Assembly: GCA_012960845.1 (NCBI GenBank)
Contig: DUAN01000189.1
Coordinates: 2,942-66,941, forward strand
DNA: 64,000 nucleotides
From: Planctomycetota bacterium
GTDB lineage: Bacteria > Planctomycetota > UBA8108 > UBA1146
Direction of reading: 5' to 3'
Part shown: positions 1 to 64,000 of the stretch, in pieces
Position numbering within the stretch: the stretch's first letter is position 1
Layout of the letters: every line of letters starts with the position of its first letter
Notes under the pieces: generated by a model
Told to the model about the DNA's origin: nothing
What the model saw: the letters and a program-made list of their open reading frames with translations, nothing else
Database searches by the model: none
Position numbers and translations under genes: made by a program

Positions 1-47
1 CAGCGGAGCGACAGAAGATCGAGAGTCTCCCTCCACATGAGCAACGC

Positions 48-611
48 TTGGTGCTGATGGGACGAAGAATCCATCGCTCTCTCTCTCTCTCCAAGCATGG
101 GCATCGTGTCATGTATCTGGCTCGCCACCTCACTCTGGCGCAGATGAATCAGTTCATCGAGACTGGGGATGTGGATGAGAGTCACCCGCAACTGCAAGAA
201 GCCGTCGCGCAGTTGAGTGATGAGATGAAGAAACGAATCCAGAAGCTGTTGCGAAGAGGTCGAGATCGACGCTTCAGGCCGAAGGGTGGCTTTCGGCCAC
301 CAGCGACCGGAGGCCAGGATCAAAGACCTCCTGCTCCTCCGGGAGCCAGGGGGCGCAATCATCCGCCTGGCGCCGCCGACCAGGAGCGAAGACCCCCACC
401 AGGAGCTGGGCCACGCAGGCTACGACCGGGTGGCGCAGATCGACGCCCCCGCCGAGAAATGATGCGAGGAGCCTCTCTCGAAGGAGCGGCTCTACCAGCT
501 CTCAAAGCGCTGATAGAAGTGGACCCCGCACCTCAAAATCGCACACCACAGGCTCTGGAAGGCCTCCACCGCTCCCTGGAAGACCTCGGGGCGCTCGACC
601 ACAATTCCTGA
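48..611 (+). CDS. hypothetical protein, possibly 5'-truncated at window edge; C-terminal Arg/Pro/Gly-rich low-complexity region
   Basis: Open frame from nt 3 with no upstream stop; GC3-rich codon usage; no recognisable domain by eye. Confidence 0.3.
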   Translation: MVLMGRRIHRSLSLSKHGHRVMYLARHLTLAQMNQFIETGDVDESHPQLQEAVAQLSDEMKKRIQKLLRRGRDRRFRPKGGFRPPATGGQDQRPPAPPGARGRNHPPGAADQERRPPPGAGPRRLRPGGADRRPRREMMRGASLEGAALPALKALIEVDPAPQNRTPQALEGLHRSLEDLGALDHNS

Positions 612-707
612 TTCCCCAGGGATCGGAGATGGCGCTCCACACTCACCTGGGGCACTTTCTGACCTCCCCCCGCTCACAGATCCTTGGAATCCACTGCCTC
701 CTCTCCC

Positions 708-735
708 TTGACCCGATTTCTCTGCTTGCTAGGAT
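708..735 (+). promoter_or_regulatory. candidate sigma-70-like promoter (TTGACC-16 nt-TAGGAT) upstream of 768..1229
   Basis: Read directly: TTGACC at ~708-713, 16-nt spacer, TAGGAT at ~730-735, then GAGAGGA Shine-Dalgarno 4 nt before the ATG at 768. Confidence 0.25.
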
Positions 736-767
736 TTTAGATTCCTGAACGAACACGAGAGGATCCG

Positions 768-1229
768 ATGGCCAAGCGCACTAAACCCGCCGCACGAAAA
801 AAGAGACGCGGCGGATCCAGTAAGAAGAACACTCCCAAGTTAGTCCAAGCGGCGCCCACTTCTGGTGGCATTCCGGTGGTCTGTAGCGAGTGCTACTCCG
901 ACTTCCTGTTCATGCCAAACACATCCAGCACATCTGCAAACTGTCCTGTCTGCATGCACAGCGGACAGGTGCCAGACTCTGGAGAGGTCGCGCGCATCTC
1001 GATGGCAAAAGCGACTGAACAGAAGGCGCTCATCGCCGCTTCTGTTCCAGGGGTCTTGTTCGTCTTGATCGGACTCTTCTATCTGATGCAGTTGAACTCC
1101 GCTGGTTCACCCGCAGAACTCGGTCCGGCGCTGAACTACTCGCTTCTGGGCGGAACCATTTTGTTGTTCCTGATCACCATCGTCTTCGCCGCTCGTTATG
1201 AGAAGAGTCGCAGCGAGATCTACTTCTAG
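768..1229 (+). CDS. small membrane protein with N-terminal Lys/Arg-rich tail, CxxC...CxxC zinc-ribbon and two C-terminal TM helices
   Basis: Motifs CSEC(40-43) and CPVC(59-62), hydrophobic segments VPGVLFVLIGLFYLM and GGTILLFLITIVFAA; good RBS. Confidence 0.5.
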   Translation: MAKRTKPAARKKRRGGSSKKNTPKLVQAAPTSGGIPVVCSECYSDFLFMPNTSSTSANCPVCMHSGQVPDSGEVARISMAKATEQKALIAASVPGVLFVLIGLFYLMQLNSAGSPAELGPALNYSLLGGTILLFLITIVFAARYEKSRSEIYF

Positions 1230-1249
1230 ATCATCGCTGCACCACTCCA

Positions 1250-3079
1250 TCAACGCTCGACGAAGGTTCCGTGATTCTCCTCGGCCAATAGTCTCATCAT
1301 CTGGGATGCGGCAGGGTCCAGATGGAATCCAATGGTGTGAATCTTGACCTTGCGCTGCTGGTTGCGAGCACGAATCGCAGCGAGGATCCCTCCCGGCTCG
1401 ACAATTTTCCCCATCGTGGGAGCTCCGTCACTGAGGAAGTAGATGGTGTTGACTTCCGGGTCATCGAGAGCAGAAATCAAGGTGTCATAGACATTGGTCA
1501 TCCCCCGAGGACCTAGCGATCTGACGTAATCCATCGCATCGGAGCGAATCCCATCCTCCATCTCGACGAGACCCGGTCGCCAGGGGGTAAAGGTGCTCTC
1601 GAAGGCGATGATGTTGAACTGGGTGCCGTCGGGGATCCCGTCGAGCACTCTCAACAGTTCGCGGCGTGCGACCTCGATCTTGGCCATCTTCTCTCTCTTA
1701 CCAGTCTTGCCGGATGAGTCTTCATCGACACCGGTTCCACCACGCTGGATCCGACCTCCGGGCAGTTTGACCGTATCGACCTCGTAGGGTTCTTCCATGC
1801 TCCCGGAAATATCGACGATGAAGGTGACGAAGCGGCTGAGTACTCGCAGTCCATAATAGGTACCGGTGGTGCTCTCCGAAGACTCCTCACGGATTCGCTG
1901 GTACTCCTCGCGGGAAATCCCGCGGATCTCTGCATCTTTTCCTTCTCGGTCCCACCACGAGGTCCAGGAGACTTCACTGGGGCCATAGTCCTGGCCCGTC
2001 AACCAGACCAGTGCATCGCAGATATCATCGAGGACTCGACCCTCATGCTTTCCAACCCGCTTGACCAGAGCTTCGGCCACCTCCTTGCCGCCGATCTTCC
2101 GTAGCGCCTGAACCGTCGACACCTGCACCTCGACAAATGCGTCCTTCAGCATCGGGAGCAAGATTTTGATCACTTCAGGGTCGTGAGTATCGCCGAAGAT
2201 ATCGACCGCACAGGCTCGTACGGTCCAGTGTTTACTTTTCAGAGCCCTGTGAAAGGTACGGCTCTGATCATCGGCTTCCAGCTGCTGGAGAGCCTGAAGC
2301 ACAGCCACCTGCAACTTGGCATCGTTGACCCTGAACAACTTGCCCAGTTTCTTCTTGGAAGACTCGACCCGGTGCATGCGGATCAGATCGACGATCAATG
2401 CCTGGTTGTGCGGCGGGATCTTGCGATTCCCGAGAATTTTAGCGGCGGACTCCCCCGCCGCAGAATTGTCGGCGCGCAGTGCGATGGAGAGAAGAATATT
2501 CTGCGACTCGACATCGAGTGCCGGGACCCTGAGGATCCCCTTCTCGGCGATGTAATCTGACTCTCCCTGACTCAGGTCACGGTCCCAACAGTCTCTCACC
2601 ACCCAGTAGGACCGGGTCGGTAGAATCGTCAGGCCCGACTCCACCACCGCCTGCAATCCAACAGAATGGCGATGGAGCGCTACCAGGCGAATTGCGGATT
2701 CGATGATCGATGTCTTTTCACTTCGATCTTCGATGATCGTCGCGAGAAATTCCGAAGCATCCAGAGAATCGATTTCACCGATCTTCTGAATCGCGTCGAT
2801 CCGTTCCAGAACCTCGAGATTTTTTTGCTGCCTGAACTGTTCTTTCCAGTGTTCTAGACCCTGAGCATCCACCTCGGACGAGCAAAAGAGCACGGAGATC
2901 GAGCACCAGAGGAGTCCCTGACAGATCCAGGCACACCGAGAAGCATTGAACATCAATACACCTTTCCGAGGAGTCGGATGCCACTGCTCTCGAATCGGTT
3001 GAGAGGCACCAATACTGTCGGTACCGAGTCTCGCCACTCGATGGAACCGACTCGAACCTGTTATCCTGTCCATCTCCAA
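1250..3079 (-). CDS. secreted HEAT-repeat / von Willebrand factor A (VWA, MIDAS DxSGS) domain protein; likely true start at internal Met near 2956 (signal peptide MFNASRCAWICQGLLWCSISVLF)
   Basis: HEAT-like repeats (HWTVRACAVDIFGDTHDPEVIKILLPMLKD), VWA/MIDAS motif VTFIVDISGSM, characteristic IYFLSDGAPT; paralog of 51861..53456. Confidence 0.75.
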   Translation of the reverse strand: MEMDRITGSSRFHRVARLGTDSIGASQPIREQWHPTPRKGVLMFNASRCAWICQGLLWCSISVLFCSSEVDAQGLEHWKEQFRQQKNLEVLERIDAIQKIGEIDSLDASEFLATIIEDRSEKTSIIESAIRLVALHRHSVGLQAVVESGLTILPTRSYWVVRDCWDRDLSQGESDYIAEKGILRVPALDVESQNILLSIALRADNSAAGESAAKILGNRKIPPHNQALIVDLIRMHRVESSKKKLGKLFRVNDAKLQVAVLQALQQLEADDQSRTFHRALKSKHWTVRACAVDIFGDTHDPEVIKILLPMLKDAFVEVQVSTVQALRKIGGKEVAEALVKRVGKHEGRVLDDICDALVWLTGQDYGPSEVSWTSWWDREGKDAEIRGISREEYQRIREESSESTTGTYYGLRVLSRFVTFIVDISGSMEEPYEVDTVKLPGGRIQRGGTGVDEDSSGKTGKREKMAKIEVARRELLRVLDGIPDGTQFNIIAFESTFTPWRPGLVEMEDGIRSDAMDYVRSLGPRGMTNVYDTLISALDDPEVNTIYFLSDGAPTMGKIVEPGGILAAIRARNQQRKVKIHTIGFHLDPAASQMMRLLAEENHGTFVER

Positions 3080-3165
3080 CGAACAGCGATGATGTGATTC
3101 TGGCCGCAGGAACTGCTCATGTCCATCCCCCGATCGTCACTCCTTCCGAACACACGAGGTGAAAG

Positions 3166-4242
3166 TTGAAATCTGGCCCCCTGCTGTCCCTCGCTCCGAT
3201 CCTGCTGCTGGGATTTCTCTTCAGCTCTCTTCCACAGATGGGCAGTACTGAAACTCGCCAGCGAAGCGACCAAGAAACACACGCCGCGACTGCAGCGCAA
3301 CACTGGCCCAAACCAACAGGAATTACGATTCTCCTGATGGGCGAAGATCCCGCCGAGAGATTCTCCACAAACTTGCGGTGGGCTCAACAAATCGGATTTC
3401 GCTGGATCCAGATCACATTCCCCGCCTACCAGAGTCGATTCGATTCATCTTCTTTACCGGTAGAGGACCACAGGAGTCCATCCTTGAAGCAAATCTCCCG
3501 AGCGATAGACGACGCCAGGAATGCGGGGATGCAGGTAGCCTTGCAACCGCTGCTGTTGCTCCAGGATCCACACGATCCTCACTGGCGCGGACAGTTGAAA
3601 CCGGTTGAGCCCAGGAGGTGGTTCCGTCATTACCAGCAGTGGATCCTGAGTCTTGCCCAGCTGGCTCAACGACATCAGGTCGACCTGTTCTTCGTCGGTA
3701 GCGAGTTGTCCTCACTGGAATACGACAGCGAAAGTTGGCTTCGCATCATCAAGGATGTACGTCAATCCTTTTCCGGCTGGGTCAGTTACTCTGCCAACTG
3801 GGATCATTGGCAACAGATCGGATTTGCCAGCCAACTCGATGCGCTGGGACTCAACGGTTACATCCCTCTGGCCACCACCAACGATGACCGAGATGAGGCT
3901 CTGGTGGCTCGATGGCTACCATTTCGGTCGAGGATTCATCGCTGGACCCGCGACTCCGGCATTCCGGTATTCTTCAGTGAGTTGGGCTTCCCATCGCACT
4001 CCCTGGGATTGCAGGAACCGTGGAATCACACCGTGGTGGCTGCAGCAGACCCGGTCATACAGGCCCGAGGCTATCAGTCCTTCCTCGACACTTTTTCGAC
4101 AGATCCCCTGCTACAGGGGGTTTTCTTCTATGCACTTCACATGGATGGCGGCGAGCATGACCCGAGTTACACTCCAGCAGGGAAACCTGCTGAGGAATTG
4201 CTCCGAGCCCATCTCCAGAGAGGAACCGGCGAACCCAGATGA
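3166..4242 (+). CDS. putative secreted glycoside hydrolase-like TIM-barrel protein (TTG start, signal peptide)
   Basis: N-terminal signal peptide LLSLAPILLLGFLFSS; FFVGSELS-type catalytic-Glu context and aromatic-rich barrel strands; family not assignable by eye. Confidence 0.5.
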   Translation: MKSGPLLSLAPILLLGFLFSSLPQMGSTETRQRSDQETHAATAAQHWPKPTGITILLMGEDPAERFSTNLRWAQQIGFRWIQITFPAYQSRFDSSSLPVEDHRSPSLKQISRAIDDARNAGMQVALQPLLLLQDPHDPHWRGQLKPVEPRRWFRHYQQWILSLAQLAQRHQVDLFFVGSELSSLEYDSESWLRIIKDVRQSFSGWVSYSANWDHWQQIGFASQLDALGLNGYIPLATTNDDRDEALVARWLPFRSRIHRWTRDSGIPVFFSELGFPSHSLGLQEPWNHTVVAAADPVIQARGYQSFLDTFSTDPLLQGVFFYALHMDGGEHDPSYTPAGKPAEELLRAHLQRGTGEPR

Positions 4243-5198
4243 CCAGATTGCTGATCTTCTGCGCCCTGATGGTGACTGCGGTGCTCTTCCAGGCGCTCCA
4301 GGCTCGTCCACCGTTGATCGAGATCAGCGAGAAGATCGCTTCCCCTTCCTCGGTATCTTTGGCCGCAAACTCATCCCTCGATTCCACTCACCCCGTGGAG
4401 AACTCGGACTCGCAGCAACGCTCCCACTGGTCCACTGAACAAAAACGCTCCATCGAGGAACGCCTGTCACGATGGTCCCCCATCGAAATCAGCGAACTCG
4501 AACTAGCGGGACCGTCTCCAGCGGATCAACTGCTGCTCCTCGAGTCGCTCTGTCAGCAGGAGTTGACACGCCTCGGCCAGAAGGACCCTGCAGCCGCTGT
4601 TCCACTGCTGACGATGCGACTGAAGGGCGGATCGACTCTCGCCTATCGATCTCTTCAGATCCGTGCCGCCACGGTAGAAACGGTACTCCCCAGTGGACTA
4701 TCGATCCGCATTCCGACTTCTCGCATCGAAGCGACTCAGGTAACCACGACTGTCCCACCCGCAGCCACGTCTCCTTCGGGCAGTCTCGTCGACACCATTT
4801 CCATCGTAGACAGCATCGGTCGACAGGAACCGATCGATCCGATCCGCTGGCGCTCCTGGCTCGAACACGGTGGGCCCGTGATGCTGGCACGATTGATTCC
4901 TACAGAGCGTTCGAAACCGTTGCATGAGTTGACCCGGAACGCCGGGAAGTCATTGCCTTCAGATCTACCAGAGGTCGCGGGGAAGTCGACGGAACAGTTG
5001 AGTCAATGGATCTCCTCGATCCGAACCCTTTTGCGAGAAGGATTCCCCTCCGAGCAAAGGGTCGAGGTCCTCGAGCAGATCGACCAGTGGCAACAATGGC
5101 TCGACCTTCAAGCCCTTACAGCACAGACTCGATACCAGCAGATGAGTCAACAACTTCGGCTACTGAAGCTGGACATCGTCAAGAGCACAGGTTTTTGA
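4239..5198 (+). CDS. hypothetical secreted protein
   Basis: Signal peptide LLIFCALMVTAVLFQALQA; ATGA overlap with upstream gene; no recognisable domain. Confidence 0.45.
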   Translation: MTRLLIFCALMVTAVLFQALQARPPLIEISEKIASPSSVSLAANSSLDSTHPVENSDSQQRSHWSTEQKRSIEERLSRWSPIEISELELAGPSPADQLLLLESLCQQELTRLGQKDPAAAVPLLTMRLKGGSTLAYRSLQIRAATVETVLPSGLSIRIPTSRIEATQVTTTVPPAATSPSGSLVDTISIVDSIGRQEPIDPIRWRSWLEHGGPVMLARLIPTERSKPLHELTRNAGKSLPSDLPEVAGKSTEQLSQWISSIRTLLREGFPSEQRVEVLEQIDQWQQWLDLQALTAQTRYQQMSQQLRLLKLDIVKSTGF

Positions 5199-5213
5199 TC
5201 GAGGAGATCCCGG

Positions 5214-5876
5214 ATGAAGAAAGAACGAATCGCCGTCGTTGGGCTGGGACAGTTTGGTTCATCCCTGGTTCGCGAACTCGTCCACATGAAGGTCGAAATC
5301 CTCGCCATCGACAAAAATTCGCAGAGGGTGATGGAGATCGCCGAGTCGTGTGACGACGCACTGACTCTCGACATCCTCGATGAGGAGGCGATTCGTGAAC
5401 ACCTGATCGGAGTCAAGACAGTGGTGGTTTGCATCGGAGAGAGTCCGCTGCCCGGGATCCTCCTGACGACCATCGCCAAGGAGTTGAAGATCCCCAGGGT
5501 TCATGTTCGAGCACATGGAGATACTGCTCAGAAGATTCTACTCAAGTTGGGGGCGGACGATGTCTATTCGCCGGAGAAGAAAGCGGCCCGCAGGATGGCG
5601 CTAAAATTGACGGTTCCCAACATCGTGGACTCTCTTCCGATGGGGAAAGATCAGGCGATTGTTGAGATTCCAGTTCCCGATCGCTGGATCGGCAAAACCA
5701 TCGGCGAGCTCGAGATCCGTCAGAATCACGCCATCAATTTAATCTGTATCTGGCGAGCGGATGCCGATGTAGCGGACTTCAGCCCCGCAGTCGATGTTCC
5801 CTTTCAGGAGACCGACAAGGTGTTCCTGCTGGGGTCGAAGGATCGACTGGCAGACCTCAAACCTTCCGACTCCTAG
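5214..5876 (+). CDS. trkA: TrkA/KtrA-type K+ uptake regulatory subunit (RCK_N + RCK_C)
   Basis: Rossmann motif IAVVGLGQFG, RCK_N fold, C-terminal TrkA-C segment; ~220 aa like KtrA. Confidence 0.85.
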   Translation: MKKERIAVVGLGQFGSSLVRELVHMKVEILAIDKNSQRVMEIAESCDDALTLDILDEEAIREHLIGVKTVVVCIGESPLPGILLTTIAKELKIPRVHVRAHGDTAQKILLKLGADDVYSPEKKAARRMALKLTVPNIVDSLPMGKDQAIVEIPVPDRWIGKTIGELEIRQNHAINLICIWRADADVADFSPAVDVPFQETDKVFLLGSKDRLADLKPSDS

Positions 5877-5882
5877 CTGCGG

Positions 5883-7490
5883 CTAGCCGAGCATCACGCG
5901 GCCCGGTGGGCGCTCTCCTCGTGGAGCGGAACTGGAGATGGAAGCCATCGCAAGGACCAGCGCCAGCGGCCCCAGTCGACCGCAGATCATCGCCACCTCG
6001 ATGATGGTGCGCCCGGTTTCGCTCAAGGTCGATGTCACACCGCGACTCAATCCAACGGTGGCCAGTGCGCTGGTCACCTCGAAGGCATAATCGATGAACT
6101 GATACTTCTCTGAAGAACCGTCCACCGCCAGCAGCAATCCCAGCAAGATTCCCCACAGCAACATGCCGATCACCGCCAGCACCGCAGCGGTCCGGATCAC
6201 CGGATCGGGGATCACTCGGTTCCACGCCACCACCTGGCCGCCGCCACGAAGTTCGGACCAGGTCGCGAGAAATAACACCCCGATGGTGGTGGTCTTCAAA
6301 CCACCACCAGTCGATCCGGGAGAGGCTCCGATACTCATCAAAACCATCAGAACCAGAGTGCTGGCCCATGGCAGAACCGAAGTCGTGGAAGTGTTGAAGC
6401 CTGCGGTCCGCGCCGTAATACTCCAGAACCACGAGTCGCTCCCTGTTCCGCTGAAAGAGAGCAACAAGGCCCCCGAGATCAGCAATACGAGACTGACCAG
6501 CAGGGTCAGTCGGGTCTGGAGCGGGAATCGCTGACTGCCATTCGAACCAAACTTCCGCCACAGATCGAGAAGAACAGGGAAACCCAATCCGCCGACGATG
6601 ATCAGCATCGCCATCACCAAACGAGCTGCGGTGGAGTACCCTTCCAGCGATGAGGAGTGGAGGGAGAATCCGGCGTTACAGAAGGCGCTGACGGCATGAA
6701 ATAGCGCATCGAAATACCCACCCTCGCTGTCGGTCGCCCAGATCAGAAACAAGGTACCGATCGACTCCACCAGCAAGGTAGAGATGACGATCACACCGAG
6801 CAATTTCCTCAGTTCCAAGATGCCCACTCCAGCGAGCGAATCTCGCAGCGCTTTGCCCTGACGGATGCCGAGACCATCCCCCAGCACCAGGGCAAAGAAG
6901 GCAAAGAGACTGATCACTCCCAGACCTCCAAGTTGGATCAGACCCAGCAAAACCCACTGTCCTTCGATCGACAGTTGAGAACCAATATCGATGACGGTCA
7001 GTCCGGTGACGGTCACGGCACTGATGGCGGTAAAGAGAGCCTCTGAAAGGATCAAAGGATCCATCGGGCTTTCGATCGATTGACAACGTGGCATCATCAT
7101 GAGGGCGGTTCCGACCACCACTGGTGCCAGGAAGAAGAGGATCACTACCAGCGCTCCACCACGCCGAATTTGTTCCAGCAGAAAGGAAAGTAATCCTAGC
7201 AGGGTGAAGCCCAGGGCGAATAAGGCACCGATGATGACCAGGAATTGTTGATTCCAGCCGCACCCGATCAGGCACAACAGCAGCACCGTCAACCCGGGGA
7301 GGGAGCTGCGGCTCCCCTCGGATCGGAGTTTCAGGATCAGATCGGCGAGGGCGACCAGAGCCAGCAGCAGGGGTACGGTGGTCCACCCCTCGACCGGCAT
7401 GCTACCCGCTGGACTGAGGAACCAGGGCCCCATCACCAGCATCGCAGTGAGCCCCAGCAAAGCACGGATCGAGTGAGAAAAGAGGTCCAT
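5883..7490 (-). CDS. trkH: TrkH/KtrB family cation (K+) transporter
   Basis: Multiple TM helices and selectivity-filter-like GASPGSTGGGLKTTT motif; convergent with trkA. Confidence 0.85.
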   Translation of the reverse strand: MDLFSHSIRALLGLTAMLVMGPWFLSPAGSMPVEGWTTVPLLLALVALADLILKLRSEGSRSSLPGLTVLLLCLIGCGWNQQFLVIIGALFALGFTLLGLLSFLLEQIRRGGALVVILFFLAPVVVGTALMMMPRCQSIESPMDPLILSEALFTAISAVTVTGLTVIDIGSQLSIEGQWVLLGLIQLGGLGVISLFAFFALVLGDGLGIRQGKALRDSLAGVGILELRKLLGVIVISTLLVESIGTLFLIWATDSEGGYFDALFHAVSAFCNAGFSLHSSSLEGYSTAARLVMAMLIIVGGLGFPVLLDLWRKFGSNGSQRFPLQTRLTLLVSLVLLISGALLLSFSGTGSDSWFWSITARTAGFNTSTTSVLPWASTLVLMVLMSIGASPGSTGGGLKTTTIGVLFLATWSELRGGGQVVAWNRVIPDPVIRTAAVLAVIGMLLWGILLGLLLAVDGSSEKYQFIDYAFEVTSALATVGLSRGVTSTLSETGRTIIEVAMICGRLGPLALVLAMASISSSAPRGERPPGRVMLG

Positions 7491-7619
7491 GGCGATTGAT
7501 TGTGCAGGAACTGCGCTGCTGAGGCCAGTGCGTCTGGATTCCGGTCGGCGGATCTGCTAGAAAACGGGTCGCATGCGGGGTCCAGTCCAGTCGAAGGACC
7601 CCTGTTTCCCTGTTACCAG

Positions 7620-7692
7620 GGCCCTGTAGCTCAGTGGATAGAGCACCGGCCTCCGAAGCCGGGTGTCGCACGTTCGAATCGTGCCAGGGTCG
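7620..7692 (+). tRNA. tRNA-Arg (anticodon CCG)
   Basis: Cloverleaf read by hand: acceptor GGCCCTG/CAGGGTC, D-arm GCTC-AGTGGATA-GAGC, anticodon stem CCGGC/GCCGG with loop CTCCGAA (anticodon CCG), T-arm GCACG-TTCGAAT-CGTGC; no encoded CCA. Confidence 0.9.
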
Positions 7693-7701
7693 TTCAAATC
7701 G

Positions 7702-7727
7702 GCGCCGGGAGTCCTTTCTCCCGGCGC
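7702..7727 (+). terminator. perfect 10-bp stem-loop (GCGCCGGGAG-TCCTTT-CTCCCGGCGC) immediately 3' of tRNA-Arg
   Basis: Perfect inverted repeat read in sequence; no obvious T-tract (high-GC genome), so terminator or processing-hairpin function is inferred. Confidence 0.45.
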
Positions 7728-7749
7728 TGGCTTCGTTGCAGGAGGAGAT

Positions 7750-8589
7750 CTGAACTCACTCAATACCGCTCCGGAGCGACCCGACACCTGGGTCATCGGA
7801 GATGTTCACGGCTGTCACGCCACCCTCTCCCAACTGCTCGAATCGTTGCACAAGAGCGATCCAGCGTGCCACTTCGTCTTCGTCGGTGACCTGGTGGGTA
7901 AGGGCCCCTCGAGTCTCGAGGTGCTGAAGACGGTTCATTCTCTCGGAGATCGTGCCGAGGTGATTCTGGGCAATCATGATCTTCATCTACTGGCGATCCA
8001 CGCCCAGGTCACCACAGCACGTGCTGGAGACCACCTGGAAGAGTGCCTACAACACACCGCTCTCACTCAGCCGGAACCGTGGCAATGGCCTCGCTGGCTG
8101 GCGCAGAAGCCGCTGGCGCTGGTCGTGGCCGAATCTTCCGGAATTCCCTGGCTGGTGGTTCACGCCGGGCTTCACCCGCAGTGGAGTGTCGCCGAGGTGA
8201 TGACTCGAGCGATGCACCTCTCTCAGCGGATTCGCAGTGGCGACTGGTCCTGGTATCAAAATCCGAACGATCCGGATGGAGTCACCGCAGCCTACTTGAC
8301 CCGGGTGCGAGGATTGAAGAAAGACCTGTCACTGGCGGATCAGTGGACCGGTGCGCTCGATACCTGTCCGCCGACCGTGACTCCGTGGTTCCAGGTCGAG
8401 GATCGTGCGACCCGCGAGCACGCCACCATCACGGGCCACTGGGCTGCTCTGGGGCTGGTTCGACATCAGAAGCATGTCAGCATCGATACCGGCTGCGTTT
8501 ATGGAGGAGCACTGGTAGCACTCTCGCTGAACAGCGGGGTGACCCGGCGAGTCGAATGCCTGCCAGAGGATCGAATCGTGACCGATTAG
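7750..8589 (+). CDS. apaH: bis(5'-nucleosyl)-tetraphosphatase (symmetrical), ApaH-like metallophosphoesterase; start uncertain (no in-frame ATG/GTG/TTG after the tRNA; CTG at ~7750 preceded by GGAGGAG)
   Basis: Near-identity of motifs to E. coli ApaH: WVIGDVHGC, GDLVxxGPxSLEVL, VILGNHDLHLL, TGHWAALG...IDTGCVYGG. Confidence 0.8.
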   Translation: MNSLNTAPERPDTWVIGDVHGCHATLSQLLESLHKSDPACHFVFVGDLVGKGPSSLEVLKTVHSLGDRAEVILGNHDLHLLAIHAQVTTARAGDHLEECLQHTALTQPEPWQWPRWLAQKPLALVVAESSGIPWLVVHAGLHPQWSVAEVMTRAMHLSQRIRSGDWSWYQNPNDPDGVTAAYLTRVRGLKKDLSLADQWTGALDTCPPTVTPWFQVEDRATREHATITGHWAALGLVRHQKHVSIDTGCVYGGALVALSLNSGVTRRVECLPEDRIVTD

Positions 8590-9377
8590 ACCTCGTCTTC
8601 GAGTAACTCATCGATGATGTAGGTGCCACTTCTCTGGTCCTTGTGGACGCTGATCAACTTGTGTTTCTCGGCATCGACGAGCAACTTGGAGAAGTGTGTG
8701 TAACCGTGATATTCCTCGCTGAAGGTCGGTTGCTTGCGTTTCATCGTTTGCTTGACCATCGAGGCCCAGATCACCTCATAGTTCTCTCGTTGCAGTGCAG
8801 CGATGGAACTGATGAGCAGGGAGAATGCGGCGTCCTGATCCTTGCTCAACTTTCGTGAGACTTTCTTGGTGGTCCTACGGGTTCTCTTCTTGCGAGTTCG
8901 AACCAGGTCTTCATAGAAGATGAACTCATCGCAGTTATCGATGAGCAGGTTACTGGACGAGTGCTTGACACCGAGACCGATGATCTTCTTGTTATTCTCT
9001 CGCAACTGGGAAACCAGTGGAGAGAAATCGCTATCGCCGGAGATCAACACGAAGGTATCGACGTGTGGCTTCGAGTAGGAAAGTTCCAGGGCGTCGACCA
9101 CCATCTTGATATCGGCGCTATTCTTTCCCGACATCTTGCGCTCAGGAATATCGATCAGCTCGATGGCACACTCATGGAAGGGCCGCTTGTACTGGGTCCA
9201 GTTGGACCAGTCGGCGTAGGCCCTCTTGACCGTGATCTTGCCCTTCTCGACCAGACGATCGAGAATCTTGACGATATCCAGTTTGGCGATCTTGGCTTCC
9301 TTGACACCGATGGCGATGTTGTCGAGGTCGACAAATACGGCGATCTGGTGCTCCTGGTCGACGTTGTTATTGTTCAA
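8586..9377 (-). CDS. NYN-domain (PIN-like RNase) protein with C-terminal OST-HTH/LOTUS-like domain
   Basis: IAVFVDLDN...SGDSDFSPLV NYN signature followed by Lys/Arg linker and LOTUS-like helical domain. Confidence 0.65.
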   Translation of the reverse strand: MNNNNVDQEHQIAVFVDLDNIAIGVKEAKIAKLDIVKILDRLVEKGKITVKRAYADWSNWTQYKRPFHECAIELIDIPERKMSGKNSADIKMVVDALELSYSKPHVDTFVLISGDSDFSPLVSQLRENNKKIIGLGVKHSSSNLLIDNCDEFIFYEDLVRTRKKRTRRTTKKVSRKLSKDQDAAFSLLISSIAALQRENYEVIWASMVKQTMKRKQPTFSEEYHGYTHFSKLLVDAEKHKLISVHKDQRSGTYIIDELLEDEV

Positions 9378-9633
9378 TTCAGTCCCCCTTCGATCGGGGT
9401 ACCGGCTCGTCCGCCATTCCTGAAAACAGAAGAGGACGCCAGTTCATCTGGAGAAATCAGTCCCTCAGCGATTCCTCCCCGGGGAATCCACTACTGGACC
9501 TGGGGTCGATCCCCGACCGAGGATCGACGCTCTGCTTCCCCGATGGGAAGCAGACCTGCGCATCATGGCATGTGTGCCCCTGTCGATGCAACCCCGCTCG
9601 GGCTTCGATCTGAGGAAGATCGAGGCAGAGCGC

Positions 9634-10881
9634 TCAGGGGGCGCAGGGGAATCCCTGCGCAGGCGATGGATCGGGGCCGTATTCGGGAAACGGGGCCGCC
9701 GGAGCAGGTCCCGCGGAAAAGACGAAATCGAGGATCCGGATCGGATCGCCCAGCGTCAGGCGGGAGTCATCATCGACATCCAGTGCCTCGAGACAGGGGC
9801 TCGTCTCGACCCCAAACAGCACCAGTAATTCGTGAATCGCATCGGTCAGATCGACCACACCATCTCGGTTGGTATCGCCGCGAATAAAGACCGCCGGAAC
9901 CGAACTGGCATCGAGCGGATTGAATCCGAACTGTGCCTCCTCGAAATTGGAAACCCCGTCGAGATCCTGGTCTCCGAGAGGATCCGCCAGCAACGCTCGC
10001 TGAAGCCCGGTCAGATCTCCATGCCCGTTGGGATTGGTGACCAGTTCGACCGAGACGATCTCGAATTCAGCAGAAATCGTGACCAGCGAAGAGCCATCTC
10101 GACAAACCACCGTGACCGAGCCGTCGCCATTGGCAGCGATACCGAGGGGTCGATCCGCAACGTCGATCACGGATTCCACTCCCTGCTCTCCCACCACCAC
10201 CACTTCGCTGCTGGTTTGGCAGCAAAACCATGCTCGTCCCTGCAAATCGGTGGTCACTGCGATGGGAAAGGTACCCACCGCCGCACTCCACAACACTTCT
10301 CCGGTCGACGACAATCTGGTCAAGCCCTCCTTTTCGGCGACCCAAACCCCTCCAGCAGCAGCGGCACTGATCCCAGTCGGGAAGAAACCGACCGGATAGG
10401 TCGCGAGCCACTGACCGGAGTCATCGAGTCGATAGACCTGATTGGCGTAGGAGCAACTGACCCAGATGTGTCCCTCGGTATCGATGGAGATGCCATAAGG
10501 AACCGAGCCGACCGGATGAGTGGAGACGATTCCGGCACCCGACTCGATCCGGATCACATCATCGAGCCCCGGTCGGGTTCCCCACAGCTGGCCGCTGGCA
10601 GCGATGACCAGCGACTGAACGCCCACCACCGTATCGATGACCTCGATGACGGCACCACTGGAATCGACATGAATCACCTGGTTGTTCTCCTCGATGGCGA
10701 TCCAGCCTCCGCCACTGGCGGTGCGTGCGATGGCTCTCAGGTCGGTGGACAGATTCACGATGGGAGTAGAACCCGACTCTCCATGGACCCACAGAGTCTG
10801 CTGGTCGCCATACCAGGCGCCCTGGCCATGGAGCAACGTCGGCAATGCGATGGCACAGCAGAGCCAAGATAGATGGATCAT
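9634..10881 (-). CDS. secreted beta-propeller (NHL/SMP-30-like) protein with C-terminal dockerin-like module; start set at MIHLSWLCCAIALPTLL signal peptide (ORF could extend to 10986)
   Basis: Signal peptide; repeated blade-like segments; C-terminal D-x-N-x-D-G-x-x-D-L-x-D EF-hand-like dockerin repeats ending ...FVFSAGPAPAAPFPEYG...C. Confidence 0.65.
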   Translation of the reverse strand: MIHLSWLCCAIALPTLLHGQGAWYGDQQTLWVHGESGSTPIVNLSTDLRAIARTASGGGWIAIEENNQVIHVDSSGAVIEVIDTVVGVQSLVIAASGQLWGTRPGLDDVIRIESGAGIVSTHPVGSVPYGISIDTEGHIWVSCSYANQVYRLDDSGQWLATYPVGFFPTGISAAAAGGVWVAEKEGLTRLSSTGEVLWSAAVGTFPIAVTTDLQGRAWFCCQTSSEVVVVGEQGVESVIDVADRPLGIAANGDGSVTVVCRDGSSLVTISAEFEIVSVELVTNPNGHGDLTGLQRALLADPLGDQDLDGVSNFEEAQFGFNPLDASSVPAVFIRGDTNRDGVVDLTDAIHELLVLFGVETSPCLEALDVDDDSRLTLGDPIRILDFVFSAGPAPAAPFPEYGPDPSPAQGFPCAP

Positions 10882-10926
10882 GGTACTGAAGGACAGGTTG
10901 CTGAAGGGCATGTTGCTGAAGGGCAA
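10882..10926 (-). repeat. three tandem 15-nt repeats (minus strand TGCCCTTCAGCAACN) abutting the start codon of the 9634..10881 gene
   Basis: Seen directly: + strand GGTACTGAAGGACAG / GTTGCTGAAGGGCAT / GTTGCTGAAGGGCAA. Confidence 0.6.
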
Positions 10927-10967
10927 GGTGATTCCTTTCTCAAAAGGGGATGGACAGGTCAAGTTTC

Positions 10968-12596
10968 TCATCCGGTGGTCTCGCAATCCAGGTCGTCATC
11001 GCTCAGGTCATCCCCTGCGACGGGGAAAGGGTATAGCGGAGGAGGGCCCTGTGAAAAGAGGAAAGACAAGATTTGGATTCCATCGGAAAGATCCAGCGTT
11101 CCGTCGTCGTTGGTGTCGGCGGAATCGTCGCAATCGATCGAAGTTCCGAGAAACAGATGCTCGAGTAATCGAATCGGATCGGCCAGATCCAGTTGTCCGT
11201 CGAGATTCAGATCGGCACGGATGAAGGCTCCGATGACCCCGTGCACGCTGATCGACTCGATCCCCTGCTGGGTGGTATAAACACGTCCGCCGGAGACGCA
11301 GATCCGGTTGGGAAGATCCCCACCGGTGAGGATCTCTATTCGCTCACCACTGTCGAGCTGGTAACGCGACACGGTACCGGCGAAGTATTCCGCCACGAGA
11401 AAGGTACCCGCGGCCCCCTGGGTCACGGCACTTTGTACGGTGTCCGACGATTCCATCGGGTATTCCATCAGTAGAGTTCTACTGTTGAGATCGATGCGAT
11501 ACACCACTGCACTGCCGCCAAAGATGGTCAGCAAAGCACTCTGGTCATCGAGAACGTGCAGATCACTGGGTGCGGGGAAATCGGAAGTCTCGACGTCGAT
11601 CACCAGTAGGTCGAGCAACTGTCCATCGTTGGGGTCGATCCACTGCAATTGGGGAGCAGCCGTGAAATCATCGCCCGGGAAGCCCACCGGAACCAGCAAC
11701 GATCCATCTTCCAGCGCTGCAACAGTCGAGATGCCACCGGCAACTTCGATCCGCTGAAGGACTTCCCCGGTCAGTGGATCGAGGATCACGATGTTCTCAT
11801 CCGACCCATCAAAACTACCGCCATTGGAAGAAACGATGATCTCCCCGTTCCAGCCGAGGGCCAGTCCCGATGGGTATCCGATGTCGGCTCCCGAACTGTC
11901 GCTGAAGGGTACAGCGGTGACGTTTCCGCTGATCAGGTCGACTCTGAACAGGCTACTGATGGTCGAGCAACAGACCCACAGATCGGAACCGGAGAGCAAC
12001 AGATCTGTCGGATAATATCCGACATCAAAGGTGCGCAGGACCTCGAGAGTCCGAGCATCGAACTCGATCACCTGATTTGCACTGTGATCCTCGACCGCCT
12101 CACCCAAGGGCGCGACATCGCCACAGATGGAGACATAACCATACTGATGGGCGTCATCAATGACGATCGAGTAAGGGTGAGAGTCGACGTTGGAAGTGGG
12201 AATCTCGGTGGAGATCTGGGCGATCGGTTCTCCCGCAAGAGAGAGGACCGGGATCCCGCCGACCAGTATCCATCCGACCAGTAAGGAATCTCTCCAGTGG
12301 CCCCGATAGAATTGATTGAGGAGGAGAGAATAGAACGATTTCAGCAACTGAATGCGGCCTCTCTGCTCGGAGTTCTGGGCCGATTCCACGCACTGTGCGT
12401 GAATCGGAGGGATCCAGCGAAGAAAACGAAGGATGTCAATCTCCGACGATTTCACGGACAGAAGGTCTTCTGGCTTCCGGATCGTCCTCTCCCTGCGCCT
12501 TCCCACGACACTTCGTAGTGGCTTTCCAGACCCACGCCTGGAGTTGCAGGGGTTGTCCCCGGTTACAGCGGCGGCACCGCGGTGGATTCTCACCAC
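10968..12596 (-). CDS. secreted beta-propeller (YVTN/NHL-like) protein with C-terminal dockerin-like module; true start probably downstream of 12596 near the hydrophobic segment SLLVGWILVGGIPVLSLA
   Basis: Blade-like repeats, C-terminal ADLNLDGQLDLADPIRLLEHLF...DTNDDGTLDLSDGIQILSFLFSQGPPPLYPFP...C module shared with two other genes in the window. Confidence 0.65.
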   Translation of the reverse strand: MVRIHRGAAAVTGDNPCNSRRGSGKPLRSVVGRRRERTIRKPEDLLSVKSSEIDILRFLRWIPPIHAQCVESAQNSEQRGRIQLLKSFYSLLLNQFYRGHWRDSLLVGWILVGGIPVLSLAGEPIAQISTEIPTSNVDSHPYSIVIDDAHQYGYVSICGDVAPLGEAVEDHSANQVIEFDARTLEVLRTFDVGYYPTDLLLSGSDLWVCCSTISSLFRVDLISGNVTAVPFSDSSGADIGYPSGLALGWNGEIIVSSNGGSFDGSDENIVILDPLTGEVLQRIEVAGGISTVAALEDGSLLVPVGFPGDDFTAAPQLQWIDPNDGQLLDLLVIDVETSDFPAPSDLHVLDDQSALLTIFGGSAVVYRIDLNSRTLLMEYPMESSDTVQSAVTQGAAGTFLVAEYFAGTVSRYQLDSGERIEILTGGDLPNRICVSGGRVYTTQQGIESISVHGVIGAFIRADLNLDGQLDLADPIRLLEHLFLGTSIDCDDSADTNDDGTLDLSDGIQILSFLFSQGPPPLYPFPVAGDDLSDDDLDCETTG

Positions 12597-12711
12597 ACTT
12601 CCGATCCGGGTTGCCCCGAATCAATCCTGTCACGGCTCTAGATACAGAACCTTTCACGACGGTTCAAGGGCCAACAGTTGAAATCCGTCAGATCCAGGCC
12701 GACAATGTGGC

Positions 12712-13833
12712 ATGGCCAAATCATCATCCAGATCCCGATCTTCCAGCCGCAAGGTGACCGTGGCCACCCTTCCCGCAAGGCTCAAGGAGGGCCCTCCCCC
12801 CATCACCGTGGTGGTCGGGCAGGAGCAACTACTACGCCGTGAAGCGATCGCGATGTTGCTCGATTCTGTGCCGGGCGGCACCCCTGATCCCGACTCGATC
12901 CTGCGCTACCAGGGGACTCGAAGCGCCACCGATGAACAGATTCGTGAGATCTTTGATGAATTGAGGACACCGAGCCTGTTCGGGGGTGGGCCGGTAGTGA
13001 TCGTCCAGGATGCTCAGAACTGGTTCAAATCTGACCCCGATTCCTGGGTCCAGTTCTTCTCATCCGCCCCCACCGGATCACTGCTGATCCTCACCGCCGA
13101 TGCTCTCGATGGACGGAGCAAGGTGGCCAAGGCGATCGGCAAGTTTGGACTCACCATCTCGGCGGATCGGCCCTTTTCCCGTCCACCCCCATGGCAGCCA
13201 GATGCCAACCCCTGGGATCACGAACTGAACTCCTGGGTGATCCATCGCTTTCACCATCATTCGCTGAAGGTGACGGCTCCGGTGGCCCAGTTACTCATCG
13301 AGCGCATCGGGCCCCAGATGGATCAACTCGCCAGCACCATCGAGAAGATCTCCACCATCTGTGACTCCCGTCAGATCGAACAGATCGATGAGAGTATCAT
13401 CGTCGAGAATAGTGCCGCCGGTGGCGACGGAACTGCTTTTGAGCTGGTCGACTCCTGGTTCGAACAGGATCGAGTGCGATCACTCCGAGTGCTCTCCGAT
13501 ATCGTCGAGCGCGGCGCACTCGATGAAAAGAATCAACGAGTGCGAGATCCTCAACGATTGCTGCTACAGTTTGTGGCGCTGTCTCTCAAACGTGCACGGG
13601 AACTGAGAAGCGTTCACCGCATCGTAGCGGAGGGTGGAGGAGAAAAGCAGATTCTCGAGCAGGCAGGGATTGCCCGACCGTTTCTTCCGCGGATTCGCAA
13701 ACAGTATCGAACTTGTGATCTTCCCAGGACCCTGAAAATCATCGAGACCCTGATCGAGATGGACTGGCAACTGAAGAGTGGTGCTGGAGCCTTGCCGGTG
13801 GAGTTGATGGAGCGCGCAGTGGTCAGCGTCTGA
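12712..13833 (+). CDS. holA: DNA polymerase III delta subunit
   Basis: N-terminal PITVVVGQEQLLRREAI clamp-loader-delta motif, DUF-like delta N-domain and C-terminal helical domain, size 373 aa. Confidence 0.7.
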   Translation: MAKSSSRSRSSSRKVTVATLPARLKEGPPPITVVVGQEQLLRREAIAMLLDSVPGGTPDPDSILRYQGTRSATDEQIREIFDELRTPSLFGGGPVVIVQDAQNWFKSDPDSWVQFFSSAPTGSLLILTADALDGRSKVAKAIGKFGLTISADRPFSRPPPWQPDANPWDHELNSWVIHRFHHHSLKVTAPVAQLLIERIGPQMDQLASTIEKISTICDSRQIEQIDESIIVENSAAGGDGTAFELVDSWFEQDRVRSLRVLSDIVERGALDEKNQRVRDPQRLLLQFVALSLKRARELRSVHRIVAEGGGEKQILEQAGIARPFLPRIRKQYRTCDLPRTLKIIETLIEMDWQLKSGAGALPVELMERAVVSV

Positions 13834-13845
13834 GCGGCGACTGCC

Positions 13846-14364
13846 TCAGGGGGACTCCAGTCGAATACTTCGCATCCTGGGAACAATCTGGCGAAAGACT
13901 TCCTCGCTCCCCTGACCCCTGGATATCCACATCACATGGATCTCGACCAGCAACTCATCGATGTAATCATCGCTCGGAATGGTGCGATAATTGACATCTC
14001 TTTCGCCATCGCGATCTTGCCTGACGCTCACGATCAACTTGTCTCGCCCCTGTTGCTTGGAAATGGTGCCGTATCGCACTTCGACAGAAATCCCCGGCCA
14101 GTGAGCGAGCAGCGGGTCCCACGGAGGATTATTGATCAAATCAGTGACCGTTCCGCCGTCGCGGATCGTCCCCTCAAGGGCGGACAGAACCACCTCCGAG
14201 ACCTCGATGGCGCGGATTCGATCGACCGCACGTCGATGAGATGCCGTACCTGCGGCAAACAGAGCGATCGCGGCGCTGATCCCCACCGTGAGGATTCCCA
14301 GAGCCACCACGACCTCGAGCAGGGTGAACCCGGTTTCCTTGCTCTCCATCTTCATCGTTGCCAC
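13846..14364 (-). CDS. GspI-like minor pseudopilin (prepilin-type N-terminal cleavage/methylation domain)
   Basis: Class III signal: KETG|FTLLEVVVALGIL with Glu+5; small 150-170 aa protein; last gene of pseudopilin operon. Confidence 0.7.
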   Translation of the reverse strand: MATMKMESKETGFTLLEVVVALGILTVGISAAIALFAAGTASHRRAVDRIRAIEVSEVVLSALEGTIRDGGTVTDLINNPPWDPLLAHWPGISVEVRYGTISKQQGRDKLIVSVRQDRDGERDVNYRTIPSDDYIDELLVEIHVMWISRGQGSEEVFRQIVPRMRSIRLESP

Positions 14365-15434
14365 CCCGGATCCCTGGCCCCTGGGATCCTCACCGTCTTA
14401 CGGAATTCGGAACCGTGGACGACAAACCGAAGACGGGAGTGCTCCACCGCAGTGGTGCCTCGCATCCCTCTATCACAGTCGAGAAAAGCACCACTGGTGA
14501 GCCGCCCCACTCGAATCCATTCAGAGTCGATACGGATGTAATTGTCGGGACCGATCGGATACTGAGCGGTCGAATCGACGAGGATGTCTCCGCTACTCCC
14601 GTCGATATCCTCACTCAGTCGGGCAAGTGCAGCGGAACGGGCCGGTTTCAGCACCAGCAACACCTCGACAGTATCGGGAAAGACATCATCGAAGGGATCA
14701 TCTCGGCTTGCTGAATCCCAGTAGATTCCCGACTGGCGGTCCATCGGCAAGATGCCCCGCGTCGAATCCCAGAAGGAAAGCGGTGGTTGCACCTTGCCAG
14801 CGACAAAGCGACGACGATCTCCACCCCAGAACGACCATTCGATGTGGAGTACTCCATCTGCGATGGGACGGCTGCGCCGCGGCGTCCCGTCGACATCCGG
14901 CGCCAGGTTGACATCATTGAACAGGGTACCTTCGCCCCCGATAGGACTCTTGAAGCCTCTCCACAACACCTCGGACCCCTCCTCGGGTCCCATCGAGTAA
15001 CTGACCTCGCACAGGCCACCCGGGGCGCGCAGAATTCCCAATCGAGCTTCCATCGAGTCATTATTGTAATCGATATCGGCGAGACCACCGGTGAGAGATC
15101 CAGCAATCCGGGTTATCGGGTTCCTGACCTCCTCGTCGAGCACGCTGACCATCCTCAAACGGGATCGCCCCCGGCCATCTCGGTCACAGAGCAGCAAGAC
15201 TTCGACCAGACCACCACCGGGTCCCGGATCTGGTTGTGAGAAGAGTGATCGCAGGTCGGCGCAGAGAGGCTCGAGGATCGCTTCTGCTCGCTCGATCGAT
15301 TCGCGTCTCGATTCGCCGACTTGCCAGGTGGAGATGCCATCTCTCAGGAACACGACAAGACCGCTACCGAGCATCACGAAGATACCCAGTGCCACCAGAA
15401 TCTCGATGAGGGTCAGTCCCTGTTCTTTGTTCAT
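14352..15434 (-). CDS. GspJ-like minor pseudopilin; start at MNKEQG|LTLIEIL (TGATG overlap with upstream stop)
   Basis: Prepilin-type N-terminus with Glu+5, GspJ-like helix following; stop/start overlap with giant upstream gene. Confidence 0.65.
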   Translation of the reverse strand: MNKEQGLTLIEILVALGIFVMLGSGLVVFLRDGISTWQVGESRRESIERAEAILEPLCADLRSLFSQPDPGPGGGLVEVLLLCDRDGRGRSRLRMVSVLDEEVRNPITRIAGSLTGGLADIDYNNDSMEARLGILRAPGGLCEVSYSMGPEEGSEVLWRGFKSPIGGEGTLFNDVNLAPDVDGTPRRSRPIADGVLHIEWSFWGGDRRRFVAGKVQPPLSFWDSTRGILPMDRQSGIYWDSASRDDPFDDVFPDTVEVLLVLKPARSAALARLSEDIDGSSGDILVDSTAQYPIGPDNYIRIDSEWIRVGRLTSGAFLDCDRGMRGTTAVEHSRLRFVVHGSEFRKTVRIPGARDPGWQR

Positions 15435-18400
15435 CAGTACGGATATTCCTCGTGATGAAGGATTCGCCACTCCTTACGGTGTTCGATTCCAAGGGTCTTC
15501 AAGACGGGAAGATGTTTCCATTCATCATTCCACACCCCCGACTGTCGAGTTTGGCCATGGGCTCCTTTTCGGTGACGGTAGTGGATTCGAATTTCCAAGG
15601 CATCGCCAAACTGTCCCAGACGATTGACATCGGCCGGATCGTCAAACAAATAGAGGCCACCAGGCTGATTGGTCGGAATCGAGTCCCACCCGGGAACGCC
15701 ATCGAATCGAGCGAGAACCCTGACCGATCCTGCGGTGGCTCGATTGCGAGACTGTTCCACTTCCCAGCGGATTCGATCCCACATGGTTCCGGGCATCGTC
15801 CAGGCTCGCTCGAGGTACTGCAGATCCTTCGATTCCACCAGTGGTTGATATCGATCGTGATGTCGAGCGAGCAGTTCGATGACTGGAGTACCGGCGGGTT
15901 GGACCTTGAAATCGGTACCGAAGCGACCACGGAAAATTCCTTTTCCAGTACGATCATCGCGAAACAGCCCGAAGCTGCTGCCCTGCGCACCGGTATGAGC
16001 GATGATCTCGTCTGGAGTCGTAATGATGCCGTCATCCACCAGCAGGTAACCCTCGCCGGAGGGGAAGCCGGCCAACTGACGATTCCCACCTTCGTTTCCG
16101 GGAGGCCCCATCACCTCCAGAGTCAATCCTGATTCTGCGACCTGCCCGGCGAGCCGAGCCACCGGAATACTGGGGAGGGGAACCAGAGGTTCTCGTCCCA
16201 GTTCATTGCTGGTACGTTCGGTGGCGAGCATTCCTCGGGTCATCACATCGATGATGCGGGAGGGAATCAACCGCAACCGATGGGTGTTGGTCACTACCTG
16301 AACAGCGCCTGCAGCATCGGTATATGACCACTGATAAACATAGCCACCCACCGAAGATCCCAACTGACCACGCAACACATTGCGCAGTACACCGTTCGAT
16401 GCTTGTTCGTAGTACAGCACTTCGTTGGTCGGACCACTGATCATTTCGAGGAACCCACCATTGGGTGGAAGGTTGGCCGTGTTATCGACCTGGATCGAGT
16501 TGACCACTTCTACTCTCAGATCACGATTGGGGTCATAGGGAACCACCTCCCCTTCACCCAGGGCGTTCTCGTCAAGGTAGGGATCGCGGGGCAGATCCTG
16601 CTCCAGTTGGATCACCACATCGGGCTCGACCTGGCCGGGATCAAAGGTGTAGTGCATCACCTCATCATCGACCTGGAATAATCCTTCTCGCTTGCCCAGT
16701 CCAAATCCTCGAGGATCACCTTTGGAAAATGTTCGAACACCTCCCGTGGGCAAACTGGCGCCACTTTCCGGACCCTGCGGTTGCGGAGCAGAAGCGGTGA
16801 GTTTCGATCGAGCCAGCAAGTGGATCCTGTCGAGGACACCACCCGGTTGTTCGGAATCCTGTTTCGAATAGCCGCTTTGAATCACCTCGGTACGCACCCC
16901 CGACGGTAAGCCAGGCGACGCCTGGATCGCCATCGTGCGGAATCCACCATTGGAAGCCGCAGGAAATGCATAGGTTTCAACATCACTCGAGTCAAGGCGG
17001 CTGAAACGCACTTCGTCGAGGGTCCCCGGAGCATCGATTCCATCGCCACTGATCATCGATGACCCGAAACGAATCTCCCCGTTGGTCGAGGACGGCAACC
17101 CACCGCTGGGGAATCGACGGATCCGTGGATCCTGTCCCGGACGATAGATCCCTTCCGGAGGCCAGTAGAAACTGACATAGGTTCCACTATCGGTTTCTCT
17201 CACCTTGCGAACTCTCAGCGGCGTATCTTCCCGAAGTCTGTTGGTCGGATCGCCATAGCCATCTCCGAGGATCACCTCGTCGGCAAATCCAGCGGATGCC
17301 CCGACTGCGCGGACCACCTGGGTGATCTCCTGCCCCGCGGCATGACGGACGATGCCATTCATATCCCACAACGGGCGATTTCGACGGAATGGATCACCGG
17401 TGTTGATGTACTTGTCTCCGGTGAAGCCGCGAAATGCATCGACCTGATCGGGATCACAGATGAAGAACTTCCCCTCGGCAATTTGTGTGTATCGAATCCA
17501 CTCTGCATCTTGCAGTAGTCCGATACTCTGGGAACCGGGCATGTAATCGATCTGGATCACGCCGGAAGGCGCGTAGCTTTGATTCAAATCGGTCGCATTC
17601 GATTCAATCGAAACACCCCTGACCTGCAGAGTCGTTGTGGAAGTGGCAGTGATGATCCCGACGGTCGCCGTAGAGTTCAGTAAAGCTCTACCCATGGCGG
17701 TGAATCGATAAAGGCCAGGAACCGGTCCCGGAGTGATGGAGGAATACTTGGCGAATTCAGTTGCGACCAGCCGCCTCGGCTCGGTTCCCTGCTGGGTCCA
17801 TTGTCGAATGTGAAGATATCCCCGAGGTGGGAAACCCAGTTCGAGAGGATGGCTCCCATTGGTCTGCACCAGCAGCGAGAGCGAGTTGGCGGCAAACGGC
17901 TCCAGTTCCAGGGTGCTGGTCACCGGACTGCCGACAGAGAATGGAACCTGTGTCGAGGCTCGGGAAAATGTCGCTGGAGTCAGTTCCACTGCACCGTTAC
18001 TGGTGTTGAAGGCGGAAACTCTCATCGTTGGAGTGACCTCGATCTCCAGCGAAGCTCCCCCCGGACCGATGATGATGTCGTTGGAAGAATCGGTCAGAGC
18101 ACGTCGCGGATCGGAGTTGGCAAGGGGTAAGGAGTAGCCCAGAAGCCTCACGGGAGTACCGGAAGCATGACTCGACCGAACCGTCCCGCGGACACCGCGT
18201 CCGATCGGAGGAGAGCCGTTGGGACCTGGCGGCCGGACGATGAAGGAAGCCCCTTCCCGACCGGAGTAATCGATCGCTTCCGACCCCACCAGCAGAGTCC
18301 CGTTGGGAGGAAATCTTGTGGCCATGTCGCCATCGACGATGGAAACACGGTTACCGGAGAAGGAAAGGGCGCCATTGAGACGAGATAACCAGGACTGACG

Positions 18401-21175
18401 ACCGACCGGACGACGATCGATCAGCAGCACCAGATCTCCCGGCCTGGTCGATCTCCAACCGGCAGAGATGTGGTACCAGGTATCATCGGCGAAGGTGGTA
18501 GTGGTGACCGAGTGTCGCACCTCAGCTGCTGGAAGCACCTTGCTATCCCATGCAACTGCGGAACCGGTCTCATCAAAGACTTGCAGTACCAACTCCTGTG
18601 TATCCCCGGAGAAGAACAATCTCACACGATCGCGATAGCGATCCAGAGTCGGGCCTACCGAGTCAAAAATGATGCGATTGCCACTGCGCGATCCCCAGCG
18701 CGGGCGATACCAGAAATCGACCATTGCAGGAACTGTCGAAAGAGCGTCGTTGTTGGCACCCTGATCCGGCGTCAATTCGATTTGCGGCTCTCGCAATCCC
18801 CGCCCCCTGCGACCACCGCCTTGAGTCGGGTCAGCTTCTTGCTGTAGAAGAATTGAGCGCTTCCACGAACCATCTTCCAGTTCGTATCCTTCGATGGTCT
18901 CGTTGAAATGCTCGACCTCGAGCAAGCCCACCGCTCCGAATCCGTAGTTTCCAGAATCTCGATCGTAGGCGATGGTCTCCCCACGAAGAGTTCCCTCATC
19001 GAGAGAGGGACCGGTGAACTTTCGACGGTTGAGGGGGATCGGCCCACTGACCACAAGGTTCGACGCCCTACCGGGAACGAAAGTCGTATTGAAACGAGAA
19101 AAGCGCCCCCCTCCCGGATCCCGTGTGGCATAGATGGAAGCCCAATCCTGCTGAGTTTCTAGCCTCAATGAGAGCGGATCGGGAGGTGCGACCTCGATCA
19201 CTTCACGATACCGGACTGTCGCTTGCGGAGTACCCACAGGACTCCTGGCAACACCGGTAGACTCCACCGTGTAGATCTCCGATGTCGCATAGCAAAATCC
19301 AGTGGTAGAGATGGAGAGTCGTGGCTGATTTGGATTCAAGGCGTTGATGAGAATCGATTCTGAATCACCCCCATCGAGGACACCACTCAACTGAGCAGCT
19401 TCCACCACCTCACGAAAAGCAGCAAAACCAGAGATCGGCATCGCCTCCAGCAAGAGATCGGTCAACCCGCGAGCCTCTTTGACGGTCACTCCATTGAAGT
19501 TCTGCTCGAATCGATCGGTAGAGAGACCGGTCAATACCGCCTCGATGACTCTACGAGGGGCGGTGTTGATGTTGATGGGGTGCCTCAGTGCGGCACTGAC
19601 CATCGCCTCACGCTCAGCCCACTCGAATTTCAACGGCTCCTTGAGTATCACCCCGCCCTGGAAGATGGCTCCAGTTCCCATACCTCTGAATCCGCCCCGA
19701 GGAGTCGGGAACGCCCCGGCAGCAAGGCCGTACTCCACCTTGGAAGGATCATTGATACTACGAATCCGAACGACCGTCCCCGGATTGAAGAAGTCATATC
19801 GTGGAAGTCGCATCTGTGGCACTCCCAGCAGCGCACTATTGGTGATCTCGCCCTCGACCATCTGTTCCTGCGACCAAGCTCTTGGCTGAGTTGAGCTGGT
19901 AGTGATCAGGTCGCGGATCTGTTCAAACTCGAATGCCGAAAATGTTTCCATACCTGGGATATCGAATATTTCCTGGTAAGCGAGGATGGCACTGGGGAAG
20001 TAGGACTTGCCGCGTTTCTTGATCTTCTTCAGCTCTGGCGCGATGAAAGTCAAATACACACCTTTGAATGCATTCCCCCTGGCCTTGGTCAGACCAAACC
20101 CTTCGACCACCTCGGCCGCTTCGATCACTGCGGCTTTACCGCGAATCGACTCGAGCAGATCGACCACTTCCTTCGGGATATTATTATCGAGGAACAACTT
20201 TCGTGCCTTGCGATACTCTGCCTCGTCTACCTCCTCAGGCTCTTTCTGGAGCAAGGAAGGATCGATTCCAGCGCGCACCAGCATCTCGGTGGTCAGTCCC
20301 CAGTCCGCCATATTTTCAAAACTCAGGCCGACCACAGCAAGGGTCTGGAGGAAGTAAGGCACCACTGACCAATCGGCAATCTGGCGGATTCCAATCGGAG
20401 TACGAAAAGTGGCGATGTCTCCGTCCGAAAGGTTGGCGAGTCGGTGCAAGAATACCTTCAAGCCGCGCAGATCGAAGACCGGCCACCCTTTCTGGTGCTC
20501 CCATGTCCCCGACAAGTACTGCCCCCGGAAGATTCCGGTCAATGCCTTTTCGGTCTTGCCTGTGTAGGAGATCGCCTCGACAGTGAAGAAGAGCGGATTG
20601 AGGATCACGACCACACCATCCACCGTCTCCGGATCATCATCCGCAGGAAAGGACGAGGTGTCGTCGAGTGGCAATTCACCAATATCCGTTTCATAACTGA
20701 TCGCTTCTGAAAGGTGACTCCCGGCCAGCATGTTGCCGATGAGATTGGGCATCGCAGAGTTGATGTTGATCTTACCCTGCTCATCGGTCACCCGAGCATC
20801 GAGGATCACAGCAGAATCACCGCGCATCTGGAAGACCTCCGGCGCTGTGCCGACCACCGGCACGGAGGTGATCGTTGCGGGAAAATCGACCTTCAGTTCG
20901 TCGAGGCCGTCGATCAGATCTGGTGCCTCTGTACCGGGTCTCCACCGGTCTCGTTCACGACTGTGGTGGGTATCAAATAGTTTACTCAGAGCATGGCTCC
21001 TGGCACTTTGCGCTGCGAGACTCGCTCTTTGTTGCGCCAGTGATCGAGCGGCGCCTTTTTCCTGAAGTTTCATCGAGATCACGAATGGAGTGCCGATCGC
21101 GGCCAGGGCGGAAAGCACCAGGATCACCATCAACAGGGCCATTCCCCGCTCACGATACCGTATTAAATTATCCAC
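15434..21175 (-). CDS. giant (1913 aa) GspK-like minor pseudopilin / tip-like protein with large extracellular insertions
   Basis: N-terminus RERG|MALLMVILVLSALAAIG, prepilin-like but lacking Glu+5 as in GspK; two GspK-type helix-hairpin-helix motifs (KININSAMPNLIGNML and HPININTAPRRVIEAVLTGLS); single uninterrupted 5.7-kb ORF. Confidence 0.75.
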   Translation of the reverse strand: MDNLIRYRERGMALLMVILVLSALAAIGTPFVISMKLQEKGAARSLAQQRASLAAQSARSHALSKLFDTHHSRERDRWRPGTEAPDLIDGLDELKVDFPATITSVPVVGTAPEVFQMRGDSAVILDARVTDEQGKININSAMPNLIGNMLAGSHLSEAISYETDIGELPLDDTSSFPADDDPETVDGVVVILNPLFFTVEAISYTGKTEKALTGIFRGQYLSGTWEHQKGWPVFDLRGLKVFLHRLANLSDGDIATFRTPIGIRQIADWSVVPYFLQTLAVVGLSFENMADWGLTTEMLVRAGIDPSLLQKEPEEVDEAEYRKARKLFLDNNIPKEVVDLLESIRGKAAVIEAAEVVEGFGLTKARGNAFKGVYLTFIAPELKKIKKRGKSYFPSAILAYQEIFDIPGMETFSAFEFEQIRDLITTSSTQPRAWSQEQMVEGEITNSALLGVPQMRLPRYDFFNPGTVVRIRSINDPSKVEYGLAAGAFPTPRGGFRGMGTGAIFQGGVILKEPLKFEWAEREAMVSAALRHPININTAPRRVIEAVLTGLSTDRFEQNFNGVTVKEARGLTDLLLEAMPISGFAAFREVVEAAQLSGVLDGGDSESILINALNPNQPRLSISTTGFCYATSEIYTVESTGVARSPVGTPQATVRYREVIEVAPPDPLSLRLETQQDWASIYATRDPGGGRFSRFNTTFVPGRASNLVVSGPIPLNRRKFTGPSLDEGTLRGETIAYDRDSGNYGFGAVGLLEVEHFNETIEGYELEDGSWKRSILLQQEADPTQGGGRRGRGLREPQIELTPDQGANNDALSTVPAMVDFWYRPRWGSRSGNRIIFDSVGPTLDRYRDRVRLFFSGDTQELVLQVFDETGSAVAWDSKVLPAAEVRHSVTTTTFADDTWYHISAGWRSTRPGDLVLLIDRRPVGRQSWLSRLNGALSFSGNRVSIVDGDMATRFPPNGTLLVGSEAIDYSGREGASFIVRPPGPNGSPPIGRGVRGTVRSSHASGTPVRLLGYSLPLANSDPRRALTDSSNDIIIGPGGASLEIEVTPTMRVSAFNTSNGAVELTPATFSRASTQVPFSVGSPVTSTLELEPFAANSLSLLVQTNGSHPLELGFPPRGYLHIRQWTQQGTEPRRLVATEFAKYSSITPGPVPGLYRFTAMGRALLNSTATVGIITATSTTTLQVRGVSIESNATDLNQSYAPSGVIQIDYMPGSQSIGLLQDAEWIRYTQIAEGKFFICDPDQVDAFRGFTGDKYINTGDPFRRNRPLWDMNGIVRHAAGQEITQVVRAVGASAGFADEVILGDGYGDPTNRLREDTPLRVRKVRETDSGTYVSFYWPPEGIYRPGQDPRIRRFPSGGLPSSTNGEIRFGSSMISGDGIDAPGTLDEVRFSRLDSSDVETYAFPAASNGGFRTMAIQASPGLPSGVRTEVIQSGYSKQDSEQPGGVLDRIHLLARSKLTASAPQPQGPESGASLPTGGVRTFSKGDPRGFGLGKREGLFQVDDEVMHYTFDPGQVEPDVVIQLEQDLPRDPYLDENALGEGEVVPYDPNRDLRVEVVNSIQVDNTANLPPNGGFLEMISGPTNEVLYYEQASNGVLRNVLRGQLGSSVGGYVYQWSYTDAAGAVQVVTNTHRLRLIPSRIIDVMTRGMLATERTSNELGREPLVPLPSIPVARLAGQVAESGLTLEVMGPPGNEGGNRQLAGFPSGEGYLLVDDGIITTPDEIIAHTGAQGSSFGLFRDDRTGKGIFRGRFGTDFKVQPAGTPVIELLARHHDRYQPLVESKDLQYLERAWTMPGTMWDRIRWEVEQSRNRATAGSVRVLARFDGVPGWDSIPTNQPGGLYLFDDPADVNRLGQFGDALEIRIHYRHRKGAHGQTRQSGVWNDEWKHLPVLKTLGIEHRKEWRILHHEEYPY

Positions 21176-22562
21176 GGATCGCCCCCGTCATATCGATCAC
21201 GATGTTATGGAGGCGCAGAACCGACGTTCCATCGACATCGCCGATTCCGTAATGCATCCCTGGAGTCGAAGGAACCGGATTCTGCTCCTCTGCTTCCCCT
21301 GTGACAGCTTCAGGATCCACTTCCCAGTCCTCCAGATGTTTCATCAGATCCGAAATTGGATCCCCGAACGCCTGAGCAATCTCTTCATCTCGACTCGTCT
21401 GCTCCTGCCGCTCACGCTCGATACGATCCCTGAACCCTTCGCCGGCGACGGCTGTTCCATCGGCCGCTTCGATTTCGGAGAAATCACCCACTTCCGCCAC
21501 ATGAATCACAACGGGACGATTGTGTTGCAAGGGATCCAGAGCGCCTCGACCATCCAGATGGATCACGGTAGTGGGTCCCAGAATTTCGATGTCGATGGGC
21601 ATCTCCACGACCACCGGAGTGGTCGCCACACGGAGAACCACTTGATCGATGGCTCCCATGAAAAATCGATTGGGATGACTGATCCACAGGTCGGAATCAC
21701 TATGGGGGACAGCAGTGGGCAAAGGAGGCCATTGATCGATCACCACCTTTTCGAATCTCTCGGGCACCCAGGGCTGCTCGACGCCGTCGACTTCGATGAC
21801 CAGTTCAGTTCGGTCGAAGGTCGCTCTCAGGTGAACCCAGCGATCGGGAACCAGCGTAGAACCTTCCGTCTGTGCCCGGATGAACTCCCCTTCGCTGGCC
21901 CTCAGAGGGTCGCCGATCTCCATGTAGACAGCACCGTCCCCGAGGACTCCCATCTCGAAAGAGTTGGGGATTCCCAGAACTGCCATGCGCATTTCTCGTC
22001 GGGGATCGGAGAAGCCACCGTCGGGCTCGATACCAACCTCGGGAAGCCACGGTGGCTGCCAGAAATGAACCCACGCTTCGATGGAGACTCCATCTCGTCC
22101 ATCATAAATGGGAAGCCGCCGAACACGAAATGCAGCCCCATCGTCGAGGAACATCGCCCCTCTTCCGACGGAACCTGCGCAGGCTTCGACCCGTCCCACC
22201 AACTCCGCGGGTTGACGAAATGCCCCCACTGTCTTCGAGCCCGCGGGAAGCGGGATTTTTTCAGGAAGACCGTGAAAATCCTCGAATCCCCATGCTCCTG
22301 CGAGCTGGAATCCAAAGGCGCTCACTTTTCCTCGATCTGGATCGACCAGGATCCGGCTCGGCATCCCGGTAGAAATCGACCAGTTTCGAGCGGCGCGAAC
22401 CGTCGTCGAGATGCTGCTGGATGCGATCTCCAGCGATTGCGCCTCTCCAAATGACTGAAAAACGGAAATCGACAATCCCATCAAAACGGACAGGATCGAA
22501 AGAACCACCAGCAATTCCATCAGGGTCACACCGACCTCAGAATCGACTGCCTTCTTTACCAT
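21168..22562 (-). CDS. GspH-like pseudopilin fused to C-terminal LamG/ConA-like jelly-roll domain
   Basis: SEVG|VTLMELLVVLSILSVLMGLSISVF prepilin N-terminus with Glu+5; C-terminal DGVSIEAWVHF...RWVHLRATFDRTELVIEVDGVE LamG-like signature. Confidence 0.7.
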   Translation of the reverse strand: MVKKAVDSEVGVTLMELLVVLSILSVLMGLSISVFQSFGEAQSLEIASSSISTTVRAARNWSISTGMPSRILVDPDRGKVSAFGFQLAGAWGFEDFHGLPEKIPLPAGSKTVGAFRQPAELVGRVEACAGSVGRGAMFLDDGAAFRVRRLPIYDGRDGVSIEAWVHFWQPPWLPEVGIEPDGGFSDPRREMRMAVLGIPNSFEMGVLGDGAVYMEIGDPLRASEGEFIRAQTEGSTLVPDRWVHLRATFDRTELVIEVDGVEQPWVPERFEKVVIDQWPPLPTAVPHSDSDLWISHPNRFFMGAIDQVVLRVATTPVVVEMPIDIEILGPTTVIHLDGRGALDPLQHNRPVVIHVAEVGDFSEIEAADGTAVAGEGFRDRIERERQEQTSRDEEIAQAFGDPISDLMKHLEDWEVDPEAVTGEAEEQNPVPSTPGMHYGIGDVDGTSVLRLHNIVIDMTGAIRG

Positions 22563-23197
22563 GGCGCCACATCGTCCGAGTCTGCCGCCTCGTCAGAATG
22601 CATCTGGTGAATGCCATCGGGACCTGCAGACCAGATCTGAAATCTTAGCGGTTCGTGAAAGGTCGCAGTCTTCAGAGAAGTCCCCGCCTGGATCTTGACC
22701 GGTCCAGTTTCCTGGGTCACGGAGTATTCGATCCCGTAGTCTCGGTTGTGCATGTAGACGTAGGGAACACCCCAGGGGTCGACATACTCCCGCAACTGAT
22801 CATCTCCGAAGACCCATCGCATCTGCTGATACAGATCCGCGTTTCGCAGATGATCCTGATCGAGGTTTTCGAGAAACTCTTCCTTGAACTCAAAGTAACT
22901 TCGGCCCCTGGATCGACTGGCGAGATGGGCCACCAGACTCTCATTTCCCTCGTCGAGGCCGTTGCCAGAGATCTCGTATTCCTTCTCCATCGAACTGGGA
23001 GGGTAATCTCCAAAATCGAGTTGATAGGTCTCAACGCCCAGCACCAACCTCTGCATCTCCTGCTCGGCCAGTCCGATGGAACTACTCTTGATGGCGAAAC
23101 CGACCATCTTTGAACCGAGTCCAGCCAGAACACCGATGATGGCAATCACCACCAGCAACTCGACCAGGGTGAATCCAGCTCGTGGAGAAGAAGTCAT
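22556..23197 (-). CDS. gspG: GspG-like major pseudopilin (type II secretion / type IV pilin-like)
   Basis: MTSSPRAG|FTLVELLVVIAIIGVLAGLG with Glu+5, followed by GspG-like EQEMQRLVLGVETYQLDFGDYPPS segment. Confidence 0.8.
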   Translation of the reverse strand: MTSSPRAGFTLVELLVVIAIIGVLAGLGSKMVGFAIKSSSIGLAEQEMQRLVLGVETYQLDFGDYPPSSMEKEYEISGNGLDEGNESLVAHLASRSRGRSYFEFKEEFLENLDQDHLRNADLYQQMRWVFGDDQLREYVDPWGVPYVYMHNRDYGIEYSVTQETGPVKIQAGTSLKTATFHEPLRFQIWSAGPDGIHQMHSDEAADSDDVAPW

Positions 23198-25528
23198 CTA
23201 GTACTCCTGTTCCCGAACAGAGACCGCCTTGCGTCGAAAGACCTCGAACTCCTCGACCGCCAGCTTGTATCTCTCACCGAGCGGAGCCTGCCCTGAAAAA
23301 CCCGCCGTCAAACCAGACTTCCGGACAGGCCGATAGGAAATTTTTTGCGCCACAAGGATGCCGTCAAACCACAATTCCGCACCCTTCTTGCCGTCCCTGG
23401 TGAAGATGAACTCCAACTGGTGTGCCCGATCATCGAGATCCCAGGAGGTGGCAATTAATCCATAGTCTTCCGCCTGCTCAACATCGTCACTGCGCACCAT
23501 CTCGATCTCTTTGCCACCGAGAAGTGCGAAACCCAGAACGCCATCTGGATCACGGAAGAAGATCAGCCCTCCGCCCGATTGATCTTCGATGCGAAAAGCG
23601 ACCCTTGTGCCAGCCCCTGCGGACAACAACCGCAGTGTCGAACGAATGCCGGTCAAGCGTGGGGTTAGAACTTCTCGTTTCATAGTTGTCAGACGGTCCG
23701 GTTGGTGCTTCTGAACCCCATCCAGCACGGCCATTCCATCCTGGAGTGAAACGGAAACACCGAAGGCTTCCTCTTCTCGCCAGTTATTTTGCAGCGAGGA
23801 GTCCGCCTCCCTCTCGAAGTCATCGAACCAGTACTCTTCGCCAAGGGTTCGGTTAATTCTACGGAATGCCCGCAACGCCCAGCGCAAGGGAGCCGGAGAG
23901 TCCGGTGTCCAGGATTCGCGCAACTTTTCCGGGAACAGTTCGAGAGATTTCCCCAGAGCACGTCGAGCCCCCTGAAGATCTCCACTGGTGTGCAGAAATT
24001 CAGCGAGAGCATTCCAGCCATCGGGATTCTTTGGCTGTTCGATGGTCACGAGGGTGAGAGATTCTCGGGCCCGCTCGGGATCACCACCGGGCCCCCGTTG
24101 CGCCAGCCCAAGGCGAAGCATCACATCGGAGCCATCGAGCCCACTGGCGATGGCATACTCCAACCACCTTCTTGCTTCAGCCAGTTCCCCCAGGGAGAGT
24201 GCGTGATCCCCCAGTACCAGGGCACATTCAGCGAATGCTGCGGAGGACAATACGTCATGCCGCATCACCTTTTCGATCTCCGGGGTCGGATCCCAACCTG
24301 GCTCCAGTCGCATCCTCGCCTCGATGCTCAGTAACCGTGATTGCCAGGTGGCATCGGCCTGCAGCGCCGCTTCGAGATACAAGTCCACAGCGGCGCGCGA
24401 TTCCCCCCTCGACTCCAGCACATAGGCTTCCACCAGTCGCCAGTCCACCTCGACCTTGCTTCCCGAGGAAGCGGAAGACAGTAGGTCGAGAGCTTTTTCG
24501 AAATAACCCATCCGGGCAAAGGAGAGCGCAAAGGTAGTGGCAGCAATCGCATCGACACTACCTGCCCTGAAAGCCTTCTTGAAGTCGCTTTGCGCCAGGC
24601 TCAACTCATCATCGAGCAATCGTGCAGAACCTCGATAGAGATAACTTTGACCATCGTCACCACCAGCAACGATCAGGTCTTCAAACATCTGCTCGATCGA
24701 TTCCCGCGATTCCAACGACCCTGCGGCATAGTCGAGGACTGCCCAACGGATTTCTCGTTGCAAGACCTCGACGTCACTTCCACCACCGCCTTCACGCAGA
24801 CGGTTTGCTGCCTCTCTCGACTCAGCCGTTCGACCCAGAGAATCGAGAAGGACGACTAGTTTTTTCAGAGCGGCAGCGACGCGCGGGTCTGCCATTTCTC
24901 CTTCGCTGATCTGGGTGAGTAGAATGACTGCCGCTTCATGTTCGCCGATCTGGATCAACTGAGTCACCGCCAGTTCGACCAGACCATCCTGTTCGATCCC
25001 GGCCTGCACCCCACGAAGGAGAGTCTCGACCATCATCACAGCAGCCGCCATTTCCTGATCCCTGGTCTTGAACTGGCGAAGTTGAGTCTGTTGGTAGATC
25101 GGCATCAGCAGTAGATAAGGAGCGGGAGCTGCGGGATCCAGTCGTACCGATTCCTCCAGGTGGCTGACCCCTTGCTCCAATAGCCCCACACCGGGATCAA
25201 GGCACCACTGACCGATTTCAAACTGGGACTCAGAAGATGCAACATCGAAATCCCCCATCCGTCGCGCTTGATAGACCTTTTCCGGAGGATTCCGATACCT
25301 GATACTTTTGACTTCTGACATTTTGAAGGAGACCTTGCCCGCTGAAGTTTCAAACTGAATCAGTTCAGTCAACTCTGCGAGAATCGTGCCTTCGAACTGG
25401 TTGCCGTTGGTCAATTCGATCAGATCGAAAGCACGGATCTCCAGGTCGATGGCACTTTGGGCCTCGACCACGGACCAGGAAAAGAGCAGGAGGCTCAGCA
25501 GGACGATGCGGTTGTACTTGTTCATCAC
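23198..25528 (-). CDS. secreted TPR-repeat protein with C-terminal LamG-like/jelly-roll domain
   Basis: Signal peptide MMNKYNRIVLLSLLLFSWSVVEA; many TPR-like helical repeats; C-terminal HQLEFIFTRDGKKGAELWFDGILV jelly-roll signature. Confidence 0.65.
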   Translation of the reverse strand: MMNKYNRIVLLSLLLFSWSVVEAQSAIDLEIRAFDLIELTNGNQFEGTILAELTELIQFETSAGKVSFKMSEVKSIRYRNPPEKVYQARRMGDFDVASSESQFEIGQWCLDPGVGLLEQGVSHLEESVRLDPAAPAPYLLLMPIYQQTQLRQFKTRDQEMAAAVMMVETLLRGVQAGIEQDGLVELAVTQLIQIGEHEAAVILLTQISEGEMADPRVAAALKKLVVLLDSLGRTAESREAANRLREGGGGSDVEVLQREIRWAVLDYAAGSLESRESIEQMFEDLIVAGGDDGQSYLYRGSARLLDDELSLAQSDFKKAFRAGSVDAIAATTFALSFARMGYFEKALDLLSSASSGSKVEVDWRLVEAYVLESRGESRAAVDLYLEAALQADATWQSRLLSIEARMRLEPGWDPTPEIEKVMRHDVLSSAAFAECALVLGDHALSLGELAEARRWLEYAIASGLDGSDVMLRLGLAQRGPGGDPERARESLTLVTIEQPKNPDGWNALAEFLHTSGDLQGARRALGKSLELFPEKLRESWTPDSPAPLRWALRAFRRINRTLGEEYWFDDFEREADSSLQNNWREEEAFGVSVSLQDGMAVLDGVQKHQPDRLTTMKREVLTPRLTGIRSTLRLLSAGAGTRVAFRIEDQSGGGLIFFRDPDGVLGFALLGGKEIEMVRSDDVEQAEDYGLIATSWDLDDRAHQLEFIFTRDGKKGAELWFDGILVAQKISYRPVRKSGLTAGFSGQAPLGERYKLAVEEFEVFRRKAVSVREQEY

Positions 25529-25911
25529 TGCGACTCCTCATCTTCATCGACTGCCACGGGTATCTTCAGTTCAGCTCGCAAGCGGGTTCTGGGGTCCCCG
25601 GAGACCAGTGCTGGCAGTGGGATTCTGCGCGGCACGGAGCTCACTGGAGGTTCCCCGAGTAAATCCGCCGGAGCAGGTTTCCAATCGCTGACACTGGCGA
25701 ATGGATTTCTGGCCGCCTCGATGGGAGCCGGCTCATACCACTCCAGCCTCACCAGCCCTCCGACAGTTCCTCCATCGCTCGATTCCGGTGTCCGCAGATC
25801 GACAGCCGCAAGTGGATCTTCCAGGATGTAAGTCTTTGCCAGTCCCAGAAGATTCAGCAGCAAAAATCCAAGACAGAGGACGCAGAATCCTTTTTCGATA
25901 TTCCAGCGCAT
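25525..25911 (-). CDS. small membrane-anchored hypothetical protein (PilP-like position)
   Basis: N-terminal hydrophobic helix FCVLCLGFLLLNLLGLA; translationally coupled within operon; no domain recognised. Confidence 0.4.
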   Translation of the reverse strand: MRWNIEKGFCVLCLGFLLLNLLGLAKTYILEDPLAAVDLRTPESSDGGTVGGLVRLEWYEPAPIEAARNPFASVSDWKPAPADLLGEPPVSSVPRRIPLPALVSGDPRTRLRAELKIPVAVDEDEESQ

Positions 25912-26717
25912 CAGAACCCCCTCCTCGAACGGTCAGAACCCCTTCGAGTAGAACTCGACTCCACTCGGGGGTCTTCCATGTCGATCCCGACTACCGTCAA
26001 TTCCACTTCGATCTTGTCTCCACCAGATTTCTCAGGGATCACCCGGATCGGCTCCAGTGACAGGAATCCGCCATTTCTCTGGAAACGAAGCAGCATTTCT
26101 GCCAACTGTTCCGGCAAGCAGAGCATCTTGACCTGGAGGGGATAACGCGCGAGTACCTTGTCTGGATCTTGTAGCGCTTCCTGAATCCTCTTCGCCGGGT
26201 TCACGTCATCGAGACGCGCCACCCCGGTCTGAAGACAAACCCTGGTAAATCGATCGAGCACCTCCAGCAAGCGATATCGATCGGACCACTCCAGTAGAGA
26301 CAGGTCCGATCGCTCATCGAAATTCGGTATCTCAGCCGGCGTCACCATGCCAGCGCGATTGGCTTGGTTTCTGAAGTTGTTCCAGACCAGATCCTTGGCG
26401 CGCTTGAAGTCGGTACTGACAGATGCTTCATCGACCGATGGCTGGTGTACCGCAGAATAGGCAATGCCTAGTTTCTTGAGGAGATCCCGATTGCGCTCCT
26501 CGAGAGCGGTCCGGGATTTCCTCTCCACATCGACCACTCCTTCGAGCCCCTCGAGATCCTGAGCGACCAGTTGAGCATCCTCTTCATGACGAGCCAGGCT
26601 GATCTCATGCTCAGAGCGATAACCCCGGGTCACATTGGATATCACGAGAAAGATCGCCAGTGCGGAGAGAGCCTGGATCAAGACCTTACGATTTTTTTGC
26701 CAGATTTCCTGCATCAT
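25911..26717 (-). CDS. GspM/PilO-like bitopic inner-membrane assembly protein
   Basis: Single N-terminal TM (VLIQALSALAIFLVISNV), coiled-coil, C-terminal ferredoxin-like region; position after GspL-like gene. Confidence 0.5.
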   Translation of the reverse strand: MMQEIWQKNRKVLIQALSALAIFLVISNVTRGYRSEHEISLARHEEDAQLVAQDLEGLEGVVDVERKSRTALEERNRDLLKKLGIAYSAVHQPSVDEASVSTDFKRAKDLVWNNFRNQANRAGMVTPAEIPNFDERSDLSLLEWSDRYRLLEVLDRFTRVCLQTGVARLDDVNPAKRIQEALQDPDKVLARYPLQVKMLCLPEQLAEMLLRFQRNGGFLSLEPIRVIPEKSGGDKIEVELTVVGIDMEDPRVESSSTRRGSDRSRRGF

Positions 26718-28333
26718 CCTCTCCCCCCGAATGGTGACTTGGTTCGTCGCCTGCCTGGTCCACGGCTACTCTTCTCAGGTAATTTCTCATCCGGAGATAC
26801 CAGGATGCTGAAGGGATAGGCTCCTGACTTCTGATCGTCCGGTGTCGAGCGAACCCTCTCAACACCAGATATCCCCTCGAGGTTTCTCTGCAAGGTCTCG
26901 ATCGCTTCGAGCCCATTGCGACGAGAGTTATCGGACTGGCCGATCAACTCGATCTCGATTCCTATTTTCGCATCACCTACCACCCGGCGAAGGCTGATCT
27001 GCTCCAGTGAAATTTCCGAAGGGAGATCCTGGCGAAGACCATCGAGGATTTTCGCATAAAACTTCCCCGTCTCGATCTCCTGGACGATCCTGGTCTCTCT
27101 CTTGCGAAACACGTCGTTTTTGGTTCGAGCGTCTTCCTCGGCATTACGCCAACTGGTGATATTTCCGCGCCATTTGCGAATCGTTTCCGAGGCACCCGAG
27201 GAACGTCCGGCAGATACCGACACGTCCATCACCTGCAATCCGACGGCAAGAATCAGCGCTGCTACACCTACCCATAGAAATCGTGTGTGATCGCGGAACG
27301 TCCTGCGCTCGCATTCGGCGCTGGGTAACAGATCGACGATCTGCTCCTCCGAATCGAGCGCTGCTGCTGCGGTTCCGACTACCAGGGTCCACTGTGGGCC
27401 ATCGGTTCCACTAAAGGAGACTTCCTCGATATCTTTACCGAGCAGATCTCGTAATTCAGCACCGCGACACACCAGTGCCGCTCCGATGCCCGATACCAGA
27501 ATTCGATCTGCCACGACATCGTCAATTTTCAACTGTGCCTGGCAGAAGGTGAGGGAAGAAGTGAGCATCTGTCCCAGTTGGCTGGTCCACCCTCGGTGGC
27601 AGCCAATCATCGCCTCTTCTCCGTCGAGCAGGTCACCCGACGAGAAGGCTTCGACCATCTTGCGCGCTTTCGACTCCGAGACCGAGAGGCGTTCAGAGAC
27701 CAGATCCACCATCCCATTCAGGCCAAATCCAACGGTGCGAGCAAACAACAACCGATTCTCGCGGACCACCAGTACCTGCGTTTCTGCCTCCTGAACGTCG
27801 CACACCAGTACCGTCTGATCGCCACTGTCAGGACCATGGCTGGCGAGGTGCCCATGATAGGCCCCGATTGCAGAAGGCAATGCCAGCTGCACCTGCCCCT
27901 TACTCTCGCGAATCTGATCGATGATGGGCTGGATCACTGCGTCTTTCCCGACCCCTAGCAACAACAATGTGTCCTCGGAAAGGCTTTCAGGGACCAGCAG
28001 TTCGATGTGCCCACCGGAGAGTGCGTCTCCAGTCTTTTCGGCGATCTCCTCGATCTCGTAATGAAGGATCAAATCGAGTCTCCAGGAGGGCACCGGAGGC
28101 ACACTGTGGTAACGCAGAGAAGAACTCTCGCCATCGAGAACCAGCGCGATGTTACCGGTTGGGAATCCCAACTTCGACAGTTCAGCGATCCATGCACCGA
28201 TACTCGACTCATCATCGGGTTTCAACTCGTGGACAGAAGCCACTTCAACGGTGTGACCGACCCCACGTACATGGGCCGCACGCCAGCGATTTTCCTTCAC
28301 CTCGAGTACGGCTACCTGCCCCTTGTAGGACAT
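26714..28333 (-). CDS. GspL-like protein: cytoplasmic actin-like (PilM-type) domain, one TM, periplasmic PilN-like domain
   Basis: N-terminal PilM/GspL-cyto-like region, TM helix FLWVGVAALILAVGLQVMDV, ~150-aa periplasmic tail. Confidence 0.6.
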   Translation of the reverse strand: MSYKGQVAVLEVKENRWRAAHVRGVGHTVEVASVHELKPDDESSIGAWIAELSKLGFPTGNIALVLDGESSSLRYHSVPPVPSWRLDLILHYEIEEIAEKTGDALSGGHIELLVPESLSEDTLLLLGVGKDAVIQPIIDQIRESKGQVQLALPSAIGAYHGHLASHGPDSGDQTVLVCDVQEAETQVLVVRENRLLFARTVGFGLNGMVDLVSERLSVSESKARKMVEAFSSGDLLDGEEAMIGCHRGWTSQLGQMLTSSLTFCQAQLKIDDVVADRILVSGIGAALVCRGAELRDLLGKDIEEVSFSGTDGPQWTLVVGTAAAALDSEEQIVDLLPSAECERRTFRDHTRFLWVGVAALILAVGLQVMDVSVSAGRSSGASETIRKWRGNITSWRNAEEDARTKNDVFRKRETRIVQEIETGKFYAKILDGLRQDLPSEISLEQISLRRVVGDAKIGIEIELIGQSDNSRRNGLEAIETLQRNLEGISGVERVRSTPDDQKSGAYPFSILVSPDEKLPEKSSRGPGRRRTKSPFGGRG

Positions 28334-30894
28334 CAGTTCCCCCTCGCATGGATGAGTTTCAATTCCTGAATCGCAACGGCCGCTCCCGGTGAGCCCGGAT
28401 ACTGATTCAGCAACGATTGAAAGTAGAATCGTGCGATCTCGAATCTGTTTTTACCGAGCGCCTCGTGAGCACGAGCCAGCAACAGTTCCACCTTACCGAC
28501 GGTCAAGAGTTGCTCTGCATTTGTGTTTTCACTCTTGCGCTGATCGATGATTTCCTGCGCCCTCGTGGCCGGATCCAGTCCCCCGAATCTAGCCATCGAT
28601 TCGCGGCAGATCCTTTCGAGATAGGTACCGGTAGGTGACCCTGGAAACTTCGATGAATCCTCAAGGACGGCTGCGATCTGCCCGAGCGCAGCACTGACCT
28701 CGACATCGATGTGGTGCTCGAACTGATCCAGTTTTCGGGCCACGTCGGCTCGCCAGGGGAAATCTGCTCGAGCCTTCTGGATCAATCGAGCCGCATCCCC
28801 CTCGGCCCTGGCATCGATGGCGCGTTCCACCTCGGCGAGAGCCTCCAGCACTCGGGATTGCTCGCGCTCACTACTGGCGGTGAATGAAACATCGAGCGCG
28901 CCTCCGGCGATGATAATTCCTGCGTCCGCCATCCACAGCGTGCCTCGCCCGTCATGGTCAGGGAATACCGAAAACGTCATCGGCTGTTGAAATGTCGCCA
29001 CCATCTGGTCCTTGCCGATTCCGATCGAGATCTCGGTGCCGGAACAGGGCTGCAGATCGGTCCAGCGATCCGCCGAGATGACCAGTTTATTGCCGACAAA
29101 GACCTGCACAGGAGAAGAACCCCTTCGGCGAGGAATCCTCCCGACCAGGATCAATGGAGTGGGGCGTTGCGGAGTCCAACTGGCTGCAATCTTCCAGCCG
29201 ATGGAGCGAGCGAACTGCTGAATCGCCACCTTTCCTTGCCCTAGTTCATCCAGTTCGAAACCGAGTCGAACCGATCCGTCATCCCCGGTGACCACTTGCT
29301 CTCGCCGAACCGGCAGTAACTGCCCCCATGGCATCGCTCTGGGAGGTCCGACCGCCACTCGAAGGTCCGAGATCAATTCCTGCCGTCCCCGCATCAACTT
29401 GCCAACGCCGTAGGCATCGATGGCCAGATCCATCTTCTGTTCATCATCACCTGCGGAAATGACGACCGCTGGATCTCTCCCAGTCTCGACCGCTCTGACC
29501 ACCAACTGGTCGAGCAATAGTTGACCGCTTCCTTGCCCCAGTGCCACCAGCGAGACTCTTGCAGACCCTCCATTTCCCTTCACCGGAGGTGCAAACTCTG
29601 CAGCATGCCCACTCCAGTTCGAGGACGACTTCAAGGAAGAAAACTGTTCGTCAATTATTCGGTCACCTTGATCGCTCGACTCGATCCAACGAACGCAGAA
29701 TCCGATCCGATCGAAACCGACCTTTTGAAGACGAGCACTGAGCCGTAAACCATGACCCTGATCGACCTCGAAGATGGTGTCATACTCGAGGCGGAAAATC
29801 CCCAGTGCATCGGCTTCTCCGCTGCACAAGAGCCACTGCTTCCCCTGTGGAGCCTGGTCGCCTCGTTGAACATCGAGGGTTCCCTCGCCGCTGGCGAGTC
29901 GCCATGGTCCATCGAGTATCGGGCCGATGGGCACCTGTTCGAAATGTCCAGCTCCGGAAAGCCGATCACCCCGGGGGACCACCAGGTCAGGATTACTTGC
30001 GAGATCCTCAATCCACCCGTAGCCAGAGTAGAGCACCACACCCAGTACCAGGATGAAGGAGATGGTGAAGAGCCCCTGAGATCCCTGTGAACCAACATCG
30101 ACCCGGGTACTACGCCCCACTGTCATCTCGGCGGTAGGATTGGCCGCCGACCGGGTCGTCATACGAATGGCTGCTCGCCCATCTCCAGCTGATTTCGACC
30201 GACCGGGAAATCCCATCGCGGTGAACTTCGTCATGCCGATGCGGAATTGAACCCCATCTCTCAGTTCCAGTTTCTTGACCTTCTGTTGCCCCACCACGAT
30301 TCCATTTCCGGAGCCGAGGTCGGACATGTACCACTCACCATCTTGCTCGAGCAGGACGGCGTGCTTGGAAGATATTCTATTGTCCTCGATGGTCACGTCG
30401 GCCTCTTCGGCGCGCCCGATAACCACTCGCCCAACCGCTGGGATCCAGTGATCGATACCGCCATGCTGATAGGCCAGGCAAGGACCGGTGGGTGCAGTTG
30501 TGACAGAAGTTGCTGTGGAAGATGTGGCCGGTGCAGAAGCAGGTGCTGCGATCGGCGTTCGATCGGTATCATCCTCGAGTAGAGCCCCGTCTGTCAATTC
30601 TAGCAGCAACTCCGCATCCCCGATGCAGATGCAATCGCCATGAGAGAGGGTCACCTGGTCGACCTTTTGCCCGTGCAGGAGACTTCCATTGGAGGAAGAG
30701 AGATCCTGATAGATGAAAGCATCCCCCTCCCAGCGAAAAACTCCATGCTTTCTAGAAGCGGCTCGATCCTCGATCACGATGCGAGACCCGGGGTCCCTGC
30801 CGATTGTGATCGGTTCCTGAGAGATGTTGACGATGGTCTTGCGACCGATGTCCTTCACGCGAATCCTGCCACTCATGCTAGTGCTCCCCATCAT
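28333..30894 (-). CDS. membrane protein with two N-terminal cytoplasmic FHA domains, one TM helix, large periplasmic domain and C-terminal TPR-like helical region
   Basis: FHA1 ITIGRDPGSRIVIEDRAASRKHGVF...SSNGSLLHGQKV, FHA2 VVIGRAEEADVTIEDNRISSKHAVL...GSGNGIVVGQQKV, TM LFTISFILVLGVVLYSGYGWI; no P-loop. Confidence 0.75.
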   Translation of the reverse strand: MMGSTSMSGRIRVKDIGRKTIVNISQEPITIGRDPGSRIVIEDRAASRKHGVFRWEGDAFIYQDLSSSNGSLLHGQKVDQVTLSHGDCICIGDAELLLELTDGALLEDDTDRTPIAAPASAPATSSTATSVTTAPTGPCLAYQHGGIDHWIPAVGRVVIGRAEEADVTIEDNRISSKHAVLLEQDGEWYMSDLGSGNGIVVGQQKVKKLELRDGVQFRIGMTKFTAMGFPGRSKSAGDGRAAIRMTTRSAANPTAEMTVGRSTRVDVGSQGSQGLFTISFILVLGVVLYSGYGWIEDLASNPDLVVPRGDRLSGAGHFEQVPIGPILDGPWRLASGEGTLDVQRGDQAPQGKQWLLCSGEADALGIFRLEYDTIFEVDQGHGLRLSARLQKVGFDRIGFCVRWIESSDQGDRIIDEQFSSLKSSSNWSGHAAEFAPPVKGNGGSARVSLVALGQGSGQLLLDQLVVRAVETGRDPAVVISAGDDEQKMDLAIDAYGVGKLMRGRQELISDLRVAVGPPRAMPWGQLLPVRREQVVTGDDGSVRLGFELDELGQGKVAIQQFARSIGWKIAASWTPQRPTPLILVGRIPRRRGSSPVQVFVGNKLVISADRWTDLQPCSGTEISIGIGKDQMVATFQQPMTFSVFPDHDGRGTLWMADAGIIIAGGALDVSFTASSEREQSRVLEALAEVERAIDARAEGDAARLIQKARADFPWRADVARKLDQFEHHIDVEVSAALGQIAAVLEDSSKFPGSPTGTYLERICRESMARFGGLDPATRAQEIIDQRKSENTNAEQLLTVGKVELLLARAHEALGKNRFEIARFYFQSLLNQYPGSPGAAVAIQELKLIHARGN

Positions 30895-32971
30895 TCCCTG
30901 AATTACGCTTCAAACGATACTTCTCGATCTTCTGATCCAGTGTCGGTCTTGAGACTCCCAGTTGTCGGGCGGTCTTGCTCTTGTTCCAGGAGTTCTCCTC
31001 GAGGATGGCAGCGATCACCTGACGCTCCAGGCCCTCGGTCGCTTCTGCCACCAGTTCCCGCAGGGTGCCGCGCATCGGTTCACGATTTTCAGATCCCGCC
31101 TTGGGACCATGCGACAGCACCGATGGGGAGATCGTCTCGGGGACGATGACGTCTTCGGAGAGCGCCACCAGGCGCTCGATCTCATTCTCCAGCTGACGAA
31201 CATTGCCAGGCCAGGGACTGTGATAGAGTGCATATAGAGTTCTCGGATCCATCTTGGGTCGATCTCGATCATGGCGGGAACAGACCTCATCGATGAAGTG
31301 GTCCACCAGCAGTGGAATGTCCTCTCGTCGTTCTCGAAGAGCGGGCAACTGGACCGTCAGAACATTCAATCGATAGTAAAGGTCTTCGCGAAAATTACCG
31401 TTTCGAACCATCTCTTCGAGCTTTTGATTGGTGGCGGATAGGATCCGAACTTCCACGCGAATCGTATCCCGAGATCCGACCGGTCGAATTTCACCATCTT
31501 CGAGAACCCGCAGTAATTTCGCCTGTAGTTCCTTACTCATGTCGCCGATCTCATCGAGGAACAGGGTGCCTCCATCGGCCAGTTCGAAGAGCCCCTTCTT
31601 GTCGCGATGGGCGCCAGTGAAGGCACCCTTCACATGACCGAAGAACTCACTCTCCAGCAAATTCTCAGGAATCGCTGCGCAGTTCTGCGAGACGAAGGGC
31701 TGGTCCTTGCGGTTCGATCCAACGTGAACCGCCTGTGCCACCAGTTCCTTGCCGGTTCCGCTCTCTCCGAGGATCAGCACCGGCATGTCGGTATTGATCA
31801 CGCGATCGAGCAGTTCGAAGACTCGAATCATGATCGGCGAGCGGGTCACGATTCGATCAAAGGAGTGCTTCAGATCGGGTCTGGCCCCTCGTTTGAGTAA
31901 CTCCCGAACATCCTCGGGTTCTACATCTCGAGCAATCAGCATCGCCTGAAATTCTCGGTTCAGCGCCTCGACCTGGTCCTTGGAAGACTGGATCGCTTCC
32001 TGTTTGCGATGCAGTTCCTCGAACAAACGGGCATTCTCGATGTAGATCGCTGCCTGATCCGCGAGGAACTGGACGAAACGGAGAGTCCCCTTATGGAATG
32101 AGTGCTTTTCAAATCGATTATCGACATAGGCGGCACCCAGTATCTTGCCACGCAATCGAAGGGGCACACACAGGACCGACTCCAGCCGCAAGTTTGCGAT
32201 GGAGGCCGATTCATGGAAGCGAGGATCACTTCGTGCATCTCCGGTCAATACCGGCTCACCCGAATCGATGACTCTCCGAGTGAGTGACTGGCTGACCTGT
32301 AGGTGAGCCCTTCGAACCACATCTCGGTCGATGTTTCGGGATGAAGCCACCCGCAGTTCCCCATCCTCCTCGATGATCAAGAATCCCCGCTCCGCTCCAG
32401 AAATCTCGATGATATTCTGAAGGATCACCTCGAACAGTTCTTCCGTCACGAGGATGGCACCGAGGTCCCTGGTCAACTGGAGCAAGCGGAGAAAGATCTC
32501 TCTTTCCTTCTGGAAGCGAATCGGATCCTCGGTGGTGGCCTCTTCTGCGATCGGTTCAAGAAAGTACTCGGTACTGAGAACCAGGGTTTCGCCGGCAGGA
32601 GCATTTTCACGATGCATTTCAGGAATCTCGCCGAAGAAGATCTGAGTCTTGCCGATCTCGATCAGATCCCCGACCATCAAGGGCTGACGCCGAATCAGGA
32701 TCCCGTTGACGAGAGTGCCATTGCGACTTCGCAGGTCCTCGATGTGCCAGCGCCCCTGGATCCTGTTCAACTGACAATGCTCACGGGATGACGAGATGTC
32801 GCCGACCTCGACATCGTTCTCTCGTGAGCGACCGATGGCGATCGATTCTGCATCCAACCGGACACGGCGCTCCCCCGCCATATCACGAATGATCAGCTCA
32901 GCAGGGCTCGCCGCGTGGTTCGGCTGCCCTCCATGTCGTGCTCGTTCAGGCACGTCCAATGTGGTCTCCAT
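30878..32971 (-). CDS. sigma-54-dependent transcriptional activator with N-terminal FHA and GAF domains (FHA-GAF-AAA+-HTH)
   Basis: FHA IAIGRSRENDVEVGDISSSREHCQL...SRNGTLVNG; GAF; sigma-54 activator motifs VLILGESGTGKELVAQAVH, ESEFFGHVKGAFTGA; C-terminal Fis-type HTH. Confidence 0.85.
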   Translation of the reverse strand: METTLDVPERARHGGQPNHAASPAELIIRDMAGERRVRLDAESIAIGRSRENDVEVGDISSSREHCQLNRIQGRWHIEDLRSRNGTLVNGILIRRQPLMVGDLIEIGKTQIFFGEIPEMHRENAPAGETLVLSTEYFLEPIAEEATTEDPIRFQKEREIFLRLLQLTRDLGAILVTEELFEVILQNIIEISGAERGFLIIEEDGELRVASSRNIDRDVVRRAHLQVSQSLTRRVIDSGEPVLTGDARSDPRFHESASIANLRLESVLCVPLRLRGKILGAAYVDNRFEKHSFHKGTLRFVQFLADQAAIYIENARLFEELHRKQEAIQSSKDQVEALNREFQAMLIARDVEPEDVRELLKRGARPDLKHSFDRIVTRSPIMIRVFELLDRVINTDMPVLILGESGTGKELVAQAVHVGSNRKDQPFVSQNCAAIPENLLESEFFGHVKGAFTGAHRDKKGLFELADGGTLFLDEIGDMSKELQAKLLRVLEDGEIRPVGSRDTIRVEVRILSATNQKLEEMVRNGNFREDLYYRLNVLTVQLPALRERREDIPLLVDHFIDEVCSRHDRDRPKMDPRTLYALYHSPWPGNVRQLENEIERLVALSEDVIVPETISPSVLSHGPKAGSENREPMRGTLRELVAEATEGLERQVIAAILEENSWNKSKTARQLGVSRPTLDQKIEKYRLKRNSGNDGEH

Positions 32972-33057
32972 CTTTGGGCTAGGAGTGGCTTCCTGGGACT
33001 CCTGGATGGTCTCACGCAGGAGCCAGATGTAAAGAAGATTTTACAGGGGGGTGTCGG

Positions 33058-34530
33058 TTATTTAGAGGGGGCCAAAGTGCCCCCCATGGCCTTTTGAAGC
33101 AGGAGTAGCGATCGGTCCTGCCAATCGCGAGCACGAGACGTATAGCCATTTCGACCCTGGTAGATCAAGCAGAAGGGGCTCGAAACTCCCTTCCACTCGA
33201 CCACCCCCGCCAACGAACTGACCCCCCGGATGGTGCCGGTCTTGGCTCGCACCTTGCCCGACAGTGGCGAAGATCGAAAGCGTCGAGCGAGGGTTCCATC
33301 GACTGCACCGACCGACAATCCATCGAGCAATACGGCGCCCCAGCGGCTCACCAATACTCTTTCCAGCAGTTTTCTCAGCACTCTAGCATCGAGCAGATTC
33401 CGACGGGATAGCCCCGAACCATCTCGGATCACCACACCCTCCTGGGCGGAACAGTTCTTCACCAGCCAGGACTTCAATACGGGAGACATCGACGCAAATG
33501 AACCATCTCCACCACTCTCTCGTCCGAGCACTCGCGCCAGCGCATCTGCGTAGAGATTCTGACTTTGCTTGAGCATCACCGGCAGCCGGGATGAAAGTGT
33601 GTGCTGGATCGTGGCCACCGACGTGGCCTTCGCCGCCGGAGTCAGTTTCTTACCCGAGACCTCAATTCCTGAATCCTCGATCATCTTCAAGAGAACGCTG
33701 ACAAATCCATCGGCAGGATCTGGAACCGTGATCCACTCGGTCCGCTCACCGGAAGTGGCTAGAAATTTTCCTGAAACTGTCACCTCCCAGCCTCTTTGCG
33801 AGCGAGCAATGTGATAGAGATGATCTTTCTTCTTGCTGGTCGAAACCAACCGGTTGCGCAGCGAAAGAAGTGGATGCTCAGGTTTGAGTTGAACCGAGAC
33901 CTGGCCCTCGACCACCGGACCGATCACAACATCGATGCAGTTATCATTGAGGTTCAAGGCCCCCGAAGGAGCGCAATACCATCGGGTCAACTGATCGACG
34001 GGCCAATCCGGATGAACTCCTGATCCGCTGAGGTAACGAACATCGGCGAGCACCCGCCCCTCGATTCGTTCGATGCCCAGCCCCTTCAACTGGGTGATCC
34101 ACGGACGCAGTTCCCACAACAAGTCGTCCTTATTTTCGCGACCACAGATGGCGGGATCCCCACCTCCGATCACCAGTAGATCGCCCTTTAGCAGCCCATC
34201 CTCGATCTCCCCGAGACGCAGCAATTCGGTCTTCAAGGAGTGATCAGGGCCGAGTTGAGCCAGTGCCGCCGCCGCCACCACCAGTTTCATACAGGACGCC
34301 GGAGCACGCAGTTGGCTGCCACGGTGCTCGATCACCTCTCCCGTCGGGAGTCGTATCGAGAAGGAGATTTCAGATTCCTTCAGACCCAGTTTCTTGGCCT
34401 GCGCCACGATAGAATCGCCCAGCCCAGACACCGCCAGCAATGGTGGTGTGATCCACAACAGCAGCAGGCAGAGCAACAGAGAAGGCACGGCTCGATACGA
34501 GTGGACAGTTAGTTTTTTTGATCTTTGCAT
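33058..34530 (-). CDS. dacB: D-alanyl-D-alanine carboxypeptidase/endopeptidase, PBP4 family (peptidase S13); start at MQRSKK signal peptide
   Basis: SxxK active-site motif ASCMK, PBP4-like three-domain pattern, signal peptide AVPSLLLCLLLLWITPPLLA. Confidence 0.75.
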   Translation of the reverse strand: MQRSKKLTVHSYRAVPSLLLCLLLLWITPPLLAVSGLGDSIVAQAKKLGLKESEISFSIRLPTGEVIEHRGSQLRAPASCMKLVVAAAALAQLGPDHSLKTELLRLGEIEDGLLKGDLLVIGGGDPAICGRENKDDLLWELRPWITQLKGLGIERIEGRVLADVRYLSGSGVHPDWPVDQLTRWYCAPSGALNLNDNCIDVVIGPVVEGQVSVQLKPEHPLLSLRNRLVSTSKKKDHLYHIARSQRGWEVTVSGKFLATSGERTEWITVPDPADGFVSVLLKMIEDSGIEVSGKKLTPAAKATSVATIQHTLSSRLPVMLKQSQNLYADALARVLGRESGGDGSFASMSPVLKSWLVKNCSAQEGVVIRDGSGLSRRNLLDARVLRKLLERVLVSRWGAVLLDGLSVGAVDGTLARRFRSSPLSGKVRAKTGTIRGVSSLAGVVEWKGVSSPFCLIYQGRNGYTSRARDWQDRSLLLLQKAMGGTLAPSK

Positions 34531-34630
34531 CCAGAATCCTCCTGGCCTCCGCAAGCCTAGACCCGGAAGCTCGAAATCACAAGGCTGACTGGACGCATAT
34601 CTACGACTAGGATCGAGCAGGAGAATCATC

Positions 34631-35857
34631 ATGACGCAACAAGGTCCTCGCAAGAAGCCCAGATCCCGCGCCGCAGAATCGATTCATCGAAGGATTCGAG
34701 GCGTGGTGAAGTCGCTCCTCAGTAATAATGATGGAGAATCACTCACTGGCCTTCCAGACCACATCGAATTAAAGATCAGGATCCCCATCCATCTGCGGGA
34801 GAATGATCATCGAGATTCGGTTCTGTTCGCAGACTCGCTCCTTGCGCAGATCGAAACTCTACGAATCCAGGGAGAAACTGAATCTCTCGGCCATCGCTCA
34901 GGCCATGCGCCATGCTACTGGTGTCAAGCTCCGGTCTGCCAGCATTCACACCCTCCCGATTCTCGATCCGTGCTGGCCGGTTGGTCCGCCACTGGGATTC
35001 CGATCTGGCGAGAACTGGCTTCCCTCTTCATCGAGAGCGGGGATCCCCAGATTGACCTGCTCTATGGAGAGCATCCGGGTCCGGCAGTCTGCTGGAGAGG
35101 AGAGGGAGAGTTACTCGATGAAATCCTTCCGGAATATCTAGACGACTCGCTGTTTGCTCGACCGGTGGGTGCGTTACTGGCAGGTGGTTTTTCGATAAAG
35201 GATCTCCCTGGCGATACTCTCAGCATCACGGCATTGATCCTGGAATCGCGAGCCGGAAGAGTAGTACCGAGGTACTCCCTCAATCTGCTCTGTGAAGTTC
35301 CGGCACCGCATCACATCGCCACCATCACTGCGGATTACTCGCGATCCTTACTGGCGGGTTGGATTGGAGCCTTGCGCTCCTCCCTGCACCAATTTCAGGA
35401 GCAACTGATCATCGAAGCATCCCGCGGCAAACGTTCCTCACTGAAGAGTACTCGCGAAAAAGTCGTCGACCTGCTGATCGAATCCAGATCCCAGTTGGAA
35501 ACGTTGCGACGGCGCGATGATCGAAGAACACAGCATGCCCAGAAACGCTCGGAGGACCCCCATCGCCCTACATCGGCAGCACTGGGAGATCTTCTCGCCA
35601 GCGACGGATCGGACCTGTTCGAGGATCGCAAGGAATCGACCGTGGTGCTTCGTGGTCCGCAAGGAAGAATCCATATCTTCACCTTCACGGGAAGACACAT
35701 CACCAGCGCGATCTACAGTACCGATTCGATTCAATCAAGAATCGCTCGTACACGCTGGGTTCCGATGAATAAAGAGAGAGCTCGTGCCTTGGTCGAGCGG
35801 GTACGACGATCGATCGAACCGGGAAACCCCGGGCTTTCACAGGGGGGCGCATCATGA
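34631..35857 (+). CDS. hypothetical protein
   Basis: 408-aa ORF with GGAG RBS, coding-like composition; no recognisable domain. Confidence 0.4.
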   Translation: MTQQGPRKKPRSRAAESIHRRIRGVVKSLLSNNDGESLTGLPDHIELKIRIPIHLRENDHRDSVLFADSLLAQIETLRIQGETESLGHRSGHAPCYWCQAPVCQHSHPPDSRSVLAGWSATGIPIWRELASLFIESGDPQIDLLYGEHPGPAVCWRGEGELLDEILPEYLDDSLFARPVGALLAGGFSIKDLPGDTLSITALILESRAGRVVPRYSLNLLCEVPAPHHIATITADYSRSLLAGWIGALRSSLHQFQEQLIIEASRGKRSSLKSTREKVVDLLIESRSQLETLRRRDDRRTQHAQKRSEDPHRPTSAALGDLLASDGSDLFEDRKESTVVLRGPQGRIHIFTFTGRHITSAIYSTDSIQSRIARTRWVPMNKERARALVERVRRSIEPGNPGLSQGGAS

Positions 35858-35863
35858 GTATCT

Positions 35864-36793
35864 TCAGCGACTCCAGGATTCCCACCAACGGATGAAGCCA
35901 TCCCCCAGCACCTTATCGACAGCACTCCGAGGTATTCCACCTTGGTGGAGTCTATCGGCCAGAGAGTCCAGATCACGATGATCGCGAAAGCCCTGCGGCG
36001 TTTGATCGATCCCATCCAGGTCGGTTCCGAGACCCACCTGGTCTTCGCCGAGAATCTCGAGTAGATGCAGCACGTGTCGTGTCACGGTTTCCAGAGTGAT
36101 GGTCTGATCCTTCGGTCCGAGAAAAGGAGGATACAGGTTGACCCCAACCATCCCTCCACGACTCCCGATCATCTCGATCAAATCGTCCGTCAGGTTTCGA
36201 GGATGATCATGAATTTCTCGGACATTGGAATGAGTCGCGATGACGGTCGCTCCAGAAGCACAAACATCGATGACTCCCTCTCGATTCAGATGCGAAACAT
36301 CGACGGCCCACCCCAGTTCTGTCGCCAGTCCGATCGCTTCCGTACCGAAAGGAGTCAACCCTCCGTGATCATCTTGCATGACACCTTGGCCCAATAAATT
36401 AGCACCATTCCAGGTCACCCCAAGAATCCTCACCCCTCTTCGGTGGAGATCCTCGATCCTGGTCAGATCCTCCTCGAGACAGGAAGCATTCTCGATGGTC
36501 GCCAGCAATCCCGTGACTCCTTCAGGCAAGGCGGCCAGTTCGACAGGGTCAGTGACCATCTGGAACGGCTCTTCACCACTCTCGTGCAAGCGATCACGGA
36601 CATCGAGCAGGCGATTACAATGCCCCCAAGGATCAGGATTCAGATCTTCAGTGAATACTGCAGTGCAGAGCAATCGAACCGCACCCGCACGACATCGTGG
36701 AGCATCTACTTGCAACTCATCTCGTCGAGGATAAAGGCCACCGCCCTTCTCCTCGAGTCGCCACAGTGTATCCACATGCAAATCAGCTCTCAT
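35864..36793 (-). CDS. membrane dipeptidase (peptidase M19, renal dipeptidase family)
   Basis: HVDT...THSN...GLGTDLDG metal-binding motifs typical of M19. Confidence 0.8.
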   Translation of the reverse strand: MRADLHVDTLWRLEEKGGGLYPRRDELQVDAPRCRAGAVRLLCTAVFTEDLNPDPWGHCNRLLDVRDRLHESGEEPFQMVTDPVELAALPEGVTGLLATIENASCLEEDLTRIEDLHRRGVRILGVTWNGANLLGQGVMQDDHGGLTPFGTEAIGLATELGWAVDVSHLNREGVIDVCASGATVIATHSNVREIHDHPRNLTDDLIEMIGSRGGMVGVNLYPPFLGPKDQTITLETVTRHVLHLLEILGEDQVGLGTDLDGIDQTPQGFRDHRDLDSLADRLHQGGIPRSAVDKVLGDGFIRWWESWSR

Positions 36794-38310
36794 CGGTCCT
36801 CCCGATTACTGAGGCGCCACTCTCCCATGCTCAACACATCGACCAACTGGGCATCCGCAAGGCAACGTACTCTGGAAGGATCTTCTGCGCCGATCACCTG
36901 GAGATCGGCGACGCTTCCCGGATCGAGTGTACCCCACCCCGAAGGAAGCATGTTTGCAAATGCGGCAGAGGAAGTCCTCCAGCGAAACGCCTTCTCGAAA
37001 GACACTCTTTGCTGAGGATAGAAAGCTACGCCTTCACCGTTGCGATCGAGGCGGGTGACCGCCGCAGCAATATCCAACCAGGGGTCCGCACTTTCGATGG
37101 GTGCGTCCGAGCCCATGACGATGGGGATACCAGCCTCATCGATGGACTTCAGTGCCAGTGCGTGAGCGGCACGGGAGCCCCATCGGCTACGGAGAATCTG
37201 TCGATCCTCAAAAAGATGACACGGTTGCATCGATGCGATGGTTCCTGTTCTTCGAATGGAGGCCAGATCTTCAGGATCAAAACACTGAAAGTGTTCGATA
37301 CGATCAGGCAAGTCGGTTCCGCGCAGGTCACGAGTGAACTGGATCCAGCGGTTCGCTTCCGCCACCGCCGCATCACCGATGGCATGGATCGCCAGTGCCC
37401 ATCCATGCTTTGCAGCGAGCCGTGCAGTACGCTCGAGGCTCGCGGCAGACCTTCGCTCGACACCCAGGTTGCCCGGATCGTCGTCGTATCCAGATTTCAT
37501 CCAGGCGGTCCTCGAACCGAGGGTCCCGTCGAGGAATATCTTGATCCAGGGAATGGCGAAGGAACTGTCTTCCTTCCCCTCCGGCAGACAACTCCCACCT
37601 CCATCGAGTACCTCTAGAAATTGAGCTTCAGGCATACCATGGCGAATACGAACGCCGAGTTGATCGGCAGCATTCTCACGACGAAGCAGATCGATGGAAT
37701 CGCCACGATCAAATGTCGTGGCTGCGGTGATCCCTCGGTGCAGCAGCCACCGCGATGCTGCATGTGCATCCTCCAGTGGAGGCTGGCCGATGGCCGCCCA
37801 GACCAGTTCAGCATCCTGTTCCGTCACGACACCGGAGTGTTGGGAAGGGTCGATCCCCGCCGCCTGCAACGCAGCGGAAGACGCCAGCGCTCTGTGATGA
37901 TCAGAGTTCCACAGGAATACCGTCCAGTCGGGAAGGACTGCGTCGAGAAAACGACGGGGGTCCGGTAGTAGTTGCTCGCTGAGCGGATCTTTCCAGCCAT
38001 GCCCGACCACCCGGCTCTCACCGACACTATCCTGAGCATGATTGGCCAGGAGAGCACGGACCGATTCCGCAGGCAGTTGGGAGAGGTCGAGTTGGCGAGC
38101 ATGCTCAAGGGAATACAACAAGTGCAGATGACTATCGACAAATGCCGGAAGCACCCAGAGACCATCGAGATCTCTTACCTGTGCATTCGTAGCATCTCCC
38201 GAACCGGCATTGCTCCAGCGAGTAATCACTCCGTCATCGATGCGAAGATCGTATCGAGTGTCGGGATCACCCGGAAACCTCTTCACGCCTTGTAGTAACC
38301 AGGCGCCCAC
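36790..38310 (-). CDS. amidohydrolase family (Amidohydro_3-like metal-dependent hydrolase)
   Basis: VDSHLHLL metal-binding HxH, AIHAIGD, GSDAPI motifs; ATGA overlap with downstream dipeptidase. Confidence 0.75.
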   Translation of the reverse strand: MGAWLLQGVKRFPGDPDTRYDLRIDDGVITRWSNAGSGDATNAQVRDLDGLWVLPAFVDSHLHLLYSLEHARQLDLSQLPAESVRALLANHAQDSVGESRVVGHGWKDPLSEQLLPDPRRFLDAVLPDWTVFLWNSDHHRALASSAALQAAGIDPSQHSGVVTEQDAELVWAAIGQPPLEDAHAASRWLLHRGITAATTFDRGDSIDLLRRENAADQLGVRIRHGMPEAQFLEVLDGGGSCLPEGKEDSSFAIPWIKIFLDGTLGSRTAWMKSGYDDDPGNLGVERRSAASLERTARLAAKHGWALAIHAIGDAAVAEANRWIQFTRDLRGTDLPDRIEHFQCFDPEDLASIRRTGTIASMQPCHLFEDRQILRSRWGSRAAHALALKSIDEAGIPIVMGSDAPIESADPWLDIAAAVTRLDRNGEGVAFYPQQRVSFEKAFRWRTSSAAFANMLPSGWGTLDPGSVADLQVIGAEDPSRVRCLADAQLVDVLSMGEWRLSNREDR

Positions 38311-38378
38311 TCACACCTCCAGCATGAAAAAAGGGGGACGATCCTGACTGGACCGTCCCCCTTGAAATGCGTTGCTGA

Positions 38379-40604
38379 TCAGCGACGACCTCCGCGGTCG
38401 CCTCCGCGATCACGGCCTCCGCGGTCACGGCCTCCGCCACCACCACGATCGGGTCGTCCACGCTGGCCAGAATCTCCTGAAGCCACGGTGGCATCCAGTT
38501 TGCCTTCGTCGATGAGAACGGCCTTGTGGGAGAGTCGAAGTCGACCCTGTGGATCACTCTCGAGGACCTTGACCCTGAGAGAATCGCCACGCTTCACCAC
38601 CGAGGAAACGTCATCGACGAAGTCACCGGAAAGCTCCGAAACATGGACCAGGCCTTCCTGGCCCGGCAATACCTCGACGAAGCAGCCGAAGTCCTTGATC
38701 GAAACCACCTTGCCATCGTAGGTACGTCCCACTTCGACATCCTGAGTGATCATCTCGATCTGCTCACGAGCTTCGTTGGCACTGTCGTAATCTTTACCCC
38801 AGATGGTGATGACCCCGGAATCGACGATCTCGATGGTCGCACCGGTCGCTTCCTGGATTCCCTTGATCACCTTGCCACCAGGGCCGATCACCAGACCGAT
38901 CTTTTCGGGATCGATGTTGATACGCATGATCTTGGGCGCCAGCGGAGATACTTCATCCCGTGGACGATCCAACTTCTTGAGCATCTCACGAAGAATGTGC
39001 AATCGTCCCTCACGGGCCTGCTCGAGGGCACGTCCCATCAGTTCGCGACTGAGTCCAGAAATTTTCACATCCATCTGGAGAGCAGTGATTCCCTTCTGGG
39101 AACCCGCCACTTTGAAGTCCATGTCTCCGTTGTGGTCCTCACTGCCGAGGATGTCGGAGAGGATGTAATGATCACTTCCATCTTCGATCAATCCCATGGC
39201 GATTCCGGCGACCGGACGCTTGAGTGGTACTCCAGCGTCCATCAGTGCCAGCGTTCCACCACAGACACTCGCCATCGACGAGGATCCATTGGATTCCGTG
39301 ATGTCACTGACGATACGAATGGTGTAAGGGAAATCGTCGTGATCGGGAAGGATGTGACGGATGGATCTTTCTGCCAGGGCTCCATGGCCGATCTCTCGGC
39401 GCTTGGGGCCACGATTGGGCCATGATTCTCCGACACAGTATCCAGGGAAGTTGTAGTGCAGCATGAAGTGTTCTTTTTTCTCGTCGATCAGTCCATCAAC
39501 TCTCTGCTCGTCAAAGGATGTACCGAGAGTTGCAGTGACGATCGCCTGAGTCTCACCTCGGGTGAACAATGCCGAACCATGGGTTCTCGGTAGCAGTTGT
39601 AAATCCGTATCGATGTTGCGAATGTCGGTAAATGAACGGCCATCACTTCGCTTTTTGTCCTCGATGATGATGTCGCGCTCAACCTTTTTCTTGACCGATG
39701 AGAGAAACTTCTTGACCGCCTTCGGGTCGTTCTCGCAGGTTTCCGCTTCTAACTGGTCCTTCGGGCAGAGTTGCTCGAAGACATCATCGCAGACAGCAGA
39801 CATCGCATTGGATCGGGCGAACTTTCCATCGGTGTGAATCACCGCGCGGACACCGTCATAGGCCATCGAAAAGACCTTGGACTTCAACTCCTCGTCCACC
39901 TCTGGAGCCACGAACTCGATCTTCGGCTTACCAGCAAGTTTGGCAAACTCGGACACCATCGAAACCACCTCGATGGAGACCGCGTGGGCTTTTTCCAAAG
40001 CATCGATCATCTCGGCTTCAGCCACTTCCTTGGCTCCAGCTTCGACCATCACGATTGCGTCTTCAGTTCCTGCAACCACCAGATCGATATCACCCTGATC
40101 ACGCTGTTGATGGGTCGGGTTGATGACCAGTTCTCCATCCACTCGCCCGATTCGGACCGCTCCGATGGGGCCCTGGAAGGGCAACTCCGAGATGGAGAGT
40201 GCCGAGGAGGCGGCGATCATCGCCAGGATATCTGGATCGTTCTCACGATCTGCGGAAAGAACCGCCACCGTCACCATCACGTCCTTCATGTATCCATCCG
40301 GGAACAGAGGACGCACCGGGCGGTCGATCAGCCTGGAAGTCAGCACTTCCTTGGTCGTCGGACGACCTTCACGCTTGAAGAATCCACCTGGGATTTTTCC
40401 TGCAGCGTAGTTATTCTCTCGATAATCGACCGTCAAGGGGAAGAAGTCTCCGCCCCAGCGGGGTTCGCCCCAGGTCACTGCGCAGAAAACCGCGCAATCG
40501 CCGCAGCGAACGATGGTCGAACCTGCCGCTTGCTTCGCAATTTCTCCGGTTTCGATACTGATGGTACGACCACCAATCTCCCGGCTAACAATATGTTTCA
40601 TCAA
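38379..40604 (-). CDS. pnp: polynucleotide phosphorylase (PNPase) with RG-rich C-terminal tail
   Basis: Two RNase PH domains, KH and S1 domains in canonical order; rpsO immediately upstream. Confidence 0.95.
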   Translation of the reverse strand: MMKHIVSREIGGRTISIETGEIAKQAAGSTIVRCGDCAVFCAVTWGEPRWGGDFFPLTVDYRENNYAAGKIPGGFFKREGRPTTKEVLTSRLIDRPVRPLFPDGYMKDVMVTVAVLSADRENDPDILAMIAASSALSISELPFQGPIGAVRIGRVDGELVINPTHQQRDQGDIDLVVAGTEDAIVMVEAGAKEVAEAEMIDALEKAHAVSIEVVSMVSEFAKLAGKPKIEFVAPEVDEELKSKVFSMAYDGVRAVIHTDGKFARSNAMSAVCDDVFEQLCPKDQLEAETCENDPKAVKKFLSSVKKKVERDIIIEDKKRSDGRSFTDIRNIDTDLQLLPRTHGSALFTRGETQAIVTATLGTSFDEQRVDGLIDEKKEHFMLHYNFPGYCVGESWPNRGPKRREIGHGALAERSIRHILPDHDDFPYTIRIVSDITESNGSSSMASVCGGTLALMDAGVPLKRPVAGIAMGLIEDGSDHYILSDILGSEDHNGDMDFKVAGSQKGITALQMDVKISGLSRELMGRALEQAREGRLHILREMLKKLDRPRDEVSPLAPKIMRINIDPEKIGLVIGPGGKVIKGIQEATGATIEIVDSGVITIWGKDYDSANEAREQIEMITQDVEVGRTYDGKVVSIKDFGCFVEVLPGQEGLVHVSELSGDFVDDVSSVVKRGDSLRVKVLESDPQGRLRLSHKAVLIDEGKLDATVASGDSGQRGRPDRGGGGGRDRGGRDRGGDRGGRR

Positions 40605-40805
40605 TCCTCCTGGCAGACACTGCTGCCTAGACGCCCCTGCGTCTTCTTCTAACTTTTCTAACTTTATTCAATTACTTCTGATTTGAAATCGTGCTGGAAA
40701 GGAGGACTCCGATCACCACATCCATCCGTGGCAAGTTGGCCACGAGACGCTTTGCAGGAAGGTCATCGACTCGATCTTTGAGTCCACACGCTGGGAGAGG
40801 TCGGG
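40605..40805 (-). promoter_or_regulatory. structured rpsO-pnp intercistronic leader (three 5-bp hairpins, AAGTTAGAA direct repeat, AGGAGG SD)
   Basis: Minus-strand hairpins GTGGC-CAACTT-GCCAC, GACGC-AGGG-GCGTC, GGCAG-CAGTGT-CTGCC read directly; AT-rich island atypical for this genome. Confidence 0.45.
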
Positions 40806-41075
40806 CTAACGACGCAATCCGAGGGCTTCGATCAAACTCCGGTATCCAGGGCGATTTTTGCGCATCAAGTACTGGAGGAGACGCTTACGCTTTCCCACCA
40901 AGATGAGCAGGCCGCGCTGACTCGCATAGTCCTTCTTCCGAGAACGAAGATGCTCCGTGATATTACGGATTCTCTCCGTCAAGATCGCAACCTGGACCTG
41001 GACCGATCCCTTGTCGTTTTCCGAAGTACGGTACTCTTCAATCAATGCGGTCTTACGTTCTGCTGTAATGCTCAT
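40806..41075 (-). CDS. rpsO: 30S ribosomal protein S15
   Basis: [16 protein letters not shown]...[16 protein letters not shown], 89 aa, upstream of pnp. Confidence 0.9.
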
Positions 41076-41259
41076 TTGTCGATGCAACCCTGTCTGTATC
41101 TGACCCATCTGTCGATGAACTAAAAATCCTGTGACCGCACTCCACCCGCGGCTCGCCGCGACGGCTCGATCCAACCAGACCAGTCGTGGATGCTACAGGG
41201 AGGCCCCGGAAGGGCAAGACAATGTAGGCCTCTGGAGGCTAAAAGTGACGGAAACGGCT

Positions 41260-41691
41260 CTATTTTGGCCGATCCGCCGCCTCAATCAGTCCCGGAGGAT
41301 CGGGGTGCAAGGGCATACCCGCATCGAGGTAGCACTGGAGCAAGATCGCAGCCGCCTTCTCGTCGACTCCCAAAGAGGTTCCGACCTTCTCCGCCTGGGA
41401 TGAAGTGAGGCGCTCATCCCATAACTGAATCGGCAGATCGAGTTGTTCTCGTAACCACCTCACCAGTTGCAACGATCGAATCGCCATCGGCCCGAAGGAG
41501 CCGTCCATGTTGCGCGGCATTCCGATCAGGACTCCCTCCACGCCAAATTCCTGGTCCGCAACCTTGATCCATTGGACCAGTTCCACTCGAGTGGCGACCA
41601 CCCCTCTGGGAGTGGCCAGCACTCCGAGCGGATCTCCCCGGGAAATCCCGATTCTTTTCTCACCGGGGTCGACTCCGATCCAGACGCTCAT
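41260..41691 (-). CDS. ruvX: Holliday junction resolvase-like protein RuvX/YqgF
   Basis: IGVDPGEKRIGISRGD motif; ATGA overlap with upstream gene supports start at 41691. Confidence 0.8.
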   Translation of the reverse strand: MSVWIGVDPGEKRIGISRGDPLGVLATPRGVVATRVELVQWIKVADQEFGVEGVLIGMPRNMDGSFGPMAIRSLQLVRWLREQLDLPIQLWDERLTSSQAEKVGTSLGVDEKAAAILLQCYLDAGMPLHPDPPGLIEAADRPK

Positions 41692-42884
41692 CGGCTTTCT
41701 CCCTCGAGTGATCCCGGTACCTGCAACACATCTCGCCATCGTGCCGACCCGATCTCATCCTCGGTCGCCACCAGCACCAGGTCAGGAGACACCGCCACCA
41801 GTCCCCCTCTTGCCGAGATCACCTGAAGCAAGATATCCCCCTCCACCAGGCAAATCAGTTGCTGGCAATCGACCAAGGCATCGGAAAACTCGATCGAGCC
41901 GTCGCCATCTTCTCGCATATCCACGATGACACGATTACCACTCGAAACCAGTTTCAATGCCCCGGTTCCGACCAGTACCAGTCGACGCAAGCCATCGCTT
42001 TCCAGTGTGGAGGCCTCAGCACGGACGCAGATGGGCGAACCCGAGGGGATGGGTTCGGTCGCCGATGTTTCGATGTGAAATCTGAGGTTCTCCTGCTCGT
42101 CGACAGGATGCCAGCGTCGAAGTGCTGGCCAGGAGCCCAGATCGTGCCACATCGGATCCATCCGGGCGACCATCAGATGGGGTTGGATCTGTTCCCGCGA
42201 TAAGAGCAAGTGATCGAGGGAAAGCGCAGGGATCTGCTCCTTCCCCGAAAATCGAGAATCCCCTGGCTGCTGCAGTATCTTGGCCACCAGTTCGAGCAAG
42301 AATTGAGCTCGAAAGAGCAACACACCACAGTTCCTCAAGGCTCCAGCCTCGTCGAGCCGTGCCTGATCGATGGCCGCTGGCTTCTCTATAAACTCGAGCA
42401 CCTTAGAAACCGATTCGAGGCAAGCCGGGACGATCGAACCGAAACCACTATCCGATGGACCCTCTGAACCAAACAACCATACCCGATCCCCTGCAGAATC
42501 CGCTTCATCGATGGTTTCCTTCATGACCTGTAAATATCGATCGGGATCTTCCACATGATGGTCTGCCGGAAACACCAGGATCATCGCTTCTGGATCTCGT
42601 TCTGCAATCGATGTCACTGCCGCCACGATGGCAGGTGCAGTATTACGCCCCACCGGCTCCTCGATGAACTGGCACGGTCCAGCCCAATCGATCAGGCCTG
42701 GTCCAGCGACCAGATGAATCTTCTCCATGGATGTCAATTGCGAGGCTCGGTGGATGGTCTGTTCGAGCAGGGAACTGTCATTCAACAGTGGCAGGCAAGG
42801 CTTCGGACGATCCTTGCGACTCCAGGGCCAGAGACGTTGCCCACTTCCACCCGCCAGGATGACCACATGTAATGCATCACTCAT
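41688..42884 (-). CDS. mannose-1-phosphate guanylyltransferase-like nucleotidyltransferase
   Basis: VILAGGSGQRLWP N-terminal NTP-transferase signature. Confidence 0.7.
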   Translation of the reverse strand: MSDALHVVILAGGSGQRLWPWSRKDRPKPCLPLLNDSSLLEQTIHRASQLTSMEKIHLVAGPGLIDWAGPCQFIEEPVGRNTAPAIVAAVTSIAERDPEAMILVFPADHHVEDPDRYLQVMKETIDEADSAGDRVWLFGSEGPSDSGFGSIVPACLESVSKVLEFIEKPAAIDQARLDEAGALRNCGVLLFRAQFLLELVAKILQQPGDSRFSGKEQIPALSLDHLLLSREQIQPHLMVARMDPMWHDLGSWPALRRWHPVDEQENLRFHIETSATEPIPSGSPICVRAEASTLESDGLRRLVLVGTGALKLVSSGNRVIVDMREDGDGSIEFSDALVDCQQLICLVEGDILLQVISARGGLVAVSPDLVLVATEDEIGSARWRDVLQVPGSLEGESR

Positions 42885-43686
42885 CGTCCAGGTACCCCTG
42901 CAGTGCGGATTTCAATCGATCGACACCCTTGGCTCGAGGCTGAAGTCTCATGAACTCCTTGAAGTGCTTGGACGCCTCCACCTTCATCTCCATCTCGAGG
43001 TAGCAACTGGCTCTTTTCTTGGCGACTTCCGCATGACCGGCCCGATCGAGTCCAAGGACCTCTGCTCGACGCAGATATTCCAGACCGACTCGGGGATCGA
43101 GCCGTCCCGTCGTGCGCTTTAACAGCAACTTCTTGGCTCGTTCCAGGGCTTCTGAGTAACAGGGACGTTTGACATTCCGGGTCTGCTCGACTCGAATCAA
43201 TTCCTCGAACCACTCCAGTGCACCATTCCAGTTCTTGCGTCCTTCATCGATCTCCCCCAGCAAGAAGCATGCATCGACGAACTCACCGGAATCGAGGTGA
43301 TTCCTGAGCAATAAGCGACTTCCAGGCTCCAGTTCCGCCAGCCGCTCGAGGGCCTCTTCGTTGCGCTGTTCCAGCAACAGGTAGAAAACAGATCTCACGC
43401 GCGCCGCCGGCCTGCCACTTTCTGTGACATGAGGAATGGAGGAGAGCTTCGGATCCTTTCCGGCGACGATCTTCCACATGTTGTCGTAAGAATCGCGGCG
43501 ATCATTATCGGAGAGAACTTCGAACGCCAGTAGTAGCGATCGCATCTCATCCGGATCCTTCGGATGTTCAGTCTTGTCGGGGTGGATCTCCAGCAAGCGT
43601 TTACGAAAAGCTAAACGGATCTCTTCTTCCCTGCAATCGGGATCGACACCGAGTATCAGGTAATGATCTGTGAATCCGTCCCTCAA
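42877..43686 (-). CDS. J-domain (DnaJ-like) protein with TPR-like C-terminal region
   Basis: HYLILGVDPDCREEEIRLAFRKRLLEIHPDK with HPD tripeptide. Confidence 0.7.
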   Translation of the reverse strand: MRDGFTDHYLILGVDPDCREEEIRLAFRKRLLEIHPDKTEHPKDPDEMRSLLLAFEVLSDNDRRDSYDNMWKIVAGKDPKLSSIPHVTESGRPAARVRSVFYLLLEQRNEEALERLAELEPGSRLLLRNHLDSGEFVDACFLLGEIDEGRKNWNGALEWFEELIRVEQTRNVKRPCYSEALERAKKLLLKRTTGRLDPRVGLEYLRRAEVLGLDRAGHAEVAKKRASCYLEMEMKVEASKHFKEFMRLQPRAKGVDRLKSALQGYLDDE

Positions 43687-44135
43687 TTGACTGCCTCACG
43701 TTCGATCCAGAAGGTGACCGGCCCATCGTTGACCAGGTGCACTTTCATGTCGGCTCCGAAGCGTCCCGTGTCCACACGGGAAATCCCCAGTTGAAGTAAG
43801 TTCTCGACAAATTTCTCGAACAACGGTTCCGCCTGTCCAGGTTCCAGAGCGTCGATGAAGGAGGGGCGACGCCCCTTTCGACAATCTCCATACAAGGTGA
43901 ATTGACTCACTGCCAGGATGCCCCCCTCGACCTGGGTTAGATCGAGATTCATCTGCCCTTCGGCATCGGAAAAGATCCGAAGCCCGGCGACCTTGCGGGC
44001 CATCCAATCGATCTCCATCGGACCATCCCCTGCACCGAGGCCAACCAGCAGTAATAGCCCGGTATCGACGGAACCGACCGTTTGCCCATCCACCTCGACC
44101 CGTGCTTCCAGAACTCGCTGTACCAGTACGCGCAC
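43683..44135 (-). CDS. dtd: D-aminoacyl-tRNA deacylase
   Basis: MRVLVQRV...SQFTL...motifs, 150 aa. Confidence 0.9.
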   Translation of the reverse strand: MRVLVQRVLEARVEVDGQTVGSVDTGLLLLVGLGAGDGPMEIDWMARKVAGLRIFSDAEGQMNLDLTQVEGGILAVSQFTLYGDCRKGRRPSFIDALEPGQAEPLFEKFVENLLQLGISRVDTGRFGADMKVHLVNDGPVTFWIEREAVN

Positions 44136-44197
44136 ATCACCTCCAAGTTCATCCAGCGATGATATCAGGAATCGAGATGGCCAGGAGGAGAACCTGG

Positions 44198-45058
44198 CTA
44201 GGTGGTCAAATCGGGCCCCTCAACGACATCGTGGCAGAAGGAGCCATCCGACGTTTCGGCAATATCGACGCTGCGGAAAGATGTCGGTCTTCCCGAGGAG
44301 GGGTCGACCGTGAGCAACACGCCACAGAGGTGAGCATTCTTTTCGGCAACCGTGAAGGGAGCATGCATCGAAGTGAGAAACTTGTGAAGTACCGGCTTCG
44401 CGTCGCGCCCGATGACTCCATCGTAGGGCCCGGTCATTCCCATATCGGTAAGATAACCGGTTCCTCCCGGGAGGATTCTCGCATCGGCAGTCAGCACATG
44501 AGTGTGAGTGCCGACCACTGCTGTGACACGGCCATCGAAGTGCCATCCGGCAGCCTGCTTCTCGCTGGTCGCCTCTGCGTGGAACTCGACGATACGGATC
44601 TTCACCTCTTCGGGGATTTCCTTCAGAACTGCATCGACGGTGCGGAATGGACAAGAGACCAAGTCCATGAAGACTCGTCCCAGAACGATGACGTGAGCCA
44701 CCGGCACTCCAGCGGCGGTCTCCACCACTGACCATCCCGTGCCCAGAGCCTCGTCAGGGTAATTGTGAGGGCGCAGGCAGAGTGGTTCTTTCTCCAGCAC
44801 TTCGAGGTTATCCCTGCGTTTCCACGCATGATCCCCGAGCGTCATCAGGTCGATCCCAGCTGTTCGAAGATCGGCAAAGATCTTGGGAGTAATCCCTGAT
44901 CCCGCTGCAGAATTCTCGGCATTGGCGATGACCAGATCGAGATCGAGTGACTCCCGCAGGCCTGGCAGCATTCCTTGCACAATATTCCTGCCTGGCTTGC
45001 CGACGATATCACCGATCAGCAAGATTCGAATGTCGGAACCATCAGCGGGCATACTCAA
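44198..45058 (-). CDS. ymdB: YmdB-like metallophosphoesterase (2',3'-cyclic-nucleotide phosphodiesterase family, TIGR00282-like)
   Basis: ILLIGDIVGKPGR...NAENSAAG...GDH motifs; classic position downstream of rny. Confidence 0.85.
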   Translation of the reverse strand: MSMPADGSDIRILLIGDIVGKPGRNIVQGMLPGLRESLDLDLVIANAENSAAGSGITPKIFADLRTAGIDLMTLGDHAWKRRDNLEVLEKEPLCLRPHNYPDEALGTGWSVVETAAGVPVAHVIVLGRVFMDLVSCPFRTVDAVLKEIPEEVKIRIVEFHAEATSEKQAAGWHFDGRVTAVVGTHTHVLTADARILPGGTGYLTDMGMTGPYDGVIGRDAKPVLHKFLTSMHAPFTVAEKNAHLCGVLLTVDPSSGRPTSFRSVDIAETSDGSFCHDVVEGPDLTT

Positions 45059-46634
45059 CCACTCTGGTTTCCCGAATCAGTGTAATCTTGATCTCCCCGG
45101 GGTAGGTCAACTGGTCTTCAATCTGCTTGGCCACCTCGTGAGCCAATCGAACCGCCTTCTTGTCGTTGACCTTGTGCGCATTGACGAACACTCGCACCTC
45201 GCGGCCCGCTTGAATCGCCTGGGCGTTGGAGACACCCGCAAAGGAATTGACCAGTCCCTCCAGCTTCTCAAGGCGTTCAACATATCGATCGAGGGATTCC
45301 CCTCTCGCACCTGGACGGCTACCGCTGACCGAATCCGCAGCCTGGACCAGTACTGCATAGAGGCTCTCTTGCGGGACATCGTTATGGTGACTGGCGGCAG
45401 AGTTGACGACCTCCTTCGGCTCGTCGAACCTCTTGAGAATGGTCGCTCCGATTTCAGGATGCCCACCCTCGTACTGGTGGTCGACCGCCTTGCCGATGTC
45501 GTGAAATAGCCCACAGCGCTTTGCCAGATCCTGGTCGAGGCCGAACTCGGCAGCAATCATCCCGCAGATCTGAGCACACTCCACAGAATGGGAGAGCATG
45601 TTCTGGCCGTAGGACGTCCGGTACTTGAGTCGCCCCAGCATCGTCACCAGTTTGGGATGCACACCGGGAAGATCGAGGTCATAGGAGACCTGAACACCGG
45701 TCTTCTGGATCTCTTCGTTGAGTGACTTCTTCGCTTCCGCCACCACCTCTTCGATACGACTGGGATGGATCCGACCATCCGCCAGGAGTTTGTTGAGTGA
45801 ACGCCCCCCCATCTCACGCCGTATCGGATCGAAACAGGAGAGAGTGATCACTCCTGGACTATCATCGACGATCACATCGACTCCGGTGGCCTTTTCGAAT
45901 GCACGAATGTTGCGACCCTCACGGCCGATGATCCGACCTTTCATGTCGTCGGACGCAATCTCGACACTGGTGACGGTGGACTCCTGACAGTATGAGGATG
46001 AGATTCGCTGAAGGGTGGAGGCTAGAATATCTCTCGCCTTGGAGTCCGCTGTTTCCTTGACCCGTTCCACCATCCTCTGGATGAGGATATCTCCTTCATG
46101 TTCGACTTCTCGTTCCATCTTCTCGACCAGAGAGATGCGAGCTTCCTCTCGAGTCATGTCAGCAATCCGCTCGAGGCTCTCACGTTCCTGATCGAGGACC
46201 TCCTCCAGTTCTTCTTCTTTGGTGCGGATCTGCTGCTGTCTGTTGGTGAGAATGGTTTCCTCGGATTGGAGGCTGGATTCCTTCTTGGTCAGGAGAGCCA
46301 TCCGGCGCTCCAGACCATCCTCGCGCTTGCCCAGCTGGTTTTCGGACTCCTTGGTCTCATCCCGCAGATCACGTTGCTGCTGGAGGACATCGCTACGCTG
46401 GTGCTTGACCCAATCCTGGGTCTCCTCGCGGGTGTCCTTGCGGATCCTGTCCGCCTCCGCACGGGCTTCATCGAGCAAGACGCGGCGCTCTTCGCGTATT
46501 CGAGCTTGAGATCGTTGGGTCATGATGGCAATCACCACCAATGCAACCACGATCAGCCCCGCAGAGATGAACATCGCATTCTTGGTGGCATCGACCTGCA
46601 ACAGGACCGGAGCCAGTGAAAGTAAATTATACAA
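45042..46634 (-). CDS. rny: ribonuclease Y (N-terminal TM, KH and HD domains); TTG start with GGGAGGAA SD
   Basis: TM AMFISAGLIVVALVVIAIM, KH GREGRNIRAFE, HD HSVECAQICGMIAAEFG...FHDIGK. Confidence 0.9.
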   Translation of the reverse strand: MYNLLSLAPVLLQVDATKNAMFISAGLIVVALVVIAIMTQRSQARIREERRVLLDEARAEADRIRKDTREETQDWVKHQRSDVLQQQRDLRDETKESENQLGKREDGLERRMALLTKKESSLQSEETILTNRQQQIRTKEEELEEVLDQERESLERIADMTREEARISLVEKMEREVEHEGDILIQRMVERVKETADSKARDILASTLQRISSSYCQESTVTSVEIASDDMKGRIIGREGRNIRAFEKATGVDVIVDDSPGVITLSCFDPIRREMGGRSLNKLLADGRIHPSRIEEVVAEAKKSLNEEIQKTGVQVSYDLDLPGVHPKLVTMLGRLKYRTSYGQNMLSHSVECAQICGMIAAEFGLDQDLAKRCGLFHDIGKAVDHQYEGGHPEIGATILKRFDEPKEVVNSAASHHNDVPQESLYAVLVQAADSVSGSRPGARGESLDRYVERLEKLEGLVNSFAGVSNAQAIQAGREVRVFVNAHKVNDKKAVRLAHEVAKQIEDQLTYPGEIKITLIRETRVVEYAR

Positions 46635-46694
46635 CTCATTCCTCCCGCAGAAGGCGCTGCAGGGGAAAGACCAGAGGAAGGCGGCCCCGAGGGG

Positions 46695-47954
46695 CTACTG
46701 CGACAAAACCTCGATACTACGGATTCGGATGAGCCGGGCTCCTGTACTGGGATCCTGTTCTTCAACAGTCCCGACGATACCAACTCTTTTATTCACGTAT
46801 GGATCAAGTTTCAATTTGCCGCCATCAAGGTAGAAGAGGAGTTGATTCCCCTTCATCAACTTGTGTGTCGCCTCGACGTCCCGGTGTTTCCCGAGGGGCA
46901 CGACCCAGCCTACCGCCTGATATTTAACTCCAGGGTTTGTGCTGCGATGTCCCGTCCTTCGCAAAATTTCGTTCTCTTTGGCCTTGGCAAGCTCTCGCTC
47001 GGTCTTGGCCTTTTCCTGTTGCCGCTGGATATCCACCAGACGGCGATGTAATGGCATGAAGTGTTCCTGAATGGTCCTCGAGAGATCTCGGACCACCTCG
47101 ACCTCTCCGATATCTTCACTGGAGTTTTCGATGATTTTCATCTGATCCAGTAACGAACGGAAATTCCAATCAACGGGGTTCTTTTGCGTTTCTGTGCGAA
47201 ACTCTTCGAACAATTTCTTTAGTTTCGTCGACTCGAACGCAGGAATCTTGACCGTGTTTGGATCCAGTACATCCTCGGGTGCTGCTTGGCCTACACCCTG
47301 TCCTGGATCTCCTCCGGCAATCGGTTCAGCATCGGGTTGGTTCCCGACAGGTTTGACCGATCCACTGCTTACGCTGTTTCCGATACTTCGAAGTTGCTGA
47401 TGCTGCCTCGATAGGTGCAGCGCTTGAACCTCTGTCTGATTACGACGGATATAGTCTCCGTGAATCCAAGCATGCGCATTGAGAGGCGCAAATACTTCGA
47501 CCCAGTCTCCGTTTGCATCGGTTTTACCAGTGGGCTTCAATCTTTGCCCCGGCTCGGTCAGACCGAGCGGCGCATGTTTTGTGCCGGCAGAAGCACGAAG
47601 TCTCACACGACTGCCCGTGACACGGAGCGAATCCCCATCCGACGCCAAATAATCACCATGTACCCAGACCGGCCGATCGGCCGGCACCGCTACCTCGACC
47701 CAATCTCCTTGACCACCCAGTGCGATGAGGGGAATCCCTCCGCGCAACTGGAAGAAGGCAAGATGATTGGTAGAAGGACCGGTTCTGATATTGACCACAC
47801 TCCCCGTCACTTCACCCATCCAGGGTTGAAGAGTCGGTTGTCCCCGCACCGGATCGTCCTGAGCGTGGATCGAAGTTCCGATCAGCAGCAGCAGGGAAAC
47901 GACTCCGACGGAGCATCTGACCATCGATCCGAAATTTGAAAAGGAGGACTTCAT
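46695..47954 (-). CDS. secreted protein with tandem bacterial SH3 (SH3b) domains; start set at MKSSFSNFGSMVRCSVGVVSLLLLIGTSIHA
   Basis: Repeated G..V.VR.GPST......L..G..V...G..GDWVEV....DR.GWIHGDYL SH3b-like units. Confidence 0.6.
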   Translation of the reverse strand: MKSSFSNFGSMVRCSVGVVSLLLLIGTSIHAQDDPVRGQPTLQPWMGEVTGSVVNIRTGPSTNHLAFFQLRGGIPLIALGGQGDWVEVAVPADRPVWVHGDYLASDGDSLRVTGSRVRLRASAGTKHAPLGLTEPGQRLKPTGKTDANGDWVEVFAPLNAHAWIHGDYIRRNQTEVQALHLSRQHQQLRSIGNSVSSGSVKPVGNQPDAEPIAGGDPGQGVGQAAPEDVLDPNTVKIPAFESTKLKKLFEEFRTETQKNPVDWNFRSLLDQMKIIENSSEDIGEVEVVRDLSRTIQEHFMPLHRRLVDIQRQQEKAKTERELAKAKENEILRRTGHRSTNPGVKYQAVGWVVPLGKHRDVEATHKLMKGNQLLFYLDGGKLKLDPYVNKRVGIVGTVEEQDPSTGARLIRIRSIEVLSQ

Positions 47955-48042
47955 CGCCTTGGTATCGATACTGTTCGAGTTATCTCTCGAGTCCAGTGCA
48001 ACAGATGTTGAGATATCCGTAGTCGATGAGTCTTTCATTCGT

Positions 48043-48112
48043 GCGGCATTCATAGATGCGGAATTCATTGATGCGAAATTCAACTGTCCTGCGTATTCGA
48101 CTGCGTATTGGA
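48043..48112. repeat. direct repeats in 430-bp AT-richer intergenic region (15-nt unit GCGGCATTCATAGAT x ~3; 12-nt unit CTGCGTATTCGA x2)
   Basis: Read directly from sequence. Confidence 0.5.
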
Positions 48113-48383
48113 TGGTGATCCTCCTTCCCCTTTTCTTGCGGGTGTACTTCGACACCCACTCGGTCCAAAACTCCCGATCCATCGGTCGATGGTTGGTAGC
48201 GTTTCAGACCCGAAGATTTCTGGGCCCAAAAATATCAATCAGGCCACCAAGAGAGGTTTGATCCTATGTGGAGAGGCGCTGCCTGTCAACGCAGCCCACC
48301 CATCTCGGAGCACGAATCCTCTGACAGGTGCAAGTGATGTCCCAGATGAGGTCGAGGGGCATGCATTGGTGGATTCCACCGAG

Positions 48384-49274
48384 TCAGTCGGAGCGGATCA
48401 GAAGCAATTCGCCGATCCGGCAACTCTGAGCCGCTGCGGTGACAGGGCACTTGGCCCTGATCAGGAAAAAGACCGGCAATCCGCTGGAAGCCAGGGTCTG
48501 GTGATGGGAAGACCCCTTGGCGATGATCAAATCGGCCTGATCCATCCGTTTTCGTAGCGGTTCAGTCACTTCGTCCGAAAGCAAACCCAGACTTTCTCCA
48601 GGCGAGGTAAAGAGCTCATCCGCACCTTGTTCTCCGACCAGACCGACTCGATCCGCGTCTTCCTGACACGCTTTCAGCAGCATCGGAGATTCACAGAGGA
48701 CGCTGGTGACCTGCAGCCCGGTGCGAGCCTTTTTTAACTGTTCCAGCAGGACCAGATCTGCCGGCAATTCAGGCGCAGTATCATGGATGAACAACAGCCT
48801 GGAGGCCCCGGAGACGATCCGATCGAGCGAATTCCGCTCATCGTGGACAAATTCGGTATCTGCCACGTCGCCCGCTCGCATCCCCAATTTCCTCAGATCT
48901 TCGCGGATCGCCTTCGACTGGAGGATCTCATTGGCGAATACATTACAGCGCGCAGAGAGCAGAAGTGCCCGCCCCAGCGGATCTGGCGACTCCGCTACCT
49001 GCTGGCGCATCCCGGGCAACGCCTCCAGCATCTCGGCAGACCAGCGTTCCCGCAGTTCTCTCCACGGGTCGCCCGACCCCAGCACCGAATGGACCCTTTT
49101 GAGCAGGCCCCCGACCATCTCGGCAGGAGACTGGCTCGTTTCCGATTCGTGGAGGATTCTCATCGATTCATCGACCACTTTCTGCTGCAGCCAATCATCA
49201 TCACTGATGCGTTCTGCAGTACAGAGTGCTCTTCGAAGAGCGCAGGGGTAGCACTGTGGTACGAAGCGAGACAA
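48384..49274 (-). CDS. DUF89/ARMT1-like (damage-control phosphatase) family protein, tentative
   Basis: N-terminal CYPCALR motif and overall ~290-aa architecture reminiscent of DUF89; not confirmed. Confidence 0.45.
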   Translation of the reverse strand: MSRFVPQCYPCALRRALCTAERISDDDWLQQKVVDESMRILHESETSQSPAEMVGGLLKRVHSVLGSGDPWRELRERWSAEMLEALPGMRQQVAESPDPLGRALLLSARCNVFANEILQSKAIREDLRKLGMRAGDVADTEFVHDERNSLDRIVSGASRLLFIHDTAPELPADLVLLEQLKKARTGLQVTSVLCESPMLLKACQEDADRVGLVGEQGADELFTSPGESLGLLSDEVTEPLRKRMDQADLIIAKGSSHHQTLASSGLPVFFLIRAKCPVTAAAQSCRIGELLLIRSD

Positions 49275-49277
49275 GGG

Positions 49278-50192
49278 TCAGTAACCCGTCTGGAATTTCT
49301 GGAGTTCATCCGAGGTGAACACCATCTTGGTCGGGAAAGCATCGCGGAATCGAACACCCTGGTGTGGTCGAAGTACCTGGATTTCTCGCAGCGCAGATCG
49401 AGCGGCGTCGAGATTTTCGAAAGGCCCGACGAAGACGCTGAAGAATCGTTTCCCGGCGCCCGATTCGCTGATACGAACTCGTGCTCTCGCCGTGGTCAAT
49501 CCGGAGTCGACATACTGAACCAGTTTGTCGATCACCGCAGGGTCCTTGCTGAGGTGCTGTCCAATCCACACCGCATAAAGACTTTGCTGCGGCGGAACCA
49601 TCACCACATCCGCAATCGAAGCCACTGCAGGGACCACGTTCGCATCGGCTGCAGGGTCGGTGGCACTGGGAGCGACCGCCTGCTGGAGGATGTTTCGGAT
49701 GGCAGGACGACCTCCCGGTTCCGGATCGAGCAACGGCCAGCTGGAACCATCGCTCAGGGGCGTCCGGTCCATCTCAGCGATTCCTGCGGGTTCTTGCACC
49801 GGAGCAGTGCTGTTACCGGACATGTAAGCGAGCGTCATCAATAACAGAGCGGCGATCCCGAAAACTAGCAGGGTGGCACGACGGATTTCGACGGTTTCTG
49901 TCCAAAAGGTGTCTCTTGTCGGGGGCAAGCGGTCAATTTCTCCGGAGGAATTCGCCGCCGGGATCTCTGGCAATTGGCGAGTTTGGGGAATCTGCTTGGC
50001 CCGATCATCGAAATCGACCCGTCGGCGAGAACCAGAGCCAAGGGGGGCTACTGGATCCGGAGATGTCGATGAGGGTTGGGAAGTGTCCGAGGCGGATTCC
50101 GTCTGTATTGAACCGGTGGGCTCCCGCGATGGGGGCAAATTTCTCTGATCACGGAGCATTTCAAACATGCTCGATTCATCTCTACGTCCCAA
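49278..50192 (-). CDS. membrane protein with C-terminal SPOR (peptidoglycan-binding) domain
   Basis: TM ATLLVFGIAALLLMTLAYM; C-terminal FSVFVGPFENLDAARSALREI SPOR-like motif. Confidence 0.55.
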   Translation of the reverse strand: MGRRDESSMFEMLRDQRNLPPSREPTGSIQTESASDTSQPSSTSPDPVAPLGSGSRRRVDFDDRAKQIPQTRQLPEIPAANSSGEIDRLPPTRDTFWTETVEIRRATLLVFGIAALLLMTLAYMSGNSTAPVQEPAGIAEMDRTPLSDGSSWPLLDPEPGGRPAIRNILQQAVAPSATDPAADANVVPAVASIADVVMVPPQQSLYAVWIGQHLSKDPAVIDKLVQYVDSGLTTARARVRISESGAGKRFFSVFVGPFENLDAARSALREIQVLRPHQGVRFRDAFPTKMVFTSDELQKFQTGY

Positions 50193-50350
50193 GGTTCCCC
50201 CCTTATGATCTCACGGCATGTACCTCAGGGAGAATAGGTGAGCAAAGCGGGTCGGTCAAGAAGCGTGCGTTGCGTTGTCGCGAATCGGACTTCATCATGG
50301 AGGCCATGGTCCCACCTTTGAGTTCCACGACATCCTCGGGAAGGGAGTCG

Positions 50351-51733
50351 ATGAAAATCGTAGCCAGATCGAATTGGGCCACAGCCAGGAAATTGGTGCT
50401 GGCACTTGGCCTGATCCTCCCCCATTCCGGGATCCACGGATCCGTGGAATCCTCTCCTTATTCGGAACCCCTCCATCTGAAATCCCTCCAACTGAAATCA
50501 AGTGGTACGGAGCCACGCAGTATAACTGCCCATCGATCCAATTCGCTGCCACCGGATGCCGGTGGGAGCGAGGTCGGTGGGATCGCTGGCGGTGGGATCG
50601 ACGTGGTGATCGAAACGGTCCTGGGCGAGATCAAAGCTCCTCATCCGACCTTCAGTGGCGATCTGACGGGCATAGAAGTGGCCGGAAGTACGGTGGAGAT
50701 GCGCGACATCCTGTCGATTCGATTCCCCTCTCACCAGTTCCAACGGCAACCCAGGGAGCAGATCCTGCTGCGCAATGGAACCCTCTGGAGGGGAGATCTG
50801 AAGCGAGACGGCGATCCGGGTGGAGAAACGATCCAGTGGAAAAGCCCCTCGCTGCCGGCACCGATGATGATCTCCCTGGAAGATCTGGCGGAATACCGGA
50901 CCCATCAATCCCCTGCGACTCCCTTCCCCGATCCGATCGCCGATTCTGACCAGTTGCTGACCAGTGACGGGGCGCTGCTGACCGGGATTCTCGAGTCGCT
51001 GCGGGTCGAAGGGGTGCTCTTTGATGATCCTTCGCTGGGGCCCCTGACAATTCCCTGGTCCAAATTGTTCGCCTTCCGCCTGATCGAGATTCCGACAGAT
51101 CGGCCCCCACCGACCGACCATCAGTTGCCGGTGCGAGTACAGACGGTCGCAGGAAGCGAGATTTACGGCGCACTGCTCCAACTGGATCCGACTTCTCTGA
51201 GACTGCGACAGTCCGATCGGCAGGAACTCGCCATCCCCATCTCTCAGGTGGTGCAGATCCATTTTGAACTGGAGCGGATCATCCCCCTGACCCAGCGGCC
51301 ACCGCTGAAAGTCGATGAAGGTCTTCCCCAATCGGACTGGTTCCCCTGGACCTGGAGGAAAGATCTCAATGTGCTGGGACAGCCGCTCAAGATCGGGGCC
51401 CGACAATTTGCTTCAGGAATCGGCGTCCATTCCCGTAGCCACCTGACCTTTTCGGTCGAAGAGGGAGATCGAACCCTGGTCGGAATCGCCGGGATCGACG
51501 CCAGCAGTCGTCCGCCCGATGAGGAGCCGGGGATCGGCTGTGCCGACTTCTCCATCCTGGTCGATGGAGAGATGAAGTTCGATGGCGGCACCCTGTCCTG
51601 GAAGGATCCTGGCGTCGATTTCAGGATCGACCTGACGGGTGCGAAGAAGTTCACCCTGAGGGTCGACCTCGGTCCAGGACATCACATCCTCGACCGCGCC
51701 AACTGGGCGATGATCCGCATCATCCGCGACTAG
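50351..51733 (+). CDS. secreted protein with C-terminal NPCBM/discoidin-like carbohydrate-binding-like domain; start at MKIVARSNWATARKLVLALGL
   Basis: Signal peptide; C-terminal LKIGARQFASGIGVHSRSHLTF...ADFSILVDGEMKFDGG...ANWAMIRI pattern; upstream 49916..50350 extension overlaps opposite-strand SPOR gene. Confidence 0.55.
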   Translation: MKIVARSNWATARKLVLALGLILPHSGIHGSVESSPYSEPLHLKSLQLKSSGTEPRSITAHRSNSLPPDAGGSEVGGIAGGGIDVVIETVLGEIKAPHPTFSGDLTGIEVAGSTVEMRDILSIRFPSHQFQRQPREQILLRNGTLWRGDLKRDGDPGGETIQWKSPSLPAPMMISLEDLAEYRTHQSPATPFPDPIADSDQLLTSDGALLTGILESLRVEGVLFDDPSLGPLTIPWSKLFAFRLIEIPTDRPPPTDHQLPVRVQTVAGSEIYGALLQLDPTSLRLRQSDRQELAIPISQVVQIHFELERIIPLTQRPPLKVDEGLPQSDWFPWTWRKDLNVLGQPLKIGARQFASGIGVHSRSHLTFSVEEGDRTLVGIAGIDASSRPPDEEPGIGCADFSILVDGEMKFDGGTLSWKDPGVDFRIDLTGAKKFTLRVDLGPGHHILDRANWAMIRIIRD

Positions 51734-51860
51734 CAAGGCACCTGCAGTATCGTGCGGCTCGTACCGTGCTACTCGTACCGTGCGAGACGGCCACGAAAAA
51801 GCCCCTGCTACCGATTCCAGGTAGCAGAGGCTTGTCGATGGGTGAGACGCTGAAGAAGGA

Positions 51861-53456
51861 TCAGTCTCCCGGATTATCGGGATTCAACTTGTTATCCACC
51901 TTCATGTCGGTGTAGGTGCCGCCAGTCTCCTCGGCGAGCCTTTTCAACCAGCTGTTGGCCTGGGCCAAGCCCGGCATCTGTTGCCCCCCCTGAGTGAAGG
52001 GGTGAAAGCCAAAACAATGGATCTTGATCTTGCGGAACCGGTTCAACTCGAAAACCTTGTCGAGAATCGGACTGGTCGGGTCCTTTACCTTGCCATCCTT
52101 TGATGGAAGTCCATCAGAGAGGAAGAAGATGGTGTTGGTTCGTGGATCCTGCATGAACGCCTCGACCAGTGCGTCCAGGGTGTTGGTATTGCCGTTGTGC
52201 TTGATTCCATCGACCCACTTCAAAGCCGACCTCTTGTTGCCGGTGCTGGCGGGAGTCGCCTTCTTCTTGAACTTGCTGACGGTGGTGTCGAAGCGGACGC
52301 AATTGAAGGCTGCATCCTTCGACATCTTCTTCAGCACCTTGCGCAATTCTCGCTTGGCCATCTCCATCCGGCTCCAGAACTTGGCGAGACGGATCTGTTC
52401 CTGGGTCATCTGACCACCACCGGAGGATCCTCCCCCGTCGGAGCCGTCTCCTCGACCGAGCCCAGGAATATCATCCTTGTGGACATACCGCATCGATCCG
52501 GAGGTATCGATGACGAAGACGATGTTCTTTGACTCGACCGGAACGCCCCAGAATTCGGGGTCATTACCACGGCGCTTGCGCTTGACTCCGGTCTTTCCGT
52601 CGTGGGTCTCCTCCATCGGGTCAAAGGTGTCCTGACGCGGCTCCCACCACGAGTGCCACTCCTCGATCAGATCGAAGTCCTGTCCGGTCAACTCCCACAG
52701 TGAATCTCGCACCTGGTGGTAGAGCACGTCCTTGCGTTTCTTGACCAGCTTCTCCAGCAGTTTGATCATCGGTTCGACGCCGATGGCACTCTGGCTCTTG
52801 CGAAAACCCTCCACCGCAGCTCCCTGGACAAAGGCGGACTTGTCCTCGAGAAAGGAGCACAGCAGTTTCAAGGCGTCGTCATTGTCGATCCCTCGCAGCC
52901 GCTGCAATTGCTTTTTCAGTGCCTCTTGCTGCTGCTTCAACCGATCGGGAATCCCTGGATCGGCACCGGGAGGCAATCCATCATCTTCGATCTCCTGGAG
53001 CCTCTTGCCCAGTTTCATGATCTCGTCATTGATCTTCCCGCGCTTGTTTGTGGGGAAGGAGAGGATGTCGGTCAGATAGACGCGCTCGCGGAAATCGCTT
53101 TTGCTGCGCAGTTTTTTGTAACGTTCGGTGATGAAATCGACGCAACCATCCATACGAGACAGTTCCTCACAGATGGTGCTGTAGACCGTTGGATTCCGTC
53201 CATCCTTGAAGCCCAGATCGTACAGCGTATCGACCGAATCCTCGGTACCGTAGGCAGCGATCTGCCGGACGATATCGATGGCGTTATCGGTGTTCTCGCC
53301 CTGGAGCGCCCTGCGAAAGCTCTTGGCCAGTTTCTTGATCTCTTTCGAATCGGCAGCACTGGACGCTTCCAGCACGGCGAAGGAAAAGATTCCGCACACC
53401 ATTGTGATCCACAGAAGAGCCAGTGAACCTCTGGTTGTACGATTTTGGTAGATCAT
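51861..53456 (-). CDS. secreted HEAT-repeat / VWA (MIDAS) domain protein, paralog of 1250..3079; start at MIYQNRTTRGSLALLWITMVCGIF with GGAGGA SD
   Basis: HEAT-like repeats, WHSWWEP motif, VWA NIVFVIDTSGSM, TIFFLSDGLPS. Confidence 0.75.
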   Translation of the reverse strand: MIYQNRTTRGSLALLWITMVCGIFSFAVLEASSAADSKEIKKLAKSFRRALQGENTDNAIDIVRQIAAYGTEDSVDTLYDLGFKDGRNPTVYSTICEELSRMDGCVDFITERYKKLRSKSDFRERVYLTDILSFPTNKRGKINDEIMKLGKRLQEIEDDGLPPGADPGIPDRLKQQQEALKKQLQRLRGIDNDDALKLLCSFLEDKSAFVQGAAVEGFRKSQSAIGVEPMIKLLEKLVKKRKDVLYHQVRDSLWELTGQDFDLIEEWHSWWEPRQDTFDPMEETHDGKTGVKRKRRGNDPEFWGVPVESKNIVFVIDTSGSMRYVHKDDIPGLGRGDGSDGGGSSGGGQMTQEQIRLAKFWSRMEMAKRELRKVLKKMSKDAAFNCVRFDTTVSKFKKKATPASTGNKRSALKWVDGIKHNGNTNTLDALVEAFMQDPRTNTIFFLSDGLPSKDGKVKDPTSPILDKVFELNRFRKIKIHCFGFHPFTQGGQQMPGLAQANSWLKRLAEETGGTYTDMKVDNKLNPDNPGD

Positions 53457-53684
53457 GATTCCTCCATCGGCACCCTTGGCGGGGTGCTCTCTTGACGAAT
53501 GAGACTCGCGATCGGGACTGGATCGGAGTACGGGCCCAGGAAGCCACCTTCCGGGCACTCTCAAGGTATCATGCCTCCTTCTTCAGTTCCATCGTCTAGG
53601 ATCTGGAGGAATATGGGCTTATGGGTGACGAATTGGCTCGATTTGCTTATCTTGGACCAACACCAACATGCCCTGGAGGAACAG

Positions 53685-54449
53685 ATGTCCCAGCACCAAG
53701 ACGACACCGATCGCCAGTACCATATCGGTCTCTCCCGGGGAGATGCCGCAGCAAAGATCTTGCTCGCCGGAGATCCCGAACGAGTGCGACGCAGCGCCGC
53801 TCGACTCGATAGTATCGAGGGCGAATGGAGCTGTCGCGAATATCTGACCATCACCGGAGAATGGCGTGGTGAGCGGGTGACCCTGATGGCCACCGGCATC
53901 GGCGCCAGCAACATCGAGATCGCGATGGTCGAACTGGCCGCCATCGTCGACGATCCGGTACTGATCCGAGCAGGCTCCTGTGGCGGTATAGACCCGAAGA
54001 TTCAGCTGGGTGATCTGGTGGTCAGCTGGGGGGCGGTACGGATGGAGAATACCTCCACCACCTTCGTTCCCGAGGGTTACCCCAGCGTCTCTCATCCGGA
54101 TGTGATCCAGGCACTACTGCAGCAAGCGCGCCAGAAGGAGTACCCGGTCCACCTCGGGATCACCGCCACCGCACCCGGTTTCTACGGCGCCCAGGGGCGA
54201 AATGTGAATGGATTCCCTCCACGCCACCCCGACGTGATCGAGGAGCTGGCCCGCATCGGTGTCGCCAACATGGAGATGGAGGCTTCGGCGCTCTTCACAC
54301 TGGCCTCGGTGAAGGGATGGAGAGCGGGGTGCGTTTGCACCGTCTTTGGCCGTCGACATCACGATGAATTTGTCCCGGTCGCCGAAAAACCGGCACTGGA
54401 AGATCGCTGCGTCGAGGTGGCACTCGACGCACTGCTGAGCATCGACTGA
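53685..54449 (+). CDS. udp: uridine phosphorylase
   Basis: Strong similarity to E. coli Udp: YHIGLSRGD...ILLAGDPERV...TGIGASNIEIAMVELAA...RAGSCGGI...NMEMEASALFTLA; GGAGGA SD 7 nt upstream of chosen ATG. Confidence 0.85.
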   Translation: MSQHQDDTDRQYHIGLSRGDAAAKILLAGDPERVRRSAARLDSIEGEWSCREYLTITGEWRGERVTLMATGIGASNIEIAMVELAAIVDDPVLIRAGSCGGIDPKIQLGDLVVSWGAVRMENTSTTFVPEGYPSVSHPDVIQALLQQARQKEYPVHLGITATAPGFYGAQGRNVNGFPPRHPDVIEELARIGVANMEMEASALFTLASVKGWRAGCVCTVFGRRHHDEFVPVAEKPALEDRCVEVALDALLSID

Positions 54450-54458
54450 GACGAGGGA

Positions 54459-55361
54459 TTACCCGGGTTTGACCTGCGGCGGATCGGGGTCCAGCGTAGA
54501 GATGGCCGCATCCACGATCCGCAGCAATCGTCCGCGCGATCTGCGCCCCGTCTCCATCACCTCTTCATGACTCAGCGGCTGCCCCGACATCCCCGCCGCC
54601 AGGTTGGTCACCAGCGAAAATCCTTGTACACGAAGGCGGCAATCCACCGCCACCATCGCTTCCTGGATGGTCGACATGCCGACCAGGTCTGCGCCGAGTT
54701 TGCGCAGCATCCGCACCTCCGCAGGGGTCTCGTAGGTGGGTCCTGGCAGACCTGCGTAATTTCCACGGGGGAAGCCATCGCTCGCTCCAGCATCGGAATC
54801 GTTGCGATAGCACAACTCGGTTCGATCGATCCAGTGCTGGTCGAAGAGACTGGCCTGCTGGCGGATCCGCGAGGCGGCCTCGATTCCCATCCTCGGTGTC
54901 ACCCCCTGCAGGTTGATATGATCCTCGATGGCGACCACTTCTCCGGGACTCCAGCCCTCACGGATGCCACCGGCGGCATTGGTCAGGATCAATCCTCGGG
55001 CACCGAGGGCTGCGAGTACGCGGATTCCCCGCACCACCTCTTCCACATCGTATCCCTCATACAGATGAACCCGGCCACCGAGCAGAAGTATCGTCGATCC
55101 TCCGACCTCGCCGAGGATCCACTCACCCCCATGCCCGGCCACCGAGGGAGCTGGCATCCCGGGAATGTCGCGAACTGCAATGCGGCAATATTCAGTCCAG
55201 CCATCGGCGGGAAACTGGATCCCGGAACCGAGCACGATCCCCACATCGGGACCGACTTCCGACCAGTCCTGCTCGCCATCGTGCGTCAGTTCGTGCGCCA
55301 ACTCGCACCACTGATCGCGAATCCATCGACAAGCCGCCTCGACATCGAATCGTTCCGTCAT
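54459..55361 (-). CDS. punA: purine nucleoside phosphorylase (PunA/PNP-I family)
   Basis: HLYEGY, LILTNAAGG, EDHINL, GLPGPTYETPAE, GADLVGMSTIQEAMVA, FSLVTN motifs. Confidence 0.8.
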   Translation of the reverse strand: MTERFDVEAACRWIRDQWCELAHELTHDGEQDWSEVGPDVGIVLGSGIQFPADGWTEYCRIAVRDIPGMPAPSVAGHGGEWILGEVGGSTILLLGGRVHLYEGYDVEEVVRGIRVLAALGARGLILTNAAGGIREGWSPGEVVAIEDHINLQGVTPRMGIEAASRIRQQASLFDQHWIDRTELCYRNDSDAGASDGFPRGNYAGLPGPTYETPAEVRMLRKLGADLVGMSTIQEAMVAVDCRLRVQGFSLVTNLAAGMSGQPLSHEEVMETGRRSRGRLLRIVDAAISTLDPDPPQVKPG

Positions 55362-58168
55362 TGCATGACGATTCCGGCAACGCAACCTGTCATCAGCGCC
55401 GCGACGGTGCCCCCGACCAGTGCTCTCAATCCCAAGGAGGAGAGTCGCGGTCGCAAGGAAGGCTCGAGCGACGAGATTCCACCGATCTGGATCGCCACAC
55501 TGGCAAAATTGGCGAAGCCACAGAGGGCATAGGTGGTGATGGCGCGAGAGCGATCACTGAGAGTGTCGACCCCGGAGAGTTCGATAAAGGCCACGAACTC
55601 GTTGAGCACCGTCTTCATTCCGATCAGCGAAGCGACCGCTGGCACATCCTTGAAGTCGACCCCCAGCAACCAGGCAAATGGATAGAAGATCCAACCGAAG
55701 ACATCTTGCAGGTTGAAGTAGGGTGATTCCGCCAGCACGGCGTGATCTCCCTGGCTCACCATATTTACCAAGGAGAGTGCCCAGTAGGAGATGTGCTGGG
55801 TCAACCAGGCGAGCGACGCATTGGCCAGTGCCACGATGGCCACGAATGCGATCAACATCGCGATGACATTGAGTGCCAGGATCAACCCTTCACTGGTTCC
55901 TCGACAGGCAGCATCGAGCAGATTGGAGTCGGAACGGTGGATCTCCAGTTTGGCTGCAGTGGGGTCACCTAGTTCCTTCTTCTCGGGGACCATCAACTTG
56001 GCCGCCACCAAGGCCGCAGGCGCCGACATGAAACTGGCCGCCAGCAGGTGACCGGCGTCAATTCCAAGACTGACATAGGCGGCAAAGACACTCCCCGCCA
56101 CGGTCGCCATACCTCCTGTCATCAATGCCATCACCTCGGAGTTGGTCATCTTTTTCAGGTAGGGACGGATCACCAGTGGCGCCTCGGTCTGTCCGGCGAA
56201 GATGTTGGCCGCAGCGGCGAGAGATTCAGGACCACTGGTCTTCATCGTCATCTGCATCAAACGAGCGATCAGCCACACGACGATCTGCAGCAATCCGATG
56301 TGATAGAAGATCGCCATCAATGCCGAGACGAAGATGATGGTCCCGAGCAAGACGATCCACAGCTGGAATCCAACACCGGTCGCCGACGACAAGGTGCCGA
56401 AGACCATGGCGGTCCCGACCTGGGAGAAGTCGAGGATCCCCTGAAAGATCTCCTTGGCAGCAGAGGTGAAGGAAGTGCCCCAATCGGTTCGCAGGATCAC
56501 CAACGCCAGCAGCAGTTGCAGCCCCACCCCCCAGTACACCGTACGCCAGCGAACTTCATTACGACGGGTCGAAATCGCCCAGCAGAGTGTGACCAGAACC
56601 AGCAGGCCCAGCAGACTGCGGGCACGATCGAGCCAGTGGGCCCCCCCTGCTCCATCGGCCGATGATGAGAGGTAAACCTCCTCCTGGATGGAGGCATAGA
56701 TCCGATCGGCGGAGTCCGCCTTCTCCAGCGCCCGCTCGGTCGCTTCCAGCACCGACAATCCACCATCCTCCCTGGGAGCGGCCGCTAGCAGATCCCAGCC
56801 ATCCCCGCCGCTGGCAAGGTAATCGTTGGTGGCGATGCGAAATTGCTGTTGATCGGTAATCGGGGCGCCCTGGAGAAGGATCTGTTCGACTTCGACCGGA
56901 CCTCCGTCCGCCTCCGCCACCTGCACCCGAATGCCGTGGAAGTCGACTCCTCTTCCCTCGGTGGTGAGCGACTGGACGACCAGTTGCTTCAACTGCTTGC
57001 CGGTCAAGGTCACCACGGTCACGCGATTGCCAAAGGGCGAGATCTCGAAGAGATCGCGGTACAGCACCTCTCCAGAAGGCAAGTCGTCACGGATTCCACC
57101 ATGATTGTGGAAGGATGCGGAGACACCTGCCGCTTCCGCCATCGAATCACAGATCCAGCGACCCAGTGGCGAGGAGAACGCTCCACTCTCCTTGTGCCCC
57201 CCACTGTGTAAAGCCTCCGGGGATTCTCCCACCTTGCGATTCATCTTCTCGCCGACCGTGGCATTCACCGCAGCGAGCAGAGATTTCAATTTCGGATCGG
57301 TCGCAACGGAGAGGGCTTCGACAGCCACCACCGACGTGGAAACGGTGACGGACTTGCCCTTGCGTGAGAATTCGATGCGCCCGAGATGGCGAGTCTTGGC
57401 TCCGACCTGGGCTACCACCGTGCCATGCACTGGTTCCACCCATGGTGGATCGACCAGGGTATGGGAGTGCCCGCCGACGATGAGGTCGATACCCTCGACT
57501 TCTCCGGCGAGCGGTCTTTCCAGCTTCACTCCGCTATGAGAGAGCACCACCAGCAGATCGGCGCCCTGTTGCCGGAGGCGATCTCTCGCCTTTCTCACCG
57601 CGTCGGCCAGCGGCGCCACCTGTAACTTTTTGCCCACCGCAGGAGCGATGATGTTGGGCGCATCCGGTGTCAAGATTCCGATCAACCCGACCCGAAAGCC
57701 ACCGCGCTCGATGATGTGGTCGCGCAGTAGCACCTGTTGAAGGCGTCCCGAAGACTCGGTCACATTCGATGCGATCACCGGAATGGACGTGGCATTGATC
57801 AGATTCAGCAAATTGTCGATGCCATAATCGAAATCGTGGTTGCCCAGGGTCGTGGCATCGAACTGGAGGCACTCCATCGCTCGGATCATCTGAAGGCCGC
57901 CGTCGCTGGCGCCTTCTGGAGTACCCTGGAACCAGTCGCCAGCGTCGAGCAGCAATACATTCTCGCTACCCACCTCATCGCGTACCGACGAGACCAGTTG
58001 GCTCAACCCGGCCATTCCACCACTGAGATTCTCGCCACTTTTTCGAGGGAGCAACTGTCCATGCATGTCGTTGACGTGCAGTACCACCAGATGATCATCG
58101 GCCTGAACAAATACAGCGCACCAGAGACTGATCAGCACCAGCCAGCCTTGAATCGATCGCAAGATCAT
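55358..58168 (-). CDS. fusion protein: secreted 5'-nucleotidase/UshA-like metallophosphatase (N-terminal ~510 aa) + NupC/concentrative nucleoside transporter (C-terminal ~420 aa)
   Basis: Signal peptide; VLHVNDMHG, GGHSHT, 5'-nucleotidase C-domain NHGGIRDDL; then CNT motifs (FYPFAWLLGV, SNEFVAF, CGFANFASVAIQIGGISSLEP) with multiple TM helices in one ORF. Confidence 0.8.
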   Translation of the reverse strand: MILRSIQGWLVLISLWCAVFVQADDHLVVLHVNDMHGQLLPRKSGENLSGGMAGLSQLVSSVRDEVGSENVLLLDAGDWFQGTPEGASDGGLQMIRAMECLQFDATTLGNHDFDYGIDNLLNLINATSIPVIASNVTESSGRLQQVLLRDHIIERGGFRVGLIGILTPDAPNIIAPAVGKKLQVAPLADAVRKARDRLRQQGADLLVVLSHSGVKLERPLAGEVEGIDLIVGGHSHTLVDPPWVEPVHGTVVAQVGAKTRHLGRIEFSRKGKSVTVSTSVVAVEALSVATDPKLKSLLAAVNATVGEKMNRKVGESPEALHSGGHKESGAFSSPLGRWICDSMAEAAGVSASFHNHGGIRDDLPSGEVLYRDLFEISPFGNRVTVVTLTGKQLKQLVVQSLTTEGRGVDFHGIRVQVAEADGGPVEVEQILLQGAPITDQQQFRIATNDYLASGGDGWDLLAAAPREDGGLSVLEATERALEKADSADRIYASIQEEVYLSSSADGAGGAHWLDRARSLLGLLVLVTLCWAISTRRNEVRWRTVYWGVGLQLLLALVILRTDWGTSFTSAAKEIFQGILDFSQVGTAMVFGTLSSATGVGFQLWIVLLGTIIFVSALMAIFYHIGLLQIVVWLIARLMQMTMKTSGPESLAAAANIFAGQTEAPLVIRPYLKKMTNSEVMALMTGGMATVAGSVFAAYVSLGIDAGHLLAASFMSAPAALVAAKLMVPEKKELGDPTAAKLEIHRSDSNLLDAACRGTSEGLILALNVIAMLIAFVAIVALANASLAWLTQHISYWALSLVNMVSQGDHAVLAESPYFNLQDVFGWIFYPFAWLLGVDFKDVPAVASLIGMKTVLNEFVAFIELSGVDTLSDRSRAITTYALCGFANFASVAIQIGGISSLEPSLRPRLSSLGLRALVGGTVAALMTGCVAGIVMQ

Positions 58169-58291
58169 GCCACCTCTATTTCCACCTGGAGAATTGCTGG
58201 AGAGGATAGCGGAACAATCCTCGTCTGGACAGCGGGAGCCCTTGCAACCGACCCCTGCTTTCCTTCATGATCTGAGCAAAGGAGAGTCATC

Positions 58292-59695
58292 ATGGACCCA
58301 GTGGAACTTCCCGAGCGAATCTTCAGAACCTATGACATCCGTGGCATCGTTGGAGAAGACCTGACCGAGGAGATCGTCGAACGGATCGGACTCGGTCTGG
58401 GCCAATTACTCTCCTCCGAGGGGAGCCGCTCTGTCGCCGTCGGCCACGATATCCGCGATTCCAGTGCGCCCTTTGCCGCGCGAGTCCGAGATGGCCTGCT
58501 GAAAGCTGGACTCGATGTCATCGAGGTGGGAGAGGTTCCGACTCCCTTGCTCTACTGGGCGGTCCAGCACCTGGGTGCCGATGGTGGAGTGATGATCACC
58601 GGCAGCCACAATCCGGTCGAGTACAACGGACTGAAGATCACCCGCGGTGTGATGCCGATCTGGGGGGATGAACTGCAGACTCTTCGCAACATCGCCAACG
58701 CTGCTCGTGCGGTCGAGACTCCAGGCCAGGCGACTTCCGCCGAGGTGATCCAGCCTTACATCGCCAACCGGACCGAGCGCTTCCAGTTCCCCGACGGATT
58801 CAAGGTCGCCATCGATTGCGGCAATGGCACGGCAGGACCGGTCGCCATTCCACTCTTTGAAGCACTCGGGATCGAGGTGGACGCCCTTTACCCCGAGCCG
58901 GATGGTACCTTTCCCAATCACCTTCCCGACCCGGAAGTTCCTCGCTACATGAAGAACCTATGTGACAAGGTTGCGGCTGGAGATTTCCAGTGTGGCTTCG
59001 GCTTCGACGGTGACTCCGATCGAGTCGGAGTGATCGATGAGAAGGGCAGGAAAAGATCCGCTGACCATCTGCTGGTCGCCTTCGCTCGACACCTGCTCGC
59101 CCAGGTCCCCGGTGGCAAGATCATCTACGATGTCAAATGCTCCGACTACTTGCCCGAGCTGATCGAAAAAGCCGGAGGAGTACCGATACTCAGCAAAACG
59201 GGCCACTCCATCATCAAGGAAAAGATGAAGGAGACGGGAGCGATTCTCGCAGGCGAACTGTCGGGGCACATCTGTGTGAAACACGGTGGAGATGGCTTCG
59301 ATGACGCCTTCTTTGCCGCCTTACTGACACTCGAGATCATCGCTTCTCAGGGCGGCCAATGTTCCGACCTGTTCGACGGGATCCCCGAGATGGAGGCGAC
59401 CCCGGAGGTCAAGATTCCAGTCTCGGAAGCACACAAGTTCCAGGTGATCGCTGCGCTGGTTGAGCAATTCCGGGATGATTCCTGCGGCGGTACCCTGATC
59501 GATCTCGATGGAGTCCGGCTCTCCTTCGACGATGGTTGGATGTTGATCCGTGCATCCAATACGACGGCCAATTTGACGGTTCGAGTCGAAGGAGTCGACA
59601 ACGACGCACTGCAACGAATCGGGTCGATCGTCCGCCAGGCGCTCGAGTCGCACCCGGTCGATCTCGACCAGTTGACCGAGGCGCTCGAATCCTGA
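58292..59695 (+). CDS. phosphomannomutase/phosphoglucomutase (alpha-D-phosphohexomutase superfamily)
   Basis: Active-site TGSHNP motif, four-domain length; AAAGGAGAG RBS. Confidence 0.85.
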   Translation: MDPVELPERIFRTYDIRGIVGEDLTEEIVERIGLGLGQLLSSEGSRSVAVGHDIRDSSAPFAARVRDGLLKAGLDVIEVGEVPTPLLYWAVQHLGADGGVMITGSHNPVEYNGLKITRGVMPIWGDELQTLRNIANAARAVETPGQATSAEVIQPYIANRTERFQFPDGFKVAIDCGNGTAGPVAIPLFEALGIEVDALYPEPDGTFPNHLPDPEVPRYMKNLCDKVAAGDFQCGFGFDGDSDRVGVIDEKGRKRSADHLLVAFARHLLAQVPGGKIIYDVKCSDYLPELIEKAGGVPILSKTGHSIIKEKMKETGAILAGELSGHICVKHGGDGFDDAFFAALLTLEIIASQGGQCSDLFDGIPEMEATPEVKIPVSEAHKFQVIAALVEQFRDDSCGGTLIDLDGVRLSFDDGWMLIRASNTTANLTVRVEGVDNDALQRIGSIVRQALESHPVDLDQLTEALES

Positions 59696-59705
59696 CCCCA
59701 CCCCA

Positions 59706-59760
59706 GGGAATAGCGGGCCCCGCTCCAGTTCAGCGCTGGCCCGAGGTTTTTTGCTTTCGA
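59706..59760 (+). terminator. putative bidirectional intrinsic terminator (GC-rich stem CGGGCC...GGCCCG followed by TTTTTTGCTTT)
   Basis: Inverted repeats and T-run read directly after the PMM stop codon; overlaps end of convergent gene. Confidence 0.35.
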
Positions 59761-60662
59761 GCCACTCGCCACTTCTGGAAGCACTCCCGCTGGTCGAAGA
59801 AGAGCCAGTCCCCCTGCCGGGTTCGCGCCCGGGCAGCGGATGCTTCTCGTTCGACTTGCTGACCACAGATCGGGCAATGGACGAAAGCACTCTCTTCCAG
59901 TTTCTCGCATCCAGCGGGGACATCGAACAAGGAAGCAGGCACCGATCGTCGATCCCATTGGGTGACCTTGAAGGTGAGTGGATGCGACAATGTCGCAGTC
60001 ACCACATGTATGACGCCCTCCAGAGGAAGCCCTTCGATCTTCTCCAGTGCGCCCTGGACCTCGGCTCCGAAAGCACCACTGGCGCGGTGAAACTTGGCCA
60101 GAGGAAAGGGCACCTCGAGGTCCGCCACCAGTAAATCAGTGATCAATCGATCATTTTCGTAGATCCGAACCGACCGAACCGGAAGGCCCAATCGCTGTTC
60201 AGTGGTTTCTGACTGCTCGACGCGAATTTCCCGGATCAGTTCGCCACTCTTCGACAGTCGCAGGTGGCTCGCCTTCAATAGTTGCTCTCGCTCGGCCGTG
60301 GGAAGAACTCTACTGCGCTGCTCCAGCTGTTTCTCCTGGATCCATCGATCCTTCTGGATCCGCCCGAGATCGGAGCTTTCCCGATAGACGGAACGGTCCG
60401 CGGAAATCTCTCTCAACAGCGGCTGATCCCCATCGAGACGCAAGATGGTGAGCAGGCCACGCTGCCGGTCTTCCAGCAGTACACGATCGGAAGCCAGCAC
60501 CATCTGCTGCATCTCTGTTTGCTGATCGGGACGACCGGGTCGTCCGGAGATTTCCTGCAAGATGATCATCGCCTCCAGGCGAGACGGGGTGGTCTCCGTT
60601 TCCTGAGGAACAGGATCCTGCGACAGGATCGACATCCATAGCGAAAGGGCTAGCAGATTCAT
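59730..60662 (-). CDS. hypothetical secreted protein with C-terminal CPICG zinc-finger-like motif
   Basis: N-terminal hydrophobic signal LLALSLWMSIL; no recognisable domain. Confidence 0.45.
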   Translation of the reverse strand: MNLLALSLWMSILSQDPVPQETETTPSRLEAMIILQEISGRPGRPDQQTEMQQMVLASDRVLLEDRQRGLLTILRLDGDQPLLREISADRSVYRESSDLGRIQKDRWIQEKQLEQRSRVLPTAEREQLLKASHLRLSKSGELIREIRVEQSETTEQRLGLPVRSVRIYENDRLITDLLVADLEVPFPLAKFHRASGAFGAEVQGALEKIEGLPLEGVIHVVTATLSHPLTFKVTQWDRRSVPASLFDVPAGCEKLEESAFVHCPICGQQVEREASAARARTRQGDWLFFDQRECFQKWRVARKQKTSGQR

Positions 60663-61792
60663 GTGCCATTCTCCTCGGCCAGTATTTTCCAGGACAGCGC
60701 CGGAAACGCATCGTTGCCAGGTGACAAATCGACACCGTGACCTGATCTCTGTTCATCCAGGGTAACGGATCCTCCATCGAATTCGATCCCACCGACAAAA
60801 GGATGCTCCCGGATGAACAGCGGTGTGTCGAGATCGATCCAGCGCACCCCACCGAGTCCCCGGGCCAGGTGTGCTGAGAAAGACATCGAGAGCAGTGACT
60901 CGACCATCCCGCCCATCATCAGCGAGATCCCTGCGGCGGTGGCGATCTGGTGGATTCGAATCGCTTCCAGCACGCCGCACTTCTGCGTCTTGATATTGAT
61001 GACATTGGCCAGTCGGTGCTGAACGATTCGCATCGCATCGGCAGCACTCTTGCACGATTCATCGGCACAGATCGCCACCTGACCGAGGGCGGTCAATCGA
61101 GCCATTCCCGCCTCGTCCTCCTGTGGCACCGGTTGTTCCAGCATATCGATCGGGATTCGCTCGGCGAGAGCCTTCTCGATCAGTTGCTGCGCCTCGGCCG
61201 CCTCGTAGCCACCGTTGGCATCGAGTACCAGTCCACAGTCGGGTGCCGCACGAGAGATCATCTCGAGTCGCTGCAGATCGTGATCGAGACCGTCGCGCCC
61301 CACCTTGATCTTGAGTGTCTTGAATCCAGCGGCGCTCGCTTCGCTGGCGGATCGAGACGCGTGGTCGAGATCTCCGGCGACGATGGTCAGATCGGTGACG
61401 AGAGAAGCGTTGGCTGAGCCAACAAAGCGATGGAGCGGACACTGCTGCTGACGAGTGAATCCATCGAGCGCCGCCATCTCGAGGGCACAAAGGGCGCTCG
61501 AGGAACCCGGAGCCGCCTCGATGGTGGTCTGTTGAATTTGATGAGAAAGGAGAGGGTCCAGTCCGATCAGAGCAGGTGCGGCTGTCGCCAATGCCTCCAG
61601 CGCTGCAGTCCGTGTCTGGCCATCGTAGGCGGGGAAGGGGGCCGCCTCACCAAGCCCCACCGTCCCATCCGACAGTTCCATTCGCACCAGGGTCAGATCG
61701 ACTCGACTCGATTCGCCACCAGAGATGGCGAATGGCTCCTTCAGTTGAAGATCGAGGGGAGCAGCCTCGATCTTGACGATGCGCCGGCTCAT
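60659..61792 (-). CDS. enolase-superfamily enzyme (mandelate racemase/muconate lactonizing enzyme subgroup; dipeptide epimerase/OSBS-like)
   Basis: KIKVG, LVLDANGG, EQP, ADESC, IDLD metal-ligand motif series. Confidence 0.75.
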   Translation of the reverse strand: MSRRIVKIEAAPLDLQLKEPFAISGGESSRVDLTLVRMELSDGTVGLGEAAPFPAYDGQTRTAALEALATAAPALIGLDPLLSHQIQQTTIEAAPGSSSALCALEMAALDGFTRQQQCPLHRFVGSANASLVTDLTIVAGDLDHASRSASEASAAGFKTLKIKVGRDGLDHDLQRLEMISRAAPDCGLVLDANGGYEAAEAQQLIEKALAERIPIDMLEQPVPQEDEAGMARLTALGQVAICADESCKSAADAMRIVQHRLANVINIKTQKCGVLEAIRIHQIATAAGISLMMGGMVESLLSMSFSAHLARGLGGVRWIDLDTPLFIREHPFVGGIEFDGGSVTLDEQRSGHGVDLSPGNDAFPALSWKILAEENGT

Positions 61793-63030
61793 TGCGATAC
61801 CCAGGCCCCGTTCACCAGCAATGGCACCTCGTCGCCGGAAGTGGTGACAGCGGTCACATTTACCTCCTCGTTACTGATCATCATGTCGGTATGAGCGGTC
61901 GAAGAATTCCAACCGATCGCCTCCAACTGCTCGGGAGTCATCTCCACTCCACCTTCGAGACAGGTCTTGTAGGCATTGCCTACCGCAACATGACAGGCAG
62001 CATTCTCATCGAGCAGGATTTCGCGGAATACATGGCCGCTCTGAAATACCGGTGAATCGATACCCACCAGCGCCACCTCGCCCAGTCGCCTCGCCCCGGG
62101 ATCGCTGTCGATGTAGGAGCGGAAGGTCTCGCCACCATTCTGTGCGCTGAAGTCGCTCAGAACTCCATCTTTGAACTCGATGGTGAGCCCCTCCACCAGG
62201 GTCCCGTTGACCAGAAACGGTCTCGTCACCTGTGCGGTGCCCTCGGTCATGCGGTAATCGGGAGTGGTGAATACCTCTTCCGTGGGAAGATTGGGAATGA
62301 ACTCTTGACCTCTTTGACTGATGGCACCACCGCCTTCGAAGCGAGCGGCCTGCGAAAGCCCAACGGTCAGATCAGTTCCCGGCCCGTTGAACCGCAACCG
62401 TTCAATCTTCAGTTCATTGAGTGCTTTTCCACGACTCTTGAGCTGGCGATTGTGCTCTTCCCACGCGCCAAGACAATCTTCCCGATCAGCCCGTACGATG
62501 GTCAGGAGTTGTTTCCAGAGTTCGTCCCTGGCGGCAACTCCATCGAGATGATCGAAGATCGATTCCGCCCAGCCGATGGTCGCCGCAGAGGCGACACACC
62601 ATTGCACTGCAGATCTTCCAATTCCATCATCATAAAAGCGTGTAGCGGCCTTGTGCCCGGCGATACGACAGCGATTGATTCGATCCGCATCGAGACCAGA
62701 AAGAGCTTCAGGATCGGAAGTACCGACCAGCCGCAACATCGCTCCCTGCTCCTCCACCGCCTCATCAAAGCGGACCGGTAAACTGCGGGGAATATGGTCG
62801 AGGAACTCTTCCTGTTGCGAATGCAAGATGCGGGAGCGTTGGATCCGATCGTCTCCCAGGTCGACATGAACAAATCGTGCCCCCGCCTGGTAAGCCGCCT
62901 CCACCACCTTGATGGCAAAATCTCTCGATTCAGCGTCCGCACCCAGATAAAGCGATTGCCCCGGCTGGATGTTGCAGCCTTTTCGGATGATCAACTCGGC
63001 GTAACGTTCCAGGGCCACTTCATGGTTCAT
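61789..63030 (-). CDS. aminopeptidase, peptidase M29 (AmpS/PepS family); start at MNHEVALERYAELIIRKG with GGAGG SD (longer ORF would run through tRNA-Pro)
   Basis: N-terminal YAELIIRKGCNIQPGQSL motif typical of M29; length ~410 aa. Confidence 0.8.
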   Translation of the reverse strand: MNHEVALERYAELIIRKGCNIQPGQSLYLGADAESRDFAIKVVEAAYQAGARFVHVDLGDDRIQRSRILHSQQEEFLDHIPRSLPVRFDEAVEEQGAMLRLVGTSDPEALSGLDADRINRCRIAGHKAATRFYDDGIGRSAVQWCVASAATIGWAESIFDHLDGVAARDELWKQLLTIVRADREDCLGAWEEHNRQLKSRGKALNELKIERLRFNGPGTDLTVGLSQAARFEGGGAISQRGQEFIPNLPTEEVFTTPDYRMTEGTAQVTRPFLVNGTLVEGLTIEFKDGVLSDFSAQNGGETFRSYIDSDPGARRLGEVALVGIDSPVFQSGHVFREILLDENAACHVAVGNAYKTCLEGGVEMTPEQLEAIGWNSSTAHTDMMISNEEVNVTAVTTSGDEVPLLVNGAWVSQ

Positions 63031-63122
63031 TCGAAGACCTCCACTTTCCGGATTCAAAAAAGGTAACCGATGGTCTGCCCCAGCGGGAGGCTGCAAAAGA
63101 TAATGGACCAGGAGGTGAAGCA

Positions 63123-63145
63123 GCCGTGCAGCCTTGCTGCACGGC
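63123..63145 (-). terminator. 9-bp stem-loop (GCCGTGCAG-CCTTG-CTGCACGGC) just 3' of tRNA-Pro
   Basis: Perfect inverted repeat read directly. Confidence 0.4.
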
Positions 63146-63155
63146 CGAAGATTAT

Positions 63156-63232
63156 TGGTCGGGGTGAGAGGATTTGAACCTCCGGCCTCCACGTCCCGAA
63201 CGTGGCGCTCTACCAAACTGAGCCACACCCCG
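63156..63232 (-). tRNA. tRNA-Pro (anticodon CGG), CCA encoded
   Basis: Minus-strand cloverleaf: acceptor CGGGGTG/CACCCCG, D-arm GCTC-AGTTTGGTA-GAGC, anticodon stem CCACG/CGTGG loop TTCGGGA, T-arm GGAGG-TTCAAAT-CCTCT, ACCA 3' end. Confidence 0.9.
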
Positions 63233-63444
63233 ATTATTTCATCGCTGATCGTCTTGCAACGCTGGTGCCCACCGCAGTCGAAACAGGGCTGGCCAGGAAG
63301 GATACAGGGTGGTCACAGAAGGGTCAATCTGACCGTCAGCCTTGTTCAGGACAGGGCACCAACGGCTCGCGACGAGGCTTCACCGGCGATTCGCCGGGGC
63401 CACCTCGAAGGTTGCGAAGGGTTTTGGTGAGGATCGGCTGACGA

Positions 63445-64000
63445 TCAGGGGTTGCAGCCGTAGCCGTTCGCCTGGTCCGGATCGAGACCCGCTTCCGGGA
63501 AGGGGGCCAGCGGCATCGGGCCACTGCGGAACAGATACGTGACGATGTAGATCGGATCTGCCAGATCGATCAGGGCGTCGCCATTGACCTCGCCCGCCTC
63601 CAGGCAGGCGGGAGCATCTCCGCCAGAAAAGAGGTAATAGGCCAGATACATCGCATCCCCGATGTCGAGTTGACTATCGCCATTGACCACTCCACGGATA
63701 AATCCGTAGGTAAAGGCTCCCGGCAATGTCGCCTCTCCCAGTGAATTGGCGACTCGAACATCGACCGCGCCGATGCCACTGATCGATGGCGGCAACAGAC
63801 CGGTCACGGTGTTGTCGTCGACCACGACCAGATCCAGCAGAACCACGCCGTCGATGGTGACCTCGGTATCGGACGCCGCGAGGAATCCAGATCCCGTCAC
63901 CTGTATGGCGATTCCACCCAGGTAGTGCCCGACCGTCGGAGAGACCCCCTCGGCGGTGACCGGGATGATCGAGGTGGTACAGATGGCGCTGACCACTTCA
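63445..64000 (-). CDS. 5'-partial secreted protein: IPT/TIG domain followed by the C-terminal dockerin-like module (N-terminus beyond window end)
   Basis: TEVTIDGVVLLDLVVVDDNTVTGLLPP IPT-like strand pattern; C-terminal VNGDSQLDIGDAMYLAYYLF...NGDALIDLADPIYIVTYLFRSGPMPLAPFPEAG...C. Confidence 0.6.
   Translation of the reverse strand, partial: EVVSAICTTSIIPVTAEGVSPTVGHYLGGIAIQVTGSGFLAASDTEVTIDGVVLLDLVVVDDNTVTGLLPPSISGIGAVDVRVANSLGEATLPGAFTYGFIRGVVNGDSQLDIGDAMYLAYYLFSGGDAPACLEAGEVNGDALIDLADPIYIVTYLFRSGPMPLAPFPEAGLDPDQANGYGCNP

Follow-up and report, generated by a model that had tools for sequence, protein, structure and literature searches.

The gene at 28333..30876 on the minus strand of the 64,000-nucleotide stretch analysed here (the window) encodes a protein that we interpret, at about even confidence, as a phosphothreonine-gated bitopic inner-membrane accessory subunit of a type IVa-pilus-like machine of Planctomycetota, with a lectin-like periplasmic part. 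The term accessory subunit is used operationally and refers to conserved gene linkage. An accessory or regulatory role in the pilus is probable because the family gene adjoins type IV pilus assembly genes, and the protein may physically belong to the machine; it is probably a previously undescribed part of it and not an EssC-like ATPase remnant. In Proteobacteria the components of type IV pilus and type II secretion machines have been mapped in detail, and to our knowledge FHA domains are missing from all the canonical ones. If the interpretation is correct, a conserved membrane subunit that combines phosphothreonine reading with a lectin-like ectodomain would represent a novel means of gating or anchoring such machines, and the target, the neighbouring PilM-PilN fusion and the giant pilin-like protein of the same locus would together offer a genetic entry to the little-understood surface fibres of Planctomycetota. 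On the ordinary reading alone, the target would be one more lineage-specific accessory protein of a small family.

An ORF scan of the window gave an ORF of 853 codons (28333..30894, minus strand). In the homologue alignment all proteins start at its seventh codon (MSGRI...), and an SD-like GGGGAG is found ~8 nt 5' of the ATG at 30876, so the true gene most likely spans 28333..30876 and encodes 847 aa. The TAG stop of the upstream activator (30880-30878) is 1 nt from this ATG and the TGA stop of the target overlaps the ATG of the next gene as TGATG, which bears out the coupling of the target to both neighbours noted in the original prediction. Homologues with 47-99% identity in 13 MAG loci and 76 profile matches make a chance ORF unlikely; the target ORF is real. 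The 76 relatives, a number that counts clusters at 50% identity, were retrieved by a profile search that covered 1.84 billion representatives. The layout is the same in nearly all full-length members, for most members with a stated organism this is one of the uncultured Planctomycetota, and the members known so far all derive from metagenomes. Judged from its sequence, the target is an inner-membrane protein that is conserved in uncultured marine Planctomycetota.

The Pfam FHA family (PF00498) matches the target in two stretches, ORF residues ~25-98 and 157-225, with E 1.1e-31 and a score of 109.5 bits (gathering cutoff 20.7 bits). FHA domain 1 (30601..30822, minus strand) contains the phosphothreonine-binding residues G32-R33, S47-R-K-H50 and N69-G70 (GR/SRKH/NG motifs), and PDB sequence matches to GarA and Rv0020c span its residues 25-98. 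The corresponding residues of FHA domain 2 (30220..30426, minus strand; best Pfam stretch 157-220) are G160-R161, S175-S-K-H178 and N197-G198 (GR/SSKH/NG), and this region is matched by the Rv1747 FHA structure 6ccd_A with E 1e-6. All 24 matches of the PDB sequence search at E<=1 were mycobacterial-type canonical FHA proteins. GR, SxxH and NG define the canonical phosphothreonine-binding FHA domain (PMC3162421) and are retained in the first as well as the second FHA domain by 62-65 of the 66 family members; by this definition both domains of the target appear to be of the canonical type and are predicted to act in a phospho-dependent manner. The linker between them (30427..30600, minus strand; ORF residues ~99-156) is of low complexity and rich in S, T, P and A. 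Across the family linkers vary from 23 to 127 aa but are alike in composition, most being S/T/P-rich. T110 of the linker is near-invariant in the close clade only, and a motif survey of 66 members together with a linker comparison revealed no phospho-acceptor Thr conserved family-wide.

A hydropathy scan detected a single hydrophobic segment in the target (30010..30075, minus strand; ORF residues ~274-295), as in each protein of the family, and no N-terminal signal peptide was found. From the single transmembrane helix and the lack of a signal peptide, the FHA pair is predicted to be cytoplasmic and the C-terminal region extracytoplasmic; the positive-inside rule was uninformative for this topology. 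The 557-aa C-terminal region matches no Pfam or NCBIfam family, and its AlphaFold2 model (pLDDT 90) consists of three parts, all encoded on the minus strand: a CBM4/CBM22-like beta jelly roll (29482..29925; ORF residues ~324-471), a galactose-mutarotase-like beta-supersandwich (28879..29466; ~477-672) and a C-terminal seven-helix domain with a weakly TPR-like terminal hairpin (28336..28869; ~676-853). This combination of folds is absent from Pfam. The jelly roll of the CBM4/CBM22 type is seen in the model only at the level of the fold, as just one of 22 members tested gave a match to Pfam CBM_4_9, with E 0.047. With two FHA stretches, one hydrophobic segment and a large extracytoplasmic region, the overall layout agrees with the original prediction, as does the absence of a P-loop, AAA, FtsK or other ATPase domain from the Pfam and NCBIfam results. 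The helical end proposed there is also present, but it matches TPR only weakly (TPR_6, E 0.01), and TPR is not the main constituent of the periplasmic region, which is composed of the two beta-modules and the helical domain.

Could the target be a membrane-anchored carbohydrate-active enzyme, i.e. a relative of mutarotases, glycoside hydrolases or lyases unrelated to pilus assembly? We consider this very improbable. The fold matches to enzymes cover accessory beta-sandwich parts (~150-200 aligned residues, 7-20% identity) and do not reach the catalytic domains. Aldose 1-epimerases (galactose mutarotases) rely on conserved His and Glu; these catalytic residues were not found in the target, and the mutarotase-like module has no histidine that is invariant or nearly so across the family. 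The C-terminal region has no match to a GH or PL family of Pfam, and the synteny with pilus genes likewise argues against an enzyme. The periplasmic part is therefore not the known enzyme that would have spoken against the original prediction; its modelled folds suggest a non-enzymatic, lectin-like region that may bind glycans. Descent from a type VII secretion protein of the EssC type, with degeneration and loss of the ATPase domains, is practically untenable. The order FHA-FHA-membrane segment does resemble the N-terminus of firmicute EssC, hence the EssC-like front end of the original prediction, but the likeness is confined to domain order. EssC has two transmembrane helices and three cytoplasmic FtsK/SpoIIIE ATPase domains; in the target there is one helix, and a folded, conserved and ATPase-free ectodomain of ~550 aa takes the place of the ATPases, an architecture that contradicts the EssC reading. 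None of the 24 PDB matches (E<=1) is named EssC or another T7SS protein, the window contains no T7SS genes, and Planctomycetota are a diderm lineage.

An indication of function comes from the gene neighbourhood, in which all genes described here lie on the minus strand. Directly downstream of the family gene, in 9 of 10 genomic contexts and across divergent members, is a PilM-PilN fusion, in the window a 539-aa protein composed of an actin-like PilM, a transmembrane helix and a periplasmic domain in the PilN position (26714..28333). In a profile search of the PDB it matched Myxococcus xanthus PilM (3jc8_Ma) with E 6.8e-37 versus E 0.57 for GspL, and PilM_2 is annotated on its syntenic homologues; the GspL-like label given to this neighbour earlier is thus replaced, while the proposed link to fibre assembly probably holds in view of the synteny. 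The linkage to pilM reaches weak profile matches (L021, P0075; E 2e-5), and one distant member, P0070 (L016), does not adjoin pilM. After the fusion come genes for a PilO-like protein, a TPR protein and pseudopilins, one of which is a giant of ~1400-2100 aa. In the window, the PilO position is occupied by a bitopic protein of 268 aa (25911..26717), whose best PDB profile match, PilO 3jc8_Oa, is weak (E 0.016) and whose homologue in L019 weakly matches T2SSM_b. The PilP position is taken by a membrane-anchored protein of 128 aa (25525..25911); its alignment shows the motif R(D/N)PF...W...PP to be invariant, and it has no PDB or Pfam match. A secreted TPR protein of 776 aa (23198..25528; Pfam TPR) with a signal-peptide-like N-terminus, homologous to a neighbour in L018, occupies what would be the PilQ position of a T4aP operon. 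Four prepilin-type genes were identified with Pfam and NCBIfam (14352..23197): GspG-like (213 aa), GspH-like with LamG (464 aa), a giant of 1913 aa with a GspK-like N-terminus, and an N_methyl protein of 372 aa. Synteny, compared for the first three of these, is kept in L018 and L020-L022. The machine is only partly defined because its ATPase, platform protein, secretin and prepilin peptidase are absent from the window. Upstream of the family gene, an FHA-GAF-sigma54 activator is encoded in 8 of 10 contexts (in the window an FHA-GAF-sigma54 AAA+-HTH_8 enhancer-binding protein by Pfam, 30878..32971); its FHA domain is also canonical (GR/SREH/NG). In the distant locus L021 this slot holds a receptor Ser/Thr kinase instead. 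The window contains neither a kinase nor a PP2C phosphatase gene, and a Hanks-type Ser/Thr kinase is encoded elsewhere in the same genome.

These observations are compatible with a mechanism in which the tandem FHA domains and the disordered S/T/P-rich linker would read phosphothreonine marks written by a Hanks-type Ser/Thr kinase, encoded elsewhere in the genome or, in the one distant relative, directly upstream. The FHA domain of the sigma54 activator in the same operon might receive this phospho-signal too, so that the machine's expression and its assembly would be gated jointly, as in T6SS threonine phosphorylation or in the FHA-linker-FHA arrangement of Rv1747. On the periplasmic side, the CBM4/22-like module, the mutarotase-like supersandwich and the helical stalk would form a non-enzymatic lectin-like arm. 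Its probable ligand is either a glycan (peptidoglycan or a polysaccharide of the periplasm) or a partner protein, and by this contact the arm would position or anchor the PilM-N/PilO platform. A more far-reaching version, which we hold to be quite unlikely, places the target at the core of a so far unrecognised trans-envelope checkpoint of Planctomycetota: the arm would sense a polysaccharide or cell-wall glycan, the FHA pair, driven by a receptor Ser/Thr kinase, would nucleate a T4aP-like machine with co-switching of the sigma54 activator, and the resulting fibres, tipped by the ~2000-aa giant pilin-like adhesin, would possibly be those proposed for planctomycete polysaccharide capture.

Two alternatives compete with the accessory-subunit interpretation. 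The target may act outside the machine, mainly as a transmembrane sensor or as a co-regulator of the FHA-GAF-sigma54 activator, and control pilus-gene transcription, its periplasmic modules detecting a glycan or envelope cue and its FHA domains sequestering or releasing a phosphorylated partner, either a kinase or the activator. This is possible, if on balance unlikely: the activator adjoins in most contexts and is 1 nt away in the window, canonical FHA domains occur in both proteins, CBM-like folds are typical ligand-binding modules, and a receptor kinase replaces the activator in L021. However, the target is more tightly linked to pilM-N than to the activator, as the linkage occurs in 9 of 10 contexts, includes a stop/start overlap and is kept where the activator is replaced; the target also has no output domain, and its operon position between regulator and structural genes is not decisive.

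The second alternative, a purely structural anchor or spacer with FHA domains that work independently of phosphorylation, is unlikely. The target resembles the SctD proteins of T3SS (YscD/PrgH/MxiG), which belong to an envelope-spanning machine, in that both are bitopic with the N-terminus inside, one transmembrane helix, cytoplasmic FHA fold(s) and a large periplasmic part, and Pfam Yop-YscD_cpl matches the target (E 1.5e-25). Chlamydial CdsD has two FHA domains. Nonetheless, the alpha-beta-beta-alpha-beta ring-building motifs of SctD are replaced in the target by CBM, supersandwich and helices, and the gene context comprises PilM/N/O-like proteins and pseudopilins, not a T3SS. Peptidoglycan-binding accessory parts of T4aP machines include FimV, TsaP and the AMIN domains of PilQ, to which the target is possibly related by functional analogy as a periplasmic glycan-binding module on a pilus machine; its fold is CBM4/22-like and not LysM or AMIN, and we know of no FHA domains in FimV, TsaP or PilQ. 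Although T3SS ring proteins provide a precedent for phospho-independent FHA folds and the 64-kb window lacks a kinase, the GR/SxxH/NG pocket is lost in T3SS FHA folds, with that of MxiG being non-canonical and not binding phosphothreonine (PMC3162421), whereas the canonical pockets are kept here in at least 62 of 66 members. The kinase gene adjoining in L021 also argues for phospho-dependence.

On the cytoplasmic side, a close parallel is the Mycobacterium tuberculosis ABC exporter Rv1747, in which an N-terminal FHA-1, a disordered phospho-acceptor linker and FHA-2 are served by the kinase PknF, encoded by the adjacent pknF (PMC8339232, PMC3138270). In the target, too, two canonical FHA domains with a disordered S/T-rich linker between them precede the membrane part, and the kinase gene beside its relative in L021 recalls pknF; it differs in having a single transmembrane helix and a lectin-like ectodomain instead of an ABC transporter, no linker Thr conserved family-wide, and no kinase in the window. 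In the T6SS pathway (PpkA/PppA with Fha1/TagH) an FHA protein reads a kinase signal and triggers machine assembly (discussed in PMC8460266), a concept similar to the gating proposed here. TIGR03354 (T6SS TagH / VI_FHA) matches the FHA part of the target below cutoff (66.8 vs 120.25 bits), no T6SS genes are present, and the target is membrane-anchored with an ectodomain. The Kil (Tad-like) clusters of Myxococcus, enriched in FHA-domain proteins for which a signalling cascade was proposed (PMC8460266), likewise combine a type IV filament-family machine with FHA proteins. No homology to Kil was detected beyond the FHA domains; Kil is of the Tad type and its CpaF ATPase carries a fused FHA domain, whereas the partners of the target are T4aP-type PilM/N/O and T2SS-like pseudopilins.

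The gene encoding the FHA-FHA-TM protein (the target) lies on the minus strand of the window within an 853-codon ORF (28333..30894); residue numbers follow this ORF. In an alignment of the target with nine homologues, all sequences start at the seventh codon (MSGRIRV...), and the corresponding ATG (30876) has GGGGAG ahead of it and lies 1 nt past the TAG with which the upstream gene ends. Based on the homologue starts, the GGGGAG element and this spacing, the gene most likely extends over 28333..30876 and encodes 847 amino acids. Its TGA stop shares bases with the ATG of the next gene (TGATG), and the translational coupling proposed in the original prediction, between the upstream activator gene and the downstream gene, is thus borne out on both sides. 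A Pfam search identified two FHA domains (E 1.1e-31, residues about 25-98 and 157-225) and nothing else above threshold. A hydropathy scan revealed one TM segment (residues ~274-295); no signal peptide was found at the N-terminus. The remaining 557 residues (the ectodomain) matched no Pfam or NCBIfam family and no ATPase domain was found; the earlier description of an ORF with two FHA domains, one TM helix and no ATPase was therefore correct. As the positive-inside count around the helix does not discriminate (2.6 vs 2.4 K+R), we infer the topology from the lack of a signal peptide and the single TM helix, which would place the FHA domains in the cytoplasm and the C-terminal region outside.

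Phosphothreonine binding by FHA domains runs via GR, SxxH and NG motifs (PMC3162421). These motifs are present in both FHA domains of the target, and for each domain 62-65 out of 66 family members retain the Arg, Ser, His and Asn of the motifs. In contrast, T3SS ring proteins have FHA folds without a working pocket (PMC3162421). The target is topologically similar to the T3SS protein SctD; an identity with SctD was rejected on account of missing ring-building motifs and T3SS context, and an identity with TagH because the score remained under the cutoff. The top PDB sequence matches are the mycobacterial canonical FHA proteins GarA, Rv0020c and Rv1747. It is the regulatory module of Rv1747, in which PknF phosphorylates a disordered linker flanked by two FHA domains (PMC8339232, PMC3138270), that the FHA-linker-FHA arrangement resembles most closely. 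Across the family the linker between the FHA domains comprises 23-127 aa with abundant P, A, S, T and E; its threonine T110 is near-invariant within the close clade, not family-wide. Many family members also carry a juxtamembrane motif, [S/T]-R-[V/I/F]-D-[V/M]-[E/G], 15-25 residues ahead of the TM helix (in the target at residues ~258-268, window ~30091-30123, minus strand), which could be a candidate FHA ligand site (S/T-x-x-D).

The ectodomain was modeled with AlphaFold2. A first model using 7 close homologues only was poor (pLDDT 68.5) and was superseded by one using 22 sequences, down to 17% identity (pLDDT 90.1, pTM 0.75). This model divides into three parts, namely a CBM4/CBM22-like jelly roll, a galactose-mutarotase-like supersandwich and a seven-helix C-terminal domain (~676-853). 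Of the TPR-like helices predicted at the C-terminus, the helices are thus present in the model; the TPR_6 signal is weak (E 0.01) and originates from the last hairpin of the seven-helix domain. Profile-profile comparisons detected no homology of the ectodomain with that of a kinase in L021, a locus of another genome carrying a family member (probability 2.9%), or with a 776-aa TPR protein encoded nearby in the window (probability 0.8%).

With the C-terminal 557 aa as query, a word-indexed search returned only 18 clusters, all of FHA-FHA layout, and all named clusters among them were Planctomycetota MAGs. Word-indexed searches starting from the family alignment and from a distant member reached close clades only. 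An exhaustive profile search against 1.84 billion representatives (E <= 1e-3) matched 76 proteins, including fragments that span portions of the ectodomain. Nearly every full-length match (780-1010 aa) combines a pair of FHA domains at the N-terminus with a single TM helix and the shared C-terminal region of ~550 aa. Thirteen loci were found in species-representative genomes, 12 titled Planctomycetota/Planctomycetes and one Bacillota. The target family is real but small. The queried libraries contain no annotation for it beyond the FHA domains, and no description of the family or of the gene cluster was found in the literature.

On the minus strand, the cluster comprises an S13 DD-peptidase, the activator (FHA-GAF-sigma54 AAA+-HTH), the target, proteins of 539, 268 and 128 aa, the 776-aa secreted TPR protein, a GspG-like pseudopilin, a GspH-like pseudopilin with LamG, a 1913-aa protein with a GspK-like N-terminus and a 372-aa prepilin-type protein. 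The 539-aa protein, encoded directly downstream of the target, had been called GspL-like. A profile of this protein and its syntenic homologues matched PilM (M. xanthus E 6.8e-37, Thermus 1.7e-26, P. aeruginosa about 1e-24) and reached only E 0.57 against GspL. Since a TM helix and then a periplasmic domain follow the PilM part, the sequence identifies the 539-aa protein as a PilM-PilN fusion and not as GspL. The best PDB match of the 268-aa protein is PilO (weak, E 0.016), and one of its homologues gave a weak T2SSM_b match. The 128-aa membrane-anchored protein (25525-25911, minus strand) occupies the PilP position of the operon and has no relative in Pfam or by PDB profile search; its motif R(D/N)PF...W...PP...R..P is invariant across seven divergent loci. 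The 776-aa protein (23198-25528, minus strand), which carries a C-terminal beta-rich domain, fills the slot of the secretin PilQ in a T4aP operon. No pilus ATPase, platform protein, secretin or prepilin peptidase and no Ser/Thr kinase or PP2C phosphatase was found in the 64-kb window, and a consensus scan of the cluster's few intergenic gaps gave no convincing sigma54 promoter.

Ten contexts were compared, in which some members show ~20-25% ectodomain identity to the target or are weak family-profile matches. A PilM_2-type gene (536-562 aa) directly follows the family member in nine of them (the window, L011, L015, L017, L018, L019, L020, L021 and L022), L016 being the sole exception, and in eight the family member lies behind an FHA-sigma54 activator or, where a contig ends, the activator's HTH_8 tail. 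The neighbours in the other loci are genuinely homologous to their counterparts in the window. In L021, a distant relative of the cluster, the activator's slot directly upstream of the FHA-FHA-TM gene is taken by a 960-aa receptor-type Ser/Thr kinase (6944-9826, plus strand) with a kinase domain, a TM helix at 367-385 and a ~575-aa ectodomain, and a second kinase of 1073 aa is encoded nearby (216-3437, minus strand). This conserved context is the strongest evidence suggesting that the target works with a pilus-type platform and Ser/Thr kinase input.

The target is very probably tied functionally to a T4aP-like machine, most likely as a pThr-gated accessory subunit. Its tandem FHA domains would read a kinase signal that the canonical FHA domain of the activator would read in parallel, thereby coupling expression of the machine to its assembly, and the lectin-like arm formed by the ectodomain would hold on to a glycan or partner protein and so anchor or position the PilM-N/PilO platform. 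We hold this specific combination of phospho-gating and anchoring with moderate confidence. Such working would be akin to the FHA-dependent assembly control of the T6SS, and FHA proteins occur in the Kil, Tad-like type IV filament system (PMC8460266); no FHA-TM-lectin subunit beside PilM/N/O was found described in the literature.

The main rival, which we consider rather doubtful, is that the target, encoded next to the activator in most contexts, acts mainly on the activator, as its sensor or co-regulator; the linkage to the PilM_2-type gene, kept in nearly all contexts, is the tighter one. A phospho-independent structural anchor, against which the pThr-binding residues kept in both FHA domains speak, is less probable still. 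That the target is an enzyme is very improbable; the ectodomain includes a mutarotase-like fold but matched no Pfam or NCBIfam family. The EssC-like front end of the original prediction did not withstand comparison: the tandem FHA domains and TM helix are there, the ATPase domains and two TM helices of EssC are not, and none of 24 PDB sequence matches is named EssC or another T7SS protein. An EssC identity was rejected, and we give an EssC remnant practically no chance.

Several further features accompany the putative pThr-gated subunit. The first ~140 residues of the 1913-aa ORF (15434-21175, minus strand) match the GspK minor pseudopilin (NCBIfam E 3.9e-9) and the rest no Pfam family; giants of 1378 to 2098 aa are found in synteny after the pseudopilin genes in L018, L020, L021 and L022. 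The protein is a candidate giant tip pilin or adhesin, and interest would rise if it and the glycan-binding arm turned out to be parts of a polysaccharide-capturing fibre system. A 464-aa protein (21168-22562, minus strand) combines a GspH-like prepilin N-terminus with Laminin_G_3 (concanavalin-like), and its position is conserved in relatives. Just upstream of the activator, the S13 DD-carboxypeptidase/endopeptidase (PBP4-like; 33058-34653, minus strand) could be dedicated to remodelling peptidoglycan for the machine; an S13 peptidase is in the matching place in L015, L018 and L022, and in L011 this slot holds a 519-aa ORF matched by size and place alone. Divergent from the S13 gene is a 408-aa ORF without a Pfam match (34631-35857, plus strand), and ORFs similar in size and position alone lie divergently upstream of the S13 gene or slot in L011 (4081-5343) and L015 (92-1348). 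Just outside the pilin gene cluster, past its last gene, two adjacent NHL-repeat/beta-propeller-like proteins of 450 and 542 aa are encoded (9634-12596, minus strand; Vgb_lyase and NHL matches).

Follow-up and report, generated by a model that had tools for sequence, protein, structure and literature searches.

Does a single reading frame at this locus encode both a 5'-nucleotidase and a nucleoside transporter and, if so, what would such a protein do? The locus lies in a window of 64,000 nt (the whole stretch of DNA that was analyzed) from a marine-type Planctomycetota bacterium. According to the first-pass annotation, one ORF fuses a 5'-nucleotidase to a CNT permease, and this was borne out: the ORF list places a 936-codon ORF exactly at 55358-58168 (-), and all five Pfam matches of its product lie above the gathering score (Metallophos 28-237, 5_nucleotid_C 332-462, Nucleos_tra2_N 520-593, Gate 605-701 and Nucleos_tra2_C 707-932). 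The two parts thus form one polypeptide of 936 aa, in which a predicted Sec-type signal peptide is followed by a complete UshA/CD73-type 5'-nucleotidase, a tether of ~12-15 residues and a complete CNT/NupC permease. The features of the gene are as follows.

55358..58168 (-): whole fused gene, 936 codons plus TGA (ORF list; five Pfam domains)
58170..58177 (-): Shine-Dalgarno-like AGAGGTGG, ending 1 nt upstream of the fusion ATG (from the sequence)
58100..58168 (-): predicted Sec-type signal peptide, residues 1-23 (hydropathy maximum over aa 2-23)
57269..58099 (-): metallophosphatase (dimetal) catalytic domain, aa ~24-300 (Pfam PF00149; motifs; pLDDT mostly >95)
56678..57268 (-): 5'-nucleotidase C-terminal substrate-binding domain, aa ~301-497 (Pfam PF02872, 106.8 bits)
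56636..56677 (-): flexible tether SSSADGAGGAHWLD, aa ~498-511 (low pLDDT; variable in homologs)
55361..56635 (-): CNT/NupC/SLC28 module, aa 512-936 (three Pfam CNT domains)

When the intergenic region of the fusion was aligned with four related loci, GAGGTG and the ATG formed a conserved block.

The two domains of the enzyme module, in order, scored 40.2 bits with PF00149 (cut-off 21.5) and well above the cut-off of 23.6 with PF02872. The metallophosphatase and 5'-nucleotidase C-domain motifs previously claimed for it were found. The former (NDMHG at 33, DAGD at 75-78, GNHDFD at 109-114, LSH at 209-211 and GGHSH at 232-236) are invariant in 22 sequences, as are the latter (NHGGIR at 355-360, PFGN at 378-381 and GGDG at 454-457), which are kept in the homologs. 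Residues D34/H36, D78, N110/H111/D114, H211 and H234/H236, invariant in these 22 sequences down to ~40% identity, are taken by us to be the dimetal-site and catalytic motifs of the family (DxH, GD, GNH(D/E)xxD, H and GHxH), and a correspondence with those of UshA is presumed. In the AF2 model, the enzyme module forms a two-domain fold with pLDDT mostly >90 over aa 25-497, and Foldseek gave target-normalised TM scores of 0.82-0.84 against 2Z1A and 3IVD and of 0.77-0.81 against closed CD73. Based on both domains, the motifs and the modeled fold, the module is predicted to be a 5'-nucleotidase of the UshA-CD73 family. Orthology to E. coli UshA was rejected, with 165 bits against a cut-off of 600 for the NCBIfam equivalog NF007109, and the name 'UshA-like family member' is therefore used here rather than UshA.

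The claim of a full CNT permease was likewise upheld. Nucleos_tra2_N, Gate and Nucleos_tra2_C occur in order with 78.6, 60.3 and 238.2 bits (cut-offs 27, 29.6 and 32.3), and the permease half aligns with residues 11-421 of vcCNT (3TIJ, E=2.5e-80) and with nwCNT (5L26, E=3.9e-79); bovine and human CNT3 align with it only past three extra N-terminal TMs (from residue 224 or 134). The motifs AANIF (653), GQTEAP (659), NEF (856) and GFANFAS (884) are kept. GQTEAP, NEF and FAN..S are invariant in 22 fused homologs, align to the same motifs of vcCNT and are presumably, by the assignment from its structure, the nucleoside-binding motifs of HP1, HP2 and TM7, respectively. The score with TIGR00804, the nupC subfamily model of NCBIfam, was 394.9 bits, below the trusted cut-off of 442, with the match broken into two stretches, probably because of an insertion of ~25 residues around aa 800-825 in the vcCNT alignment; this weakens the putative assignment to the NupC subfamily but not membership of the CNT family (TC 2.A.41). 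The Asn of AANIF is conserved, and GGMATVAG stands where vcCNT has GGLASIAG (Ser to Thr, Ile to Val), a pattern that appears compatible with a cation site without being diagnostic of one.

By hydropathy and sequence, the fusion begins with an n-region (MILRS) and a hydrophobic core followed by a predicted cleavage site between VQA and DD, so that the signal peptide proposed earlier is retained as a prediction; in the alignment, small residues at -3/-1 recur just ahead of the first beta-strand across the fused homologs, and the segment is fast-evolving. Prokaryotic CNTs are Nout-Cout (PMC4659628; bioRxiv 10.1101/2023.02.03.527023), and an engineered signal-sequence-HisMBP-NupC fusion retains uridine transport (PMC4659628). 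TM1 of the fusion (aa 512-531) is homologous to TM1 of vcCNT, whose N-terminus is periplasmic, and is directly followed by RRNEVRWR (4 K/R vs 1 D/E), which fits the positive-inside rule. The fusion is therefore predicted from its sequence to share the Nout-Cout topology, and its enzyme would face the periplasm because the N-terminus of prokaryotic CNTs does. Ordinary CNTs carry 0-8 residues ahead of TM1 (n=73). The tether, whose length and sequence differ among the fused homologs, is the sole low-confidence stretch of the AF2 model (pLDDT ~60 at 501-510 and <50 at 505-507). With the CNT N-terminus periplasmic and the tether short, the suggestion that nucleotides are dephosphorylated beside the transporter makes topological sense. 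How the two modules are oriented to each other is left undefined by the model of the whole fusion (pTM 0.67), and it is therefore by inference that the active site is placed at the transporter mouth.

The genes around the fusion were then considered, of which the purine nucleoside phosphorylase (PNP) and uridine phosphorylase (UP) genes had been reported as direct neighbors; both were located, at 54459-55361 (-) and 53499-54449 (+).

54459..55361 (-): purine nucleoside phosphorylase, PunA/trimeric type (NCBIfam NF006054, 260 bits vs cut-off 218)
53685..54449 (+): convergent uridine-phosphorylase-like PNP_UDP_1 gene from its probable start M63, within ORF 53499-54449 (Pfam PF01048)
58292..59695 (+): PMM/PGM-family phosphosugar mutase, divergent, across a 123-nt intergenic region (four PGM_PMM Pfam domains)

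The ATG of the PNP gene overlaps the TGA of the fusion (ATGA), which suggests translational coupling, and in five related loci (L001, L004, L005, L006 and L093) the PNP gene likewise adjoins the fused gene or overlaps it. Starting at M63, the uridine-phosphorylase-like product has 254 aa, the same as its L001 ortholog; its top NCBIfam match is TIGR01718 (uridine phosphorylase) with 170.6 bits, below the cut-off of 280, and the gene holds its position in all syntenic loci. The top PDB match of the PMM/PGM gene is P. aeruginosa PMM/PGM (361 bits), and archaeal phosphopentomutase, of the same superfamily, scored 136 bits. As this gene keeps its position in all related loci, also where the enzyme is split off or missing, it is a possible member of the module, and a phosphopentomutase role would be speculative. 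Related loci at 81, 46, 45 and 42% identity keep the order PGM / fusion / PNP / UP.

Three natural states were found at this one syntenic locus (PGM ... CNT, PNP, UP), with homologous proteins in related Planctomycetota: the enzyme and the carrier are fused, genuinely split, or left with the enzyme domain cleanly deleted. The only genuinely split locus found (L091) differs from the fusion in having a separate 5'-nucleotidase gene of 517 aa, equipped with a signal peptide of its own, and a CNT that begins at TM1; at its junction a stop codon is followed, after a spacer of 154 nt, by a new ATG that opens a different frame. In L087-L090, by contrast with the fusion, a signal peptide and an acidic linker of 30-50 aa lead directly into the CNT. 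Since close relatives have lost the enzyme domain or carry it as a separate gene, the fusion is not essential to the pathway. Beyond what the first-pass annotation had described, the family proved to be narrow, the 5'-nucleotidase module to be lost or split in close relatives, and the PMM/PGM gene to be an equally conserved neighbor.

Overall, the locus is probably best explained by tethered periplasmic dephosphorylation followed by nucleoside uptake that feeds phosphorolysis, the activity itself being predicted. The Sec signal peptide would export the N-terminal part of an inner-membrane fusion protein to the periplasm, where that part would fold into an active dimetal 5'-nucleotidase, tied by the ~12-15-residue linker to TM1 of a concentrative (cation-coupled) CNT, presumably trimeric as all CNTs are. 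Nucleoside 5'-monophosphates that reach the periplasm, such as those released when RNA or DNA outside the cell is degraded, cannot cross the membrane; the tethered enzyme would dephosphorylate them and free the nucleoside no more than a few nanometres away from the outward-facing site of the CNT, from which it would be imported. Cytoplasmic cleavage by the translationally coupled PNP and by the uridine phosphorylase would then give base and (deoxy)ribose-1-phosphate, which the PMM/PGM neighbor may turn into ribose-5-phosphate. Such a fusion would fix the stoichiometry at 1:1, keep both parts together at the cytoplasmic membrane and cut diffusive loss of product, a saving that may count in dilute environments and in the large periplasm of planctomycetes. 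It is doubtful whether the tether also gives vectorial processing, in which the CNT trimer would capture enzyme-made nucleoside far more efficiently than free external nucleoside. If it did, the fusion would act as a 'nucleotide importer by dephosphorylation', comparable to group translocation but outside the cytoplasm, and its orthologs would be a natural evolutionary experiment on the value of covalent enzyme-transporter coupling.

Phosphate acquisition could instead be the main benefit, with the freed Pi taken up by Pst/Pit and the CNT serving as a mere anchor with no kinetic coupling. V. cholerae depends on periplasmic 5'-nucleotidases to draw phosphate from nucleotides and eDNA (PMC4714964), and the relatives that drop the enzyme module yet keep the CNT-PNP-UP genes indicate that the two functions are separable. 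However, no pst, pho or alkaline-phosphatase genes were found in the conserved neighborhood, nor any nuclease or Pho-regulon gene near the fusion within the window; the fusion partner specifically transports the organic product, the gene appears translationally coupled to PNP, and a CNT followed by PNP is a widespread pairing among unfused loci. This explanation is considered unlikely.

Tethered dephosphorylation of 5'-monophosphates was also weighed against other main substrates, namely NAD/NMN, UDP-sugars, ATP/ADP, or 2',3'-cyclic or 3'-nucleotides, with the CNT importing the matching riboside. The NCBIfam scores of the enzyme module were similar for UshA (165), the cyclic-nucleotide phosphodiesterase/nucleotidase models (~161) and NadN (130), all far below their cut-offs; the UshA score was comparable to those for the NadN, CpdB-type and SoxB models, and NadN (3ZU0) is also a structural match. 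NadN-like action on NAD/NMN would yield nicotinamide riboside and adenosine. The closest matches by sequence and by fold are nonetheless plain 5'-nucleotidases (2Z1A, 3IVD and CD73), the neighboring genes encode phosphorylases for purine and pyrimidine nucleosides, not enzymes of NAD salvage, and in a divergent fused relative the next gene encodes a cytidine deaminase, an ordinary enzyme of nucleoside metabolism, which makes a different main substrate quite improbable.

It is very improbable that the nucleotidase-like domain is catalytically dead and acts as a nucleotide- or nucleoside-binding receptor, like a tethered substrate-binding protein: tethered binding domains are known in other transporter classes, but here the metal-ligand and catalytic motifs are invariant down to ~40% identity and dN/dS is 0.1-0.2. 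The whole gene gave dN/dS of 0.12-0.13 and both modules 0.08-0.21, and both are under purifying selection; the values of the linker (0.22-0.45) and of the signal peptide were higher than those of both modules.

Finally, an artificial joining of two genes, through a missed stop or a frameshift error in sequencing or assembly, is practically refuted: the G7 homopolymer inside the tether (56641-56647) is a plausible spot for such an error, and one relative (L091) truly has two genes, but 21 full-length fused homologs from JGI, ENA, NCBI and Logan assemblies run co-linear with the fusion through the junction, the exact protein is present on 12 contigs and under three NCBI accessions, a 95%-identical homolog keeps the frame although its DNA differs at the G7 spot (DGGKGAH for DGAGGAH), and the junction in the window has no stop, start, separate signal peptide or RBS, unlike that of L091. 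The frame at ~56.6 kb, for which the first-pass annotation had advised a check, is thereby upheld. The orthologs are not always split either, as an artificial fusion would imply: more than 20 protein clusters, drawn from independent assemblies and 95% to ~35% identical, are fused and align co-linearly over the junction, and L091 is the sole split case found. The 95%-identical homolog occurs on 21 contigs and an 81%-identical one in 27 index blocks. The family is narrow, with four full-length representatives among 1.84 billion, and all named members are Planctomycetota. In 80 other CNT loci, the nucleotidase and CNT genes are separate and unlinked. In Rosetta-stone terms, two components that exist as separate proteins in other loci are joined here in a form that is conserved and evolves under selection. 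The fusion is thus genuine and kept in a small lineage, while both of its parts and the pathway are already well known.

No paper describing a nucleotidase-CNT fusion was found in a literature search. Because public records label the protein 'hypothetical protein' or 'CNT transporter', surveys of nucleotide or extracellular-DNA scavenging that seek free periplasmic nucleotidases would undercount the capacity of Planctomycetota. Whether enzyme-transporter association (the 'transport metabolon') brings a kinetic advantage is a question mostly argued on proteins that associate loosely; here the link is covalent, and the fused, split and enzyme-deleted orthologs of one locus offer matched constructs for direct tests of channelling. 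For CNT structural biology, the fusion offers a natural large periplasmic passenger on TM1, a helix of the scaffold domain.

Among known systems, the unfused pathway is established in V. cholerae, where periplasmic UshA is followed by NupC (PMC4714964). UshA and NupC-type CNTs of E. coli and V. cholerae resemble the fusion in their folds and motifs and in the order of periplasmic nucleotide dephosphorylation and cation-coupled nucleoside import; they are separate proteins from dispersed genes, whereas the fusion is one polypeptide, so its enzyme would be membrane-tethered where UshA is soluble. Of the prokaryotic CNTs vcCNT, nwCNT and NupC (8 TM, Nout-Cout), vcCNT and nwCNT align with the permease of the fusion, which keeps the binding motifs of vcCNT. 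In the HisMBP-NupC construct an artificial periplasmic N-terminal passenger is tolerated and transport retained (PMC4659628); unlike vcCNT, nwCNT and NupC, the fusion has a natural passenger, predicted to be an enzyme whose own substrate is the precursor of what the carrier transports. CD73 of animal cells, with CNT/ENT carriers, is likewise a 5'-nucleotidase attached to the outer face of the membrane that makes nucleoside for carrier uptake. It is a dimer held by a lipid (GPI) anchor, has no covalent link to a carrier, and any coupling would be by proximity only. The same concept underlies 'transport metabolon' fusions such as those of SulP anion transporters with carbonic anhydrase, in which an enzyme making or consuming the transported species is joined to its carrier, in known examples on the cytoplasmic side; the families differ, and the enzyme of the present fusion would be extracytoplasmic and act ahead of transport.

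The fused gene is located on the minus strand of the window, and the first-pass annotation, which had called it as a single open reading frame, had its coordinates exact. Five Pfam domains were found in the encoded protein, the two enzyme domains in its first half and the three concentrative nucleoside transporter (CNT) domains in its second half. The features of the gene and its product are as follows.

55358-58168, minus strand: fused open reading frame of 936 codons with an ATG start (ORF list)
Ahead of the ATG of the fusion, minus strand: Shine-Dalgarno-like element, AGAGGTGG (read from the sequence)
Residues 28-237: Metallophos (Pfam, above the gathering score)
Residues 332-462: 5_nucleotid_C (Pfam, above the gathering score)
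Residues 520-593: Nucleos_tra2_N (Pfam, above the gathering score)
Residues 605-701: Gate (Pfam, above the gathering score)
Residues 707-932: Nucleos_tra2_C (Pfam, above the gathering score)

On inspection, the N-terminus of the protein (MILRSIQGWLVLISLWCAVFVQA followed by DD) displayed n-, h- and c-regions as in a Sec signal peptide, which fits the signal peptide proposed earlier.

The enzyme half matched solved 5'-nucleotidases (5'-NTs), namely Thermus 2Z1A (E=1e-41), E. coli c4898 3IVD, CD73 and UshA. An AlphaFold2 model of the whole protein, built from a 145-sequence alignment, had a mean pLDDT of 90.8 and a pTM of 0.67; its enzyme part superposed on 2Z1A and 3IVD with TM scores of 0.82-0.84 and was closer to the closed than to the open conformers of CD73 and UshA. 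The description of this half as UshA-like held for family membership, with the motifs intact, but not for orthology, given that the NCBIfam UshA equivalog score was 165 against a cut-off of 600. A rival reading is that the enzyme acts on other substrates, e.g. NAD or UDP-sugars.

The permease half aligned with residues 11-421 of vcCNT (E=2.5e-80), while the alignment with bovine and human CNT3 began only past their three additional N-terminal helices. Its assignment to the CNT family was thus borne out over the full length, but it scored 394.9 with the NCBIfam nupC model (cut-off 442). As both the nupC and the UshA scores fell under their cut-offs, the two halves are assigned to the CNT and 5'-nucleotidase families and are not called NupC and UshA orthologs. 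The CNT motifs AANIF and GQTEAP (HP1), NEF (HP2) and GFANFAS (TM7) are all kept in the permease half. According to another rival reading, the protein has a phosphate-only role and the CNT is a mere anchor.

Because prokaryotic CNTs have a Nout-Cout topology (PMC4659628; bioRxiv 10.1101/2023.02.03.527023), a passenger at the N-terminus has to be exported, and this accounts for the signal peptide. After TM1 (residues 512-531) comes RRNEVRWR, as fits a first helix that runs from outside to inside. An engineered signal-sequence-HisMBP-NupC fusion was expressed and retained uridine transport (PMC4659628); a large periplasmic domain at the N-terminus is thus compatible with CNT function. Since TM1 is part of the static scaffold domain in CNTs (bioRxiv 10.1101/2023.02.03.527023), the elevator movement should remain unhindered by the passenger. 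The sole low-confidence stretch of the model was found at residues ~501-510, and as the modelled 5'-NT fold extends to about residue 497, the tether would comprise only ~12-15 residues. The mutual orientation of the enzyme and CNT modules is undefined in the model, as indicated by its pTM.

The reading frame of the fusion is genuine, as four lines of evidence show. A search of 5.8 billion clusters retrieved 22 proteins that carry all five domains and are complete or almost so, at 95% to ~40% identity, from JGI, ENA, NCBI and Logan assemblies. When these were aligned, the fused homologs stayed co-linear through the junction, where the flanks were conserved and the linker varied, so that the question of whether orthologs are fused was answered in the affirmative. 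The metallophosphatase motifs NDMHG, DAGD, GNHDFD, LSH and GGHSH, together with the C-domain motifs NHGGIR, PFGN and GGDG, were invariant in 22/22 aligned proteins; a further rival reading takes the nucleotidase domain to be catalytically dead and to serve as a binding domain. The dN/dS of the window gene was computed against two homologs, region by region, and amounted to 0.11-0.21 for the metallophosphatase domain, 0.08-0.13 for the 5'-NT C-domain, 0.10-0.11 for the CNT, 0.22-0.45 for the linker and 0.21-0.50 for the signal peptide; therefore, selection maintains both modules in one reading frame. The identical window protein was present on 12 contigs and under three NCBI accessions, the 81% homolog in 27 index blocks and the 95% homolog on 21 contigs. 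That the joining of 5'-NT and CNT is an artefact was the weakest of the rivals: a missed stop or frameshift at ~56.6 kb had been envisaged, and a G7 run (56641-56647) does lie in the linker, yet such an error was ruled out by the co-linearity of the homologs and by the 95% homolog, which reads DGGKGAH instead of DGAGGAH and whose homopolymer DNA differs with the frame intact.

The expected neighbours, purine nucleoside phosphorylase (PNP) and uridine phosphorylase, were both found flanking the fusion. PNP (54459-55361, minus strand) is of the PunA type (NCBIfam NF006054, 260 bits, above the cut-off), and the other flanking gene encodes a PNP_UDP_1 protein with uridine phosphorylase as its best match, below the cut-off. 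The start codon of PNP overlaps the stop codon of the fusion (ATGA), which suggests, at the level of the sequence, translational coupling of the two genes. The gene order, i.e., PMM/PGM (divergent), fusion, PNP (overlapping or abutting), uridine phosphorylase (convergent) and a HEAT/VWA protein, was kept at fused-protein identities of 81, 46, 45 and 42%. Eighty unfused CNT loci of many phyla, drawn from the matches listed in the contig search, served as controls; among these, a 5'-nucleotidase within 8 kb was found in 0/80, and PNP lay directly downstream of the CNT in about a quarter. CNT-PNP pairing is therefore common, and the enzyme was added onto this pairing in the present lineage.

The PMM/PGM mutase gene (58292-59695, plus strand) was the divergent partner of the fusion or CNT ortholog in every related locus, and the pairing also holds at the split and domain-less loci. 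Some members of the PMM/PGM superfamily are phosphopentomutases (PMC11641776), and a phosphopentomutase at this position would complete nucleoside catabolism; the best match, however, was a bona fide classical PMM/PGM, and the idea is kept as speculation. When the PGM-fusion intergenic regions of five loci were aligned for a conserved operator, only the Shine-Dalgarno element and the ATG were conserved. At each syntenic locus, as in the window (51861-53564, minus strand), the HEAT-repeat/VWA-domain gene is the next one beyond that for uridine phosphorylase. In two distant relatives (L004:1545-3617 and L006:1301-3397), a 690-aa secreted Endonuclease_1 protein is encoded three genes upstream of the fused gene. 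It was rejected as a part of the module, being absent from the window and from the fused locus L001, where only a shared C-terminal domain of ~90 aa matches. Because this domain recurs in otherwise unrelated ORFs of the window (9640-9972, 11037-11249 and 63454-63711), as well as in other loci, it may have a common function in sorting or anchoring.

Among 1.84 billion representatives clustered at 50% identity, scanned exhaustively with HMMER, only four were full-length fusions (P0013, P0021, P0022 and P0240), and one more was a fragment that spans the junction. All organism-named members of the fused family were Planctomycetota or Planctomycetes MAGs. The same scan also returned P0285, with a cytidine/dCMP deaminase domain C-terminal to the CNT, and P0295, with a BNR/Ycf48-like beta-propeller N-terminal to it. 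A search with the permease half retrieved proteins of 457-486 aa (P0121, P0123-P0129), which were 70-73% identical to the CNT half of the window protein and nearer to it than many fused members. Their loci (L087:8001-9389, L088, L089 and L090:3835-5220; proteins including P0123 and P0129) were fully syntenic and orthologous; PGM and the CNT gene are only ~140 nt apart there, and a nucleotidase is missing. These domain-less CNTs keep a signal peptide and an acidic, Ser-rich linker of 30-50 residues ahead of TM1, so that 59-80 residues precede TM1, versus 0-8 in 73 ordinary CNTs. In neighbor-joining (NJ) trees of the permease halves, the domain-less and near fused proteins formed one clade (100/100 bootstraps), which leaves out a second fused group (P0013-P0022). 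The simplest reading is that the domain-less proteins descend from a fused ancestor and that the enzyme domain was deleted secondarily.

At L091:7001-10406, the same locus carries a genuinely split pair: a 5'-NT gene of 517 aa, which encodes a signal peptide of its own and ends in TAG; a spacer of 154 nt with the near-tandem repeat GTTGAAAGTTGTCGAGTCG...; and a CNT gene that is read in a different frame from an ATG of its own, placed right at TM1. This CNT was sister to the fused P0023 (100/100, bootstrapped NJ). Common to P0023 and the L091 CNT (L091:8709-10406) is a ~150-aa hydrophobic insertion behind TM2, which may represent additional membrane helices, and in P0022 an insertion of ~190 aa separates nucleotidase and CNT. 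In the case of P0240 (L092:1021-4280), a divergent fused protein of 958 aa with ~35% identity, the next gene, with a 4-nt overlap, encodes cytidine deaminase and not PNP. As the NJ tree placed its enzyme half among free nucleotidases, P0240 may represent an independent fusion. Monophyly of the family in the CNT trees received 17-66/100 in one NJ analysis and 0-47/100 in another, depending on the taxa counted. The 5'-NT halves were not strictly monophyletic in the NJ tree, with the free P0024 and P0060 intruding and P0240 placed elsewhere, and the deep nodes were poorly supported; therefore, a single origin of the fusion is not claimed, but only that fusion, fission or loss took place more than once.

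Elsewhere in the window, a cobalamin riboswitch (12465-12602, minus strand; Rfam RF00174, 70.8 bits) extends over the GTG annotated as the start of ORF 10968-12596, whose true start is probably further downstream. Two tRNA genes were found (63159-63232, minus strand, and 7620-7692, plus strand). The longest M29 aminopeptidase ORF (61789-63228) runs into the former in its 5' extension, so the aminopeptidase gene must start further downstream; its Pfam match runs from residue 72 onward. The housekeeping RNA-turnover genes for PNPase and RNase Y (38379-40604 and 45042-46634, both minus strand) lie 9-17 kb from the fusion; their products are cytoplasmic, and nothing ties them to the scavenging module.

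The reading with the best support is an uptake system of two tethered steps. It is built on the observed architecture, intact motifs, conservation, synteny and selection and on the logic of the topology; the activity of the fusion, its substrate range and coupling ion, the formation of a trimer and any kinetic channelling are inferred. The CNT-anchored periplasmic 5'-nucleotidase would turn non-transportable 5'-nucleotides into nucleosides beside the carrier, the CNT would import these on a cation gradient, and the co-translated PNP and neighbouring uridine phosphorylase would cleave them. The fusion fixes stoichiometry and location and may also limit diffusive loss of the product. Its function is predictable, and the natural series of fused, split and deleted forms at one locus makes channelling directly testable. 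In public annotations, the proteins are named 'hypothetical protein', 'CNT family concentrative nucleoside transporter' or '5'-nucleotidase C-terminal domain-containing protein'. The full-text literature searched, which leaves out most subscription journals, contained no account of such a 5'-NT-CNT fusion, so that absence is not proof. The components and the pathway are textbook knowledge; it is their covalent combination for which no account was found, a fusion of the Rosetta-stone type that forms an extracytoplasmic enzyme-transporter unit. The UshA and NupC system of V. cholerae follows the same pathway (PMC4714964), but with two separate proteins, whereas in the window both steps are assigned to one polypeptide.
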